From: Candidatus Latescibacterota bacterium
GTDB lineage: Bacteria; Latescibacterota; UBA2968; GCA-2709665
Assembly: GCA_965248435.1 (NCBI GenBank)
Contig: OZ252100.1
Coordinates: 3,840,001 to 3,904,000, forward strand
Reading direction: 5' to 3'
Length of the DNA: 64,000 nt
In this document: piece after piece, positions 1 to 64,000 of the stretch
Layout: every line of letters starts with the position of its first letter
Numbering within the stretch: the first letter of the stretch is position 1
Notes under the pieces: model-generated
What the model was told of the DNA's origin: nothing
Seen by the model: the letters and a program-made list of their open reading frames with translations, nothing else
The model's database searches: none
Position numbers and translations under genes: made by a program

Positions 1-497
1 TTTTGCCTCTGGGACCGGAAGGGAGCTGGGACTGGGGCATGGTATCGGCAATTCAAGCGCCGATTCGGCTGAACGACGAGCTCTGGTTCTACTACACGGG
101 GGTGGCCGGGCTGCACGATGCGCAGGGCAAGTCCGTTGGCCTTGGATTGGCCAAGCTGCGGGTGGACGGCTTCGCGTCGATCGACGCGTTCGAGAATACG
201 CACCGAACGAAGAACTACCCGCCGACGCTGCTCACCAAACCGCTCTACTCGCACGGCAACCGCCTGGAGGTTAACGTGGATGCCTCGAAGGGTTTCATCG
301 AGGCCGAGCTGCTGAACGTGGACGGATTTCCGATCGAGGGGTATTCGAATGATGAGTGCGACACATTCAAGGGGGACAGCCTGGCGCATACGTTCACCTG
401 GAAAGGGAGGTCGGATATCGGAGGGCATCTTCCAGTTAGAGTGAGGTTCACCATGAATAATTCGAAGCTTTATGCGCTGCAGATTCCGAAGGGGTAG
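1..497 (+). CDS. 3' part of a beta-propeller glycoside hydrolase-like protein (paralogue of 59322-60845), truncated by the window start
   Basis: LPLGPEGSWD..ELWFYYTG..GLAKLRVDGF..NYPPTLLTKPLYS is nearly identical to the C-terminus of 59322-60845. Confidence 0.8.
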   Translation, partial: LPLGPEGSWDWGMVSAIQAPIRLNDELWFYYTGVAGLHDAQGKSVGLGLAKLRVDGFASIDAFENTHRTKNYPPTLLTKPLYSHGNRLEVNVDASKGFIEAELLNVDGFPIEGYSNDECDTFKGDSLAHTFTWKGRSDIGGHLPVRVRFTMNNSKLYALQIPKG

Positions 498-567
498 GCA
501 GTGGGTTACTCAATGCGGATTGCGGATTGCGGATTAAGGGGCAGCCCGTGTCGTTGGAGGTCTGACA

Positions 568-3123
568 GTGTCGAGCATATATAATGTAAAGGACTATGGG
601 GCGAAGGGCGACAGCGTGACGCTGGATACGGAGGCGATCCAGAAGACGATCGACGCGTGTGCCGAGGCAGGCGGAGGCGTGGTGACCCTTCCCCCGGGTA
701 CTTATCTATGCTCGACATTTTATTTGAGAAGCAACATGACGTTTGAGGTTGGTCAGGGGGCGGTGCTGCTTGGGAGCAAGAATCTGTCTGATTATGGTGC
801 ATTTACGGACGACAAGGAGTTTTACAGAAATGAAGCAGCCCGGACAACCAGCCACTCTGCAAAACTCCTTGAGGCTGGTTGTCCGGGTTTCTTCATTCGG
901 GGCATCGGCCTTCATGATGTGACGATGCGCGGACCGGGTGTGATCGATGGAAACGATGCGGTTCGTGAAGACGGCAATCGAGGTCCGCGCCTGATTCTCT
1001 TCGAAGGTTGCCAGAACGTCACGCTTCAAGATATAACCGTTGTTCGGGCGCCAGCAGAGAACACGGGCTTTCTGGAATGTGAGGATATCCGCATCTTGGG
1101 CGTAAAGATCCGCGATAGCTTTGCGGATGGTATCTACATCATAAGCTGCCGGCGGGTGCTCATTGACGGCTGTGTGATCGAAAGAAGCGGTGACGACCCC
1201 CTCTCCCTCAAGAACGAAGGCAGGCCCGAGCGTCCCTCCTTCTACAAAGACCTCGTCGAAGATGTCCTCATTACCAATACCACGATCCGCCACGCGACGC
1301 ATCCGGCGATCAAGATCGGCACGGACACTGCGGGTGTTTTCCGAAACATCCAGGTCTCGAACTGCATCTTCGAAAACGTCGGGCCCATGTTCCAGATCCA
1401 GCTTATGCGTCCCAAGCTCAAGAAGACCAAGGAACGGATCATTGAAAATGTGATGTTTTCAAACGTCATCTCACGAGATGTGCGGGAGGTAATTGACATT
1501 ACAACGATGGGTGTGGATGAGGCGGCTGTCTCAGATCTTGTTTTCGACAATCTGCTCGTTTCCGGCATGCGCGAACCCTCGAGGATCCACGGGAACGAGC
1601 AAGTCTCGATCAGCAACGTTGCAATCAAGAACTCCCGCTTCATTCATTCCCGGAGCAGCATGACGAAATGGCTGTCCTGTCTCTACACGAAAAACCTGAT
1701 GGTCCGGGACGTGACGTTCGATCTCCGAGAACCGTTGGAAAGCATTGTGGAGGTGGATCGGGCAGATGGGTTTACCTGGGACAGGGTATCGATACAGGGT
1801 GAGGCAAGGGCTGACCGTGGGGTGACGATCGGGAACGCTTCAGATGTAGAGATCCGGGGCTGTGGCACGAAAGGCGTCAATACGTATCTTCGGGTTGGGG
1901 AAGGAGGCCTGTCGGATATCCGGTTTCTGGGCAACGACTTTCAGGATGCATCAGAGGCCTCTTTTGCCCGGTGGGACGCGATTTCAGGGGATGTCCGACC
2001 TCTGGCTGACCGTATTTCGAGCTCCGTTCTGGAGATGGAAAGGGAGATCGATCCCGGGACGGCACTCACGATCAAGGTCAAGCTTCAGAACGAGGGGAGT
2101 GCAGGTGCATTTCTGCTGAATGTGACCGAGGATGGCAAGACCCTGGGTGGAAGGTGGGTGCTTCTCGGGCCAGGGGAGTGCAGGACGGTAGTGTTTGAGA
2201 CGGAACCGATCTATCGGTCCGGAAACCACGCGCTGCAAGTGGGCGGTGTAGTAGAGACAGTAGCTGTTCGAGAGACGCCTTGCACGCTCACGCATCCCGG
2301 GCCACTCGAACTGCGGCTGGAAGAGGGTAAGCCTGAGGCTTCGTGGGTGAAGGTCCCGGTTCAGAACGTCGGAGGAAAGCGCAGCGTGGCGGAAGTGATG
2401 CTGGATGCAGCCGGGCATACAATCAAGAAGGAGATCTTGCTGGAACCGGGAGAGTTTTCGTTTGTGACTTTCGATGATTTCAAGGGTGTGCAGTCTTTAC
2501 TTCCGCTCAGAGTAGGAGATTTTCCCTCCTTAAAGTATTGTACGTATGCAAATACTGACGGGCGATTCTTATATCATCACGACGGTCGCATCGAGATTCA
2601 CGCGGGTGGGGAACGTGGAACATTCGAGCAGCACGCAGCTGTCTACCTTTCACGGATTGTGGGCGATTACACGGCGGTCTGCCGTTTGATCCATCAAGAC
2701 GACCATACGGGGGAATACGCGGGCGCGGGTCTGGTCGCACGAAACGTGATGACGGACGATGGGTCTCCGGGTTTCGCAAAATATTTTCGCGTCATCAAGT
2801 ACGGCGGATTCATGATTTTTTGTGTCGACATTGACGGGGATGGAAAATTTGACCCGGCAGATGGTTCGGGATGGGGAATAGGTCACATCCCTTTCTGGCT
2901 GAAACTCGAGAGGCGGGGCAAGGACTTCCGAGCCTACGTAAGTGAGGATGGCGAGCACTGGGAGGAGAACCACTCGATGGTGGCGGGCAAGCGCAAGCTT
3001 CTCAGAGGCCATTATACCCTGGAGAACACAGCGGATACACAGGATGTGGGTGTCTTTGGGTTGGCCTATGGGAATGGGATCTCTAAGGTGATTGTAGGAG
3101 ACTTCAGCGTTACGAAAAGTTGA
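568..3123 (+). CDS. Right-handed beta-helix GH28/pectate-lyase-like protein with C-terminal beta-sandwich domains, copy 1
   Basis: N-terminal YNVKDYGAKGD..DTEAIQKTIDAC..GGGVVTLPPGTY; ADGI..GDD and IKIGT motifs; GTG start with GGAGG upstream. Confidence 0.8.
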   Translation: MSSIYNVKDYGAKGDSVTLDTEAIQKTIDACAEAGGGVVTLPPGTYLCSTFYLRSNMTFEVGQGAVLLGSKNLSDYGAFTDDKEFYRNEAARTTSHSAKLLEAGCPGFFIRGIGLHDVTMRGPGVIDGNDAVREDGNRGPRLILFEGCQNVTLQDITVVRAPAENTGFLECEDIRILGVKIRDSFADGIYIISCRRVLIDGCVIERSGDDPLSLKNEGRPERPSFYKDLVEDVLITNTTIRHATHPAIKIGTDTAGVFRNIQVSNCIFENVGPMFQIQLMRPKLKKTKERIIENVMFSNVISRDVREVIDITTMGVDEAAVSDLVFDNLLVSGMREPSRIHGNEQVSISNVAIKNSRFIHSRSSMTKWLSCLYTKNLMVRDVTFDLREPLESIVEVDRADGFTWDRVSIQGEARADRGVTIGNASDVEIRGCGTKGVNTYLRVGEGGLSDIRFLGNDFQDASEASFARWDAISGDVRPLADRISSSVLEMEREIDPGTALTIKVKLQNEGSAGAFLLNVTEDGKTLGGRWVLLGPGECRTVVFETEPIYRSGNHALQVGGVVETVAVRETPCTLTHPGPLELRLEEGKPEASWVKVPVQNVGGKRSVAEVMLDAAGHTIKKEILLEPGEFSFVTFDDFKGVQSLLPLRVGDFPSLKYCTYANTDGRFLYHHDGRIEIHAGGERGTFEQHAAVYLSRIVGDYTAVCRLIHQDDHTGEYAGAGLVARNVMTDDGSPGFAKYFRVIKYGGFMIFCVDIDGDGKFDPADGSGWGIGHIPFWLKLERRGKDFRAYVSEDGEHWEENHSMVAGKRKLLRGHYTLENTADTQDVGVFGLAYGNGISKVIVGDFSVTKS

Positions 3124-3279
3124 TAACGGGTACCGGGGAATCAAAACACGGGTACAGGGTACCGTAAAACCGTGAATCGTGGATCGTGGATCGTAAACTA
3201 GCCGGATAGAATGCGGCCGTGCATCGGGTAGGCTCCAGGCGGCGAATTTCAGCTTGATTTTTTAGATGAGGAGCTGACA
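3124..3279 (+). repeat. Duplicated intergenic spacer (second copy 5791-5940) containing one unit of the 22-bp repeat family
   Basis: taacgggtaccggggaatcaaaacacgggtac..gtggatcgtggatcg..gcatcgggtaggctccagg..gagctgacaATG occurs in both spacers. Confidence 0.85.
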
Positions 3280-5790
3280 ATGTCGAGCATTTATAATGTA
3301 AAGGAGTTCGGGGCGAAGGGGGACGGCGTGACCCTGGATACGGAGGCGATCCAGAAGACGGTCGATGCCTGCGCCGAGGCGGGCGGAGGGACCGTTACCC
3401 TTCCCACGGGTACCTATCTATGCTCGACCTTTTATTTGAAGAGCCGGATCACGTTTGAGGTCGGTCAGGGAGCAGTACTGCTGGGGAGCAAGAACCTGTC
3501 AGATTATGGTGCATTTACGGACAAGGAGTTTTGCAGGGTGGCCGGCTGCGCGGGCTACTTCATCCGCGGCATCAACCTTGAGGATGTGACGATATCCGGA
3601 CCGGGCGTGATCGACGGAAACGAAGCGGTTCGCGAAGATGGCAATCGGGGGCCGATGACGATCCTGTTCGAGGATTGCCGGGACGTCACCGTTCGAGACA
3701 TCACGATCATTCGCGCTCCGGGGTGGTGCACGACCTTCGTTGAGTGTGAAGATCTACGGATTCTGAGGGTCAACGCACGGGATTGCGAGTGCGATGGGAT
3801 CAACATCGTGAGCTGCAGGCGGGTTCTCTACGACGGCTGCGTGATCGATACGACCCATGATGACCCGCTGTGTATCAAGAACGAAGGAAGGCCGGGTGAC
3901 CCTAAGCGACACCGTTACAAGAATGTGACGGAGGACGTGATTATCTCCAACACGGTGATTCGGAATACCACGCATCCAGCGATCAAGATCGGGACGGCGA
4001 CCTCCGGGGTTTTCCGAAATATCCTGGTGTCGAACTGCATCTTCGAAAACGTAAGGAGCATGTTTACCATCCAGCTCATGCGACCCAAGCTGGAGGAGAC
4101 GAAGGAGCGGATCATCGAAAACGTGATGTTTTCGAACGTCACCGTGCGGGACGTGCGGGATGTATTCGATATCACGACGATGGCCGTGGATGAAGCGGCC
4201 GTTTCAGATTTGGTTTTCGACAATCTGCTGGTCTCCGGCATGCGCGAGTCCTCGAAGATCCATGGGACCGAGCAGGTCTCGATCAGCAACGTCGCGATCA
4301 AGAACTCCCGCTTCGTTCATTCCCAGAGCAGCATGACCAAATGGCTGTCCTGTTCCTACACGAAAAATCTGACGGTTCGGGATGTGACGTTCGATCTCCG
4401 GGAGCCGCTGGACAGGGTCGTGGAGCTTGACAAGACGGACGGGTTTACGTGGGACAGGGTTTCCTTACTGGGCGATGCGGTGCGTGACTGTGTCGTCACG
4501 GTCGATAACTCTGCCGGTGTTGAGATCCGGGGCTGCACTGCGAAGAACGTCCATACCTATCTTCAAGTCGGAGAAGGAGGGCTGGCGGATATTCGATTTC
4601 TGGGGAACGATCTGCAGGATGCGTGGGAAGCTTTCCTGGCCGAGTCGGACGCGATTTCGGGGCGCGTCCGACCTCTGGCCGACCGTGTTTCGTGCTCCGT
4701 CCTCGAGATGGAGAGGGAAATCGATCCCGGAACGGCGCTCACGATCAAGGCAGAGCTCCAGAACGAGGGACAGGCAGGCGCGTTTCTTTTGAGTGTGATC
4801 GAGGACGGCAAAACGCTGGGTGGCCGGTGGGTGTTCCTCGGACCGGGAGAGCGCAGGACCGCGGCGTTCGAGACGGAACCGATCTATCCGTCCAGAAGCC
4901 ACGTGATCGAGGTCGGCGGTGTGACGGAGGAGGTGACCGTTCGAGAGGCCCCGTGTACGCTCGCGCATCCCGGGCCATTCGAACTGCGGCTGGAAGAGGG
5001 TAAGCCTGAGGCGTCGTGGGTGAAGGTCCCGGTCCAGAATATCGGGGGAAAGCGCGGCGTGGCGGAGGTGATGCTGGATGCAGCCGGGCATAGGTTGAAG
5101 AAGGAGATCTCGCTGGAACCGGGAGAATCTTCCTATATAACTTTCGATGATTTCAAAGGAGTGCCGTCTTTGCTTCCGCTCAGGGTAGGAGATTATCCCC
5201 CCTTAGAGTATTACACGTATGCAAATACGGAAGGGCGATTCCTATACCATCACGACGGTCGCATCGAGATTCACGCGGGGGGGGAACGTGGAACATTCGA
5301 GCAGCACGCAGTTGTCTACCTTCCGCGGATTGTGGGCGATTACACGGCGGTCTGCCGTTTGATCCATCAGGACAACCATACGGGGGAATATGCGGGCGCG
5401 GGTCTGATTGCACGAAACGCGATGACGGACGATGGGTCTGCAGGTCACGCCAAGTATCATCGTGTCATCAAGTACGGTGGGTTTATGAATTTTCGCGTCG
5501 ACAGCGATGGGGATGGAAAACTGGACGTGGGGGGCGGCGGGCAAGGCGGGCGCATCCCTTTCTGGTTGAAGATCGAGAGGCGGGGAAAGGACTTCCGGGC
5601 CTACGTAAGCGGGGATGGCGAGCACTGGGAGGAGAACCAGGCGATGAAGGGGGGCAAGCGAAAGCTCCTCAGGGGCCACTTTGTCCTGGAAAACACTGCG
5701 GATATACAGGATGTGGGTGTTTTCGGGCTTGCTTACGGCGGCGGGATATCCGAAGTGATTGTAGAAGACTTCGGCGTTACGAAAAGCTGA
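3280..5790 (+). CDS. Beta-helix GH28-like protein, copy 2
   Basis: Full-length paralogue of 568-3123; GAGGAG RBS. Confidence 0.8.
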   Translation: MSSIYNVKEFGAKGDGVTLDTEAIQKTVDACAEAGGGTVTLPTGTYLCSTFYLKSRITFEVGQGAVLLGSKNLSDYGAFTDKEFCRVAGCAGYFIRGINLEDVTISGPGVIDGNEAVREDGNRGPMTILFEDCRDVTVRDITIIRAPGWCTTFVECEDLRILRVNARDCECDGINIVSCRRVLYDGCVIDTTHDDPLCIKNEGRPGDPKRHRYKNVTEDVIISNTVIRNTTHPAIKIGTATSGVFRNILVSNCIFENVRSMFTIQLMRPKLEETKERIIENVMFSNVTVRDVRDVFDITTMAVDEAAVSDLVFDNLLVSGMRESSKIHGTEQVSISNVAIKNSRFVHSQSSMTKWLSCSYTKNLTVRDVTFDLREPLDRVVELDKTDGFTWDRVSLLGDAVRDCVVTVDNSAGVEIRGCTAKNVHTYLQVGEGGLADIRFLGNDLQDAWEAFLAESDAISGRVRPLADRVSCSVLEMEREIDPGTALTIKAELQNEGQAGAFLLSVIEDGKTLGGRWVFLGPGERRTAAFETEPIYPSRSHVIEVGGVTEEVTVREAPCTLAHPGPFELRLEEGKPEASWVKVPVQNIGGKRGVAEVMLDAAGHRLKKEISLEPGESSYITFDDFKGVPSLLPLRVGDYPPLEYYTYANTEGRFLYHHDGRIEIHAGGERGTFEQHAVVYLPRIVGDYTAVCRLIHQDNHTGEYAGAGLIARNAMTDDGSAGHAKYHRVIKYGGFMNFRVDSDGDGKLDVGGGGQGGRIPFWLKIERRGKDFRAYVSGDGEHWEENQAMKGGKRKLLRGHFVLENTADIQDVGVFGLAYGGGISEVIVEDFGVTKS

Positions 5791-5940
5791 TAACGGGTAC
5801 CGGGGAATCAAAACACGGGTACCGGGTACCGCAAGACTGTGGATCGTGGATCGGAAAGCGACTAGATAGAACGCGGTCGCGCATCGGGTAGGCTCCAGGT
5901 GGCGAATTTCAGCTTGATTTTTGAGATGAGGGAGCTGACA

Positions 5941-8448
5941 ATGTCGAGTATATATAATGTAAAGGAGTTCGGGGCGAAGGGGGACGGCGTGACGCTGGAT
6001 ACGGAGGCGATCCAGAAGACGATCGACGCGTGTGCCGAGGCGGGTGGGGGGGTGGTCACCCTTCCTTCGGGCACGTATCTATGCTCGACCTTTTATTTGA
6101 GAAGCAACATGACGTTTGAGGTTGGTCAGGGGGCGGTGCTGCTTGGGAGCAAGAATATGTCTGATTATGGTGCGTTTACGGAGGACAAGGAGTTTTGCAG
6201 AGTGGCCAGTTGCGCGGGCTACTTCGTTCGGGGAATCGACCTTCATGATGTAACGGTATGCGGACCGGGCGTGATCGATGGAAACGATGCGGCTTGTGAA
6301 GACGGCAATCGAGGTCCGATGACGATCCTGTTCGAGGGTTGCCGGGATGTGACGGTTCGGGATATCGCAGTCATTCGTTCTCCGGGGTGGTGCACGACTT
6401 TTGTCGAATGCGAAGATGTCCGGATCCTTAGGGTCAACGTACTGGATTGCGACAACGGTGGGTTCACAACCGAGAGCTGCAGCCGGGTTCTCTACGACGG
6501 CTGCGTGATCGAAAGGACCTACGACGACCCGCTGTGCATCAAGAACACTTCCGGATACAACGATGTAACAGAGGACTTGATTATCTCCAACACCGTGATT
6601 CGGAACATCGGGAAGCGCGGGACACATCCTGCGATCAAGATCGGGACGGCGACGGCAGGGGTTTTCAGAAACATCCTGGTATCGAATTGCATGTTTGAAA
6701 ACGCACAAAGCATGTTTGCGATCCAGCTTATGCGCCCCAAGCTGAAGGAGAACAAGGAACGGATCATTGAAAATGTGGTGTTTTCAAACGTCATCGTAAG
6801 AGACGTGTGGAATGTAATTGACATCACAACGATGGGCGTGGATGAGGCGGCTGTCTCAGATCTGGTTTTCGACAATCTGCTTGTTTCCGGCATGCGCGAA
6901 CCCTCGAGGATCCACGGGACCGAGCAAGTCTCGATCAGCAACGTTGCGATCAAGAACTCCCGGTTCGTTCATTCCAGGAACAGCATGACGAAATGGCTGT
7001 CCTGTCTCTACACGAAAAACCTGATGGTCCGGGACGTGACGTTCGATCTCCGAGAACCGTTGGAGAGCATTGCGGAGGTGGATCGGGCAGATGGGTTTAC
7101 CTGGGACAGCGTATCGATACAGGGTGAGGCAAGGGCTGACCGTGGGGTGACGATCGGGAACGCTTCAGATGTAGAGATCCGGGGCTGTGGCGCGAAAGGC
7201 GTCAATACGTATCTTCAGGTTGGGGAAGGAGGGCTGTCGGATGTCCGATTTCTGGGCAACGACTTTCAGGACGCATCGGAGGCCTCTTTTGCCCGGTGGG
7301 ACGCGATTTCAGGGGATGTCCGACCTCTGGCTGACCGTATTTCGAGCTCTGTTCTGGAGATGGAAAGGGAGATCGATCCCGGCACGGCACTCACGATCAA
7401 GGTCAAGCTCAAGAACGAGGGGAGCGCAGGTGCATTTCTGCTGAAGGTGACCGAGGATAGCAAAACACTGGGTGGAAGGTGGGTGCTTCTCGGGCCAGGG
7501 GAGTGCAGGACGGTAGCGTTTGAGACGGAACCGATCTATCGGTCCGGAAACCACGCGCTACAAGTGGGCAGCGTGCTGGAGACCGTAACCGTTCGAGAGA
7601 TGCCTTGCACGCTCACGCATCCCGGGCCACTCGAACTGCGGCTGGAAGAGGGTAAGCCTGAGGCTTCGTGGGTGAAGGTCCCGGTTCAGAATATCGGAGG
7701 AAAGCGCAGCGTGGCGGAACTGATGCTGGATGCAGCCGGGCATATAATCAAGAAGGAGATCTTGCTGGAACCGGGAGAATCTTCGTTTGTGACCTTCGAT
7801 GATTTCAAGGGTGTGCAGTCTTTACTTCCGCTCAGGGTAGGAGATTATCCCCCCTTAAAATATTGCACGTATGCAAATACTGACGGGCGATTCCTATACC
7901 ATCACGACGGTCGCATCGAGATTCACGCGGGTGGGGAACGCGGAACATTCGAGCAGCACGCAGCTGTCTACCTTCCAAGGATTGTGGGCGACTACACGGC
8001 GGTCTGCCGTTTGATCCATCAGGACAATCATACGGGGGAATACGCGGGGGCGGGTCTGGTTGCACGAAACGTGATGACGGACGATGGGTCTCCGGGTTTC
8101 GCCAAATATTTTCACGTCATCAAGTACGGCGGATTCATGATTTTTTGTGTCGACCTTGACGGGGATGGAAAATTTGACCCGGCAGATGGTTCGGGATGGG
8201 GAGGAGAACGCATCCCTTTGTGGTTGAAACTCGAGAAGCGGGGCAAGGACTTCGGAGCCTACGTAAGTGAGGATGGCGAGAACTGGAAGGAGAACCAGGC
8301 GGGGAAGGGGCCAAATCGGATACGTCTCAGAGGCCATTATATCCTGGAGGACACCGCGGATACGCAGGATGTGGGTGTCTTTGGGTTGGCCTATGGAAAT
8401 GGGATCTCCAAGGTGATCCTAGAAGACTTCAGCGTTACTCCGATCTAA
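5941..8448 (+). CDS. Beta-helix GH28-like protein, copy 3
   Basis: Paralogue; start set to ATG 5941 (MSSIYNVK) by alignment with copies 1 and 2. Confidence 0.8.
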   Translation: MSSIYNVKEFGAKGDGVTLDTEAIQKTIDACAEAGGGVVTLPSGTYLCSTFYLRSNMTFEVGQGAVLLGSKNMSDYGAFTEDKEFCRVASCAGYFVRGIDLHDVTVCGPGVIDGNDAACEDGNRGPMTILFEGCRDVTVRDIAVIRSPGWCTTFVECEDVRILRVNVLDCDNGGFTTESCSRVLYDGCVIERTYDDPLCIKNTSGYNDVTEDLIISNTVIRNIGKRGTHPAIKIGTATAGVFRNILVSNCMFENAQSMFAIQLMRPKLKENKERIIENVVFSNVIVRDVWNVIDITTMGVDEAAVSDLVFDNLLVSGMREPSRIHGTEQVSISNVAIKNSRFVHSRNSMTKWLSCLYTKNLMVRDVTFDLREPLESIAEVDRADGFTWDSVSIQGEARADRGVTIGNASDVEIRGCGAKGVNTYLQVGEGGLSDVRFLGNDFQDASEASFARWDAISGDVRPLADRISSSVLEMEREIDPGTALTIKVKLKNEGSAGAFLLKVTEDSKTLGGRWVLLGPGECRTVAFETEPIYRSGNHALQVGSVLETVTVREMPCTLTHPGPLELRLEEGKPEASWVKVPVQNIGGKRSVAELMLDAAGHIIKKEILLEPGESSFVTFDDFKGVQSLLPLRVGDYPPLKYCTYANTDGRFLYHHDGRIEIHAGGERGTFEQHAAVYLPRIVGDYTAVCRLIHQDNHTGEYAGAGLVARNVMTDDGSPGFAKYFHVIKYGGFMIFCVDLDGDGKFDPADGSGWGGERIPLWLKLEKRGKDFGAYVSEDGENWKENQAGKGPNRIRLRGHYILEDTADTQDVGVFGLAYGNGISKVILEDFSVTPI

Positions 8449-8647
8449 TTTCGAGCACCCACGGCCTTCTCATTTGTCTCCAGCGTCCGCCCCTCGCCCC
8501 GAACAAATTCCTCTGAATTGTGAGGATGGCGGGAAAACACTCGGGAACAAGATCGATCGTGAACATCGAATCGAGAAACTGTCTATTCCATGACGCAGCT
8601 TTGGAGCCAGCTTTCTTACTAGGTGATTAGACGAGGAGCTTCCAGGA

Positions 8648-9682
8648 ATGACCGAGACGATTCTGACTGACGGATACGGATACGGGGCCCTGAGGGACGA
8701 GGTGGCCCTGCTCCTCCAGGAGGGCAAGGCGCGCGCCGCTGCGGCGGTGGCGCGTGAGACGCTGCTGACCTACCACGCGATCGGCGGGGCCGTGAGCGAA
8801 TACCTGCTCGCGCACCCGGCCGCATACGGCGAGCAGACCGTGGCGCGGCTCGCGGCCGACGTTGGGCTCAGCAACTCGATCCTGTATGAGGCCGTGGCTT
8901 TTTATCGATTTCGCCCAATTTTCCACGCGCGTGGAAAATTGGGTTGGACCCACTACCGGGCCCTGCTGAAGCTGCCCACGGACGCCCAGCGGGAGGCGGC
9001 TGAGGCCGCCGCCCAGGAGCATCGCTGGAGCGTTCGAGACCTGGAGGCGCAGATCCGGTCCGGCGCGTTTGAAGGATCCGGGTTGGCCGCGACCGAGGTC
9101 AAGGCTGCTCACCAGCTGCCGGCCCTGCGCGGACAGTTCTACACCTACAAGCTGGTCGAGGCGCCTCAATTCCAGGAACGCAGTCTCCGGCTGGACCTGG
9201 GATTCGGGACTCAGCTCGCGTGGCCGATTCCGGATGCGGAGAGGTTCCGCGGAGGGCAGTTCCTGAACGCGACCCGCCAGGGGCCAGAGAAATACCGCTT
9301 CGCCGAAGCCGTCGAGCGAACCGCCGCATTCTATACCTACGTGGCGCGCGTTCTGCGCGTCATCGACGGAGATACGGTCTGGCTGGACATCGACTGCGGT
9401 TTCCGCGTGTGGGCGCGGCAGAAGGTGAGGCTGCGGGGGATCGACACGCCCGAGATCAAGACGGCGGAGGGCGTGCGTGCCAGGGACTTCGTCGCGGAGG
9501 CGCTGGAGAGCGTCCCGTTCGTCGTCGTGACGACGACGAAGCCGGACAAATACGATCGGTACCTGGCCGACCTGTTCTACCTGCCTGAGGCAGAAAAGGC
9601 GGAAGAAGCGCTGGCGAAGGGACGGTTTCTGAATCGCGAGCTCGTGGAACAGGGATTGGCGGAGCGGGTCAGAAAGGGATGA
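8648..9682 (+). CDS. Fusion of a DUF1016/YhcG N-terminal-like domain and a thermonuclease (SNase) domain
   Basis: N-term TYHAIG..YGEQTVARLA..LGWTHYRALL..WSVRDLEAQI; C-term RVIDGDTV..VRLRGIDTPE..DKYDRYLA. Confidence 0.8.
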   Translation: MTETILTDGYGYGALRDEVALLLQEGKARAAAAVARETLLTYHAIGGAVSEYLLAHPAAYGEQTVARLAADVGLSNSILYEAVAFYRFRPIFHARGKLGWTHYRALLKLPTDAQREAAEAAAQEHRWSVRDLEAQIRSGAFEGSGLAATEVKAAHQLPALRGQFYTYKLVEAPQFQERSLRLDLGFGTQLAWPIPDAERFRGGQFLNATRQGPEKYRFAEAVERTAAFYTYVARVLRVIDGDTVWLDIDCGFRVWARQKVRLRGIDTPEIKTAEGVRARDFVAEALESVPFVVVTTTKPDKYDRYLADLFYLPEAEKAEEALAKGRFLNRELVEQGLAERVRKG

Positions 9683-10019
9683 AAGCACGGTCCTTTAGAC
9701 GACCTGATGGAAATTAGGTTCTATGGTTCAGAATATTAGGTGTATCTATAGAAAGGCATTCACGTAATAGGGCGCATTATCTATATTATTGGCAGGATTT
9801 ACGCAGTGCATTTTATCTGCCCTACAGGTGGAATCTGCGCACATGGTGCGCGAATGCAGAAGTTGAACTAAACCGCTTCGCGGTGGCCTGCTGCAAGGCC
9901 TTTGCTCTTTGACAACCAGGATATGATACCGTGCAAGTCCGGAGCCACTTTGCAAATGGCTCTGTGCTTCGCATCCTCCTTCTGCTAACAACGTCCACCA
10001 TCAGCAGAAGGAGAGAGCC

Positions 10020-10871
10020 ATGACCAAGCATCGGAAGCGAATGATCCGGGACATGCAGTTGAAAGGTTTAGATCCGGATACGCAGAAGGCGTACGTGAGC
10101 GGAGTGGCCGGGCTGTGTCGTTACTGCAAGACACCGCCCGACCGGCTCAGCGAAGAAGAGATCCGCGCCTATCTGCACTATCTGATCACTGAGCGGAAGC
10201 TGTCCCAAAGCTATGTCAACCAGGTATACAGCGGGCTGAAGTTTCTGTTCCAAACGACGTTGAAGCGTGACTGGGTCGAGTGGGGCATCCCTCGTGCGAA
10301 GAAGGCAAAGAAGCTCCCGGTGGTACTCTCCACAGAGGAAGTGCAGCGGCTGATCGACAGGACCAACAACCTGAAACACCGTACGCTGCTGATGGTCATT
10401 TACTCTGGCGGGCTCAGACTGAGTGAGGCCATCGGGCTAAAGCTTTCCGATATCGACAGTGACCGGATGCTGATCCGTGTGCGGGGCAAAGGCCAAAAAG
10501 AGCGAGAGACGCTTCTGGCCCAGGAGGCCTTAAAGGCACTCCGCGTCTATTGGCGCACCAACCCGTCTCGCGATTGGCTGTTCCCCGGCGAAAGACCGGA
10601 CGCGCCGCTCCATGCTCGCACTGTCCAGAAAGTCTTCGAGCAGGCCTGCCGACGCGCGGAGATACAAAAGCGTGCGAGTGTCCACTCGCTGCGTCACAGC
10701 TTCGCCACGCATCTTCTGGACAACGGAGTCGACATCCGCTTCGTCCAACAACTGTTGGGTCACACGAGCATTCGAACCACCACCGTCTACCTCCACGTCA
10801 CCACCCGGGACCTCACGCGTATCAGAAGCCCCCTGGACCTTTTGGGAGATGAAGACAAGCCGACTTCGTAG
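10020..10871 (+). CDS. Tyrosine recombinase (N-terminal SAM-like + catalytic domain), without the IntI-specific insertion
   Basis: YSGGLRLSE (R), GKGQKER (K), HSLRHSFATH (HxxR), LLGH..TTVY (H, Y); 283 aa; the segment before WLFPG is short. Confidence 0.92.
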   Translation: MTKHRKRMIRDMQLKGLDPDTQKAYVSGVAGLCRYCKTPPDRLSEEEIRAYLHYLITERKLSQSYVNQVYSGLKFLFQTTLKRDWVEWGIPRAKKAKKLPVVLSTEEVQRLIDRTNNLKHRTLLMVIYSGGLRLSEAIGLKLSDIDSDRMLIRVRGKGQKERETLLAQEALKALRVYWRTNPSRDWLFPGERPDAPLHARTVQKVFEQACRRAEIQKRASVHSLRHSFATHLLDNGVDIRFVQQLLGHTSIRTTTVYLHVTTRDLTRIRSPLDLLGDEDKPTS

Positions 10872-10883
10872 CGGAGGTCGGCC

Positions 10884-12068
10884 ATGTCACAGGCTCTCGA
10901 AGTCGCCGACATCTTCCGGGCCCACGGAGACAGCTATCAAGTAGAATACGGTGATCACATGCCGCTTCGGCAGAAGCGGGCCATGCGGGCTATCCAGATC
11001 TGCCGAACAGCTGCGCTGGGCGGACACGTGGAAGTGTGCGGACACTGCGGAGCGAAGCGGATCGCCTACAACTCCTGCCGCAACCGGCACTGTACGAAGT
11101 GCCAGTTCCTGACGACCGAACGATGGATCGACGCTCGTAAAGAGGATCTCCTTCCGATCCCATACTTCCACGTCGTCTTCACGTTGCCCGAGCCCCTGCG
11201 GCCGCTTGCTCTGCGGAACCAGAAGCTGATCTACAACCTGGTGTTTAAAGCCGCATCGCAGAGTCTTCTGGAGCTGGCGCGGGAACGGAAGTATCTTGGA
11301 GCGCAGATCGGCTTTACCGCCGTGCTTCATACATGGTCTCAGACACTCATCGACCACCCGCATCTGCACTGTATCGTAACTGGAGGTGGGCTGACCCACG
11401 ACGGTCAGGAATGGAAGGCGGCGCGACGGGGCTTCTTTCTACCCGTAAAAGTTCTGTCCCGACTGTTCCGGGGGAAGTTCCTTGCGTTCCTGAAGGACGC
11501 GCACCAGGAAGGCCTTCTGGCGTTCCCGGGATTGAGTGCTCCACTGGAAGATGCGTTCTTCGATCTGCTTCGGGGTCTTTACCAGAGAGAATGGACCGTT
11601 TACGTCAAGCCGACTTTTGCGGATCCAGAACGCATCGTGGCCTATCTGGGACGATACACACACCGGATCGCCATCTCCAACCACCGGCTGGTCGCCTGTG
11701 AGGGCGACCGGGTCTCATTCCACTACCGGGACCGCCAGGCCGGCAACCGACGGAAGCTGATGACCGTCGATGCCTACGAGTTCATCCGGCGGTTCCTGCT
11801 TCACATCCTGCCGGATGGCTTCGTGAAGATCCGGCACTACGGACTGCTCAGCAATCGGGGTCGCCGGAAAAAGCTCGCACGATGCCGTAGGCTCCTGGGC
11901 ACTGTATGCACGACGGCTTCCGCAGCCACAAAGGCGACCTGGCAGGACCTTCTGCTCCGGGTAACAGGCATCGATCTTCAGGTCTGTGCGCAGTGCGGAG
12001 GCCCTATGCTCACAGTCGGAACCCTCGCGCCTCTGCGAGCGCCTCCGGCACATGTTGCCGTAGCTTGA
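10884..12068 (+). CDS. IS91-family rolling-circle (HUH, Y2) transposase with N-terminal zinc-binding domain
   Basis: CRTAALGGH..CGHC..YNSCRNRHCTKC; HPHLHC HUH motif; YLGRY (YxxxY); FIRRFLLHILP..IRHYG; GGAGG RBS directly after the recombinase stop. Confidence 0.93.
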   Translation: MSQALEVADIFRAHGDSYQVEYGDHMPLRQKRAMRAIQICRTAALGGHVEVCGHCGAKRIAYNSCRNRHCTKCQFLTTERWIDARKEDLLPIPYFHVVFTLPEPLRPLALRNQKLIYNLVFKAASQSLLELARERKYLGAQIGFTAVLHTWSQTLIDHPHLHCIVTGGGLTHDGQEWKAARRGFFLPVKVLSRLFRGKFLAFLKDAHQEGLLAFPGLSAPLEDAFFDLLRGLYQREWTVYVKPTFADPERIVAYLGRYTHRIAISNHRLVACEGDRVSFHYRDRQAGNRRKLMTVDAYEFIRRFLLHILPDGFVKIRHYGLLSNRGRRKKLARCRRLLGTVCTTASAATKATWQDLLLRVTGIDLQVCAQCGGPMLTVGTLAPLRAPPAHVAVA

Positions 12069-12273
12069 GCTCCTACACCATCCCTTGCCCGCAAGCCCAA
12101 CCACCCAACACGGCAGTAGTCTGTCCACTCTTTGAGCTTGGTAGAGCGACTATGGGATCCTGCGACATCGGCCCCTCCAAACAGCTTCAAATACGGTCCG
12201 ATGACTGGGCCAGCCCAGCGGTCCTTACACAAGAATCACTCATCCAATCCCCATAGGCAGGTGAAGCGGCTTC

Positions 12274-12348
12274 GTTCAACACCGTGTATCCGGAATCCCG
12301 CTCCCGTCCACGCTTCTCCGACTCCGGATACACGCTTAATCGTTAACT
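12274..12348 (+). repeat. attC-like site A0 (closes the recombinase-transposase module)
   Basis: GTTCAAC, stem cgtgtatccgga/tccggatacacg, then GTTAACT. Confidence 0.75.
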
Positions 12349-12383
12349 GCAATCGTGGCCTGGGTGTCAAAGCAAGGAGAACC

Positions 12384-13448
12384 ATGTTGTCTGTAGCTGT
12401 TGTGGCCCTGGTATCTGTCCTGCTTTTGTCAGATTCTTCTTTCGGAAGAGATGTGAACCTTGACCTGACTCAAGCAGTAGCCGAAAATGACAGCGCCGCC
12501 TTGAGAGTCGCTCTAGATTTAGTTGCAGATGTGAATGCTAAGGACCAGAAAGGCATGACAGCTCTAATGGATGCGGCGATGAACCCCAATCCACACATTA
12601 CACAAATGTTGTTGGATTCAGGAGCAGCTGCAAATGCAATAGATTCGGAAGGCAGGACAGCTTTAATGTATGCGGCAGTGAAAGGAAATATCACAACCGT
12701 TCAAACCCTGTTGGACGCGGGTGCCCATATGAACACTCAAAACCGCGGGGGTAGGACAGTTTTGATGCTAGCTTCAGCAGCGGGTTACGAATCAATCGTA
12801 CAGGTGTTACTGGATGCGGGGGCTAGGGTGAATGCAGAAGACGGGAATGGTTACACGGCATTGAGGTGGGCGGAAAAGAATGCTCACATTGGCATTGCGC
12901 GGACGTTGCGGCTTGAGCGGGTACGGTTTAGGCCAGACATTGATATTCCCCTAATACGGGCATCATTTGCCGGAGACATATCCACTGTCCAAGCCTTGGT
13001 TGAGAAGGGCGTTGATGTGAACTTGAGGGACGAAGGTGGCAATACAGCTCTGAAATGCTCAGCTCGAAAGGGACATACAGACATTGTAGAAGTACTGTTG
13101 GATAGAGGTTCAGACGTGGATGCACAAAGTAAGAATGGCCATACAGCCCTGATGGTGGCAGCTCGTAAGGGCCATACGACTATTTTAGAAGTGCTCCTAG
13201 AAAAGGGCGCAGATGTGAACGCCACGGATATATATAGGGTTACGGCTTTGATGGGCGCGGCAGTCAAGTGTCATCGGACTGTCGTGCAAGCGCTTCTGGA
13301 TAATAATGCGGATGTCAATTTGAAAGACAGTAAGGGTAGAACAGCCTTGGAGTTAGCCAAGATGGCCTTAGGATCTGCCGTCGATTCAAACAAGGAACGC
13401 TATTCTGACCTTATTCTGTTGCTCCAGAATGCAGGAGCCGAGGAATAG
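12384..13448 (+). CDS. Cassette 1: secreted ankyrin-repeat protein
   Basis: Repeated GxTALMxAA..GADVN motifs; hydrophobic N-terminus; AAGGAG RBS before ATG 12384. Confidence 0.9.
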   Translation: MLSVAVVALVSVLLLSDSSFGRDVNLDLTQAVAENDSAALRVALDLVADVNAKDQKGMTALMDAAMNPNPHITQMLLDSGAAANAIDSEGRTALMYAAVKGNITTVQTLLDAGAHMNTQNRGGRTVLMLASAAGYESIVQVLLDAGARVNAEDGNGYTALRWAEKNAHIGIARTLRLERVRFRPDIDIPLIRASFAGDISTVQALVEKGVDVNLRDEGGNTALKCSARKGHTDIVEVLLDRGSDVDAQSKNGHTALMVAARKGHTTILEVLLEKGADVNATDIYRVTALMGAAVKCHRTVVQALLDNNADVNLKDSKGRTALELAKMALGSAVDSNKERYSDLILLLQNAGAEE

Positions 13449-13480
13449 CTGACTGTCAAAAGTTCTACGGCCACGACAGC

Positions 13481-13561
13481 AGTTAACAAGGCACTTGCGG
13501 CTCGGGCCGTGCGGCCCTCGGCAAACCCCTACGGGGTTCGCAAGTGCCTAGACCGTTACAC
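13481..13561 (+). repeat. attC-like site A1
   Basis: AGTTAAC, stem aggcacttgcg/cgcaagtgcct, GTTACAC. Confidence 0.85.
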
Positions 13562-13587
13562 GCCAGGCACACAAGGATGGCTCAAAG

Positions 13588-14160
13588 GTGCTGATGCCCG
13601 AAGCCCTATCCATAATCGTGCAGCGGGTCTTTCACTCCAAGCCTCGATCAACACTGTTGACGGAGAGCACTGCACTCCAAGCTAGCGAGTTGGCCGACAC
13701 TTGCCTGGGCCTGCGCGCGCAGATGCTCCACTGTCTGGAGGGGCTTCCCGCGCTGGCCTTCGAACCGGCGCCTGACCGCCTGCCTGGGGAGACTGGCTGG
13801 ACGGCGGGTGAGATCGTCAGCCACAACACCGACCGCCTGTTGTGGGCGCTGACCGAGGCAACCGCGACCGCCGGACTGAGCGAAAGCATTGTTCCGAGGC
13901 CGCCCGAAGTGGTCGCGAGCAACGCAGCGCACGAGCCTATACTTCTAGACCGCTGCCTTGCCCTGGAGGTCGTGCAGGCGGCAAACGGCCATCTCAAGAG
14001 TGTGCTTCCTCTCCTGTTGTCAACCGACCGGGGGGAGACGACAACGAGGACTCACCACGGACCCATGAGCGTCAAATCGTGGCTACTCCTGATTTGTATC
14101 CACGACAGCGACCATTTGGGGCAGTTGCGCGCACGCCAGGAGCCAGGCACGTTGGCTTGA
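13588..14160 (+). CDS. Cassette 2: DinB-like four-helix protein
   Basis: WTAGEIVSH and IHDSDHLGQL histidine motifs. Confidence 0.7.
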   Translation: MLMPEALSIIVQRVFHSKPRSTLLTESTALQASELADTCLGLRAQMLHCLEGLPALAFEPAPDRLPGETGWTAGEIVSHNTDRLLWALTEATATAGLSESIVPRPPEVVASNAAHEPILLDRCLALEVVQAANGHLKSVLPLLLSTDRGETTTRTHHGPMSVKSWLLLICIHDSDHLGQLRARQEPGTLA

Positions 14161-14203
14161 TGAGGAGGCGATGCTTTTTACATGTGGTGTGGATGTGCCC
14201 GGC

Positions 14204-14345
14204 GTGTAACACGACGGGCTGCGGCTCGTGGCATTCGCCCCTCGCCCAACCTGCCTCATCGCGGTCACGGCACTTGCTCAAGAAAATCGTGGGTGGCAAG
14301 CGCCGCGCCCGCTTGGCAGGTTCGCAGCCCGCGAGAACGTTACAC
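14204..14345 (+). repeat. attC-like site A2 (long form)
   Basis: GTGTAAC, outer stem cgggctgcg/cgcagcccg, inner aacctgcc/ggcaggtt, gagaacGTTACAC. Confidence 0.9.
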
Positions 14346-14408
14346 GCCAGCAGGTTCTTCCTGAAACAACCGATAGGATGATGTTCCTGATGGAGTTCCC
14401 TTGGAGCA

Positions 14409-15299
14409 ATGATGAAAGACTCTTTTTCCGTATCTGACATCCCGCCCGAAGAAATCCAAGAGGTAATCGAGGTCACCAACGACTATCTAGTTGCGTTGGC
14501 GGCTGCGTCGAGGGATCAAGATGGGCATGTAAACGTGAACTGGACTGCTAGCGGCATGCTGGCTACCATAGGCGGTGAGCCCACTATCATCACTGCCCGA
14601 CATGTCGCTGAGGCTCTGGAAAGAGAAGAACCGGAGAGTGTTAAGATCTGGACTGACTTCAGAAAGGAAAGTGCAACGGCAGTAATGTCTTTAGACATTA
14701 CGCATGTACGCTTTGTGAAGTCTGCAAAACCGGCGTCAGGGAAGGCCATTGATGGCCCTGACCTGGCATTGATATTACTTCCGGACCACTTGGTTGGATC
14801 AATATCGGCCACCAAGGGCTTCTACAATCTGGACAAACGGCGCGACGCCGCGCTCCAGCAGGAGGGACCGCCCACGACAGGCTTCTGGCTTGCTCGTGGC
14901 TTTCCGTACGAACTCGTGACCGGGATGGATGGCGCCGAGGGTTTCTGCTTCTACTGCCTCAACCACGTGTGCTACCTCAGCGGATCCCACGAAGAGGCTG
15001 GCCATGATTACTACGACCTGGAGTTCGATTTCACATTGATGGACACCCTATCAGCCTCCGGCGAGCATCCAGAGTTGAAGACCAACCAGGGAATGAGCGG
15101 TGGTCCTATATGGCACGTTAAGGTTCACGGCGACTCGGAGGGCGTACCACGAATAAAGGACCCGCAGGGAGATATCCTTCTCTCCGGAGTGATCTTCTAC
15201 GAGTACGACCTAGAGAAGGAAAGCAAGAAGTTTCGCTGTCACGGAATCCGGTCGGTCTATAAAGCGCTCTACGATCTCCTCAAACAGCAGACTGACTAA
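14409..15299 (+). CDS. Cassette 3: trypsin-like serine protease, no signal peptide
   Basis: IITARHV, DLALI and GMSGGP give a His-Asp-Ser triad. Confidence 0.75.
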   Translation: MMKDSFSVSDIPPEEIQEVIEVTNDYLVALAAASRDQDGHVNVNWTASGMLATIGGEPTIITARHVAEALEREEPESVKIWTDFRKESATAVMSLDITHVRFVKSAKPASGKAIDGPDLALILLPDHLVGSISATKGFYNLDKRRDAALQQEGPPTTGFWLARGFPYELVTGMDGAEGFCFYCLNHVCYLSGSHEEAGHDYYDLEFDFTLMDTLSASGEHPELKTNQGMSGGPIWHVKVHGDSEGVPRIKDPQGDILLSGVIFYEYDLEKESKKFRCHGIRSVYKALYDLLKQQTD

Positions 15300-15316
15300 C
15301 CCTTTGGTGCGCCGGC

Positions 15317-15455
15317 GTGTAACACGAGCACCCACGGCTCCGGCGCATACGCGCCTCCGCTGAAACCTGCCTCCCGCCTTACCAGTCTGCTCTGATAGAT
15401 GCCTGACGGCCTTCGTGAAGAGTCGGCAGGTTCGTGGGTGCCGAGAACGTTAAGT
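15317..15455 (+). repeat. attC-like site A3
   Basis: GTGTAAC, gcacccacg/cgtgggtgc, gagaacGTTAAGT. Confidence 0.9.
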
Positions 15456-15484
15456 GAAACCCGACGAAGGGGTTTACGCAAATC

Positions 15485-16132
15485 ATGCAATCTAAGCGGG
15501 CTGTGGTCCTCCAGCGCATCGCTGCAGAAATCTGGGGGAACCTTACTGACAATGTGATAAAAGTCGCGATCGATGGTGTAGATGGCGCCGGCAAGACGAC
15601 ATTTGCAGACGAGCTCGCTGAAATCATCGAAAACCGACCTATAATCCGTGCATCAGTAGATTTCTTTCACAATCCCCGAGCAATCAGATACCGACAGGGA
15701 AAAGATTCGCCGTTAGGTTTTTTCGAAGACTCGTACAACTACGAGGAACTTCTCGGCTTACTTCTCAATCCTCTAAGTCCTGGAGGGTCTGGGCGCTTTC
15801 GCACTAAGGCATTCGACCACAGGACCGACGCCCACGTTGAGTCACCCGAACTGTACGCGGAGCCAGAGTCGATTCTCTTGTTCGACGGGATTTTCTTGCA
15901 TAGACCTGAACTTTGGGACATATGGGATTATTCAATCTACTTGGACGTGAATTTCGAGAACTCAATTCCGAGATGTGCTCTCCGTGGAGAGGGAAATCCG
16001 GATCCCTATGCCGAGCAGAACCGCCGCTACATAGAGGGGCAGAAAATTTACATCCAAAACTGCCAACCCAGTGAACGGGCAACAATAATCGTCGACAACA
16101 ATGATTTGGATGCTCCCTTTATCGTTTCTTAA
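15485..16132 (+). CDS. Cassette 4: uridine-kinase-like P-loop kinase
   Basis: VAIDGVDGAGKTT Walker A; LLFDGIFL; RRYIEGQ. Confidence 0.8.
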   Translation: MQSKRAVVLQRIAAEIWGNLTDNVIKVAIDGVDGAGKTTFADELAEIIENRPIIRASVDFFHNPRAIRYRQGKDSPLGFFEDSYNYEELLGLLLNPLSPGGSGRFRTKAFDHRTDAHVESPELYAEPESILLFDGIFLHRPELWDIWDYSIYLDVNFENSIPRCALRGEGNPDPYAEQNRRYIEGQKIYIQNCQPSERATIIVDNNDLDAPFIVS

Positions 16133-16166
16133 TGCTGGTACGGCGGGCGTATCCGCGTCGGACTTC

Positions 16167-16294
16167 ACTTAACACGTCCACTTGCGCTGCGGCGCATTCG
16201 CGCCTTGGCCTGACGGCAACCCGCCTTCCTCCTTCGCTGCTTCGCAGCTTCGGAGGGCAAGTCGGCGGGTTCGCAAGTGGCGGGAACGTTATAT
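16167..16294 (+). repeat. attC-like site A4
   Basis: ACTTAAC, ccacttgcg/cgcaagtgg, GTTATAT. Confidence 0.9.
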
Positions 16295-16321
16295 GCAATG
16301 CAGCCAGGAGAGGGTTTTCGA

Positions 16322-17044
16322 ATGGAGAGTCGATTGGATTCGGACCATCCAGATCCCATCCTTGCAGAGCAGGTAGAGTACTACCGTGCTCGGGCTCCAG
16401 AGTACGATGACTGGTACCTCCGCAGGGGGCGATACGATCACGGGCAAGAGCTGAATGACCGATTCAGGGCAGAAATCAACACCGTTGAAACCGAGGTGAG
16501 GGCTCTTGCGAATGTGGACAGGATTTTGGAACTGGCTGCTGGTACCGGCTGGTGGACGAGGCTCTTTCGGGAGACAGGTGCCAGAGTGACGGCCGTGGAT
16601 TCTTCGCCGGAGGTCCTAGCAAAGAACCGGGGTAGGAATGGAGACGAGAAGATCGAGTACGTAGAGGCCGATGTACTCAGTTGGACGCCGCGCGGAAGGT
16701 ATGATCTGGTCTTCTTCGGCTGCTGGCTCTCTCATGTCCCCCCCGACCAGTTTGAGACCTTCTGGAATAGAGTTGGAGAATCTGTGAAACCGGGAGGCAA
16801 AGTGGCTTTCGTGGACACACTGCGAGAAGGAATCAAGACCGTGGCGGCGCGAGACCATCACCGGAGAGAGAATGAAGGCGACATCACCGAACGCTACCTA
16901 AACGACGGAACGCCGTTCAAGATTTACAAAGTCTTCTACCAACCAGAGGAGTTGACAGAACGGCTACAACGACTGGGATGGGAAGTCAAGGTCAAGACCA
17001 GCGGAGAGTACTTCCTTTTCGGATCGGGTGAAAGGGAAAACTAA
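16322..17044 (+). CDS. Cassette 5: class I SAM-dependent methyltransferase
   Basis: ILELAAGTGWW motif I; YDLVFF..WLSHVP. Confidence 0.85.
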   Translation: MESRLDSDHPDPILAEQVEYYRARAPEYDDWYLRRGRYDHGQELNDRFRAEINTVETEVRALANVDRILELAAGTGWWTRLFRETGARVTAVDSSPEVLAKNRGRNGDEKIEYVEADVLSWTPRGRYDLVFFGCWLSHVPPDQFETFWNRVGESVKPGGKVAFVDTLREGIKTVAARDHHRRENEGDITERYLNDGTPFKIYKVFYQPEELTERLQRLGWEVKVKTSGEYFLFGSGEREN

Positions 17045-17088
17045 CCCCCACAGAAATGTGTTTTCTCTCGGCAACCTGGCTGCACTGC

Positions 17089-17175
17089 ATATAACACGAC
17101 GGGCTGCGGCTCCGGCCATTTGGCCTCCGCACCAACCTGCCTGCGGCAGGTTCGCAGCCCGCGAGAACGTTATAG
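17089..17175 (+). repeat. attC-like site A5 (short form)
   Basis: ATATAAC, cgggctgcg/cgcagcccg, GTTATAG. Confidence 0.9.
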
Positions 17176-17252
17176 GAAATGCCAGCAGCTCAACTTACTG
17201 GGTGGTTGTTAAGAATGTTCGGAACTATTGAATCGAAAGAGGTGCGCTGAAC

Positions 17253-17906
17253 ATGAAAGTGCCCTACGCAGACTCCGGTGTATGGGACCGAAGGTTCGAG
17301 CAAGAAGGTGATTTAGACTGGGGAGGGCTTTGGACCGATCCGTTCATAGAACTTTTTCGGGAGAACGGTTGCCATTCGATTCTGGATCTGGGGTGTGGGA
17401 CTGGAAACGATGTACTCCGCCTGGCAGAGGAAGGGTTTCAAGTCACTGGACTGGATTTCTCTGAGCACGCTCTTAATCTAGCGGAGCCTAAGAGGATTCA
17501 GGATGCGACATTCATTCGGGCGGACATGGTCGATGGGCTGCCGTTTGTTGATAAGCGCTTCGATGCTGCAATGGCGAACGTAGCGCTTCACATGTTCGAC
17601 CGTGGCACCACAGACACTGTCATTCAAGAAGTAAGAAGGATCCTCCGTCCGGAGGGAGTGTTCATCTTTCACGTCAACTCTATTGATGATCGAAGGCTGC
17701 GTGAGAAGCGTAGGAAACCCGAGGAGGAACTGGATAAGAATCTTATCAGAGAAGAAGATGGACAGACCGTTCACTTTTTCACCCAGACCGAACTCAAGTT
17801 ACTCTTTGCTGGATGGTCCCAGTTACAACTTGACCACTTGGAGATTCCGCATAGGGAAACGGGTGAACCATTCAAGAGGATGTGGAGAGGAGTGGCCAAG
17901 AATTGA
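17253..17906 (+). CDS. Cassette 6: class I SAM-dependent methyltransferase
   Basis: ILDLGCGTG; GLDFS; RILRPEG. Confidence 0.88.
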   Translation: MKVPYADSGVWDRRFEQEGDLDWGGLWTDPFIELFRENGCHSILDLGCGTGNDVLRLAEEGFQVTGLDFSEHALNLAEPKRIQDATFIRADMVDGLPFVDKRFDAAMANVALHMFDRGTTDTVIQEVRRILRPEGVFIFHVNSIDDRRLREKRRKPEEELDKNLIREEDGQTVHFFTQTELKLLFAGWSQLQLDHLEIPHRETGEPFKRMWRGVAKN

Positions 17907-17943
17907 GGATCTAACCAATTAGAAACATGACTGCTGGCACTTC

Positions 17944-18037
17944 CTATAACACGACCACTTGCGCTGCGTCGCTTTCGCTCCTTGGCCTTTACGGCAACCC
18001 GCCTTTGGCGGGTTCGCAAATGGCGAGAACGTTATGC
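17944..18037 (+). repeat. attC-like site A6
   Basis: CTATAAC, ccacttgcg/cgcaaatgg, GTTATGC. Confidence 0.9.
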
Positions 18038-18143
18038 GCCAATGCTGTTTCTGTGGTGGAAACTGCAGACTAGGGAGCAGACCCCCAGGGCAATTGTTTG
18101 TACACCCAGATTGCCTATGATGGTGTAACGAGCAAGAAAGTTC

Positions 18144-18680
18144 ATGACAAAGATCAAGAACCTTCGAGATGTGGGACTCGGCATCAACGAAATCCTAGTG
18201 GAAAGCATGCTTAGACAGTGCGCTCTCTATCGCAGCGGCGCCCTACCTGATTCTCTGCAAAAGGGTGATCTGCCCTGGGTTGAGACCGTTATTAGCCTGA
18301 GACGGGAGGCCGATCCCGAACTCGAAAACATCAAACAGCTGCAAGTTGCACCCAATGGCTCGATGAACAACTACGTTTTCACGGCTCAGGTCTTCGAAGA
18401 GTGGATTCAGAGACTGTATAGGACACTAGCGGAGTTTACTGTCTGGCCTGTTCTCCTGCATTGTACAGGAGGCAAAGATAGAACTGGAGTTGGCGTCGCC
18501 CTTGTTTTGAGAAACCTTGGCATCTCTGAGGACGCCATTGTGGAGGAGTATATGCGGGGTGAAGGCACTCGCTACCCAGAAAGCATGGAGAACCTCCTAA
18601 AAGAACTCCCTCGGCTGTCACATCTAAGAATGGATGAACAACAAAAGGAAACGATCGGAAGTGAATTGCTGGCGGACTAG
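18144..18680 (+). CDS. Cassette 7: protein tyrosine/dual-specificity phosphatase
   Basis: NLRDVG, LYRSG, HCTGGKDRTG (CX5R). Confidence 0.88.
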   Translation: MTKIKNLRDVGLGINEILVESMLRQCALYRSGALPDSLQKGDLPWVETVISLRREADPELENIKQLQVAPNGSMNNYVFTAQVFEEWIQRLYRTLAEFTVWPVLLHCTGGKDRTGVGVALVLRNLGISEDAIVEEYMRGEGTRYPESMENLLKELPRLSHLRMDEQQKETIGSELLAD

Positions 18681-18766
18681 ACGTCGGGTTCGGATAGAGG
18701 CAAGACCGAGAAAGTCAGGCAAACGACTGCTCTTGTATTTCTGTCGAGACACAGAAACAGCACAGC

Positions 18767-18911
18767 GCATAACAACGGCACCCCCGGCTTCGGCGCTTAC
18801 GCGCCTGCGCGCAACCTGCCTGGCGCTGTCACGGCGCTTGCAATAAATCAAGACCCTGAGGGGCAAGCGCCGCGCCAGCTTGGCAGGTTCGTGGGTGCTT
18901 GACCGTTAAAC
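18767..18911 (+). repeat. attC-like site A7
   Basis: GCATAAC, gcaccc/gggtgc, GTTAAAC. Confidence 0.88.
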
Positions 18912-18933
18912 GACATAAGAAAAATCAATCACT

Positions 18934-19923
18934 ATGGTAGACAGTTGGAACAAGGATTCTAATACGGAAGTGCTCAACAAAATCGATCAATTCATATTTG
19001 AATACCCTGAATACACTCGCGAAGGAGTTGATCTGCGTCCCCCAATGGGTACGAACCGGGTTGTATTCGCACGCCGAGGGCAAGATAAGGTTGTGTTCAA
19101 AGTATTCTGTGAAGAAGAACGCAAGGAGCGCGAGTGTTTCGCCCTACGCCACTGGCATAAGACGGGTCTGGTGCCCCATATTATCTGGGATGATGACCCC
19201 ACTATGGTCATTCTGTCCTGGATACCCGGATTGACGATGGGCGAAGCGCGGGAGCAGGGTGCAACAGACGCTGAATTTTGCACCGTCTATCAACAAATTG
19301 GCGAAGCGTTTGCGACGCTGAATACAGTCCCTCTAAGTCCCGCCGATCAAGCAGCTTTTGAGAATCGCTTCTATAGTGACTTAGGCCCCCTTGATTCGTA
19401 TTTGGAGCGCATTCTAGAGTTAGCCAAGGGCGTGCATGTCCGAGATCCAGATTTCCAAGATGTTTTTTGGGGGGAAAGTCTCGATTTTATCGAAGAGCAA
19501 CTAAACAAGATTCTAAACCAACCCCGTCTTCTCTATCATCAAGATGCCGGAAATCTGCACATCAAAGGAGAACGCTTGATTGGTTTTTTCGATTTGGAGA
19601 TGTGTCGGGTCGGTGGTTTCGCCATGCAATTGGCAGCCGCGCCTGGAGTATTTTACGAAGACGGAAGTAATCCAGAAGAGCTACGAAAAGTGCTCTGGCG
19701 CGCATTTCGCCGAGGTTGGGAAGATGCGATAGGCAATCCCTTAAGTTTCGATGATCTCGAAGCGATTACAGCCGCCAACCACTTGCTAAACTGGCGTGAG
19801 ATTACTCGCTATTTGAGCTACGATGGTACTCCTGGAACAGGCTTTTCTTGGGCTAACCCGGCTGATCCCGTAAGGTATCGAAACCGACTTGAACCACTGG
19901 CACGCGTACTCCAAACACAATAA
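18934..19923 (+). CDS. Cassette 8: APH/choline-kinase-like phosphotransferase
   Basis: VVFKVF; HQDAGNL (HxDxxN-like); FFDLE. Confidence 0.7.
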   Translation: MVDSWNKDSNTEVLNKIDQFIFEYPEYTREGVDLRPPMGTNRVVFARRGQDKVVFKVFCEEERKERECFALRHWHKTGLVPHIIWDDDPTMVILSWIPGLTMGEAREQGATDAEFCTVYQQIGEAFATLNTVPLSPADQAAFENRFYSDLGPLDSYLERILELAKGVHVRDPDFQDVFWGESLDFIEEQLNKILNQPRLLYHQDAGNLHIKGERLIGFFDLEMCRVGGFAMQLAAAPGVFYEDGSNPEELRKVLWRAFRRGWEDAIGNPLSFDDLEAITAANHLLNWREITRYLSYDGTPGTGFSWANPADPVRYRNRLEPLARVLQTQ

Positions 19924-19944
19924 ATGATGAAACTATCTTACGTC

Positions 19945-20046
19945 GTTTAACAGGCCACACACGCTGCGGTCGCTACGCTCCCTTGGCCTACGGCACAGCG
20001 GCTCCGTTTCACTGCGCCGCCGTCGTGTATGGCCGGACCGTTAGCC
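19945..20046 (+). repeat. attC-like site A8 (divergent sequence)
   Basis: GTTTAAC, ggccacacacg/cgtgtatggcc, GTTAGCC. Confidence 0.8.
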
Positions 20047-20102
20047 GCAAGCGGCAGAGAAACACCAGATTGGGCACAAGGGATCTTAGGACTAGAGAAA
20101 AG

Positions 20103-20498
20103 ATGGAAGACCGGGCTTGCATCGCATTCATCGAAGACGGGCAGATTCTGATGGTTCAACAGCTCGACGGGGGGAGGATGGTCTGGACTTTTCCGGGCGG
20201 AGGGATTCGGAATGGAGAGAGTCCCCGTGAGGCAGCCGTTCGCGAGGCCAGGGAGGAAGTCAACGTATATGCAAAAGTAGGCCGAATCCTATATCGAGGC
20301 CCCAGGAGTACCACCAAAGGAGAGTATTACTGCTTTGAGGGACGAATCGTCAGAGGAGAAGTGAGTCTGGGGAAGGATCCTGAATTGCCGGATGATGCAC
20401 AGGAATTGCAGGATGTCCGGTGGTTTCCAATTACAGAGGTCAGGGATCACTTTGAAGTTTCGAGAATCTTGGGATCTATAGTCCGGAATGAAGGGTGA
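20103..20498 (+). CDS. Cassette 9: NUDIX hydrolase
   Basis: PGGGIRNGESPREAAVREAREEV Nudix box. Confidence 0.9.
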   Translation: MEDRACIAFIEDGQILMVQQLDGGRMVWTFPGGGIRNGESPREAAVREAREEVNVYAKVGRILYRGPRSTTKGEYYCFEGRIVRGEVSLGKDPELPDDAQELQDVRWFPITEVRDHFEVSRILGSIVRNEG

Positions 20499-20551
20499 TG
20501 GCGTGCCCTTTACGCATCTGCGTGATGGCTTCGCCTGATTCGACCGCCAGC

Positions 20552-20693
20552 GGCTAACACGGCACCCCCGGCTCAGCGCCTGTCGGCGCTTCGGCCCAAC
20601 CTTCCTTCGCGGTCACGGCGTTTGCTTCAAAGACAAAAGCTGGGCAACCGCCGCGCCCACTCGGCAGGTTCGTGGGTGCCGAGAACGTTAGAT
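20552..20693 (+). repeat. attC-like site A9; IS110 inserted directly in its right core
   Basis: GGCTAAC, cggcaccc/gggtgccg, gagaacGTTAGAT. Confidence 0.9.
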
Positions 20694-20706
20694 ACTCTCT
20701 TGGTGG

Positions 20707-21699
20707 TCAAGCCATTTTGTAGAACTTTTCTCCGTCGAAGTCCTGGTTGTGTTGGAGAATACCCCAGATGCAGTGAAGCAGCTTTCGCATCACCGCGATG
20801 ACCCCCTGCATCGGCTTCTTGCCTCGACTGATGAGTTTTTCGTAGAACGCCTTCACATTGGGCTGCTGTTGAATGGCCACCAGCGCTGGCATATATAAGG
20901 CGGTTCGTAAATACTTATTCCCCGCTTTGGAGATCACTCGGCGCTTGTGAATCGTGTCTCCCGATTCGTGGGGTCGTGGATCCAGGCCTGCGTAGGCCAC
21001 CCATTGGGCAGGCTTCATATCGGCAGGCAACATCGCAATCTCTGCCAGAATGCCCATCGCGCTGGTTGCTGCGATCCCGTGAACGGAAGTCAATCGTGCG
21101 AACTTCTCGCGCAGAGTGGCTTCCCCCTCAATGAGCTCCAGAGCCCGCGCTTTCAGCTGCTGCACACGCGCTTTGAGATGTTCAACATGCTCTTCGATGT
21201 CCAAGGAGACGGCAGAGGTGACCGATGGCCGCTGCGTGGAAGCATGAAGCCGGTTTCCTTCCCGGTTGATCTCGACTTTGATCTGCGCGATCCGGCGTGT
21301 AATCGCCTGCAGGTCAAGCACTTCATCACGGGGTGCCTGCCACGTCTGGAAGGGCATCCGCTGCACATACTCCAATGCCACTTCCGCATCGATCGGGTCG
21401 GTTTTCCCCCGTTTCATCAAAGCCTGGGAGAAATTCCTCAGCGCTCTGGGGTTGATTACCATCACCTGAGTCTTCGGATGCCGATGCAACGCCAACGCCA
21501 CCTCAAAACTATAGATGCCTGTGGCCTCGACTCCCACTCGAGCCGGCTTTCCCCGCTTTGTCGCCCACTTGATCAATCGACGGTGCCCTTCGCCTGTGTT
21601 GGGAAATCTTGCCAGTGGATACGCTTTCCCTGAGCGACGGATCGCGACCACCAGCTCCCGGGCTGAGACGTCTACCCCCAACAGATTCTCTTGCTTCAT
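20707..21699 (-). CDS. IS110 DEDD recombinase/transposase
   Basis: GVDVS, GVEATG, KTDPIDA (DEDD); YAGLDP..ESG..ISKAGN..LRTALY; AAGGAGGG RBS before ATG 21699. Confidence 0.93.
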   Translation of the reverse strand: MKQENLLGVDVSARELVVAIRRSGKAYPLARFPNTGEGHRRLIKWATKRGKPARVGVEATGIYSFEVALALHRHPKTQVMVINPRALRNFSQALMKRGKTDPIDAEVALEYVQRMPFQTWQAPRDEVLDLQAITRRIAQIKVEINREGNRLHASTQRPSVTSAVSLDIEEHVEHLKARVQQLKARALELIEGEATLREKFARLTSVHGIAATSAMGILAEIAMLPADMKPAQWVAYAGLDPRPHESGDTIHKRRVISKAGNKYLRTALYMPALVAIQQQPNVKAFYEKLISRGKKPMQGVIAVMRKLLHCIWGILQHNQDFDGEKFYKMA

Positions 21700-21719
21700 G
21701 ATCTCTCCCTCCTTATTTG

Positions 21720-21900
21720 TACCTCTGGTCCCCCGACCTTGCACCTGGCCTACCAGCCTTGTGATACAGACTCTCGGGTCTCGGATACTCCTCGGCATGG
21801 GCCAAGAAGGCGGGGGGCCTATCTAACGTCCAAGGTCAATGCCTTCATGCGCAATCCGGCCTCCCCAGAGGTCTTCTTCGAACCAAGATAATCTACAAAT
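21720..21900 (-). ncRNA. Putative bridge RNA in the IS110 non-coding end (limits approximate)
   Basis: Contains segments matching the target (21821-29, 21847-56) and the IS circle junction (21784-90, 21758-62) in the order and orientation expected of bridge-RNA guides. Confidence 0.7.
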
Positions 21901-21956
21901 AGATCATATTTTCAAGATACAAGATGCAATCGTGGCCCTGTTACGAAGAGGGTTGA

Positions 21957-22790
21957 ATGCTTAGAATCGGGATTTCTGCCAGTACAATTCTTTCGGATTC
22001 AGATAGACTGGATGAAGTATTCTGGGAAGGGATAGACCACATAGAAATAGGGGCACTTTCCTCGCATCGTGATCTGACTTATCTACTCAGAAAGGCACAA
22101 GACAAACGGATAAGTGTCGGCTTCCATTCGCCCGTTTTCGCGGGAGGCAGCAAATACGACCTCTTGGTACCGGTAGACGGGGAGATCGAGAGTGCGTGGA
22201 GCCAAATCGAACAGGAAATGGCCTTGGCGCAGGATAACGGAGTAGAATATGTGCTGATGCATTTCCCGTACTTCGAAACCTCCTCTACACCAAACTCTAT
22301 TTCAAGAATGGAATGGGGTCTGGAACGCCTTCGCTCGTTGCAGGAGAGATACGCAACGAGATTAGTGTGCGAACCCAAACTCGGTGACAACCGAAATGCC
22401 GGTGCAATCGAGATTCTCCGGCGCTATTCAGTGGAGAAATGGGCAAGCTGGGGTATCGCTATGTGCTGGGATATGGGCGATTATCTGTTGGCGACGGGCT
22501 CTTCGGACGAATCCGTGCTGGAGCTGCGGAGGCTGAGTAGCATAATCGAGGTAGTCCACGTGCATAACGTACAGGTGGAATCCGGAAAGTATTTCTGGGT
22601 GCCCATACACCCCTCGCACGAGGAAGACGATGGGTTTTTTCGCATTGCACCAATCTTGTCGGAGATGAAAAACATGGATGCTGTGCTCGTTTGGGAGCAC
22701 ACTCCCCATTTCACCCCGAGTGAGGAGTTTGCAGTTGAGGGATTCAAATGGGCAGTAAACTTGCTTGGATTTGGCTCACGCTCTAGTTGA
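21957..22790 (+). CDS. Cassette 10: TIM-barrel protein (xylose isomerase/AP endonuclease 2-like)
   Basis: GFHSP, LMHFP, VCEP, WDMGD, VHVHN, WEH metal-ligand pattern. Confidence 0.7.
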   Translation: MLRIGISASTILSDSDRLDEVFWEGIDHIEIGALSSHRDLTYLLRKAQDKRISVGFHSPVFAGGSKYDLLVPVDGEIESAWSQIEQEMALAQDNGVEYVLMHFPYFETSSTPNSISRMEWGLERLRSLQERYATRLVCEPKLGDNRNAGAIEILRRYSVEKWASWGIAMCWDMGDYLLATGSSDESVLELRRLSSIIEVVHVHNVQVESGKYFWVPIHPSHEEDDGFFRIAPILSEMKNMDAVLVWEHTPHFTPSEEFAVEGFKWAVNLLGFGSRSS

Positions 22791-22807
22791 AGCGGGGCCA
22801 CGACAGC

Positions 22808-22896
22808 ATCTAACACGACGGGCTGCGGCTCCGGCGCATTCGCGCCTCCGACCCAACCTGCCTGCGGCAGGTTCGCAGCCCGCGAGAACGTTATGC
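22808..22896 (+). repeat. attC-like site A10 (nearly identical to A5)
   Basis: ATCTAAC..cgcagcccgcgagaacGTTATGC. Confidence 0.9.
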
Positions 22897-22942
22897 GGCA
22901 TCGGCACTTCAAAATCTTTCTGGTTAACCATCTGGACCTTTG

Positions 22943-23491
22943 ATGATGATCTCTATATTCCGGGTAATTCTATTCGCCTCTATTTTCATCCATCTTCTGG
23001 GCGCTAGGACCAATGCACTTTGGGACGAGGCGCCTCTCCTCGATAGGATCCTAAGAGCAGAAATGGTCGTTGTGGGCAAGCTAGTCAACGTCGAAAACAA
23101 CGCGATCCTTATCAGACGTCCTGGACCGAGGGGAGAGAAGGGATTTCAAGTGCATCTTGACATAGGGTCTATTCAAGCCACAAATGTGCTCTACGAAAGG
23201 GGGCCACCCGGCGCTTCCCCGAAAGCTCGGAAACTTCCGGCCAACTTTCCATTTGCCTGCCATAGCCGAAGCCAGCCTCAATCTGGCGGACTCAGGGCTT
23301 GGAGTTTTTCTTATTTGAATTTCGAAGAAGGTGATGAGGGGGTTTGGATTCTTAACCAGTCTCATTTTGTCGGGTACCTAGCAGTCACGTATCCCCACAA
23401 CTTCCTTCCCATCGATTCGCTGATAGTTGTAGAGAAGACGATAGACAAATCAGTCAAAGCGACCAACGTTGACAGTTTGCCGGGAAACTAG
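22943..23491 (+). CDS. Cassette 11: hypothetical exported protein
   Basis: ORF fills the cassette; hydrophobic N-terminus. Confidence 0.6.
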   Translation: MMISIFRVILFASIFIHLLGARTNALWDEAPLLDRILRAEMVVVGKLVNVENNAILIRRPGPRGEKGFQVHLDIGSIQATNVLYERGPPGASPKARKLPANFPFACHSRSQPQSGGLRAWSFSYLNFEEGDEGVWILNQSHFVGYLAVTYPHNFLPIDSLIVVEKTIDKSVKATNVDSLPGN

Positions 23492-23538
23492 CTTTGAGAA
23501 CATCATACTTAGAAACGGACACTAACCGCACCAACGCC

Positions 23539-23651
23539 GCATAACACGGCACCCTCGGCTCAGGCCATCCGGCCTTCGCCCAACCCGCCTTCGCGGCTTA
23601 CGCCGCTTCGGTGGACAGGCGGCAGGTTCGTGGGTGCCGAGAACGTTATGC
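23539..23651 (+). repeat. attC-like site A11
   Basis: GCATAAC, cggcaccc/gggtgccg, GTTATGC. Confidence 0.9.
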
Positions 23652-23714
23652 GGCAAGTCGGTCTTGGTACAATGGTATGAGGCCATAGGGAGAAAGCACA
23701 AACCGGAGAGACCT

Positions 23715-24605
23715 ATGCATTCGATTGACCTGAAGGGAAAAGTTGGTTTGGTCACCGGCGTTGGCAACAAGTGGAGCCTGGGTTGGGCAATTGCCCAAAT
23801 TCTCCACTCCGCAGGAATGCTCCTTGTTTTTGGGTATTCCAGACAGAGAAGTCGAAAAGCAATCGAGAAGCTCCTGACCGAATCGGGATGGGATAATGTG
23901 GTACTTCCAGATGTGATCTACGATGCCGAGGACGATACTCAGATTGAAAGACTCTTCAACTTTGTGGAGGATGAGGTTGGTGCTTTACATGCGTTCCTTC
24001 ACTCGATAGCCTTTGCACCTCCAGAGGCACTGCAAGGCGAGTTCGGTGATACATCCCGTGAGGCTTTTCGGACCGCTCTGAATGTCAGTACGTTTTCTTT
24101 CTTGAAGATGAGTCGATGTGCCTCAGAATTGATGGTTGATGGCGGTTCCATTCTCACTCTGAGTTTCTTGGCTTCACAGAGAGTGTTTCCTCACTACAAC
24201 GTAATGGGAACTGCGAAAGCCGCGCTCGAACACTCTGTCAGACAGCTAGCTTTCGAGTTAGGACCCAGAAACATCAGGGTGAACACCATTTCGGCTGGAC
24301 CAATAAGCACGGCGTCTGCCCGAGGCGTAAAGGGATTTGGAGGATTTCATCACTCCTACGCTGAGAATGCACCCCTGCGAAGAAATGTAAGTCAGGAGGA
24401 AGTCGGTAAGGCTGCTCTCTTCCTTCTTAGTGATCTGTCGAGTGGAGTCACCGGGGAAGTGCTTCATGTGGATGGAGGATACAATGTCCTGGGAGCGCCC
24501 CTTGGAGAATTTCCAAAGGCAGATCAACGGCAAAAAAGGGGAGAAGCATGCTCCGGCTCTCCCCCAAACTCCTTCGATGAGAACCAAAGCCGACTCACCG
24601 CATAA
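23715..24605 (+). CDS. fabI: Cassette 12: enoyl-ACP reductase
   Basis: GLVTGVGNKWSLGWAIA, LHSIAFAP, YNVMGTAKAALE, RVNTISAGPI, VTGEVLHVDGG; the stop TAA lies inside TAAC of site A12. Confidence 0.9.
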   Translation: MHSIDLKGKVGLVTGVGNKWSLGWAIAQILHSAGMLLVFGYSRQRSRKAIEKLLTESGWDNVVLPDVIYDAEDDTQIERLFNFVEDEVGALHAFLHSIAFAPPEALQGEFGDTSREAFRTALNVSTFSFLKMSRCASELMVDGGSILTLSFLASQRVFPHYNVMGTAKAALEHSVRQLAFELGPRNIRVNTISAGPISTASARGVKGFGGFHHSYAENAPLRRNVSQEEVGKAALFLLSDLSSGVTGEVLHVDGGYNVLGAPLGEFPKADQRQKRGEACSGSPPNSFDENQSRLTA

Positions 24606-24685
24606 CAAGCCGTCTGCGGCTCGGGGCAGTCGCCCCTCGCTCAACTTGCCTTCGGCAAACTCGCAGAACGGCCAGAACGTTAACT
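24600..24685 (+). repeat. attC-like site A12
   Basis: GCATAAC, gccgtctgcg/cgcagaacggc, GTTAACT. Confidence 0.85.
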
Positions 24686-24713
24686 GCAATGGCGGTGGGG
24701 GGAAGCAGGAGTG

Positions 24714-25586
24714 ATGAAATTGAAAGCGAACGTCATGAACGAAGCGAGTCGCTGGCGACTTGCCCTAGCAAAAAGGGTTTCGGAGATCTATTGCGAACAT
24801 GCCGATGTAAAGGCGGTAGCAGTGGGTGGGTCAGTTGCACGTGGGATTGCTGATGCCTATTCAGACATCGACATGCCAGCGTTCTGTAAGGAATTGCCTT
24901 CTGAGGATTCCTTAGAAGCTTTGTCGGGAAGAATCAAAGGAGCGGTCTGGAGACCTTTTCGCAAATCAGATATGGCTATAGCTTCAGAACTCTATATCGA
25001 CAGTGTTCGAGTAGATATGCCGTTCATTAAGATTGATAGAATGCTAGATGTTCTAGATCAAGTTGTGGAACAGCACAGTACTGATCCCTCCAAACAGAAG
25101 TCAGTTGGAGGAATTCTTGACGCAATTCCGATTCATGGCTTTGATCTAATCGACAAATGGAAGGCCAAGGCTGCCGAATATCCCAATGAACTCGCGAAAT
25201 CAATGGTGAAGAAACATTTACAGTTCGAGCCTCTATGGGTACCAAGGGAATACGCTGTTTTGCGAGAGAGCAAACTTTTTGAGTGTGAGCTAATATGTGC
25301 TTATGCCAAAAATATTCTCGGTGTACTCTTGGGGCTCAATCGAATCTATCACCCAGGTGACCTTAAGAGATTGGATTGGCTTGTAGGGAGAATGTCAATT
25401 GTTCCACGTGACCTGCTGTCTCGTCTGAGAGAAGCTTTCCAGGCTAATCGGAAGGATGTTATAAACGATCTCAGTAAACTAATCGAGGAAATAATCGACT
25501 TAGTAAATACGAAGGAAGTTAGGAAATCACTTAATAGTTCGCCGTATGTTTGTACCATTCCACCCACGGTTGAGATTTCCGATTAG
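24714..25586 (+). CDS. Cassette 13: Pol-beta-superfamily nucleotidyltransferase
   Basis: VGGSVARGIADAYSDID. Confidence 0.8.
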   Translation: MKLKANVMNEASRWRLALAKRVSEIYCEHADVKAVAVGGSVARGIADAYSDIDMPAFCKELPSEDSLEALSGRIKGAVWRPFRKSDMAIASELYIDSVRVDMPFIKIDRMLDVLDQVVEQHSTDPSKQKSVGGILDAIPIHGFDLIDKWKAKAAEYPNELAKSMVKKHLQFEPLWVPREYAVLRESKLFECELICAYAKNILGVLLGLNRIYHPGDLKRLDWLVGRMSIVPRDLLSRLREAFQANRKDVINDLSKLIEEIIDLVNTKEVRKSLNSSPYVCTIPPTVEISD

Positions 25587-25634
25587 AAAAGCGCAGGCCA
25601 CCGTTTTGTAATGGAGAGTCAGCACCGCCACAGC

Positions 25635-25779
25635 AGTTAACACGGCACTCCCGGCTCAGCGCCTGGTTGCGCTTCGCCCAACCTTCCTTCGCGGTCACGG
25701 CGCTTGCTTTAAAGATAAAATGCGGTTTGCAACCGCCGCGCCCGCTTGGCAGGTTCGCAGCCCGCGAGAACGGTTAAAT
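25635..25779 (+). repeat. attC-like site A13 (outer arms do not pair; chimeric)
   Basis: Left arm cggcactccc, right arm cgcagcccg. Confidence 0.88.
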
Positions 25780-25886
25780 GACATGGGATGAAATGAGACT
25801 ACATTCTTGCGGTATATCCTCAGAATAGAAGGAGATATGCTGCAAATTTCGTGATTCACTAATGAACGGGCAACAAGACAAGGAAT

Positions 25887-26786
25887 ATGATGAAAGAACT
25901 TGCTGCAAGAGCCTTGGAAGATATCGAGCACTCAGTACCTCATGGGATATGGGGTGCTCACAACGGCTGTGCGATCCTCGCGGGCATATTTCTGATCGAA
26001 GAGAACTTGATCGAGGAAGGTGCGAAGGAAGCGGTGAAGCAATTGCTCAATTCGAGTAGAGTTAAGAGGGACCAGCAAGGAAACGAAAGGCGCCTCATCA
26101 GCTTGGGTGATTTCAGAGAAAGATTGATATCTTGCCTAGCGCTGGACCCGGAGCAAGTAAAAGAAATCGGCCACGATGTAATCTTCTCTTCGTACGTACT
26201 CAAGGCTTTGGATTTCCTTTCGATCTCACCCTGGGAGTCGTTGCTGGAGAGCATGGTAGAGTTGATCGGCGCGATTAAGGAATCCACGCCAGGTTGGATC
26301 ACCGTGAATGGAGAAAATCAACCGAGAGAACTGGACAAAGTTGACTCAAGTCTGCCGACAAACTACTGGCATGCCTTCGCGGCCTTAGATAGGCCCATCC
26401 AAATGGAAATAGGAGATATGCAGTTAGGACATGTTCTTACTCACGGGCATGCGATCGAGATGTTCAAATTGTACGGAAACAAGAAATCAGCGGTTGCATT
26501 TGATATAGCCTATCGCAAGCGATTGCACGGACTGCTATTGGCAAACAGTGAACAGAAAGAAAGAACAGCGCTTCCTCGTAGAAGGTTAGATCCACGCCTC
26601 GCGAGCTATTGGAGGCACGTGAAAACCAACGGCGACATGGAAGGCCATGTTTACAAGTACGCCTTCAGCTTCCTGGATCTGAATAGGCATGATCTGCGGA
26701 CCGAGGCATTCGAGGCATTCGGAAGGGTTGTTTGGCCCAACAAGCCGCTGGAGACAACGGCGACAAACGATGCGTCTAAGCCCTGA
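25887..26786 (+). CDS. Cassette 14: hypothetical protein with His-rich motifs
   Basis: 299-aa ORF filling the cassette; GAH, IGHDVI, LGHVLTHGH, EGHVYKY. Confidence 0.65.
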   Translation: MMKELAARALEDIEHSVPHGIWGAHNGCAILAGIFLIEENLIEEGAKEAVKQLLNSSRVKRDQQGNERRLISLGDFRERLISCLALDPEQVKEIGHDVIFSSYVLKALDFLSISPWESLLESMVELIGAIKESTPGWITVNGENQPRELDKVDSSLPTNYWHAFAALDRPIQMEIGDMQLGHVLTHGHAIEMFKLYGNKKSAVAFDIAYRKRLHGLLLANSEQKERTALPRRRLDPRLASYWRHVKTNGDMEGHVYKYAFSFLDLNRHDLRTEAFEAFGRVVWPNKPLETTATNDASKP

Positions 26787-26841
26787 TGTTAGTAAGAACT
26801 TGGCTCAACTATCAGTTTGACCAGAGATAGTATCCCACGTC

Positions 26842-26933
26842 ATTTAACACGCCCACTTGCGCTGCGGCGCATTCGCGCCTTGGCTTTTGGCAACCCGCCT
26901 GCAGCGGGTTCGCAAGTGGCGAGAAGGTAGGAC
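26842..26933 (+). repeat. attC-like site A14 with degenerate right core (GTAGGAC)
   Basis: ATTTAAC, ccacttgcg/cgcaagtgg, then gagaagGTAGGAC instead of gagaacGTTA. Confidence 0.8.
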
Positions 26934-26959
26934 GCCAAGTCTGTACAGGCGGGTAGCCT

Positions 26960-28267
26960 ATGGATGAAGAGATCTTGAATGAGTCAATCGTATTCCTTGG
27001 TCTATGTGAGAAAGTCCAAACGGTTCCCGATGGCCATCCGGACTTTCTGAAACAGAACATACTAGGACTCAAGACTACTGTCTTCTCTCCCTTCTTTCCT
27101 ATGGGAATGAAAGGGTTTAGTCTTGCCTTCTGTATGAAGTGGCGGGATGTGCCATTTTCTGCCAAGATTAGAGGCTTGCATCCCGACGGGAAGGAAGCGT
27201 TTCGTATCGAATTCAACGCTGAATTTGAGCCACATGAGTCCGGACAGCGAAAGAAACCAGGTGAGGCCAGCCAATCAAGGTTTAGTGTAATTGCATCAGA
27301 CGATCCGCCATCTTGGGCATTTGTGACTTTCCCTGTGCCTGAAAAATCAGTGGTGGCAACGCCGGGTTTTATGAAAATCTGTGCCGCAGTTGCCGAGGAG
27401 GAGTCAGTCATTGGCCAGGTAAGATTTGTGCATGCGAAGCCTGCCCCACTCACTCCAGATAGAATCGACGCGATCAAGAGCAACCCACAAGCAGCGAAAA
27501 CAGTCTGGTACACAATCGGGTGCACGGAGTGTTCGGACGCTATCAAAGCCTACGCTGGGATCGGTCGCAACATGGATTCGGAAGAAGATGGCTGGATTTG
27601 GCAACATGACCTACCTAAGACGTTCAAATGCAAATGTGCGAAAACGAGGTTGGATCTATCCTATATGCGCGATGGTCTTCACGGCCTCTTGGGTTCCATC
27701 TATAGCATAGGCGAGGACGTAGAGTTCACCCGTCTCTACGAAAGAAGCGCTCTTGAGTCAATTTCAGGCAAGTATTGGAAGATACTGCGAGATTCGGAAA
27801 GGGAAGAAGATCTGCAGAAGTTCATCGAGGGAGCTCCAGCACTTTTGCAGTGTTTTAGTCCTGCACGGATCTTTCACAAGAGCCCCATCCTGAGTAAATA
27901 CAGTGTTGATTTCGCCATTCTCGACACTCAGGGGCACCTAATCCTTATTGAGATAGAAAGACCAGGAATCCGCTTGCTTCGTAAGGATGGCGGAATGGCG
28001 GCCGAACTCGGACATGCTTTCACTCAAGTAAGTCAATGGTTACTGGAATTTGACTTGCATCGACAGGCTTGCCTGGAATGTATTGGGGTCGACCCAAAAG
28101 AGGTTGTCCAAGTTAGAGGTGTAGTTATCGCAGGACGAGAAGCCGAGTATCCGGCAGAACATTTGGCCAGGCTAAAATGGGAAGACCGAGGTAAGATAAG
28201 CTTCCTTACATACGACGATCTTGGCCGGAGCTATATCAGTCTTATTCGAAGGTTCCATGACCTGTAG
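26960..28267 (+). CDS. Cassette 15: Shedu-like (DUF4263) PD-(D/E)xK nuclease with a long N-terminal region
   Basis: C-terminal EEDLQKFI, VDFAI, LIEIERP, AFTQVSQW, VVIAGRE, FLTYDDL. Confidence 0.78.
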   Translation: MDEEILNESIVFLGLCEKVQTVPDGHPDFLKQNILGLKTTVFSPFFPMGMKGFSLAFCMKWRDVPFSAKIRGLHPDGKEAFRIEFNAEFEPHESGQRKKPGEASQSRFSVIASDDPPSWAFVTFPVPEKSVVATPGFMKICAAVAEEESVIGQVRFVHAKPAPLTPDRIDAIKSNPQAAKTVWYTIGCTECSDAIKAYAGIGRNMDSEEDGWIWQHDLPKTFKCKCAKTRLDLSYMRDGLHGLLGSIYSIGEDVEFTRLYERSALESISGKYWKILRDSEREEDLQKFIEGAPALLQCFSPARIFHKSPILSKYSVDFAILDTQGHLILIEIERPGIRLLRKDGGMAAELGHAFTQVSQWLLEFDLHRQACLECIGVDPKEVVQVRGVVIAGREAEYPAEHLARLKWEDRGKISFLTYDDLGRSYISLIRRFHDL

Positions 28268-28283
28268 ATCGTGCAGACTCGGC

Positions 28284-28427
28284 ATCTAACACGCCGGGCT
28301 GCGGCTCCGGCGCATTCGCGCCTCCGGCCCAACCTGCCTTTCGCGTTCACGGCGCTTGCTTGGCGACGAACAAAAGGGGCAAGCGCCGCGCCCACGGGCA
28401 GGTTCGTGGGTGCCGAGAACGTTAAAT
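28284..28427 (+). repeat. attC-like site A15 (chimeric)
   Basis: Left arm cgggctgcg, right arm cgtgggtgccg. Confidence 0.88.
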
Positions 28428-28507
28428 GCAATTGCGGCTCACAGACAAGCCGGCGACGCGTCCTGCGCCGCAAACAAAACTAGAGCTACGGAAGTAGGAG
28501 TACACTC

Positions 28508-29422
28508 ATGGCTGAACAAACCGAAACTGAATCACCCGAATGCAGTAATGTCGCCCCTCTCGTGGGATTCTGGGGCTGTGATGCGGAAACGGACGAGATA
28601 CCTGTTGGGTTTGATGTCGCACTCGTCAGGAATCCGAGGGTGGATGTTGATGAGGAATGGTCAAAGAAGATTGGGACGTCGGCTACCGATGAGCTGCGAA
28701 GAGCTCAGTGGGCACTTGAACACAGGTATCGTGGTGAGCCGGGAATCCATTTGGGATCAAAGGAGGATCTTTCGGATCAGTTGTTGCAGACTGCGTTGCT
28801 TGCTCTTTGGATCACTAAGCCCACCGGAGCCAGGATCACGCACCTGCTGAGATACCGTACCCCCTGGCACTCTGCGAATGCAGCATCTGTCGCGTTCTAC
28901 CGAGGGGATTCCTTTAGACCTAATCGTCGATATGAAAGGACTACTTTCGCCCCCGACGATCTGGATGACCTCGGGACAGTGTTCAAGGGCGTGAAATCAA
29001 TATTCGACATGAAGAAGGGACTCAGGCGAGCACTCTACCATCTGAGCGGGGCCTTACACTTGTGGTTCTGGGATGCTCGATTCGCGATGTTCACAGTCGT
29101 TCTCGAAAGCCTGTTCACCACAGACGCACAAGAGATCACGCACAAGATCAGCGAACGCATCGCCTTCTTCCTTAAGGACACTCCAGCAGAGAGGCGATGT
29201 GTGTTTGATGACGTAAAGGAAATCTACCGTACAAGATCGAGAATTGTCCACGGACTCGATCTCAAGGCTACTGAAGAACAAACCGTCAGCCTCTTGGCGG
29301 AACTAGAGGCGCTTGTTCACCACGTTTTGAAGAGGATTTTGAAAGATTCAAAGCTGGTAGAGGAGTTCTCTGGCAATGCCAAGCGACGTGAACAGTTCCT
29401 AACTGACCTTGTGTTCTCCTAA
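28508..29422 (+). CDS. Cassette 16: ApeA-like HEPN domain protein
   Basis: LESLF..ITHKISERIA..IYRTRSRIVHG (RxxxxH). Confidence 0.8.
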   Translation: MAEQTETESPECSNVAPLVGFWGCDAETDEIPVGFDVALVRNPRVDVDEEWSKKIGTSATDELRRAQWALEHRYRGEPGIHLGSKEDLSDQLLQTALLALWITKPTGARITHLLRYRTPWHSANAASVAFYRGDSFRPNRRYERTTFAPDDLDDLGTVFKGVKSIFDMKKGLRRALYHLSGALHLWFWDARFAMFTVVLESLFTTDAQEITHKISERIAFFLKDTPAERRCVFDDVKEIYRTRSRIVHGLDLKATEEQTVSLLAELEALVHHVLKRILKDSKLVEEFSGNAKRREQFLTDLVFS

Positions 29423-29479
29423 GTCTTTATGGAGCTTGGCCAACTTGCCTTCGTAGCAAGCTGGCCGGGCCGCAACAGC

Positions 29480-29622
29480 ATTTAACACGAGCACCCCCGG
29501 CTTCGGCGCATTCGCCCCTCGCCCAACCTGCCATTTCACTGTCACGGCGCTTGCTTAAGAAAACCGTGGGTGGCAAGCGCCGCGCCAGCTTGGAAGGTTC
29601 GCAGCCCGCGAGAACGTTAGCC
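29480..29622 (+). repeat. attC-like site A16 (chimeric)
   Basis: Left arm gcacccccg, right arm cgcagcccg. Confidence 0.88.
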
Positions 29623-29716
29623 GAAATTCCTTACCCCACCCCGTCTGTGAAGGCACGCAGATTCGTAACCACAGTCGATCGGAGACCGTTTCGACCGGTG
29701 GGACGGAGATCTTATC

Positions 29717-30166
29717 TTGAGATACGGAATGAGTGCCGCGGCCGTGATCGTCCAACACAATCGAGTGCTGCTGGTCCATCATTCTAAGCGGGGCGAGTTT
29801 GACTTCTGGTTGCCCCCCGGCGGCGGCCTTGAAGGACAGGAGTCTATCTTTGACTGCGCCTCGCGAGAGGCACTGGAAGAAACGAGTCTTGAGGTTGAGT
29901 TAGACAGAATTATCTACATTCAAGAATTTGTCGAATCTGACTATCACTTCTGCAAGTTTTTCATCCTGTGCCGAAGTTACAATGGCACCATTTCTCTCAA
30001 GAACAAAACAGCCGAGGAGGATTTCCTGGTAGACGCTCGTTTCTTCTCTGAGAGTGACCTAAGCAGCATGGATGTCAGGCCAGATATACTGAAGGAACAA
30101 TTCTGGTCAGATCTTCGGGCGGGCTTTCCAAAAACGAGATATCTCGGGTTGCACACGATAGGTTAA
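29717..30166 (+). CDS. Cassette 17: NUDIX hydrolase
   Basis: PGGGLEGQESIFDCASREALEET. Confidence 0.9.
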   Translation: MRYGMSAAAVIVQHNRVLLVHHSKRGEFDFWLPPGGGLEGQESIFDCASREALEETSLEVELDRIIYIQEFVESDYHFCKFFILCRSYNGTISLKNKTAEEDFLVDARFFSESDLSSMDVRPDILKEQFWSDLRAGFPKTRYLGLHTIG

Positions 30167-30243
30167 AGACGCAAATGCTTTGACGCGTGCTTGAGGGCTG
30201 CCCTCAATGGAAATACCGAGGGGGGCAGTTCTTCAAGAACTTC

Positions 30244-30340
30244 GGCTAACACGTCTACTTGCGCTACGGCGCATTCGCGCCTTGGCCTCCGGCAACCCGC
30301 CTGACGGCGGGTTCGCAAGTGGCGAGAACGAACGTTATAC
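30244..30340 (+). repeat. attC-like site A17
   Basis: GGCTAAC, acttgcg/cgcaagt, duplicated gaac, then GTTATAC. Confidence 0.88.
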
Positions 30341-30369
30341 CACATTAGTCAGGACAGAAAGGCAACAGA

Positions 30370-30828
30370 ATGAAGGATTGCATGACCTGCGAACTGACGG
30401 AGAGACGCAGGCTGGGCCAAGCTCCACTTTGGGACTGCATCTATCGCACTCAGTTTTGGGATGTGGCGCATGCTTACAATACCGCATTGCCTGGCTGGCT
30501 TGTGTTGATTGTTCAGAGACATATAGAAGCGATCGATGAACTGACTGAGCAGGAAGCCGTTGAGTTGGGGGGCTTGATTCGCCGGGTTTCTTTGGCGCTA
30601 AAAAAGATCACTGGATGTGCGAAAACATACGTGATCCAATTTGCCGAGCATAAAAATCATCCGCATGTGCACTTCCATATTGTGCCACGTATGTCTGATC
30701 AGCCCGAGGACCGACGAAGCACAAAGATCTTTGCCTATCTGGGCGTCTCTCAAGAGGAAAGTGTGAGTGAACATCAGATGAATGACATTGCCACCAAGAT
30801 TCAGAGCATTCTGTTGTCAAATGATTGA
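30370..30828 (+). CDS. Cassette 18: HIT-family hydrolase
   Basis: CxxC at the N-terminus; HVHFHIVPR. Confidence 0.9.
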   Translation: MKDCMTCELTERRRLGQAPLWDCIYRTQFWDVAHAYNTALPGWLVLIVQRHIEAIDELTEQEAVELGGLIRRVSLALKKITGCAKTYVIQFAEHKNHPHVHFHIVPRMSDQPEDRRSTKIFAYLGVSQEESVSEHQMNDIATKIQSILLSND

Positions 30829-30845
30829 AAGTCTAAACTCACGTC

Positions 30846-30988
30846 GTATAACACGGCACCCCCGGCTCAGCGCCTGACGGCGCTTCGACCCAACCCGCGC
30901 TCGCGGTCACGGCGCTCGCCTTAAAGACAAAAGCCGGGGCAACCTCCGCGCCCGCTCCGCAGGTTCGGGCGTGCCGAGAACGTTACAC
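30846..30988 (+). repeat. attC-like site A18
   Basis: GTATAAC, cggcac/gtgccg, GTTACAC. Confidence 0.9.
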
Positions 30989-31102
30989 GCAACCGGCCCC
31001 TAGCAAGGCAGGGCGGCGCGTCCTGCGCCGCCAAACACAAAGGTTGCAAAAACCGACAAAATTGGCGTCTATTAGAGAGATAATAGGTAAGGATCTTGAA
31101 TA

Positions 31103-31342
31103 ATGCCGACGGTATTGAGGGAAGGTCCCTATCGATTCTTTTTCGTATCACTCGACCGAGAAGAACCCGCGCATATTCACATACGGCGGGAGAACATGGT
31201 AGCAAAGTTTTGGCTTGATCCTATGGCGCTGGAAAGGGCTGGTGGATTCAGAGCTTCCGAACTGAACCGGATCGCCCAGCTTGTTCAAGAGCATCGAGAA
31301 CACTTCTTGGAGCAATGGCATGGCTTCTTCGCAGAAGAGTAA
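31103..31342 (+). CDS. Cassette 19a: DUF4160 protein (putative toxin-antitoxin component)
   Basis: MPTVLREGPYRFFF..EPAHIHI..AKFWLDP..W..FF. Confidence 0.85.
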   Translation: MPTVLREGPYRFFFVSLDREEPAHIHIRRENMVAKFWLDPMALERAGGFRASELNRIAQLVQEHREHFLEQWHGFFAEE

Positions 31343-31637
31343 GTCTGAAGCAAGAGCGCAAGAGGTGACACTCACTGACGAAGTGTTGAGCATTAGCCTC
31401 GTGGACGGTCGTTCCGTCAGTGTGCCGCTTTCGTGGTATCCTCGTCTGTGGTACGGCAGTGAGGAAGAACGCAAGAACTTCGAACTATTTGGAGATGGAT
31501 CGTACATTCACTGGCCTGATCTCGACGAAGATCTCACAGTTGAAGGTATCCTCGAAGGAAAGCGATCGGCCGAAGGTCCCAGCTCGCTGAAGAAATGGCT
31601 CGAGACAAGAGAAGGAAAATCCAAACCCACAGCTTGA
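31320..31637 (+). CDS. Cassette 19b: DUF2442 protein (putative toxin-antitoxin partner)
   Basis: LVDGRSVSVPLSWYPRL..IHWPDLDEDLTVEGIL; overlaps 19a. Confidence 0.85.
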   Translation: MASSQKSKSEARAQEVTLTDEVLSISLVDGRSVSVPLSWYPRLWYGSEEERKNFELFGDGSYIHWPDLDEDLTVEGILEGKRSAEGPSSLKKWLETREGKSKPTA

Positions 31638-31712
31638 GGATACATCCAACTGAGTTGTGCGTACGCGGCCTTGCCATCCCCGGCAAGGCCGCAACTACAA
31701 GGTCCCGGCAGC

Positions 31713-31852
31713 GTGTAACACGACGGGCTGCGGCTCGGGGCATTCGCCCCTCGCGCAACCTGCCTTATCGCGGTCACGGTGCTTGCCGATGAAAGGCGGG
31801 TTGCAACCGCCGCGCCCGCTCGGCAGGTTCGTGGGTGCCGAGACCGTTACCT
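31713..31852 (+). repeat. attC-like site A19 (chimeric; last intact site)
   Basis: Left arm cgggctgcg, right arm cgtgggtgccg, GTTACCT. Confidence 0.88.
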
Positions 31853-32064
31853 GCCATGCAGGTTTTTGAGTTTCCGGTTTCAATAGAAGGGGCAAACCAA
31901 ACAACAGCTCAGGGGCTTCTGACGAGGCCCCTTGTTTGTCAGGTTGATAGGTACTTGGCGCGCGCGCGGCAGCGCGCCCGACTGACACCTCGTTTCAGTC
32001 TGAGCCCAGCCTGGCGATGAATCTTTCACATCGCTGGGGGAATTCCACGCGAAGCGAGAAGCGA

Positions 32065-32997
32065 ATGGATCGAACCACGCTTGGCAGAACGGGCCTCGAG
32101 GTCAGCGTCGCGGGAATCGGCGGCGGAGGTTCGAGCCGGATCGGCAAGAGAACCGGGAAGACGGACCGGGAGTCGGCCGACATCGTCCTGAGGGCGTTCG
32201 AGGCCGGCGTCAACTTCATCGACACGTCTGAGGGATACGGTACCGAACCGATCATCCGGCTGGCTCTCGAGGACATCCCACGCGACCAGCTGATCATCTC
32301 GACCAAGAAAAGCTCGAAGGGTCGAACAGCCGACTCTGTCGTCACAAGCTGCGAAGAGAGCCTGGAGCGGCTCGGGACCGACACCATCGACGTCTACAGC
32401 CTCCACAGCGTCTTCCCCGACGACTACGCGCGATGCCGCGAAGAGCTCTACCCAGGGCTGGTCAAACTGCAGGAAGCGGGCAAGATCCGGTACATCGGCA
32501 TCACGGAGATCTTCAACTCGGACAAGGCGCACGACATGCTGAAAGCCGCCCTCGCCGACGACCTGTGGGACGTCGCCATGGTCGGGTTCAACATCCTGAA
32601 CCAGACCGCGCGGGACGCTGTTTTCGCGAGGGCGATCGAACAGGACGTCGGGATTCAGGTGATGTTCGCCGTTCGCAAAGCAATGAGCGACCCCGCGTTC
32701 CTCGTCGAGGTAGTCGGCGGGCTGATCGAGGCCGGTCAGCTGGATGCGGGCGATCTGGACGACGTCGGCCATCCGCTCGACTTCCTCGTCCACGAGACCG
32801 GCGCGGTCAGCATTCCCGACGCAGCCTACCGCTTCTGCCGATACGAGCCCGGCACCCACGTCATTCTGTCCGGAACCGGCAATCCCGATCACCTGCAGGA
32901 AAACATCGCGAGCTTCGAGCGCCCACCGCTTCCCCAGGCCGACGTCGACCGCCTGAAGCGCATCTTCCGCAACGTCGATTCCATCACCGGTCAGTAG
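32065..32997 (+). CDS. Aldo/keto reductase
   Basis: LGRTGLEVS, GVNFIDTSEGYG, SLERLGTDTIDVYSLH, GKIRYIG. Confidence 0.92.
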   Translation: MDRTTLGRTGLEVSVAGIGGGGSSRIGKRTGKTDRESADIVLRAFEAGVNFIDTSEGYGTEPIIRLALEDIPRDQLIISTKKSSKGRTADSVVTSCEESLERLGTDTIDVYSLHSVFPDDYARCREELYPGLVKLQEAGKIRYIGITEIFNSDKAHDMLKAALADDLWDVAMVGFNILNQTARDAVFARAIEQDVGIQVMFAVRKAMSDPAFLVEVVGGLIEAGQLDAGDLDDVGHPLDFLVHETGAVSIPDAAYRFCRYEPGTHVILSGTGNPDHLQENIASFERPPLPQADVDRLKRIFRNVDSITGQ

Positions 32998-33039
32998 GTG
33001 ACCGCTCGATTCGAATTCGCGGTCGTGGGGTGGGGATGC

Positions 33040-33104
33040 TCTCGGCGCATTTTGTTTTCTGAGGCCACGGCCATTTCGGGTGCCCGCAGAACGTTAGCCG
33101 AAAG
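33040..33104 (+). repeat. Degenerate right half of an attC-like site
   Basis: ttcgggtgcccgcagaacGTTAGCCGAAAG; no left AAC arm found. Confidence 0.55.
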
Positions 33105-33193
33105 TTGCTGATTCGAATATGAGATAATCCGGACTTCGGAGTGATAATGGATTCTACATAGTTATACACTCCGTGAACCCTGGAGCTCACCCA

Positions 33194-34165
33194 ATGAACA
33201 CGTTGGCCATTCCCAACACCGACCTGCATGCATCGATGCTCTGTTTCGGCACGGAAAGCATCGGCGCCAAAAGCACCGAGTCCGAAGCCCACGCGCTGCT
33301 CGACACCTTTGTCACACACGGCGGCAATTTCATCGATACCGCACGCATCTACTCCAACTGGTTCCCCGGAGAATTAAACTGCAGCGAACGCATCATCGGC
33401 GACTGGCTCGCCAACCGCCGTGATCGCGATCGGCTCATCATCGCCACCAAGGGAGGACATTTCGACCTCAAAGACAGAATCCCGCGCCTATCAACCCGGG
33501 AACTCGAACTCGATCTAGCAGGCAGCCTGGCCAAACTGCAAACCGACTGTATCGACCTCTACTGGCTCCATCGTGACGATCCCAACCGAACCGTTGCCGA
33601 ACTGCTTGAGACGCTCCATACATTCCAACAAGCCGGCAAAATTCGCCACTACGCCTGCTCCAACTGGCATCCGGATCGCATTTCCCAGGCTATCGCGTAC
33701 GCCCGGGAAAAAGGCTACACCGGATTTGTCGCTAACCAAATGCGCTGGAGCATCGGCAGCCCAAACATGCGTCCATCCAGTGATCCCACCGTATTCGCCA
33801 TGGACGAACCGACCTACGACCTTCACGTTCAGACCGGCCTGGCAGCCGTCCCCTATTCCTCTCAAGCAGGCGGCTTTTTCACCAAGTTCAGTGATGATCC
33901 CAACATCCAGAGCGGCTACGCAACGCGCGCCAACCGGGCCCTACACCACAGTCTCCAGGCCCTATCCCAGAAGCTCAACTTAACCATCGGTCAGCTTGTC
34001 CTGGCCTATCTTTGGTCCCATCCGTTTCCCGTCATCCCCATCATCGGCTGCAGGAACGTCGAGCAACTCGAAGATTCCCTCAAAGCCCTCGGTCACCGCC
34101 TGCCAGACGATGTCGTGAAGCAACTTACAGAAAAACACAACCTGCCATTCGTGCAAGAACTATGA
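33194..34165 (+). CDS. Aldo/keto reductase
   Basis: GGNFIDTARIY, IATKGGH, IDLYWLHRDD. Confidence 0.92.
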   Translation: MNTLAIPNTDLHASMLCFGTESIGAKSTESEAHALLDTFVTHGGNFIDTARIYSNWFPGELNCSERIIGDWLANRRDRDRLIIATKGGHFDLKDRIPRLSTRELELDLAGSLAKLQTDCIDLYWLHRDDPNRTVAELLETLHTFQQAGKIRHYACSNWHPDRISQAIAYAREKGYTGFVANQMRWSIGSPNMRPSSDPTVFAMDEPTYDLHVQTGLAAVPYSSQAGGFFTKFSDDPNIQSGYATRANRALHHSLQALSQKLNLTIGQLVLAYLWSHPFPVIPIIGCRNVEQLEDSLKALGHRLPDDVVKQLTEKHNLPFVQEL

Positions 34166-34238
34166 TTATTTTGCCCGCTGTACCATTGAGGACATACCGG
34201 ATACTAAGTCCGACTCGGGAGGTGAAGGGAGGGAAGAA

Positions 34239-34601
34239 ATGGCGAGAGTAAGGTACATGGTCGACGATCCTGGGGCGTCTGCCGCATTCTACGTCGAGCA
34301 CTTCGGTTTCGTGATCGAGTTGCAAGTCCCCGCGATCTGCATCGTCTCCCGTGGTGACCTGACGCTCCTGCTCAGCGGCCCCAAGTCCTCGGGACGCCGC
34401 TCGATGCCCGACGGACAGGAGACGGAGCCTGGCGGTTGGAACCGCATCCTCATCGACGTCGATGACCTGGATGCCGAGGTCGAAAGAATCAGACGGGCCG
34501 GAGTCCAGCTCCGAAACGAGATAATCGGCGGCCCTGGTGGCAGGCAGATCCTCGCCGAAGACCCTGATGGCAACCCGATCGAGCTGTTCGAGCCTGCGTG
34601 A
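34239..34601 (+). CDS. VOC/glyoxalase family protein
   Basis: VRYMVDD..FY..GF; GPGGRQILAEDPDGNPIELFEP. Confidence 0.9.
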   Translation: MARVRYMVDDPGASAAFYVEHFGFVIELQVPAICIVSRGDLTLLLSGPKSSGRRSMPDGQETEPGGWNRILIDVDDLDAEVERIRRAGVQLRNEIIGGPGGRQILAEDPDGNPIELFEPA

Positions 34602-34834
34602 GTCTTCTGAAGGTAATTCCTAGAGTGTGGGGCAGATCGCAGCCCTGACGGAATTTCAGGAACGATTCTTTAGAGCTCAGGACATCGCTTTGAGCGGATA
34701 AGCCTGTCTGGCAGCCTCGCACAGCGCCGGTCCCGTCTCTGACGCCCGGAAATCCTGCTGGACTTTTCGGGGACGCCGCCTTATCCATACCCTGCCTTCC
34801 ACTCTACCGGTCTACCGCTTCACGGAGGAACACT

Positions 34835-35353
34835 ATGGATTGGGAAATCAAGAAACGGGGACGCGTGACCTACTACCGCAAGAAGACCAACGAGGTCTTC
34901 TCGGACCTGGTCGTGGAGGAACTGGACAACGGGGACATAAAGATCCGGTTCGTGGGCATGTCGGGTGCGCTGGCTGCCACCAACGAACTCGGTCTCGGCG
35001 ATGTTGCGAGCATGGACCCCACGAATGAGATCCCGCGCTTGTTCGACACCTGGGATTTCTACGTTCGCGAGGCGGGGATTTGCGGCGGGCTATCCGACCT
35101 CGACTTCCTGGAGGTCCACTCCTTCGGAGCTGCACCCAAGCAGCCGAATCCCATCGTGGATCCTGAAGGCTATCTGCAGGAGAAGAGGCGCATCCGTCAG
35201 GCCTATCGCGAAGCATACGCGAAGTACTGGAAGGAGAAGCTTCCGGAGAACGGGTTGCCTGCGCGGTTTACGGTCTATCTTGAGGAACTCCCAGACACGG
35301 AGGCCAGCTACGAGCTGTGTGCGACGGCCTTGTTGCAGAAATCGCTTCAGTAA
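34835..35353 (+). CDS. Hypothetical protein
   Basis: GGAGGA RBS; GC3-rich codon usage. Confidence 0.65.
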   Translation: MDWEIKKRGRVTYYRKKTNEVFSDLVVEELDNGDIKIRFVGMSGALAATNELGLGDVASMDPTNEIPRLFDTWDFYVREAGICGGLSDLDFLEVHSFGAAPKQPNPIVDPEGYLQEKRRIRQAYREAYAKYWKEKLPENGLPARFTVYLEELPDTEASYELCATALLQKSLQ

Positions 35354-35428
35354 CTGCTTTTCAGTTAGCGGTGGTCAGCCGAACTTGGATTCGGCGGGTT
35401 CAGCGATTCTACAGGAGACACAGTTGCG

Positions 35429-36514
35429 ATGAACGAACGGCTGATCGTTGCCCGGGGTGACGCATTCGAACGAGGGCGCGTTATCGGCGAAAGAACCGTA
35501 GAGCGCATCCGCAAGGTGTTGCGAGCGCAGCAGCAGGCCGACGTCGACAAGGATGGACTGACCCTGCACGACTGGTTGCGACAAGCGGAGGCATTCATGC
35601 CTTACATCCGGGAGCATGCCGCCGATACGTTGACCGAGATGGAAGGAGTCGCAGCCGGATCGGGATTAGCTTTCGACGACATCCTGTTGTTGGCCTGTGT
35701 CTACGAGAAACACATGGGGAAAGGCGCGAAACACTGCACCGCCTTCGCGGCTGCGGGGACGGCAACCGCGACCGGCGAGCTCATCTGCGGGCAGAATAAC
35801 GACGAGGCCGTCGAGCCCTGGGTCGGGGGAGCCATGGATGTAGTCGTCCACCACATAGACGAGTCAGGCCATGAGGCTTTGCTTTACACCCACCCGGGGA
35901 TCCCGGCCTACATGGGCATGAACTCAGCGGGACTCTGCGTCACGTGGATGTATATCGATAACGGGGAACGCGGACCCGGTGTGCCAACCTGCGTCCTGAT
36001 CAGAGAGCTGCTGCGCCACGCGACCCTCGATGACGCCGTTGCCTACCTGGAGGCGACGCCGCGTGCGGTACCTAACGACTTCCTACTGGCGCACCGCACA
36101 GATGGAATCTGCAACGTCGAGTTCTCGCCGCGTCAGTTCCGACCGGCACGCGATGATCTTGTACTCTGCCACGCCAACCACATCCTCGACCCATCCATGG
36201 CTGTCGATGACGTGAGCCGGGGGGACGAGAAAGGCACCACAAGGTCGCGGTTCGACTGCATGTCCAGGCTAGTTGAGGAGCATCGTGGTCGGATAGATGT
36301 TGCCGTTGGACTGCAGATATTGTCCGATCACGGCAACGCACCGGGGTCGATATGTTGTCATCCCCGTGAAGAGACAGACCGCCCTAGCAAAACCCTAGCC
36401 AGCATGGTCTTCCAACCTGCCACAGGAACCATGCACATCGCCTTCGGCAACGGCTGCGAGACGCCGGCGAAACGATTTACATTCGCGACTCGGACCTCCG
36501 CATCTGTCGTTTAG
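35429..36514 (+). CDS. C45 (AAT) autoproteolytic acyltransferase/hydrolase
   Basis: EMEGVAAG, HCTAF nucleophile, GQNND, GMNSAGL, HANH. Confidence 0.88.
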   Translation: MNERLIVARGDAFERGRVIGERTVERIRKVLRAQQQADVDKDGLTLHDWLRQAEAFMPYIREHAADTLTEMEGVAAGSGLAFDDILLLACVYEKHMGKGAKHCTAFAAAGTATATGELICGQNNDEAVEPWVGGAMDVVVHHIDESGHEALLYTHPGIPAYMGMNSAGLCVTWMYIDNGERGPGVPTCVLIRELLRHATLDDAVAYLEATPRAVPNDFLLAHRTDGICNVEFSPRQFRPARDDLVLCHANHILDPSMAVDDVSRGDEKGTTRSRFDCMSRLVEEHRGRIDVAVGLQILSDHGNAPGSICCHPREETDRPSKTLASMVFQPATGTMHIAFGNGCETPAKRFTFATRTSASVV

Positions 36515-36557
36515 ACGAATTCATGGCCATGAGAATGGACGAAGAGGGAGCCCGACT

Positions 36558-38663
36558 ATGGAAGAAAAGCACGTAGAATTGGGTAATGACAGAATTTCGC
36601 TCAAGGCGACTGCTGCTGAATCTGGGGTGAGTGTCGATCTGCGGAGTGCAGGAACCGGGTTCAGCTACGCAGAAGGCATGTGTGTCTATCGGCTGAGCAA
36701 GAGAACTGAAGAGGGTATCCTGTTGGGCGAGGGCCTTAAGGACGTACACCTCGATATCGTTGACCAAAAGTGCGCAATTGTTGGCAAGCTCCTCGGGCTC
36801 GAAGTAAGGCACCAGCTCGAATGCGATCAGAAGAGCCATAGAATCGCAGAGTGCATCTCCATTACCAATCCGGGAAGATCCGAAGAGACGCTCATCGATT
36901 TTGCCTTCGGCCTCACCAGACCCATAGCCAATTCCGTAGGGACCGTCCATCCGGACCTGCGCGACGACCGCTTTGTGGCGATTCCGTTTCGCCACACCCC
37001 TATGGATGAGGCGGATTTTGATCTCGATTTCGCTGTAGAGGATCTGATACGGACTCCAGGAAGAATGCAGCGGACCGGACCCGGACCCCTCGAGTATCCG
37101 CGCAGAGGTTTTGTAGCGGCGCCCTACTGGGCTTCAGAAGGTTGGGCCTGGATCAGGGAGGGTGAGGTTCTCCTGGTTGCCGCGTTTTCTCAAGAGCGTA
37201 TGTTTTGGAGCACAATCGCTCCTGAATTCGAACCAGAAGAAACATTTTTGCGATTCGGCGGAGCTTCCATGGCAGCCCTGGATCCCCACTCTCCGCTAGT
37301 TCTGCCGCCGGGGGGTTCTCTGAGCCTCGGTGTCGTTCAGTATGAGATTGCTCCGGGCGGTATAAATCAGGCTTGCTATGCCTTCAGATCACTGCTTGAC
37401 GAGAACGGCTGTCGATTTCCACCAGGTTACGATCCGCCGGTCCACTGGAACGAACTCTACGACAACCCTGAATGGTCTCTCGGTACTCCCGGCGCCCCTC
37501 CTGGAAAGCGAATGACCCGTCCCAAAACTTATACGAGGTCAATGCTCGAGGAGGAAGCGGCAAAGGCGCGTGATTACCGATGTGAGTCCCTCTATCTGGA
37601 TCCTGGCTGGGACACAGATTTCGGCACGCTTGTCTGGGGAGAACAGTGGTTGGGACCCAGAAAGGACTTCGTCGACGCCGTGCGCGAGCAGTACGGACTT
37701 GGGCTCTCCCTCCACTGCCCGCTCGCTACCTGGATGTCCAAAGACGGAAGGGGCGTGACCGATTGGTCTGAAGAATCCTTCCAGATGGATAACCAGGGCA
37801 ATGTCATTGATGGCGCGGTGTGTATTGGATCAAAGCAATACCTCGACGCTGCTGGGGAAAGACTTGTGTCCCACTGTGCCGACGGCGTTACGTTTCTCAT
37901 GTTCGATGGAAACTGGTGGAACGGCGGATGTTGGAATCCTAACCACGGGCATCCGGTGCCCTTCACTATGGAAGACCAAATCCAAGCCTGCGTAGACCTG
38001 GCAAAGAGAGTACACCGGGAGTATCCGGCGGTACTTATCGAAATGCACGATATGATCGCGGGCGGCACGCGCCAGAGATTCACTCCGGTATACTACAGGT
38101 ACGGTCTTCCCGGAAGCTACGACGAGAACTGGGGCTTCGAGCTCATGTGGAAAGCCATGGCCGACATTAAGACGGGGAGGGCAAGATCTCTCTTCTATTA
38201 CAATCTGGCCTGCAACGTACCGGTCTATCTGCACGTTGATCTCAGGGACGACAATTTAAACTGTCTGCTCTTGTGGTGGTATGCTTCGACCTGCAGACAT
38301 CTGGGAATCGGCGGCACTCACCCAGTTCCGGAAGTCGCGGAAGCACAGAAACGGGCGATGGCCACCTATGCTCGCTACAGCAGGTTCTTCAAGCGCGGCG
38401 ATTTCTTTGCCATGAATGAGGAGGTGCACATCCACGTCCTCCCGGACGAGAACAGTTTTGTGGTGAATCTGTTCAATCTAAGCGATCAAGAGCGGGAGAT
38501 CGGTGGGAGCATATCGGTGGAAGAAATGGGGATTCAGAAAGACCTCTGGTATCACGCCCCAAAAGGCGGTCGTTTTTACTCGGAACCAGGCCGGTTTACG
38601 ATCAGCCGTAAGCTCGGTCCGTGGTCCGCGGAGCTGGCGTTTGCCCACTCCATAGAGAGCTAG
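36558..38663 (+). CDS. Glycoside hydrolase-like TIM-barrel protein (GH36/alpha-galactosidase-like)
   Basis: LYLDPGW, FLMFDG, VLIEMH pattern. Confidence 0.55.
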   Translation: MEEKHVELGNDRISLKATAAESGVSVDLRSAGTGFSYAEGMCVYRLSKRTEEGILLGEGLKDVHLDIVDQKCAIVGKLLGLEVRHQLECDQKSHRIAECISITNPGRSEETLIDFAFGLTRPIANSVGTVHPDLRDDRFVAIPFRHTPMDEADFDLDFAVEDLIRTPGRMQRTGPGPLEYPRRGFVAAPYWASEGWAWIREGEVLLVAAFSQERMFWSTIAPEFEPEETFLRFGGASMAALDPHSPLVLPPGGSLSLGVVQYEIAPGGINQACYAFRSLLDENGCRFPPGYDPPVHWNELYDNPEWSLGTPGAPPGKRMTRPKTYTRSMLEEEAAKARDYRCESLYLDPGWDTDFGTLVWGEQWLGPRKDFVDAVREQYGLGLSLHCPLATWMSKDGRGVTDWSEESFQMDNQGNVIDGAVCIGSKQYLDAAGERLVSHCADGVTFLMFDGNWWNGGCWNPNHGHPVPFTMEDQIQACVDLAKRVHREYPAVLIEMHDMIAGGTRQRFTPVYYRYGLPGSYDENWGFELMWKAMADIKTGRARSLFYYNLACNVPVYLHVDLRDDNLNCLLLWWYASTCRHLGIGGTHPVPEVAEAQKRAMATYARYSRFFKRGDFFAMNEEVHIHVLPDENSFVVNLFNLSDQEREIGGSISVEEMGIQKDLWYHAPKGGRFYSEPGRFTISRKLGPWSAELAFAHSIES

Positions 38664-38699
38664 CCGTCAGACCAGCTACTTCTCGAATGGCGCGAGCAC

Positions 38700-38860
38700 C
38701 TCGCACTCTGTTCGATACCACCACATTGTCCTCAAGCCGGATGCCTCCCATCTCCGGGTAGGTGATCCCAGGTTCAACGCTGTGCAGCATGCCGGGCTCG
38801 AGGACCACATCACTTCCAGGACAGATCAGGGGCACAGGTTCGCGCAACCCGAATCCCAAG
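38700..38860 (-). pseudogene. C-terminal remnant of an M24 (Xaa-Pro) peptidase
   Basis: GFGLREP..LEPGMLHSVEPGITYPEMGGIRLEDNVVV; the rest of the gene is absent. Confidence 0.75.
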
Positions 38861-38899
38861 CCGGCTCGGTCACACGAAGAAACTCGTCGCTAGGAGCTG

Positions 38900-39937
38900 A
38901 TGCGCATGAGCACCCGAACAGCCGTTGTCGGCGCCGGCGCCATGGGCAAGGGACACCTGCGGGCGCTGAACGGTCTCGACACCGCGCAGGTAGTCGCGCT
39001 GGTCGATCCCAACGCCGAGACGCTGGCCGCCGTAGCGGCGGAACACGAAGTGCCGGCGACCTACGCCGACGTTCCCAGCATGCTCGAGGCCGAGAAACCC
39101 GAATACGTCGTCGTCGCCTCGCCGGTGCTCTACCACGCCGAGCAGAGCATCGCCGCCTTCGAGGCCGGCGCCCATGTCCTGTGCGAGAAGCCCCTGAGCA
39201 TGGACATGGCCGAGGCCGAGGCCATCGTCGCTGCGTGCAAACGCGCCGGACGGTTGTTCACCATGGGTTTCCAGTTCCGTCAGAGCCGCGCCTACCGGGC
39301 GCTCAAAGCCTTCGTCGAGGCGGAGCGACTGGGCCCCGTGTATCACTCGCGCGTCTGGAGCGGGCACATTATGAACTACCCGTGGGGTCGCTACCACCAC
39401 AAGAAGGAGTACTCCTTCGGCGGTGTTATGGCGACCACCGTCGTCCACATCCTGGACGCCGCCATGTGGGTCCTGGGATCGCCGCAACCCGTGACGGTGA
39501 GCGCCAGCGCCTTCCGCAGACTGGACAAGCTCCCCGATCCGCCCATCAGCTTCGAGGGCACCCCGGCCGATGTGACCGTCGAGGACTTCAGTCACGCCCA
39601 CGTGCGTTTCTCCGACGGCTCCTCCATGTCCATCGAGGGCAACTGGCTCATGCACCCCAGCGACCACCGCACAGGTTTCGAACTGCACGGCGTGCTGGGA
39701 GTGGCCAGGGACAACGGCGAGGCCGTGGAGCTGGAGAAGAAGAGCGACATCATCCTCGAGAAGCTGAACGTCGAGGAGGGGCCGGCCGATCGAACCGCCG
39801 CAGAGCACGAGGAGTTCATCGCCGCCATCGGCGGATCCGGCGAGCCCCAGGTGAGCTTCAAAGAGGCGCTGAGCGTGCAGCGCATCCTCGTTGGCATCTA
39901 CCGATCGGCAGAGGCCAGCGCCGAGGTGGAGGTCTAG
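38900..39937 (+). CDS. Gfo/Idh/MocA oxidoreductase
   Basis: VVGAGAMG, HVLCEKP, HILD. Confidence 0.92.
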   Translation: MRMSTRTAVVGAGAMGKGHLRALNGLDTAQVVALVDPNAETLAAVAAEHEVPATYADVPSMLEAEKPEYVVVASPVLYHAEQSIAAFEAGAHVLCEKPLSMDMAEAEAIVAACKRAGRLFTMGFQFRQSRAYRALKAFVEAERLGPVYHSRVWSGHIMNYPWGRYHHKKEYSFGGVMATTVVHILDAAMWVLGSPQPVTVSASAFRRLDKLPDPPISFEGTPADVTVEDFSHAHVRFSDGSSMSIEGNWLMHPSDHRTGFELHGVLGVARDNGEAVELEKKSDIILEKLNVEEGPADRTAAEHEEFIAAIGGSGEPQVSFKEALSVQRILVGIYRSAEASAEVEV

Positions 39938-39953
39938 GCATCCACGTCCTCGC

Positions 39954-40949
39954 TTACCTACCCTGCGTCGCCCGCAGCAGCGACTCCTGAACCTGCCGGT
40001 CATGGTCTAGTGAACGGTCCGGCTCCTTTTGGCCACGCAGCACAGCCAGAAATGATCCCAGCTCCAAATCGTAAAGCCGCTGGCGCGATTGTGGCTCAAC
40101 CTGCACGATTTGCGATCCGGCCTGATAGCCATCTCTTGCTTCTGCCAGACACAGCCGAATCGACTCAGCCGGTTCAAATGGCTCCATGATGATGGCGCTG
40201 CCCTCGGTGCCGTAGACCTCGAAGCGGCGGGCCATGGGGCGAGTTTCCAGGGCGGCGATGTCGATGGTGGCCATGGCCTGCTCAAATTCAAAGACGACCA
40301 GGGTGTTGTCGGCAAAATTTGGCACAGGCACACCATCCTGGCGAAAGAAGGGGGTCACCTTAGCTGGGCGACCCAGCAGCCAGACAATCTGGTCCAGCAT
40401 ATGACCGGCCAAATCGTAGAAGATGCCGCCCTGATGACGGCTGATGGTTTCACGCTGTTCGATGGTCAGCCAGGTGGACATGTGTGCGCGCACCGAAAAT
40501 ACCCGGCCCAGCAAGCCCGACTTGACCCAATCGGCAATTCGGCCGAAACCGTTGTGGTAGCGAAACATGTAGCCCATCTGAATAAACAGATCGTTTTCTT
40601 CAGCCAGGTCGGCCACGCGTTGCCAGTGCGTCAAATCATCGCCGGCGGGCTTATCGTACCAGACGTGCTTCCCGGCACGAATGATTTGCTCGGTCTGGGC
40701 CAGGCTTTCGTCGTTTCTCCCCTCGGAGGCGACCGCCACAATCGAGGCATCGCCCAACATCGCCTCGGCACTCTCAAACCAGTGAACCCCGGCAAACGGT
40801 CCAGCCGCTTTCTCCAGCACCTCCAGCCGGGCCGGGTCCGGCTCAAAGACGCCTACCATCTCTACCTCTGGATTCTCGCACATCGAGATCAACTTGCCGG
40901 CGGCGTGGCCATGTTTGGTGCTGTATTGGGCCATTCGGATGGGGGGCAT
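39954..40949 (-). CDS. Gfo/Idh/MocA oxidoreductase
   Basis: GKHVWYDKP, GYMFRY, GGIFYDLAGHMLD. Confidence 0.88.
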   Translation of the reverse strand: MPPIRMAQYSTKHGHAAGKLISMCENPEVEMVGVFEPDPARLEVLEKAAGPFAGVHWFESAEAMLGDASIVAVASEGRNDESLAQTEQIIRAGKHVWYDKPAGDDLTHWQRVADLAEENDLFIQMGYMFRYHNGFGRIADWVKSGLLGRVFSVRAHMSTWLTIEQRETISRHQGGIFYDLAGHMLDQIVWLLGRPAKVTPFFRQDGVPVPNFADNTLVVFEFEQAMATIDIAALETRPMARRFEVYGTEGSAIIMEPFEPAESIRLCLAEARDGYQAGSQIVQVEPQSRQRLYDLELGSFLAVLRGQKEPDRSLDHDRQVQESLLRATQGR

Positions 40950-41049
40950 GGGGTGTCTCCTGGATGGATAGTGACGATTGGCTATTGATAATTGACTTCG
41001 GCGATGAGTTGCGGCCGCCTGGGTCTGTCTGCAGACGCACGTTACAATG

Positions 41050-41977
41050 TCCGGCCTGCCTTGCTCTGGCGGTTTCAGAGGATCTGAGGAATTGGGAAAT
41101 GAAATCCCCTTTCTATGCCCCGAATGTCCATTTTCACGCCCTTGAATGCCCCGATATTTTCAACGCTCAAGGTCGATGGTACGCAATTTACACTTCCGAT
41201 CGACGCACATTTTATCGAACGGTCGATAAGATCACGGGTCCCTGGCAAGCGGTGGGACCCGATAGTGCCGATCATTATTTTAAAGGAATTTATGCCCCCA
41301 AAACATTGAGTGACGGACAACGCCGTTTTCTATTTGGTTGGATTGGGACACGATCGGGGGAAAACGATGATGGCGATCACGAATGGGGTGGCGATATGTT
41401 GATTCCGAGAGAGCTGTTGCCGCTGCCGGGCGGCGAATTGGCCCAAATCTGCCCGGCTGAAATTTTGGCCGCTTGCGGACCAAATCTAGAGATTGAAATA
41501 GACTCTCGGTTAGGACATTGGCAACGGTTACCAGAGAAGATGCACGGCCAACGAGTAGACGGTCTTGCCTATGCCGCCTTGAACAACGCTCCCTCGAGCT
41601 ATCTTCTGGAATGTTCGGTGACCTTTGCTCCAGGGACCAATGCCGCCGGGATCATGTTTCGGGCTCATCATAAGTTGAGTACTTGTCATTCCTTACGCCT
41701 GGAACCCGTCTGGCATCGAGTCGTTTTGGAACGTTGGGAGTTAACACCACGGAAAAACCGCACCACTATTTTGGCAGAACGACCATTGACCACGATTCCG
41801 GGCAAATCCGTTTCCGTCCAATTATTTGTCGGCGGTGATATCATTGAAGCATTCATTGACGGCCGTTCAGCATTGTGTGGTCGAGGATACGATTTTCAAT
41901 CAGGCGAGAGCGGCTTATTTGTGGAGCACGGGGAAGCGGCATTTTCCCATGTCCATTTACGACAACTGCCCGTGTAG
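41050..41977 (+). pseudogene. 5'-truncated GH32-like glycosidase
   Basis: LECPDIF, YAPKT, GWIG, PREL and a C-terminal beta-sandwich; N-terminal propeller blades and a credible start are missing. Confidence 0.65.
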
Positions 41978-42152
41978 GCAACCACAATCTAGACCCGCAA
42001 CATATACATACCTAAATTGAGCGATCCTTCTCTCCTGGGGTGAATATGAAGAATCCACTTTGAAGTTTCCTGCTGTCTGTGAAACTCGCGAAAAAGATCG
42101 CGCCAAACCGTCGGGGCCGCGGTGTGCGACTCCCTTGCAGTGATGCATCTTG

Positions 42153-42256
42153 AAATCCCCCTTTAACAAAGGGGGAAGAATTAACTTTCTGAGTAGAGAA
42201 TCCACATCATTTAGAGCAATGTCCCCCCTTTGGAAAAGGGGGGCAGGGGGGATTTA
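42153..42256. repeat. REP-like palindromes (CCCCCTTT..AAAGGGGG)
   Basis: Two GC-clamped hairpins; similar ones at about 50775-50945. Confidence 0.55.
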
Positions 42257-42819
42257 TTTTAATGTCAATTCCTTCTTGTGGCGAGAGACTGTGTGAATAG
42301 TCAAATCTGAGCGAGAGGCCATACTGTATATTGATTTGATCCAAAGAAAATGTCTATATATGGTATCCGATAATGTGATAAATGGAGTTTTCACACAGTC
42401 TCGGCGAGCAAGAAAAGCATGCCCTGAGCTTGCCGAAGGGTAGGCCGCCGGAGGCATGATGTTTAGGAGGTTGTATTTCAGCACGGGAGATCGCCTCACT
42501 TGATGAGTGAAACATTGTTGACCATTACAGACCTCTGATGGGCCTTTATCATTACGCTTTCTGAAACAATTTCCTTATATCTTGAAGTTAAAACCGCTCA
42601 ACTTGGGACATATTTATTTTATTCAGTCTTCACATTCATCAATCGGTTTTTGTTTTCGCCGATTTCGGTCAAACATTCAGTCAAGGTGTCGAGGTTTCCA
42701 CGACAGACACGACACCCAGGAATATCGGCACGGACAGACAGCTTTTCGTAGACGACTTCTGGATCGCTGAATCGAACGGAGTCTCCCGAAGACTTCACTC
42801 TCAGCCAAGCGTGCGACGG

Positions 42820-44079
42820 TCACTTCTGGGTGACCTCGGATCGGCCACACCAGGCCAGGACGAAATTTACCAGCGATTTGAGCATGGGGCTAAGGTCTTT
42901 CAATTCGTAATACTCGTCGTAACCGTGGTCGCCGCCGCCACCGCCCGGTCCATAGAAGATTGCGTTGGCACAGCCCAGGAGCACCATGTCACCCCAGCCG
43001 CCGATCCAGCGGCTGACCAGAGGCGTGCCAGACCCTTGCTGGTGCGCCTGCGCTAACATTCGAAAGAAGTCTGTAGATTCATCGGTAATCATGGCCGGAA
43101 CTTCCAATGGCCCCCAATGCAACTCGGGCGGATGTTGTCTGAGCCAGGCAATGGTCTCGGCCGCCGTTTGCAGATGCTGGCCGAAAAGGCGCTTATATTC
43201 CTCCAGTGTCAGAGGTGGCGGCACACTGCAGTAGCCGTGCAAAACACATTCCTCAGGCACGTTGCTGAACCATCCTGCACTCTGCATCTCGGTAGCCACA
43301 ATGTTGGCAGGCGGCCAGCGTGGATCTACGTGACGCGCTTTAAGCAGGTCGCGCACCTGCTGCTCCAACGTGCCCAGGCTTTGAATCAGTCGCCCCATCA
43401 ACTCGATGGGGTTGGCCTCATGGGCAGGGCCCTGCGCCGAACCGAAAGGACCTTCGATGCAAATCGTAAAGTTGAGCACACCAGGATGACCGGTAATGCA
43501 ACGATTGGCCTTATTACCATCAATTAACAGGTGCCCGTCCGGCTGCACAGACTTGGGTCGTTTAAGATATGACCTCATACCCCCGCACGAAAATTCTTCC
43601 TCGGTGGTCACGAGAAAATGAAGATCGCCAGCTGTCGTCACCTCCAACTGTTGGAGCAGGTCGGCCACCATCCACAGCATTGCGGCGCCCACCCGGTCAT
43701 CGTGCGCCCCCCGGGCATACACCCGACCCTCGCGAATCGTCCCAGACCATGGGCTATCGCTCCAGCGCTGCCGCTTGCCAGGCGGCACGGTGTCCATATG
43801 CGCTTCGAGCAACAGGCTGCGTCCCCCACCGCCACCTTTGCGGTGGGCAATGCAGTTGAGCGGCCGGCCGACCGGGGTGGGTTCGCCCAATCCCTCCCCT
43901 TCGAAAAATTCCATAGCGCATCCCTGCGCCGCCAGTTCCCGGCCGACCAAACGCACTGAATCATGTTCCCGCATGCGCTCATTGGGTATTCGTAGCAGTT
44001 GAACCAGGAAGTCGACGTATCGCTTTAGTGATAATTCCAGCACGTCTTCGAGTGTGTGATCTGAGTCCCTTTTGCGCAT
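42820..44079 (-). CDS. M20 metallopeptidase/deacylase (ArgE/DapE-like)
   Basis: AHMDTVP, YARGAHDD, TEEE, YGPG..HGYDE. Confidence 0.88.
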   Translation of the reverse strand: MRKRDSDHTLEDVLELSLKRYVDFLVQLLRIPNERMREHDSVRLVGRELAAQGCAMEFFEGEGLGEPTPVGRPLNCIAHRKGGGGGRSLLLEAHMDTVPPGKRQRWSDSPWSGTIREGRVYARGAHDDRVGAAMLWMVADLLQQLEVTTAGDLHFLVTTEEEFSCGGMRSYLKRPKSVQPDGHLLIDGNKANRCITGHPGVLNFTICIEGPFGSAQGPAHEANPIELMGRLIQSLGTLEQQVRDLLKARHVDPRWPPANIVATEMQSAGWFSNVPEECVLHGYCSVPPPLTLEEYKRLFGQHLQTAAETIAWLRQHPPELHWGPLEVPAMITDESTDFFRMLAQAHQQGSGTPLVSRWIGGWGDMVLLGCANAIFYGPGGGGGDHGYDEYYELKDLSPMLKSLVNFVLAWCGRSEVTQK

Positions 44080-44378
44080 ATTATGTATTGACCTGCTCCG
44101 CTCTCGAGGCGCGTGGGTTATTTTTAGGGTAATCCACCCCTGCAGACGTAGCTACCATCAAGGAATAGCATACATGGCTAAATATACGAAATACGATCTT
44201 GGTAGCCATCGCGGATCCCAGTCGGGCAATCCTGCACGTCCAGCAAGTGCCGAGTCGTCCCGGAGAACGGTATCGAGGCAAGCGAGCGCAAGCATTCGAA
44301 CGTGTCGAGGTGTTGGCTGCCAGAGGCTGGTCTGTTTAATCGTCAGGTGGATAAGAAACGGGAAAGGAGACTGCTGGC

Positions 44379-45959
44379 ATGCGTGTGGAACTCAGAGATG
44401 CACTGGAATTTCTTTATGTTGATTCGGTGGTGTCAGGATCCCTCCGTCGTTCCATGACCGTGGATGTGCCGCGGGGCGGGACGGGCAGCTTCCACGTTCT
44501 GCTTTGCGGACTCTCCAGGGGGAAAACCGTCCGTTTCGCGATTCGCAGAGATGGGAGGGTCGTGCGGAACGCCGAATGGTTTCGCCTGGTCGATGTGCCG
44601 GTGGAAAAAAACACAGGTCCTGTTCTCGGTGTGGAGAAACGCGGTGAGCGGAACCCGTTCGTCATCCGTCGCGCACCTTTTCGCGTCTATGACGCCATGG
44701 AACCTGTTCAGGGTTCTGTCCAGGCCGTTTCATCAACCATGGCGCTCCGCGCTCACCTTCCAGCGGGCAGGGGGAAGGCAGGGCAGCGTGAATACAGGGT
44801 GGAAATTGAGCACGAAAAAGAGACGCGCACCCTTTCATTCTGCATGCGCGTTCACAAACCTGTCGTGCCGGGCATTGGAAAGGATAGCTTTTTCATGACC
44901 CATTTCTATAACCTGGGTAACGTGGCGGGCAGGCACGGATTGCGGCAGTGGAGCGAACCACACTGGCGAATGATCCGGCGCTATGCCGATTTGATGGCGC
45001 ACGCGCGTCAGAACACCTTTCGCGTTGCTCTGAACGACATCTTCACAAAGAGAGGGAAAGCACCCAGCCTGGATCGAAACCGCCTGCGTCGTATCGTCAG
45101 GCTGTTCAGCGATGCTGGAATGTATTATATCGAAGGCGGCCACCTCGCCGGCAAAAGGGGAAACCCTTGGAAAGCGACGAAGTTCGACCTCGGCCTCAGC
45201 GGCCTGCCGGCCACTTCCGCTGAGGGGAATGCGAGCCTGGCCGGCATCACCCGGCAGCTTATGTGCGAGATCGAGCGAAATGGGTGGCAGAAGCGATGGA
45301 TACAGCACGTTGCCGATGAGCCGCTCGATCCGAGTGCGACAGACTTCAGGATCCTCGCGGGCATGGTGCGCAAGTACATGCCGGGACTGCCGCTTCTGGA
45401 TGCCACCCAGACCCGGGAGCCTGTCGGCTCGGTAGACATCTGGTGCCCGCAGCTTCAAGAATACCAGAAACACCGCAAGCATTTCGAGGCGCAGCGGGCC
45501 CTCGGTGACAGGGTGTGGTTCTACAATTGCCTCGAGCCAGGGGGTCCGTGGCTGAACCGGCACCTGGACGCGGAATTGCTGCGCCCCGCGCTTTTCGGGT
45601 GGGGCGCAGCACGGTTCCGTCTCGAAGGCTATCTTCATTGGGCTCTCAATTACTACAGGCCGCACCAGGATCCTTTCAAGCTGAGCGTTATCGAGCACCA
45701 TAGCGGCCTCAGCCTGCCTGCGGGGGAGACCCACATCGTCTATCCCGGACCCGCTGGGCCGTGGTCAAGCGTGAGGTTGGAGGCCCAGCGGGAGGGATTC
45801 GAGGACTACGAACTTTTGCGCAGGCTGCGTGTTCAGGACGAGGAAAGTGCAACCAAGATAATCCGCAGGGTCATCAGAGGTTTTGACAAATACACGAAGC
45901 GTGTGAGGACGTTCCGTTCGGCTCGCAGGGACATGCTTGAGGCACTCGCTCGCGACTGA
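44379..45959 (+). CDS. DUF4091/GH123-like protein
   Basis: ADEP, VWFYNC, GYLHWALN, IVYPG..SVRLEAQREGFEDYELL. Confidence 0.8.
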   Translation: MRVELRDALEFLYVDSVVSGSLRRSMTVDVPRGGTGSFHVLLCGLSRGKTVRFAIRRDGRVVRNAEWFRLVDVPVEKNTGPVLGVEKRGERNPFVIRRAPFRVYDAMEPVQGSVQAVSSTMALRAHLPAGRGKAGQREYRVEIEHEKETRTLSFCMRVHKPVVPGIGKDSFFMTHFYNLGNVAGRHGLRQWSEPHWRMIRRYADLMAHARQNTFRVALNDIFTKRGKAPSLDRNRLRRIVRLFSDAGMYYIEGGHLAGKRGNPWKATKFDLGLSGLPATSAEGNASLAGITRQLMCEIERNGWQKRWIQHVADEPLDPSATDFRILAGMVRKYMPGLPLLDATQTREPVGSVDIWCPQLQEYQKHRKHFEAQRALGDRVWFYNCLEPGGPWLNRHLDAELLRPALFGWGAARFRLEGYLHWALNYYRPHQDPFKLSVIEHHSGLSLPAGETHIVYPGPAGPWSSVRLEAQREGFEDYELLRRLRVQDEESATKIIRRVIRGFDKYTKRVRTFRSARRDMLEALARD

Positions 45960-46087
45960 TGTTGCTAACACGCATCAAGTGCCTGATCGACACCGTGCAG
46001 AAGATGTGAGCACACACCCGGGATGAGGGCGATTCCGGCACGAAGTTGCCCTAGACAAGGAAGCAGAGAGAGAAGAATAGGGAGAGC

Positions 46088-47629
46088 ATGGCTCAATACG
46101 ACGCGATCGTGGTCGGCGGAGGCCATAACGGACTCGTGGCTGCCAATTACATCGCCAGAGCGGGCATGTCGGTCCTGGTATTGGAACGCCGCGACTTCGT
46201 TGGTGGGGCATGCATTACAGAAGAACTGTTCCCCGGTTTCCGCGTATCCAGCTGCTCGTATATCTGCTATCTGCTACAAGAGAAGGTTATCGAGGACCTG
46301 GAACTCAGGAAGCACGGCTTCGAGGTGCATGCCCTCACGCCGTATCGCTTCCACCCCTTTCCGAACGGAGAGTATCTGCTGCACTGGCACGACGATGCCC
46401 GGACGGCCGACGAGATCCGCCGCATCTCGCCCCGTGATGCTGAAAGGTATCCCGAATGGGTCGCTTTCTGGGAGCGGGCTGCCGGCATCCTCAAACGGTA
46501 TTTTCTCGCTGAGCCTCCAACGATCACAGAGATCGCGGCCAGCGTCGAAGGCACACCAGATGAGCGGGTCTTCGAGCGGATGGTGACGGGAAACATGAAG
46601 GACCTCGTCGAGGAATACTTCGAGTCCGATCTCGTGCGTGCGAGCTACATCGATGCTCAGGATGCCGGCGATGTGAGCGCACCTGGCAGCGTCATGGCAG
46701 TTGCCTATTACAAGGTCGCTATACTGAGCGAGGAGAAGAACGTAGGAATACCCTATGGCGGCATGGGCGGTATCACGCAGGCGATGGCTCGGTCTGCTGA
46801 AGCGAGGGGCGTTGACATTCGGACCGGCGCAGAGATCCAGCGCATCGTGATTCACAACGGGCGTGCCGGCGGCGTTGTTCTGAACAACGGTGAGGAGATC
46901 GGCACCAGCGTGGTGGTCTCGAACGCCGACCCGAAGCGAACGTTTCTCGGACTCGTAGACCCTGCGGAACTCGAACCGGAGTTCGTGGAGAAGATCAAGC
47001 GACTGAAGAACGGCGTGACCTATCTCAAGTTCCACTGCGCGCTGAAGGAACTGCCCGATTTCTCAGCCCATCTGGGCAAAGACTTCGATCCACACTACCT
47101 GGCGCAGGCGCGCATATGTCCCTCCGTCGAGTATCACGAACAGAGCTGGGATGATGCCAGACGAGGTCTTCCGTCGAGTTGTCCCGTCATGTCGATTCAG
47201 ATCCCGTCCGTGTACGAGCACAGCCTGACCCCTCCCGGGCAGCACGTTATGTCCGTATGGGTGCTCTACGCGCCGCCACAGCTTCGAAATGGATCGTGGG
47301 ATGATGCGAACAGGCGAGTCGGAGAACACCTGATCGACACGATCAATGAATACGCGCCAAACTTTCGGGATGCGATCATCGACTGGAAGCTTTTCACGCC
47401 TCCAGATCTCGAACGCAGGGTGTATCTGACGAACGGGAGCATCCGTCATACAGACATCACGATCGATCAAATGCTGTCCAAGCGATTCGATGGCGGAGAA
47501 TCGGGCTACAGCACGCCGGTGAAGGGTCTCTATCTGTGCGGGGCTGGAACGCACCCCGGGGGAGAGGTCACCGGGGCACCGGGACATAACGCGGCGGAGG
47601 CTATTCTGAGGCTCGAATCGTGTTCGTAG
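46088..47629 (+). CDS. Phytoene-dehydrogenase-like FAD oxidoreductase
   Basis: VVGGGHNGLVAA, GGACITEE, LYLCGAGTHPGGEVTGAPGHNAA. Confidence 0.92.
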   Translation: MAQYDAIVVGGGHNGLVAANYIARAGMSVLVLERRDFVGGACITEELFPGFRVSSCSYICYLLQEKVIEDLELRKHGFEVHALTPYRFHPFPNGEYLLHWHDDARTADEIRRISPRDAERYPEWVAFWERAAGILKRYFLAEPPTITEIAASVEGTPDERVFERMVTGNMKDLVEEYFESDLVRASYIDAQDAGDVSAPGSVMAVAYYKVAILSEEKNVGIPYGGMGGITQAMARSAEARGVDIRTGAEIQRIVIHNGRAGGVVLNNGEEIGTSVVVSNADPKRTFLGLVDPAELEPEFVEKIKRLKNGVTYLKFHCALKELPDFSAHLGKDFDPHYLAQARICPSVEYHEQSWDDARRGLPSSCPVMSIQIPSVYEHSLTPPGQHVMSVWVLYAPPQLRNGSWDDANRRVGEHLIDTINEYAPNFRDAIIDWKLFTPPDLERRVYLTNGSIRHTDITIDQMLSKRFDGGESGYSTPVKGLYLCGAGTHPGGEVTGAPGHNAAEAILRLESCS

Positions 47630-47885
47630 AAAAGGACCTGAGTTTTTGGGTACCGGGAAGGCAAAACACGGGTGCCGGGGACCGTAAGACGGTGTTGCTT
47701 AGAGAAACGAACCAAATATTCCTGTTGACATCCCGCGGTTTTTAGGTTCTTTTTTTGCAGAAATTGTAGATTTTTCTGCACCCTAAACGATTTAGCCAAA
47801 CCGGACTTGAGTGAACCTTGACATCGCGTGAAACAAAGGGATCGCCTTCTTCTACTCGCCGGGAAGACCAGAAGGAGGATTCACG

Positions 47886-49538
47886 GTGAGAGCATCACTT
47901 CTTAGGCGTTGGACTGTCGTGACGGTCGTCGGACTGGGCTGCTTTGCGTGCGGCAAAGACCAATCTCTCTCGCCCGGAATCGAGCGAGCAGGGGGCCTTG
48001 GAAAGCCCGCTGTTAAGGCAGCTGTGAACCATCGTTTGGTTGTGACTGTAACGGTGATTCAGGCCGGTGAGCCGGCATCGGGCGTGGAAGTTGCGTTCTC
48101 TCGCTCCATCTCCGGTCGAGCAGCCGACTACAGGTGGCAGGGCACAACGGACGAGAATGGCGAGGTGGAGATCGAGATTACGGCTGATCCGACGGGACAG
48201 TTCGGGCGGGTGGGGACGACCGGCTATTATCTCGCGATGGCCACCGAAACTGCAAGCGAAGAGGTCTTGGAGAAATGGGGCAGTATCCCGATCAACGATG
48301 GAGAGACGGCAGAACTGATTCTGGAGGTCGGGAGGCGAGCCTTCTTTAGACAGGATTTGAGAGGCAGGTTCGATCTTCGGACGCTTGGTCCCATTCCTTA
48401 TCCTTCGGACAACGCATACGATCCGCAAAGAATCGCTCTGGGAAAGCTGCTCTTCTACGACCCGATCCTGGGGGGAGAGAAAGACGTTGCTTGCGGGACC
48501 TGTCATTTACCGGGATCTGCCTTTGCCGATGGTCGTCAATTCGGTGCAGGCGTGAGTGGTGTAGGCCTGGGTAAAGACCGTGAGCTTTCTAACCTATCTA
48601 TCTCCGGCGATGAAATCCTGCTCGAGCCCAGGAATACGATGACGATTTATAACACGGCGTTTAATGCAGACGAGGGTGGCCTTCCTTCCGCCTTCGGGTT
48701 TTTTGCTGTGGATGGTAAAGCCAGGGGGCTGGAGGAGCTGGTTACGATTCCCATCGCTAATCGGGTCGAAATGCGGGGAGATGCCTACTCCGAGGAGGCT
48801 GCCCTGGATAGTGTGGTTGCAAGGCTTCGAACGGTTCCCGAATACGTTCAGCTTTTCCAGGAGGCCTTCCCGGCAGAGGCGATGCAAACCGGGGGAACGG
48901 CCGTCATCGACGGTTCCACATACAGTCGGGCGCTAGCGGCCTATGCGCGAGAATTGGTCACGCGAGACTCACCCTACGATCGCTATGTAAAAGGTAGTGA
49001 TGGCGCGCTAAGCGACGAACAGAAATTGGGCCTGGAGTTGTTCTTCACCAGGGCCAAGTGTTCCGTCTGTCACAACGGACCGATGTTGAGCGACTACCGG
49101 TTCATCCGTCAAGGGGTGCCCCAGGTAGGTGAGGGAAAAAGCTCGGGGGACGACAGGGGTCGGGAAGAATTTACCGGAAACCCTCTAGACCGGTATAAAT
49201 TCCGCACGCTGACGATTCGGAATGTTGAGCTGACCGCGCCCTACATGCACGACGGTTTTTTCGAAACGCTCGAGGAAGTCGTCCGATTTTATAACGATGG
49301 CGCTCGGCCACGACATCCTGTGGTGGTAGATGATGTGCTGGAGCCCATTCTGATCGAGCCTCTGGGCTTGACCGATGAGGAGATAGACGCCATCGTCGAG
49401 TTCATGAAGGCGTTGACCGATCCGGGAACGGCCCTGGATCCCTTCCTCGTGACCGTTCCGGACGAGGTCCCCAGCGGACTCACCCCGCTCATTGGGGTGA
49501 GTGCGGTAGGAAAAATCGCTTCGGGGCCTGGAAGATAG
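47886..49538 (+). CDS. Di-heme cytochrome c peroxidase/MauG family lipoprotein
   Basis: LGKLLFYDP, CGTCH, CSVCH, LTAPYMHDG; lipobox-like FAC. Confidence 0.88.
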   Translation: MRASLLRRWTVVTVVGLGCFACGKDQSLSPGIERAGGLGKPAVKAAVNHRLVVTVTVIQAGEPASGVEVAFSRSISGRAADYRWQGTTDENGEVEIEITADPTGQFGRVGTTGYYLAMATETASEEVLEKWGSIPINDGETAELILEVGRRAFFRQDLRGRFDLRTLGPIPYPSDNAYDPQRIALGKLLFYDPILGGEKDVACGTCHLPGSAFADGRQFGAGVSGVGLGKDRELSNLSISGDEILLEPRNTMTIYNTAFNADEGGLPSAFGFFAVDGKARGLEELVTIPIANRVEMRGDAYSEEAALDSVVARLRTVPEYVQLFQEAFPAEAMQTGGTAVIDGSTYSRALAAYARELVTRDSPYDRYVKGSDGALSDEQKLGLELFFTRAKCSVCHNGPMLSDYRFIRQGVPQVGEGKSSGDDRGREEFTGNPLDRYKFRTLTIRNVELTAPYMHDGFFETLEEVVRFYNDGARPRHPVVVDDVLEPILIEPLGLTDEEIDAIVEFMKALTDPGTALDPFLVTVPDEVPSGLTPLIGVSAVGKIASGPGR

Positions 49539-49568
49539 CGTTCTCTCTCCGATCGCAAGAAATCGAAA

Positions 49569-49596
49569 GGGCCTGCACCCTTATAGGTGCAGGCCC
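49569..49596. terminator. Hairpin, likely terminator between convergent genes
   Basis: gggcctgcacc/ggtgcaggccc stem. Confidence 0.6.
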
Positions 49597-49741
49597 TGAA
49601 TATTTGTAGTCGGCGTTGACCGATCAGGGATCAGATCTCGATCCCTTCCTTCTGACCATTCCGGATGAGGTCCCCAGCAGACTCACGCCCATCTTTGGTG
49701 TGAGCACGGTTGGGAAGGTCGCGTCATCTCGAAGAAGGGTG

Positions 49742-50581
49742 CTACTGCCTCACAAATGTGAGCGTCCCAAGCGGGGGCGAACCGCCTGGAAGGGGGCTTG
49801 ACTGGATCTTTTTGATCGGCTGAGGGGGATCGGTTACGACATCATCGGTCTCGAAGGTGACACCACTGTCGGTGCCCGCATCATAGGCAAAAAGGTCCAC
49901 GGCGAGCGTGTCCAGCCAGGTCCCTTCCGGGAACAGGTTGAGGCCTGACACGCCGACAAACCAGTCGGGGCTGGGCGCAATCATCGTAACGAGGGTGACG
50001 AGGGGGTGCGATTCAGTGATCTCAAACGTCATACTCAGCAACCCCGGAGATCTTTCCATTGACATTTCCAAAAGCTGGAGCTCTTCAGGCAGATGGAACT
50101 CTGCAGTCCCTGCCTCCATAGCCACTTCCACTTCGGCCCTCAGCTTGTTCGTGAAACCCAACTCGGCCATCTGCTTGATGCCGGGAGTGGCGAGCCCGCC
50201 CGGTTGCCAGAACACGACATCGGAGTCGTGGGTGGCCCCGACCAGGTCGGAGAAGTAGTTACGGAAAATCGGAAAATCTTCGGGATGGGTTTCCTGACTC
50301 CATTTACCTTCGAATATGACCTCATACGTAACCGTTTCTTTGGGGGGCTTGCCGAACTCGACCGCGAACGCGACGAAGTCAAAGAAGTTTACGTCTCCGT
50401 TTCCATCCAGGTCGACCTTGAGATCTAGATTGCCGAATCCTACGGCGAATTCCACAAAATCAAAGAAATTGACGACGCCATCTCCGGTAAAATCGATATC
50501 GACCGTCGATTGCGCAGGCAGCAAGGCCGGAATAGTGAGCAGCTGCAGCGTGAAGCCTAAAGTCATGACACGCTTCCGCAT
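49742..50581 (-). CDS. Secreted spondin_N-domain protein with N-terminal dockerin/EF-hand-like repeats
   Basis: DFTGDGVVNFFDF-type repeat x2; FSDLVGATH, MIAPSPDWFVG, YDAGTDSG. Confidence 0.88.
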   Translation of the reverse strand: MRKRVMTLGFTLQLLTIPALLPAQSTVDIDFTGDGVVNFFDFVEFAVGFGNLDLKVDLDGNGDVNFFDFVAFAVEFGKPPKETVTYEVIFEGKWSQETHPEDFPIFRNYFSDLVGATHDSDVVFWQPGGLATPGIKQMAELGFTNKLRAEVEVAMEAGTAEFHLPEELQLLEMSMERSPGLLSMTFEITESHPLVTLVTMIAPSPDWFVGVSGLNLFPEGTWLDTLAVDLFAYDAGTDSGVTFETDDVVTDPPQPIKKIQSSPLPGGSPPLGTLTFVRQ

Positions 50582-51499
50582 CGATTTCTCCTGCCTTTTC
50601 GTCTCTCTACATTAATGTTACATTCAAGAAAAAAATTTAGCCAAAATAGACTCTGAGGGCAATCGAGAAGGTAGTCTGCACGGAAACGCGGGCCTGTGGC
50701 CGCTTCGGTGGAAGTGGAGGAGATGGTCATGCCCACGATCATGGTGACGGCGCCAATGGGATCGTGAATCGCAGACCCCTCCCTCGGTCCCTCCCCTAAA
50801 GGGGAGGGAAGGCAGTTGCAAACCTTCTGGCCTAAACGAAGTCCTGATCTTCTACCTTGAAACGTGTGGATCGTGAAGAACCTTATCTAATCACTGTGCC
50901 CGTTCCCCCTTCGCTTTAGGGAGGGGGGAGTTAGGGGGGATAGGTCAGCACGCTGCCTTTGCCACACCATTATGTCTTTTGCCGTTTTATCACCTGTTCC
51001 CGTTTCCCCAAGGTCCGAATCAGGATAAGTATCTATTTGTAGATGACTTAAGTCATGATAGGTTCGAGGAGTACGTAACAGTTGCTTCCGTAGCCGGTTT
51101 GGGCGATATGTTGCGGTAGCTTGTTGTTTTAAATATGCTAATATTTAATATTCAAATAGGAGCGATTTGGTCTTTTTTGCTTGACGGAGCTCGCAAAATA
51201 GCTTTTCTTATTAAAGTGAGTATTGAACCTAAGGCGATCTCTTATGCCAGTTCGCTTAGTACCTAATCAGCATTTCAAAATTACAAGAAATGGTCTTTGG
51301 CCGCATTGACCGGGTTGCAGGCATGCGGCTATTTCCGTGCCTGAACGAAGGGGGGGATGACCAACCTAAGACGTTCAACGCTTTCTTCAAGATCTTTCGC
51401 TGAATACCGAATCACCGCAACGGAGGAGCGTAAATGCAGAGAATCGAATCTAGAGTTGCAGGTTTGAGGTTAGCCGGAAAACAAATAAGGAGGAACAAG

Positions 51500-54400
51500 A
51501 TGAAGTTTCTTTGCAGCTTCGTATCCATCCTTTTGGTGGGGGCGCTCGTCGCCTTCAGCCCGACGGATGGAACAGCCGGTACTGTCGGCAAGGTCCAGGG
51601 CGTGGTGCAGGACGATACGGGCAATCCGCTGCCCGGGGCCAACGTCGTGGTCGAGGGCACCCAGCGCGGTGCCACGACCGATTCCGACGGGTATTACGCG
51701 ATTCTGGGCATCGACCCGGGCAGGCAGCGGGTCGTTGCTTCGATGATCGGATATAACACCTCGGCCGTGGAAAACGTGTCCGTCAAGGCGGACTTCACGA
51801 CCACCCTCGATTTCACCCTTTCGGAGACCGCCATAGAGGCGGTGGAGATGGTGGTTACAGCGAAGCGGCCGCCCGTGGAGCCCGACAGGACCTCCAGCCG
51901 CTACGTGGTCGACATCTTCGAGATTCAGAATGTGCCGCTGGCACGGAACACCGAAGACCTGATCGAGCTTCAGCCGGGCGTTTCGCTGGATGGCGCGCTG
52001 CGCCTGCGGGGTTCCGACCACGTGCAGAACACGACGTCGTCGCAGGCCATGTACTATGAGGTGGATGGCGTCAGGATGATCAACGACGACGGCTCAGCCA
52101 ACTACCAGCAATGGACGCCCCTGAACAAGGGCGCGCTGCAGGAGATATCGGTCATCGTCGGCGGGATGGACGCCGAGTACGGCAGTGCGTCTGGCGGCGT
52201 TCTCAGCCTGGTGAGCAGAGAGTCCGGAGCCAGGTTCGGGGGCCAGGCAGAGGTCCGGATTCACCCGCCTGGAAAGAAGCACTTCGGGCCCAACGTCTAC
52301 GAGAGCGCTGAGTTCAAGCGCATGACCGGCCTGGAGAACCCCTGGTCCGATCAGGACTTCGTGAACTATGAGAGAGGTGCGGCCAACTCAGAGCTTCCCG
52401 GCCAGAAGCATCACGTGCGGCAGGACTACACGGACAACTGGGGGCAGTTCGTCGAAGGCTCGCTCAACGGCCCGATCTCGGATAACGCCGGGTTCTTCGT
52501 GAACGCGAGGACGAGCCGCGTACAGGCCCGTTGGCCCGACCGGTGGGGGCGCGAGCCGCCGAACTACCAGGGGTCGGGGAATGTGACCTTCCGCAGTGGC
52601 GCCAACTTGAAGTTCAAGGTGGGCGGCATCTACGGCTACCGTGAGCAGTCCTACGGTATGCAGACGATGACGTCAGCCTTGGGCGGGGTTGTTGGGGGCA
52701 ACAACTGGTGGAGGAAATTTTATCCGGACTTGCGCGTGCTTTTCCATCCGGAAGGCTTCTCCAGCCGCGGCACGATCGAGAACACTGAAAAGGTGGCCTA
52801 CGTGACGGCCACGCATTCCCTCTCGCCGAAGACCTTCTACGACATTCGGGCCTCCTTCCAGCAGACGACCGTAGGTGTGGGAGGCGCCGTTGCGGAGGGG
52901 CAGGGTTCGCAGTGGGTCACCTCTTCCATTCCCAGGGACGACTGGGGGTTCTTCCTGCTATGGTCGAATCACAACACGGTCGACGAGAACCGCAAGCGGA
53001 TGACCCTGAAGGCCGACGTGACCAGCCAGGTCCAGAAGTCGATCCTGGGCAAGGCCGGGTTCGAGCTCGTCCGCTACGATGTCTTCCTGGACAACTTCCA
53101 GGAGCATTTTGGGCACCCTGGAAGGTGGCGGCAGCTGGTCGGCGTGGGCGACCCGTACGTGGGGCAGGAGGGACACATCCTCAACCATCTGGGCGGCTAC
53201 GTCCAGACCAAGATGGAGTTCGAGGGCCTGGTGATCAACGCGGGCGTTCGGGGCGACATATTGCTGATGGACGACATGTGGCCGAACGACGCCTTTGTCT
53301 GGCCGCACTACTGGTCGCTTACGCGCTTCCGGAACGCGCTGCGGACATCGGCGGACCCGATGAAGAGCATCAGCCCCCGGCTCGGGATTTCGCATCCGAT
53401 CACGGAGCGCTCCACGGTCCGGTTCCACACCGGCGTGTTCCACACCTATCCGGACAAGGTCAGGCTCTACAAACGCTGGTACTGGGGCCTCGACGAAGAC
53501 ACCGACGTGAACGGGAACGGGCAGATCGACCAGCTCGAGAAAGAAAACGCGCTTACGGGGCGGAACGAAGCCCTGCAGTACTCGCGGGATATCGAGCCGG
53601 AGAAGACGATCGCCTTCGAGGCGGGCGTCGACTGGAACTTTGCCGGCGACTTCGTCCTGCAGGTCACGGCCTACCAGAAGGACCTGAAGGGGAAGGTCAT
53701 GCGTCACTCCACCCTGATCTACCCCGACAAGAGCCTGGTGACGGAAAGAGCCAGCGGCTCTGTGCTGGGCAACCACCGGGGGACAAACTCCAGCCGCGGG
53801 TTCGAGCTGTCGTTCAGGAAGATGTTCAGCCAGATGACCTCGTTCAACGTGTCGTGGAACATCGCCTGGGTTGAACAGCAGCAGACCCGCGAGGAACGAT
53901 ACCTGCTCCACGACGCCACTTACTTGAACGGGCCGAATTTCTTCTCCGGCGTGACGGCGAATGCCGACGGATCGGAATCGCCCAAGGCCCCGACGGCTGC
54001 GGAGCGTGCCGATTTTGTGGCCGCCGCGGAGAAAAACCTGGCCAATGCCCACGCCCGGGCAGGCACCATGGATGCGGGCCTCAACGTCTGGCACGACGTG
54101 AGGACAAGTTCGGATTCGGACCCCGGGCAGTACATCCAGATGCTGGAGCGGGCGATCTACGGAGCGGCTATCGGTCCGGAGACGCACGATCGCCGCAGCG
54201 TGGGTGCGGCCCAGTTCCTGTTCTCGGCCCCGCAAGATTTCCACATCAAGGCGCTCGCGGGAGCCCGGGCGACCATGGTCTGGAAGATCCAGGGCGGCAC
54301 CCCCTTCCGCTACACGCCGCCTCTGGGAGTTCAGGAGACCCGGAAGGGTCCCATTCAGACTATGACGGACGTGAACTTCGAGAAGGACTTCAGTGTCGGC

Positions 54401-54658
54401 CAGACCGGGCTGATCACGGGCTTCGTCGAAGTCCGGAACCTCTGGAACCAGAGGGCGGATATCGCAAACACCCGGGACTTCAACTACGTGCTCCACGGGC
54501 TGAGTCTGCCCGAGCCGGACGACGCGAACTACCTGAAGTTCGGGGACTACAAAGACGTCACGCGCTGGGCCTTGGGTGTCAATTCACAGGATCATGGCCA
54601 GGAAGCATTCGGACTCGGCCCGCGCGAGTTCGTGCTCGGCGCTCGACTATCATTCTGA
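51500..54658 (+). CDS. TonB-dependent receptor with N-terminal carboxypeptidase-regulatory-like domain
   Basis: GNPLPGANVVVEGT..GATTDSDGYY; GGMDAEYGSASGG plug; SPRLGISHPI; C-terminal F; AGGAGG RBS. Confidence 0.9.
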   Translation: MKFLCSFVSILLVGALVAFSPTDGTAGTVGKVQGVVQDDTGNPLPGANVVVEGTQRGATTDSDGYYAILGIDPGRQRVVASMIGYNTSAVENVSVKADFTTTLDFTLSETAIEAVEMVVTAKRPPVEPDRTSSRYVVDIFEIQNVPLARNTEDLIELQPGVSLDGALRLRGSDHVQNTTSSQAMYYEVDGVRMINDDGSANYQQWTPLNKGALQEISVIVGGMDAEYGSASGGVLSLVSRESGARFGGQAEVRIHPPGKKHFGPNVYESAEFKRMTGLENPWSDQDFVNYERGAANSELPGQKHHVRQDYTDNWGQFVEGSLNGPISDNAGFFVNARTSRVQARWPDRWGREPPNYQGSGNVTFRSGANLKFKVGGIYGYREQSYGMQTMTSALGGVVGGNNWWRKFYPDLRVLFHPEGFSSRGTIENTEKVAYVTATHSLSPKTFYDIRASFQQTTVGVGGAVAEGQGSQWVTSSIPRDDWGFFLLWSNHNTVDENRKRMTLKADVTSQVQKSILGKAGFELVRYDVFLDNFQEHFGHPGRWRQLVGVGDPYVGQEGHILNHLGGYVQTKMEFEGLVINAGVRGDILLMDDMWPNDAFVWPHYWSLTRFRNALRTSADPMKSISPRLGISHPITERSTVRFHTGVFHTYPDKVRLYKRWYWGLDEDTDVNGNGQIDQLEKENALTGRNEALQYSRDIEPEKTIAFEAGVDWNFAGDFVLQVTAYQKDLKGKVMRHSTLIYPDKSLVTERASGSVLGNHRGTNSSRGFELSFRKMFSQMTSFNVSWNIAWVEQQQTREERYLLHDATYLNGPNFFSGVTANADGSESPKAPTAAERADFVAAAEKNLANAHARAGTMDAGLNVWHDVRTSSDSDPGQYIQMLERAIYGAAIGPETHDRRSVGAAQFLFSAPQDFHIKALAGARATMVWKIQGGTPFRYTPPLGVQETRKGPIQTMTDVNFEKDFSVGQTGLITGFVEVRNLWNQRADIANTRDFNYVLHGLSLPEPDDANYLKFGDYKDVTRWALGVNSQDHGQEAFGLGPREFVLGARLSF

Positions 54659-54734
54659 AACCCCACGGCGCGCGCCCCGGAACGATTCGGACGAACCGCT
54701 CCGGGGGCACCCATTTGGAAGGAGTTGCGTGACC

Positions 54735-57113
54735 ATGTTCAACATTCAGTTAAAGAGATGGGGATGCGTCGGGCTGATCGTGGCGGTGTGGCTGGCCGCG
54801 GACCCATTCGGCGCGGCGGCCCAGCAAGACATGACTTCCTACCGGCGCAACTTTACACGCTCGCTCATGTGGTCGAGCTTTCAGAACAACGGCCTTTTCG
54901 GTTCAAGCTGGGGGGTTTGGGGAGAGGGGATGTACTGGCACACCTATCCCGGCCTCGGGGCCGGCTCGCAATCTACGGCCAGGTCTGACTGGTACTGGGG
55001 GATCAAGCCATCCGGCTGGGGCGGGGGCCACGAAGCGACCTACATCTCCGTCACCAGGTCCTACGTTACCATGACGACCGTGGGAGGCGAGGAATTCGTT
55101 TCGGACGGCATGTTCCTGGGGGGGAAGGGAGATCTGACGGCCCGCATCTACGACATCGAGAACAGCCCGGAGGCGACCTGGGGCCTGGACACCAAGGCGC
55201 CGGAACGGTCCACGTTAACGGGAGAGAGCACTGCGACCTGGTGGAACGGAAAAGCGACGTCGTTTATGAACGACGACCCGGCCACTACAGTCCCGTATGA
55301 GATCCACAACTACGACTACGGAGTCTACCCGCCGGTCCAGAACGCGGCTGAGGCGGTATTGATCTCGGAGTGGACCTCGAACGAGCACGGCGGGGAGAAC
55401 GTGCTTAAGGGCGTGCGCAGGGTGCTGGGCTGGAGCAACCAGGACCTGGACGACGGGCTCGTCTACGAGACGGAGTGGACGAACATCAGCAACCAGCAGA
55501 TCACGAACGCCTGGTTCGGCAAAGCCCAGGCAATGCACCTGAAGAACGCCGCGCATAAGACCCGGGGCAGCTATACTTATGGCATTGCCCTATACGGTAA
55601 GGGCGCGACGGAGTACGACGACCACTTCGGCTGGTCGGAGGATCCGAATTTCCAAGGCCCTTCCGATTACGTCGGGCACAACTGGATGGTGCAGTGGGAC
55701 GGTGACGACCCGTTTGCGCTGGACGAAGACACGGGCGACCCCTTCTGGTTGGACCTGTGCTTTCACCGTGTGTGCGGGGACCCGGGCTATCTGAACTCCC
55801 TGGACCGACCGGAAGGCATGGTCCAAACCCCCGATTACATCGCCACGGGATCCCTGGCCTGGCGGGGCAGCGGCACGGGCGCCTGGAACGCGAAGGACGC
55901 AGCGGTCGGCTACGTGGAGGCGCAGGGTGATCCGGTCTACCACCACTATGAACACACCCGTGCAGGAAGGTTTGGGTTTGCAGATCCGTATTACAACTTG
56001 AGCGGCGACGGTCCGAAAACCGTCGAAGATAGGTATGCAGCGATTTCCGGGCCGAGTACCACGCCGTCTTCGCTGTCAACCCCGACGACTGCCTTGACCG
56101 ACATCATGTTCGGGCCCTACAACCTGGACCCGGGCGACAAGGTCAAGCTGGTGCTGGCCCACATCGCCGGTGCGGGCTCCCACACCACGACGAATCCGGA
56201 CAACGGCTATCCGTATGACACGAGGGAGTGGGCATGGCAGATCGGCGAGCAAAATTCCTCGCGGGATAACCCGGAGGGACGCAAAACGGAGCTGGCCAAG
56301 GGCTGGCAGGGGCTGTGGACGAACATCGAGCACGCGTATTTCGCCTACAGCAACGACTGGCAGGTCCCGACGACCCCGCCCGACATCGACTTCCAGATCG
56401 GCAATTCTCTGAACGCGCAGGTCGAGCTCACCTGGAACGGGGACGCGGAAACGTCGATCAACCCGGACTACGGGACGACCGATGTCACCGCTTACCGGGT
56501 CTACGTGTCCGAATGGTCAGAAGCGGGGCCCTGGAAGTTGAAGGGCACGGTCTCGGCCACGGGGGCGAGCTCCTACACGTGGACCGACACGGAGTCGCTG
56601 GCCGGATTCAACAGGTTCTATAACGTCCGGTCCGTCGCCTCGGGGAAGACAGACTGGAGCGAGGGGACGATGACGCTGAGCGATCTGCCGTCGCAGATGG
56701 CCGCTCACGTGACCAACGGATTGGAGAGCGGCTACTCGGCGCCCGAGCAGCGTGAGATGAAGAACATCACGCCGAGCCAGCCCTCCGACCCCAAGAGCGA
56801 CGCTCTGGAGTTTCCGGTCACCGTGGTGCCCAACCCCCTGAACATCGAGGACGGGAATCAGAACTACAACGGCGAAATCAAGATGCGATTCGTGGGCATT
56901 CCGAGCAAGGCCAAGATTTCGATTTACAGCGTCGGGGGCGATCTGGTTTCGACCGTCTTCCACAACGATCCGACCTCGGGCGAGGCCGAGTTCAGGCTGC
57001 TGAACAGCACGCTCAGCGGCCAGCTCTACTCCGGCGTCTACGTCTGGGTCGTTGAAAGCATGGTTAACCAAAGCGCGAAGCCGCAGAGCGGATACCTGGT
57101 GATCCACAGATAA
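54735..57113 (+). CDS. Large secreted protein with an FN3-like domain and a T9SS-type C-terminal domain
   Basis: Signal peptide; VELTW..YRVY..YTWTD; VVPNP..MRFVGIP..ISIYSVGGDLV..SGVYVWVV. Confidence 0.75.
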   Translation: MFNIQLKRWGCVGLIVAVWLAADPFGAAAQQDMTSYRRNFTRSLMWSSFQNNGLFGSSWGVWGEGMYWHTYPGLGAGSQSTARSDWYWGIKPSGWGGGHEATYISVTRSYVTMTTVGGEEFVSDGMFLGGKGDLTARIYDIENSPEATWGLDTKAPERSTLTGESTATWWNGKATSFMNDDPATTVPYEIHNYDYGVYPPVQNAAEAVLISEWTSNEHGGENVLKGVRRVLGWSNQDLDDGLVYETEWTNISNQQITNAWFGKAQAMHLKNAAHKTRGSYTYGIALYGKGATEYDDHFGWSEDPNFQGPSDYVGHNWMVQWDGDDPFALDEDTGDPFWLDLCFHRVCGDPGYLNSLDRPEGMVQTPDYIATGSLAWRGSGTGAWNAKDAAVGYVEAQGDPVYHHYEHTRAGRFGFADPYYNLSGDGPKTVEDRYAAISGPSTTPSSLSTPTTALTDIMFGPYNLDPGDKVKLVLAHIAGAGSHTTTNPDNGYPYDTREWAWQIGEQNSSRDNPEGRKTELAKGWQGLWTNIEHAYFAYSNDWQVPTTPPDIDFQIGNSLNAQVELTWNGDAETSINPDYGTTDVTAYRVYVSEWSEAGPWKLKGTVSATGASSYTWTDTESLAGFNRFYNVRSVASGKTDWSEGTMTLSDLPSQMAAHVTNGLESGYSAPEQREMKNITPSQPSDPKSDALEFPVTVVPNPLNIEDGNQNYNGEIKMRFVGIPSKAKISIYSVGGDLVSTVFHNDPTSGEAEFRLLNSTLSGQLYSGVYVWVVESMVNQSAKPQSGYLVIHR

Positions 57114-57147
57114 GACAATGAACACCTTTCACAAAGGAAGATACGCC

Positions 57148-58158
57148 ATGAAATGGATTGTATGCAGTCTGACGGTCCTGGTGTTCGCTGCCGCAGCTGT
57201 GGTTCCGCAGGTGTCGGCGCAGGACCTGCCCTTCGAGACCACGGGGGCGATCTTAAACGAAGACATCGAGGACGTAGACCGTTCCAGCAGGCAGATCCCG
57301 ACCACGTTCCACTTCCTGAAGATCACGCCGACCGCTCGGCTGGCCGCGATGGGCGGGGCCTACACGTCGGTGGCCGACGGGATGGACGCGATCTTCTACA
57401 ACCCGGCCGGCATCGCCAACATCGAGCGGTTCGGGTGGACGTTCGGGTATACGGACTGGTTCCTGGACATGAAGTTCTACTCGGCCGCGGTCGCGATCAA
57501 CACGAAGTTCGGGGTCGTCGGACTCTCGGTGCTCAGCCTCGAACTCCCCGACGTGGAACAGAGAACGACGCTGAGGCCTGGGGGCATGGGCACGATGCTG
57601 GACCTGGGCGACACGGCCGTCGGGCTCCACTATGCCTATCGGATGACCGACAAGATGTCGGCGGGCGTCCAGATGCGTTACGCCAAGTCCAAGCTGGGTC
57701 TGGATCAGGAACTAACGGGGTGGCTGGTGAGCGCCGGGACGGTGATGCACACCGGGTTCGAAAGCCTTCGGATCGGGATGGGCATCAAGAACCTGGGCGG
57801 AAACACGAGCGCGATCGGCACGTTCGAGTCGCGGATGCCCGCGACCTTCAACGTGGGCGCATCCGGCGAAATCATGGGCGACCTGGGCGACCCGGTCTCC
57901 CTGACGGTCTCGTTCGAAGGGTCCTACCACATGGACTCCAACCAGCGCTATCACGCGGGTGCGGAGCTCTGGCTGAGGGAGATGATCGCGATACGCGCCG
58001 GAAACAACTTCGAGTATGATGCGCAGAAGTGGGCTGTCGGCGCCGGGCTCAGGGGGAACTTCCAGGGCCGCCACATTTCGGTCGACGCCTCCTATTCCGA
58101 GCTGACGGAGGAGCTGGACCACCAGCCGATCCGGTTTACTGTGAGCGGCGAGTTCTAG
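57148..58158 (+). CDS. PorV/PorQ-family outer-membrane beta-barrel
   Basis: FLKITPTARLAAMGGAY..AIFYNPAGI; C-terminal F. Confidence 0.85.
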   Translation: MKWIVCSLTVLVFAAAAVVPQVSAQDLPFETTGAILNEDIEDVDRSSRQIPTTFHFLKITPTARLAAMGGAYTSVADGMDAIFYNPAGIANIERFGWTFGYTDWFLDMKFYSAAVAINTKFGVVGLSVLSLELPDVEQRTTLRPGGMGTMLDLGDTAVGLHYAYRMTDKMSAGVQMRYAKSKLGLDQELTGWLVSAGTVMHTGFESLRIGMGIKNLGGNTSAIGTFESRMPATFNVGASGEIMGDLGDPVSLTVSFEGSYHMDSNQRYHAGAELWLREMIAIRAGNNFEYDAQKWAVGAGLRGNFQGRHISVDASYSELTEELDHQPIRFTVSGEF

Positions 58159-58212
58159 ACAAGCCCAGAAACGAACGGCGCACGGCCAGATCGCCGGGCG
58201 CGTCACCGGTTG

Positions 58213-58250
58213 AAACAGCCGCCCGGAGCGTACGCTCCGGGCGGCTGTTT
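58213..58250 (+). terminator. Intrinsic terminator
   Basis: Perfect 38-bp palindrome aaacagccgcccggagcgtacgctccgggcggctgttt followed by a T-rich tract. Confidence 0.8.
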
Positions 58251-58298
58251 GTTTGTTCTATCCCCTGTTGAGAATTGGCATTATCTTGATGGCTAGGC

Positions 58299-59000
58299 CG
58301 GGAACCGGGACACCAGAACACGGGAACCGGGACACCAGAACACGGGAACCGGGACACCAGAACACGGGAACCGGGACACCAGAACACGGGAACCGGGACA
58401 CCAGAACACGGGAACCGGGACACCAGAACACGGGAACCGGGACACCAGAACACGGGAACCGGGACACCAGAACACGGGAACCGGGACACCAGAACACGGG
58501 AACCGGGACACCAGAACACGGGAACCGGGACACCAGAACACGGGAACCGGGACACCAGAACACGGGAACCGGGACACCAGAACACGGGAACCGGGACACC
58601 AGAACACGGGAACCGGGACACCAGAACACGGGAACCGGGACACCAGAACACGGGAACCGGGACACCAGAACACGGGTACCGGGGCATCAAAACACGGGTA
58701 CCGGGACACCAGAACACGGGAACCGGGACACCAGAACACGGGTACCGGGGCATCAAAACACGGGTACCGGGACACCAGAACACGGGAACCGGGACACCAG
58801 AACACGGGTACCGGGGCATCAAAACACGGGTACCGGGGCATCAAAACACGGGTACCGGGGCATCAAAACACGGGTACCGGGGAACCAAAACACGGGTACC
58901 GGGGCATCAAAACACGGGTACCGGGGAACCAAAACACGGGTACCGGGGCATCAAAACACGGGTACCGGGGCATCAAAACACGGGTACCGGGTACCGTAAG
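58299..59000 (+). repeat. Minisatellite: 31 x 22 bp plus tail
   Basis: 17 identical cgggaaccgggacaccagaaca units, then 14 mixed units (e.g. cgggtaccggggcatcaaaaca), tail cgggtaccgggtaccgtaag. Confidence 0.95.
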
Positions 59001-59029
59001 AGACAGGCGAAGCTCACTTCCTGATATTG

Positions 59030-59162
59030 GGGTTCGCCAGCAGGAGCTGGCCACGAAAATGTTATGCCAACACCGTGAATCATTTTGTCGCCAACGGGAG
59101 TTGGCTCCTACCGGATAAAATTTCCAAATTCATTCGGTAGGAGCCGTCTCCTGACGGCGAAC
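59030..59162. repeat. GTAG-type REP-like inverted pair
   Basis: tcgccaacgggagttggctcctaccg ... cggtaggagccgtctcctgacggcga. Confidence 0.6.
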
Positions 59163-59321
59163 CATTCGATCACGGTGTGTTGTCTCTGACAACCGTACCC
59201 GCCGCCTCCCGGCGGCGAACATTTACTCAATGTCGAAGGGCCAAGATTTCGTTCGAACCAAGATCCCCGGTACCCGAAATCGGGTCACAGATCAGTTGAT
59301 TTGGTGTAAGGAGGGTAATCC

Positions 59322-60845
59322 ATGAGGGTTCAGGTTCCAGGCTCAGAAAACGTCGTGAACATCGGCACGCGCAAGCAGCTGTTCGTGGATGACCACATCA
59401 TCGAGACGACGCGGTGGATATCGCCTCGCTCGTGTGAAACTGCCCGATGGCTGCAGCCCCCTGCACGCCCACGCGCTGACCTGGATGGATGGAGCGAAGG
59501 GGTCGATCGGATCGAGGACGACATTCCAGGGCACCTGCTGAGGGCGACGGCGTTCGTGACCCGGATCATCAATCAGCCAGAGCGCTACGAGGGCAATCCG
59601 ATCATGGGGAAGGAACGGCCCTGGGAGGGGGAGTCCGGCCCGTGGCCGACCGGGATCACGTACGATGAGGAGGACGAGATCTGGAAGATGTGGTACCTGA
59701 GCCTGACTCACGAAGACGAGGGCCGGAGGCACGTCTACAACTGTTTGTATGCGACTTCAGAGGATGGCATCACCTGGGACCGACCTGAGTTGGGCATGGT
59801 GAAGGACAGCGCGGGCAACGACACGAACATCGTTCACGAGGGCAAGATCCAGTTCGCCTTCAAGGACCCGAGGGCCGGAGATCCTTCGAGGCGATACAAG
59901 ATGGGTGTCTCGAAGGCCTCCAAAGAGGGACTGCAGCACCCGATGGTCTACTACTCGCCGGACGGCCTCCACTGGACGCCCGACCCGGGGCCGTTCAGCC
60001 ACAACCGCGGAGATGAAACCCTGTCTGTGATGTACGACCCGCAGAGCAAGAAGTACCTGGGCTTTTGTCGTAACCGGTATCCCAAACCGACCCTTCGTCA
60101 CCGGACGGAGCGATCGCTCCTGAGGATCCAGAGCAACGACCTGGTCCACTGGTCGATGTCGGAGCCGATCATGGACAAGGATTCGCTGGACCCGTTCGAC
60201 ACAGACTTCTACGGCATGAGAGGGACATTCTACGAGAGCGTGTACCTCGGTTTCGTGAATGTTCATCATACTGCGAAGGACGATTTCGACATCTGGTTCG
60301 CCTACAGCAGAGACAGCTTTCACTGGGAGCGGATTCGGACAGGACCTTTCTTGCCCCTGGGCCCTGAAGGGAGCTGGGACCAGGGCCAGGTTTCGGCGGT
60401 GCAAGAGCCGATTCGGCTGAACAACGAGCTCTGGTTCTACTACACGGGCGTGGACGGATATCACGATGCGCGGGGCAGGGCAGCCGCTCTGGGCCTGGCG
60501 AAGCTGCGCGTGGACGGCTTCGTGTCGATCGACGCGTTCGAGAACACGCACCGGGGGAAGAATTACCCCCCGACGCTCCTCACAAAGCCGCTCTACTCGC
60601 CGGGCAACAGGCTGGAGGTAAACGTGGATGCCTCCAAGGGGTTCATCGAGGCCGAGCTGTTGAACGTGGACGGGTATCCGATAGAGGGTTATTCGAATGA
60701 CGACTGCGACACGTTCAAGGGAGACAGCCTGGCGCACACGTTCACCTGGAAAGGGAGGTCGGATATCGGAGATCAGGTTCCGGTAAGGATTCGGTTTACG
60801 ATGAATAACGCGAAGCTTTATGCGTTGCAGATTCCTGAGGCGTAG
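59322..60845 (+). CDS. Beta-propeller glycoside hydrolase-like protein (GH32/43/130 fold), copy A
   Basis: KQLFVDD, WKMWY, YATSEDGITW, SPDGLHW, SRDSFHW (Asp-box-like); AAGGAGG RBS. Confidence 0.75.
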   Translation: MRVQVPGSENVVNIGTRKQLFVDDHIIETTRWISPRSCETARWLQPPARPRADLDGWSEGVDRIEDDIPGHLLRATAFVTRIINQPERYEGNPIMGKERPWEGESGPWPTGITYDEEDEIWKMWYLSLTHEDEGRRHVYNCLYATSEDGITWDRPELGMVKDSAGNDTNIVHEGKIQFAFKDPRAGDPSRRYKMGVSKASKEGLQHPMVYYSPDGLHWTPDPGPFSHNRGDETLSVMYDPQSKKYLGFCRNRYPKPTLRHRTERSLLRIQSNDLVHWSMSEPIMDKDSLDPFDTDFYGMRGTFYESVYLGFVNVHHTAKDDFDIWFAYSRDSFHWERIRTGPFLPLGPEGSWDQGQVSAVQEPIRLNNELWFYYTGVDGYHDARGRAAALGLAKLRVDGFVSIDAFENTHRGKNYPPTLLTKPLYSPGNRLEVNVDASKGFIEAELLNVDGYPIEGYSNDDCDTFKGDSLAHTFTWKGRSDIGDQVPVRIRFTMNNAKLYALQIPEA

Positions 60846-61267
60846 AGAATGGTCACTCAATTGCGGATTGCGGAATGGGGATTGCGGATTGAAAATGGCT
60901 GGATCACGAAAGGGCACGAAAGTCCACGAAGGAAAGTGAGAATTAAGAGTTCTAGGTCATTGAATCACTACTCCGTATTTGTCATTCCGAAGCGTCAGCG
61001 AGGAATCTCAACAGGCAACGGAACAGCCGTTACTTCGGGACGGGATTCGGTGAGTCCATCACTCTTGAGATCCCTCGTCACACGGCTGCTCAGAGGGTTA
61101 AGAAAGCATCTTAAGGACGCGAAGTGGCTCCTCGGGATAGACAAATCGGGTACGTTGCTTGTGTATATGTTAATGCGTGATGAATCACCAATCCGCAATC
61201 CGAAATCCCAAATCCGCAATTGGATAGCGGATCACTCTGTTTTTTCACTTATAAGGAGTAACGAGTC
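60842..61267. repeat. About 420-bp palindromic spacer, duplicated at 62770-63196
   Basis: Outer inverted heptamer arrays caattgcggattgcgg../..ccgcaatccg..ccgcaattg enclose a GTCATTCCG..GAGGAATCTC / GATCCCTC..CGGGATGAC REP/MITE-like element. Confidence 0.85.
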
Positions 61268-62773
61268 ATGAACTTACAGATTCCAGGTTCAGATCTCATC
61301 GTGAACATCGGGACGCGGAAGCAGCTGTTCTTCGACGATTACATCCTTGAAACGACGCGGTGGATCTGTCCGCGGCATTCCGAAACCGGTCGGTTTCTCC
61401 AGCCGCCCGGTCGCAGCACCCGAACCGATCTGGATGGATGGAGCGAAGGGGTGGACCGGATCGAGGGAGACGTGCCGGGACACCTGCTGAGAGCGACGGC
61501 GTTCGTGACCCGGACGGTAAACCAGCCCGAGCGGTATGAAGGCAATCCGATCATGGTGAAGACCGAAACGTGGGAGAAAGACGCCCCGCATCCGTGCAAG
61601 ATCATGTACGACGAGGAGGACGGGATCTGGAAGATGTGGTACCTGGGCCTGAAGGACCACATCACACATCAATATTTTCTGATGTATGCCACATCGAAAG
61701 ACGGGTTCGAATGGGAGAAACCGGACCTGGGGCTGGTGAAGGATGACGCGGGGAACGACACGAACATGATCATCGACGGAAAGTTCACGACCATTTACAA
61801 GGATCTTGAAGCCGACCCTTCCAGGCGCTACAAGATGGGGGGCTCGAGGCGGACGGATGGCGTGCAGCATCCGACGCTTTACCATTCGCCCGACGGTTTT
61901 CACTGGACGCCGGACCCCGGGCCTTTCAGCGACACTCGCGGAGATGAAAACTTCGGATTTATCCACGACCCGGAGAGCAAGAAGTTCATCGCGTTCTGTC
62001 GAAATGTCTATCCCAAACCGATGCTGGTTCACAGGACGGAGCGAAGGGTCTACCGGATGCAGAGCAACGATCTGCTGCACTGGACGATGTCAGAGCCCGT
62101 TATCCAGAAGGACGAACTGGATCCGCCCGACACCGACTTCTACGGCCTGGGATGCATGTTCTACGAGAGCATTTACGTTGGATTCGTGTCGGTCCACCAG
62201 ACCGCGATAGACGACTTTAAGACCTGGCTGGCCTTCAGCAGAGACAGTTTCAACTGGCATCGAATCAGGAGTCGACCGTTCCTTCCACTGGGACCCGAAG
62301 GCGGCTGGGAGTGGGGCATGGTTGGGTGTGGGCCCCCGCACCGGGTGGGAGATGAACTCAGGTTCTACTATTCGGGCAGGGACGGGCTGCACGACCAGCA
62401 GGGCAAGAATACCGGGATCGGGATTGCCAATCTGCGTCTGGACGGGTTCGTGTCGATGGATACGTTCGAGAACAAACATCGAACGAAGAACTACCCGCCG
62501 ATGCTGATGACCAAGCCGCTCTACTCCCCGGGGAATCGACTCGTCGTGAACGCCGATGCGACAGACGGATTCATCGACGCCGAGTTGTTGGACGTGGACG
62601 GGTATCCGATTGAGGGTTACTCGAGCGAGGACTGCGATACGTTCGAGGGAGATAGCCTGGCGCACACGTTTACCTGGAAAGGGAACCCGGATATCGGAGG
62701 GCGCCTTCCTGCCAGAGTTCGATTCACCCTGAATAACACGAAATTGTATGCTTTACAGATTCCTAAGGCGTAG
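61268..62773 (+). CDS. Beta-propeller glycoside hydrolase-like protein, copy B
   Basis: Full-length paralogue of copy A. Confidence 0.78.
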   Translation: MNLQIPGSDLIVNIGTRKQLFFDDYILETTRWICPRHSETGRFLQPPGRSTRTDLDGWSEGVDRIEGDVPGHLLRATAFVTRTVNQPERYEGNPIMVKTETWEKDAPHPCKIMYDEEDGIWKMWYLGLKDHITHQYFLMYATSKDGFEWEKPDLGLVKDDAGNDTNMIIDGKFTTIYKDLEADPSRRYKMGGSRRTDGVQHPTLYHSPDGFHWTPDPGPFSDTRGDENFGFIHDPESKKFIAFCRNVYPKPMLVHRTERRVYRMQSNDLLHWTMSEPVIQKDELDPPDTDFYGLGCMFYESIYVGFVSVHQTAIDDFKTWLAFSRDSFNWHRIRSRPFLPLGPEGGWEWGMVGCGPPHRVGDELRFYYSGRDGLHDQQGKNTGIGIANLRLDGFVSMDTFENKHRTKNYPPMLMTKPLYSPGNRLVVNADATDGFIDAELLDVDGYPIEGYSSEDCDTFEGDSLAHTFTWKGNPDIGGRLPARVRFTLNNTKLYALQIPKA

Positions 62774-63196
62774 AGAATGGTCACTCAATTGCGGATTGCG
62801 GAATGGGGATTGCGGATTGAAAAGGCTGGATCACGAAAGGGCACGAAAACCCGCGAAGGAAAGTGAGAAATAAGAGTTCTAGGTCATTGAATCACTCCTG
62901 CCGCCCCCTATTTGTCATTCCGAAGCGTCAGCGAGGAATCTCAACAGGCAACGGAACAGCCGTTACTTCGAGACAGGATTTAGTGAGTCCATCACTCTTG
63001 GGATCCCTCGTCGCCCGGCTGCTCAGAGGGTTAAGAAAGCATCTCAAGGACGTGAAGTGGCTCCTCGGGATGACAAATCGGGCACGTTGCTTGTGTATAT
63101 GTTAATGCGTGGTGAATCGCCAATCCGCAATCCGAAATCCCAAATCCGCAATTGGATAGCGGGTCACTCTGTTTCAGTTATAAGGAGTAACGAGCC

Positions 63197-64000
63197 ATGA
63201 ACTTACAGATCCCAGGTTCAGATCTCATCGTGAACGTCGGCACGCGCAAGCAGATGTTCTTCGACGACTATATCTTGGAAACCACGCGGTGGATTTGTCC
63301 GCGGCACTCCGAAACCGGTCGGTTTCTCCAGCCGCCCGGACGCAGCACCCGTACAGATCTGGACGGATGGAGCGAAGGGGTGGACCGGATCGAGGAAGAC
63401 GTGCCAGGCCACCTTCTCAGGGCGACGGCGTTCGTGACCCGGACCGTGAATCAACCGGATCGGTACGAGGGCAACCCGATCATGGTGAAGACCGAACCGT
63501 GGGAGAAGGACGCGCCGCATCCGTGCAAGATCATGTACGATGAGGAGGACGGGATCTGGAAGATGTGGTATCTCGGCGTGAGTGCTGTCAGCACGAAGGA
63601 GTATTATGACTGGTACTTCCTGATGTATGCCACGTCGAAAGACGGATTCGAATGGGAGAAGCCGAAGCTGGGGCTGGTGAAAGACGACGATGGGAATGAC
63701 ACGAACATGATCATAAACGGCAAATTTACGACCATCTACAAGGACCCGGAAGCCGATCCGTCCAGACGCTACAAGATGGGAGGCTCGAGAAAAACAGAAG
63801 GTGTGCAGCATCCCACGCTCTACTATTCGCCCGACGGCTTCCACTGGACGCCGGACCCGGGGCCTTTCAGTGAGACTCGCGGCGATGAAAACTTCGGGTT
63901 TATCCACGATCCGGAGAGCAAGAAGTTTATCGCGGTCTGTAGGAATATCTATCCGAAGCCGATGCTGGTTCCCAGGATAGAGCGAAGGACCTACCGGATG
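63197..64000 (+). CDS. Beta-propeller glycoside hydrolase-like protein, copy C (runs off the window)
   Basis: AAGGAG RBS, ATG 63197, MNLQIPGSDLIVNVGTRKQMFFDD; aligns in frame with copy B to the window end. Confidence 0.8.
   Translation, partial: MNLQIPGSDLIVNVGTRKQMFFDDYILETTRWICPRHSETGRFLQPPGRSTRTDLDGWSEGVDRIEEDVPGHLLRATAFVTRTVNQPDRYEGNPIMVKTEPWEKDAPHPCKIMYDEEDGIWKMWYLGVSAVSTKEYYDWYFLMYATSKDGFEWEKPKLGLVKDDDGNDTNMIINGKFTTIYKDPEADPSRRYKMGGSRKTEGVQHPTLYYSPDGFHWTPDPGPFSETRGDENFGFIHDPESKKFIAVCRNIYPKPMLVPRIERRTYRM

Follow-up and report, generated by a model that had tools for sequence, protein, structure and literature searches.

The window, as the 64-kb stretch of DNA analysed here is called, contains an array of gene cassettes interrupted by an insertion sequence (IS) of the IS110 group. 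The IS proper occupies positions 20692–21921 on the minus strand (1230 bp) and is present in the genome as three full copies of 98–100% identity, located at 1.445, 2.067 and 3.861 Mb of C1. Its left end, TGTATCTTG..., and its right end, ...AGAGAGTAT, are common to seven related lineages. A copy of the 2-nt core, AG on the plus strand, lies on either side of the IS (20690–20691 and 21922–21923). The 4-nt sequence AGAT, which the original prediction had taken for the insertion repeat, is a coincidence of the window copy and is missing from the other two. Non-coding DNA amounts to about 222 nt upstream of the open reading frame (ORF) and 15 nt past its stop codon, and a repeat search of the IS found no terminal or subterminal inverted repeats; the upstream-ncRNA layout of the IS110 group had thus been recognised correctly. 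The sole end-to-end inverted repeat is the match of an RNA guide with the right junction described below.

The recombinase gene (20707–21699, minus strand) is preceded by AAGGAGG and encodes 330 aa from an ATG at 21699; the ORF list also gives a longer frame of 363 aa. The proposed IS110-type ORF is real. It has the N-terminal DEDD RuvC-like domain (Pfam DEDD_Tnp_IS110, PF01548, E 5.5e-23, 81.9 bits) and the C-terminal Tnp domain with the catalytic serine (Transposase_20, PF02371, E 9.5e-20, 71.2 bits) that define the group. A phmmer search of the PDB retrieved ISCro4 (1.4e-41) and IS621 (3.5e-38), and the motifs GVDVS, VEATG, KTDPIDA and ESG align with D11, E60, D102/D105 and S241 of IS621, residues named in Hiraizumi 2024. 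A plasmid search with the recombinase returned nothing above 47% identity, and a single-protein search of genome contigs for related loci confirmed none of 82 pattern matches.

The IS splits the R' box (GTT-AG) of the attC-like site of the upstream cassette (20552–20691, plus strand). This site starts with an R''-like GGCTAAC (20552–20558) and continues with the L''/L' arms CGGCACCC...GGGTGCCG, AAC and the R' box. Ten attC-like sites, spaced by 755–4776 bp, are found at about 14320–29600 of the window, and seven further clusters exist in the genome. The sites are separated by single co-oriented ORFs, as seen from those beside the IS. Their sequence frame is the imperfect palindrome R''/L''...L'/R' of attC sites, which as a single strand folds with unpaired spacers, and for two intact sites, folding the bottom strand gives an imperfect hairpin (z −3.25 and −2.41). 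A search for integron integrases in the genome (97% complete) returned no score above the TIGR02249 cut-off (best 104 bits versus 265), and the sites are therefore called attC-like by structure only and the arrays CALIN-like. A six-copy tyrosine recombinase near the arrays was considered for this role and rejected, being paired with an IS91-family Y2 transposase.

Genome-wide, a regular expression for the frame of attC-like sites matched 79 times, with about 55 matches judged true by eye, and a stricter one in the IS sense gave 42 sites, 39 unoccupied and three occupied. All 39 unoccupied sites carry AACGT, a sequence that the selecting expression demanded, and their consensus on the cassette side is ATTGCGT-AT. 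These sites back the empty form of the target, as does a contig from another study (run X7), in which AACGTTAGAT is directly followed by GCAATGG.... The inverted repeat of cassette 10, from which the empty form had originally been deduced, does not confirm it alone. The empty version of the exact window site is spanned by no contig among those of the other studies.

A bridge RNA body is predicted on the minus strand at 21712–21880 (ends approximate), its target-binding module preceding the donor-binding one. Folding of the single sequence gave a stability no better than that of shuffles (z −0.63), with parts of the guides spuriously paired, and for this reason a consensus fold of 11 sequences (RNAalifold) was taken in its place. 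It consists of two modules, each of a stem, an internal loop and a hairpin; both internal loops lie between conserved stems, as is typical of IS110-group RNAs. Bases pair in 91.8% of 340 cells of the consensus structure, compared with 34–52% when the partners are slid by 1–3 columns. Compensatory changes on both sides occur in 11 of 31 pairs, and none of 500 shuffles reached the covariation score. A scan of 20500–22100 against Rfam, with E up to 10, yielded a lone chance sRNA match within the ORF; Rfam 15 may or may not hold a bridge-RNA family.

The four guide matches that had been reported in the order LTG-RTG-LDG-RDG fall within the two internal loops of this covariation-supported structure, as the fold check set beforehand had asked. 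According to the strand rule given in Durrant 2024, LTG repeats the left half of the target in the same orientation, and RTG is the complement of the right half. Read by this rule, the first loop matches the target and the second matches the joined ends of the IS. All guides are on the minus strand. In the first loop, LTG is the 9-nt AUUGCGC-AU (21847–21855) directly 5' of the inner hairpin, a register set by two relatives (G022, G065) in which the 9-mer exactly equals flank plus CT. The earlier assignment of 21847–21856 (ATGCGCAATC) to this flank located the guide properly, but its gapped reading was wrong. The 3' side of the loop (21820–21829) holds RTG, ACGUU-AG (21823–21829), together with a predicted handshake guide AU(A) (21820–21822). 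The earlier coordinates proved exact: 20685–20693 reads ACGTTAGAT, and 21821–21829 is its exact reverse complement. The match even extends to a 10-nt perfect complement between 21820–21829 and the right junction TAT-CT-AACGT (20685–20694). Seven letters of the originally noted nine are RTG, and the final AU is most likely the handshake guide rather than target guide, judging from the handshake positions described in Hiraizumi 2024. In the same source, once strands have been exchanged, the handshake guide pairs with the left-donor end of the IS itself; the AU is accordingly not evidence on the target.

The second loop contains the other two sequences that had been noted, GATACTC (21784–21790) and CTTGT (21758–21762), which do belong to LDG and RDG. 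LDG is GGAGUAUCC (21783–21791) and reads in the sense of the left donor with its core, (A)GAGTAT-C(T). The RDG region (21756–21765) comprises AUCACAAG (21758–21765), complementary to the core and the right donor CTTGT, and then GC (21756–21757). This GC occupies the donor-loop handshake position and is complementary to positions 6–7 (GC) of the target encoded by LTG.

In the IS sense, the right target half is AACGT (20685–20689, minus strand), identical in all three genome copies and complementary to RTG. The left half, ATTGCAT (21924–21930, minus strand), consists of the first bases of the downstream cassette and matches LTG at 5/7 positions. Across the three copies, RTG matches 7/7 in each, and LTG matches 5/7+1/2, 5/7+2/2 and 6/7+2/2. 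The left target halves are thus matched imperfectly (5–6/7), whereas in screens mismatches are poorly tolerated by IS621 (Durrant 2024). The variable cassette side had been thought to be merely tolerated, but LTG equals the consensus of the unoccupied sites at 8/9 positions, which indicates that this side is targeted. Of the seven left-half positions, 4–6 match LTG in 37 of the 39 unoccupied sites, and 658 of the 727 other NT-AACGT sites of the genome score 0–3.

All three copies lie in different arrays, at the same position and in the same orientation in the R' box (frame GTTCG..GAGAAC|GTTA), so that neither of the other full copies is at a sequence unrelated to attC, which would have spoken against the original prediction. 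The core dinucleotide at the right junction (20690–20691, minus strand) is CT in the IS sense in 3/3 copies and is the core of the donor. At the left junction (21922–21923, minus strand), CT is found in the window copy and AT in both others. These two copies used an AT core; they retain AT on the left side and have CT on the other. The core encoded by the guides is AU in LTG and CT in RTG and RDG, with C at the first core base in LDG; LTG (A) and RTG (C) therefore disagree at the first core base. Two other readings of the junctions were rejected. One was a loss of CT in L002 and L003 (..CAT-CT-AAC with a 2-bp deletion), as native GTT-AT-G.. sites are common (GTTATAG 9, GTTATGC 6). The other was an AT core in the donor; the donor ..TAT-CT-TGTAT is common to all eight lineages, and RDG and LDG match CT. 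The spacing [AC]T[GT][GT]C-NNN-T, which fits 26 of the 39 empty sites, is kept by L001 and L002 as interpreted here, with neither deletion model fitting, and L003 fits neither way.

From the element's anatomy, the two-loop structure, the three same-site insertions with those of two more lineages, and the covariation of guides with flanks, we conclude, with a probability of roughly 0.88, that the IS is an active or recently active IS621-type element of the IS110 group, whose bridge RNA, located in its left end, is written to attC-like sites. The target loop (LTG AUUGCGC-AU, RTG ACGUU-AG) would recognise the point where an attC-like site meets the following cassette; in the IS sense, the array's bottom strand, this point reads ATTGCGY-(A/C)T-AACGT. 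The element's own joined ends, AGAGTAT-CT-TGTAT, would be the sequence recognised by the donor loop (LDG GGAGUAUCC, RDG ..ACAAG). Strand exchange by the recombinase would follow at the 2-nt core; this core falls within the R' box (GTT-AN) and is 2 nt away from where an integrase is presumed to cross over. By analogy with the IS621 literature, expression of the RNA, a circular intermediate, a promoter at the junction and the strand-exchange chemistry are presumed. Points against this reading are the single-sequence fold, the Rfam scan, the imperfect left-half matches, the disagreement of LTG and RTG at the first core base, the integrase search, an insertion at a non-attC locus (run X5) and the metagenomic elements discussed below. 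The natural RNA-guided recombinase of the original prediction is supported by these results. It is a known kind of RNA-guided mobile element and not a new mechanism.

Promoter-like sequences lie in both ends of the IS. TTGACC at the right end (20705–20710, minus strand), read by eye, overlaps the stop codon, and TTGAC(N) is equally far from the end in the relatives. Across the presumed circle junction, it would become the −35 box of a candidate junction-only promoter, TTGACC-17 nt-TATCTT; a junction promoter of such a kind is reconstituted by IS621 (Hiraizumi 2024). No RE-LE circle junction was found among contigs of other sequencing studies carrying the IS. The left end has a second promoter-like site (TTGAAA, 16 nt, GATTAT; 21888–21915, minus strand), which could be the RNA source for integrated copies; it is a consensus match alone, of which one was found versus 0.8 expected.

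Comparison with relatives links guides and flanks beyond this genome. Two lineages from Latescibacterota MAGs (G057, G074), 55–59% identical, carry their insertions at this position too, in arrays whose repeats belong to the same family. In G074, the donor end GAGAAAAC and LDG GGAAAACC have changed together. Over 24 insertions of eight lineages, the RT5 match averages 4.17 with the cognate guide versus 2.29 with non-cognate guides, and the LTG9 match 7.46 versus 4.60. The summed guide–flank score is 94.19 of 112, a value reached by none of 14,833 derangements (maximum 68.95). The derangement test was run without L013, whose left end was mis-called; L025 and L028, which did not meet the regular expression, lay outside the guide–flank comparison, and the truncated copies L014, L019 and L035 did not enter the analysis. 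Common descent of the IS together with its flank is an unlikely source of this signal, given that flanks vary from copy to copy. A pattern scan of metagenomes gave 70 stretches, 15 of them with the full target-loop frame and three near it, the rest being chance matches. Elements from metagenomes that share this RTG lack clearly attC-like flanks, which means that the RTG ACGUUAG alone does not imply attC targeting.

The targets are strongly structured, and the hairpin of attC might mainly set the choice of site, as it does for integron integrases and for the stem-loop "gate" of ISPpu10, with the RNA matches being secondary. An IS110 element with specificity added by a target stem-loop has been reported (preprint 10.64898/2026.03.19.712850), and the imperfect matches of the left target half would suit such a choice. 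This explanation is nevertheless improbable. The guides covary with the flanks also in lineages whose targets are very different and unstructured, heptamer repeats among them (G022, G034), and an insertion in another strain (run X5), at a non-attC locus, still carries CT-AACGT. Mobility of the IS, a point for the preferred reading, is suggested by copies of about 98% identity in contigs of three studies with different flanks; one of them lies next to a locus that in this genome is unoccupied and reads AACGTTAG|ACGCTGCACG.

RNA guidance to attC has a precedent in the IS1111 group, for whose attC-targeting elements Tetu & Holmes 2008 and Post & Hall 2009 are cited. That the window IS is one of them (ISPa21, ISKpn4, ISPst6 type), with a seekRNA downstream of the transposase, is very unlikely, even though the wider IS110 family, the DEDD-type transposase, the orientation-specific insertion at one attC end and the RNA-guided choice of target are shared, and attC-targeting IS1111 elements with seekRNA are documented (Siddiquee 2024 and the GES-5 preprint). 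IS1111 elements, as characterised in Siddiquee 2024, encode their guide RNA downstream of the transposase and carry subterminal inverted repeats. The window IS, in contrast, has its non-coding region upstream, with 15 nt past the stop codon, and no such repeats were found. Its RNA has the two-loop architecture of IS621, and the solved proteins closest to its recombinase are those of IS621 and ISCro4, IS1111 having been set apart here by description and not by sequence. Matches arising by chance or by hitch-hiking of a conserved repeat, with an unguided preference for AACGTT, are hardly credible: AACGTT is palindromic, the repeat family abundant and the single-sequence fold not significant, but the 9-mer occurs twice in the window versus 0.18 expected (0/100 shuffles reach two), the matches lie within covariation-supported loops, no derangement reaches the guide–flank score, and donor and LDG change together in G074.

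IS621 and ISCro4 are among the closest known elements. The window IS shares with IS621 and ISCro4 both protein domains with aligned catalytic motifs, an upstream ncRNA with two internal loops ordered LTG-RTG-LDG-RDG under the same strand rules, a 2-nt core with CT in the donor, and a −35-like box near the right end. The target-loop handshake position has AU, as does wild-type IS621 (A81/U82; Hiraizumi 2024). The donor had been described as nearly that of IS621; a comparison over positions 6–10 and 12, those named in Hiraizumi 2024, found agreement at every one. The similarity of the proteins is at phmmer level only (E 1e-38 to 1e-41), and the host of the window IS comes from a lineage with relatives labelled Candidatus Latescibacterota. 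Unlike IS621, which targets REP-type sites, the window IS has an attC-like target, and its LTG encodes AU at the core, with RTG and donor encoding CT. ISPpu10- and ISPpu9-type elements, also of the IS110 group, are described as homing to abundant hairpin-forming intergenic repeats (REP, stem-loops). The repeat targeted by the window IS differs in being a gene-cassette recombination site, with the consequence that a potential integron substrate is changed by every insertion. In the literature searched, no IS110-group element with an upstream RNA was found at attC; the supplementary natural-target lists of the bridge-RNA papers, outside that search, might include attC-type sites.

On a more far-reaching view, this IS110-group set in Latescibacterota would have specialised in parasitising cassette arrays. 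Its target loop would follow the consensus on either side of the attC/cassette junction, and the "split" core (LTG AU, RTG AG) would admit sites with a variable first core base (GTT-AT, GTT-AG ...). The IS end (..AT) would rebuild an intact R' box, GTTAGAT, upstream of the IS, so that IS and next cassette could move as one composite cassette via an integron integrase, and AT-left/CT-right junctions would record insertion into the top strand only. Taken jointly, these components are doubtful. In a midpoint-rooted tree of ten recombinases, the three that target attC do not form one clade, and a tree of this size is too small to tell ancestry from re-targeting.

The IS110 group proper, and not IS1111 alone, has members that home to integron-type recombination sites. 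The mechanism known for such elements is unchanged by this finding, but the guide can here be read directly against about 40 candidate sites within one genome. A left guide tuned to a degenerate consensus offers a natural example of mismatch acceptance by a bridge RNA in vivo. When cassette arrays of uncultured phyla are annotated, these IS copies can serve as markers of attC sites, and they may freeze cassettes or remodel them. Top-strand insertion predicts AT at the left and CT at the right junction of AT-core sites (Sun 2025 preprint and Hiraizumi 2024). The two AT-left/CT-right insertions fit this prediction weakly, as two out of two has a 25% chance under random heteroduplex segregation.

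The IS110-group element proper occupies 20692-21921 on the minus strand (1230 bp, with a copy of the 2-nt core on each side), running on that strand from TGTATCTTG to AGAGAGTAT. Its sole gene, preceded by AAGGAGG, encodes a recombinase of 330 aa (20707-21699, minus strand) in which a Pfam search finds both domains typical of IS110-family recombinases. Solved structures exist for just two relatives, both bridge recombinases: ISCro4 (E 1.4e-41) and IS621 (E 3.5e-38). In the alignments with them, its GVDVS, VEATG, KTDPIDA and ESG motifs line up with D11, E60, D102/D105 and S241 of IS621, reported as catalytic residues (Hiraizumi 2024). Non-coding DNA extends for about 222 nt 5' of the gene but for just 15 nt 3' of it, and a repeat search of the element found no terminal or subterminal inverted repeats. 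The layout, with its upstream ncRNA, is thus that of the IS110 group, as originally predicted, and not that of the IS1111 group as defined by Siddiquee 2024.

Of the 100 related genomes searched, 8 hold relatives whose recombinases are 54-59% identical, and several of these genomes carry many copies. All the relatives share the donor AGAGTAT-CT-TGTAT(C/T) and the ncRNA frame GGCCG-[9 nt]-(G/A)AAGG..CCTTG-(N)-[7 nt]-AUA-GGCCCCCC. The consensus fold of 11 aligned ncRNAs has two modules, in each of which an outer stem leads through an internal loop to an inner hairpin. Among 31 curated pairs, on which the pairing statistics were computed, 91.8% of 340 cells are paired, versus 34-52% with partners slid by 1-3 columns; both sides have changed in 11 pairs, and 0/500 shuffles match the covariation score. 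The four guide strings of the original prediction are all present (21821-21829, 21847-21856, 21784-21790 and 21758-21762), and its matches fall in both internal loops. The sides of loop 1 are ATGCGCAAT (left target guide, LTG) and CTAACGT (right target guide, RTG); those of loop 2 are GATACTC (left donor guide, LDG) and CTTGT (right donor guide, RDG).

[quoted passage not shown] In two related genomes, G022 and G065, the left flank plus CT is identical to the 9 nt directly 5' of the inner hairpin, and the LTG is therefore read here as AUUGCGC-AU. The string of the 9-nt match between flank and ncRNA, ACGTTAGAT, occurs twice in the window, in the flank and on the other strand in the ncRNA, with 0.18 occurrences expected and 0/100 shuffles reaching two. 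A repeat search extends the match to 10 nt. It had been taken as a match to the target throughout, which holds for seven letters, five of the right target (RT) and two of the core. The AU after the RTG core complements the ..AT end of the IS itself and occupies the position of the target-loop handshake guide, A81/U82 in IS621, which, once strands have been exchanged, pairs with positions 6-7 of the donor (Hiraizumi 2024); the remaining 2-3 letters are therefore assigned to the handshake. At the corresponding donor-loop position stands GC, which can pair with the GC at positions 6-7 of the target that the LTG encodes.

The source genome, G000 (5.67 Mb in 2 contigs, the window being C1:3840001-3904000), holds three full copies of the IS, 98-100% identical, and one remnant with a left end only. 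In IS sense, with a slash at the junction, the window copy reads ATTGCAT-CT/TGTATC on the left and GAGTAT-CT/AACGTTCTC on the right. The left junctions are ATGGCTC-AT/TGTATC at locus L002 / L015 and ACTGCGC-AT/TGTATC at L003 / L020, both with ..CT/AACGTTCCC on the right. All three full copies sit in the same attC-like repeat frame, which their right flanks enter, and the sense strand of the IS is the array bottom strand in every copy. The reconstructed empty site is supported by a contig of sequencing run X7 carrying the uninterrupted AACGTTAGAT/GCAATGG.

The array-strand form of this frame is GTTCG(Y)(R)..G(A/G)GAAC/GTTA-NNN; about 55 occurrences lie in 8 clusters of G000, and 10 of these occurrences fall at ~14320-29600 of the window. 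Because the repeats carry R''-like (..CTAAC) and R'-like (GTTANNN) boxes, and their bottom strands form imperfect hairpins with an unpaired spacer (z -3.25 and -2.41 for the two sites folded), they are attC-like. No integron integrase exceeds the TIGR02249 cut-off in this 97%-complete assembly. The arrays thus resemble CALINs, and "attC" is here a structural label. Within the site, the core of the IS coincides with GTT-[AN], 2 nt from the G/TT crossover that integron integrases presumably use.

Guides and targets covary across 24 insertions from 8 lineages (L013, with a mis-called end, was left out, and L025 and L028 failed the regular expression). Cognate guides match 4.17 of 5 RT positions and 7.46 of 9 LTG positions, against 2.29 and 4.60 for non-cognate guides. 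The lineage-level sum is 94.19/112, a value reached by none of all 14,833 derangements (mean 56.58, maximum 68.95). In G074, a Latescibacterota MAG, the LDG (GGAAAACC) has changed along with the donor end (GAGAAAAC). Copies in G074 and a second such MAG, G057, also lie at CT/AACGT in arrays whose repeats belong to the G000 family; the three attC-site elements do not form one clade in a small tree.

The cassette side of the site had been thought merely tolerated, but the LTG (ATTGCGC-AT) is close to the IS-sense consensus of 39 unoccupied attC-like sites, ATTGCGT-AT-AACGT, with T at -6 in 38/39 and C at -3 in 39/39. Among the 769 NT-AACGT sites of the genome, the left-target score (LT7) is 4-6 at 37 of these 39 and 0-3 at 658 of the 727 others. 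On both target sides the guide spells the consensus, and the left half of real sites matches it at 4-6 of 7 positions. In substance the original prediction is correct, and comparative evidence supports it well.

The sites of L002 and L003 belong to the common GTT-AT-G class (GTTATAG 9, GTTATGC 6), so their core is AT, as the LTG encodes; CT is encoded by the RTG, the RDG and the donor. In both copies the left junction retains AT and the right one has CT, the outcome of top-strand exchange with a cut 3' of the core (Hiraizumi 2024), which also agrees with the insertion by the top strand reported in a 2025 preprint. These two events are only consistent with top-strand exchange and are no proof of it.

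Since the right end of the IS reads ..AT next to the core, each insertion leaves GTTAGAT on the attC side (20690-20693 in the window, equivalently in L002 and L003), a canonical R'-type box regardless of the original (GTTATGC in L003, GTTATGA in L002). The remnant (L004, C1:4835981-4836236) retains the left end and ~15 codons, with the LTG altered to AUUGCGC-UU, altered RDG bases and CTTTCGC-CC at the left junction; greater age or a different guide would account for it.

The IS recurs at ~98% identity with different flanks in run contigs from three studies. In run X5, its left end adjoins a sequence whose counterpart in G000 is an unoccupied, non-attC locus, reading ..AACGTTAG/ACGCTGCACG.. there. 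No circle junctions were seen in the run contigs examined.

Published work already covers bridge RNAs (Durrant 2024; Hiraizumi 2024) as well as the targeting of attC by IS1111 members with an RNA guide (Siddiquee 2024), and the "IS110" that a survey of clinical integrons placed at attC proved to be ISPa21, an IS1111-group element. A full-text search over the main text of papers yielded no account of an element of the IS110 group directed at attC.

Cassette starts are semi-conserved over their first ~12 bases (array strand GTTA-NNN-G[CA][CA]A[TG], then often G/C), as in the unoccupied sites at 18029-18045 and 22889-22905, well past the usual 7-nt R' box. Six near-identical gene pairs (window 10020-12068, plus strand; C1 ~1.449, 2.072, 4.652, 4.844 and 5.172 Mb) consist of a 283-aa tyrosine recombinase (PF00589 + PF13495) and, after it, a 394-aa IS91-family Y2 transposase (PF04986 + PF14319); four of the pairs are no more than a few kb from cassette arrays. 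The 283-aa protein was rejected as an integron integrase, scoring ~104 + 93 bits against TIGR02249 in two pieces (cut-off 265).

Related IS110 elements in G022, G026 and G034 (L012-L034, 7-21 copies per genome) insert where heptamer repeats of the CTC(N)CCT type follow one another. The LTG of those in G026 and G034 has UU at its end and shares 3 nt (CTT) with the RTG, making the crossover point ambiguous by one base. Metagenome IS110 elements with the RTG ACGUUAG and the same frame (L043, L055, L057, L061, L068, L076, L080-L083, L086, L092, L095, L096 and L107), many on contigs with soil-type record names, have the left end TGTATATT and LTGs of the YTGNSGC-CT type. Their targets are not clearly attC-like; the flank match of L107 is perfect (7/7+CT).
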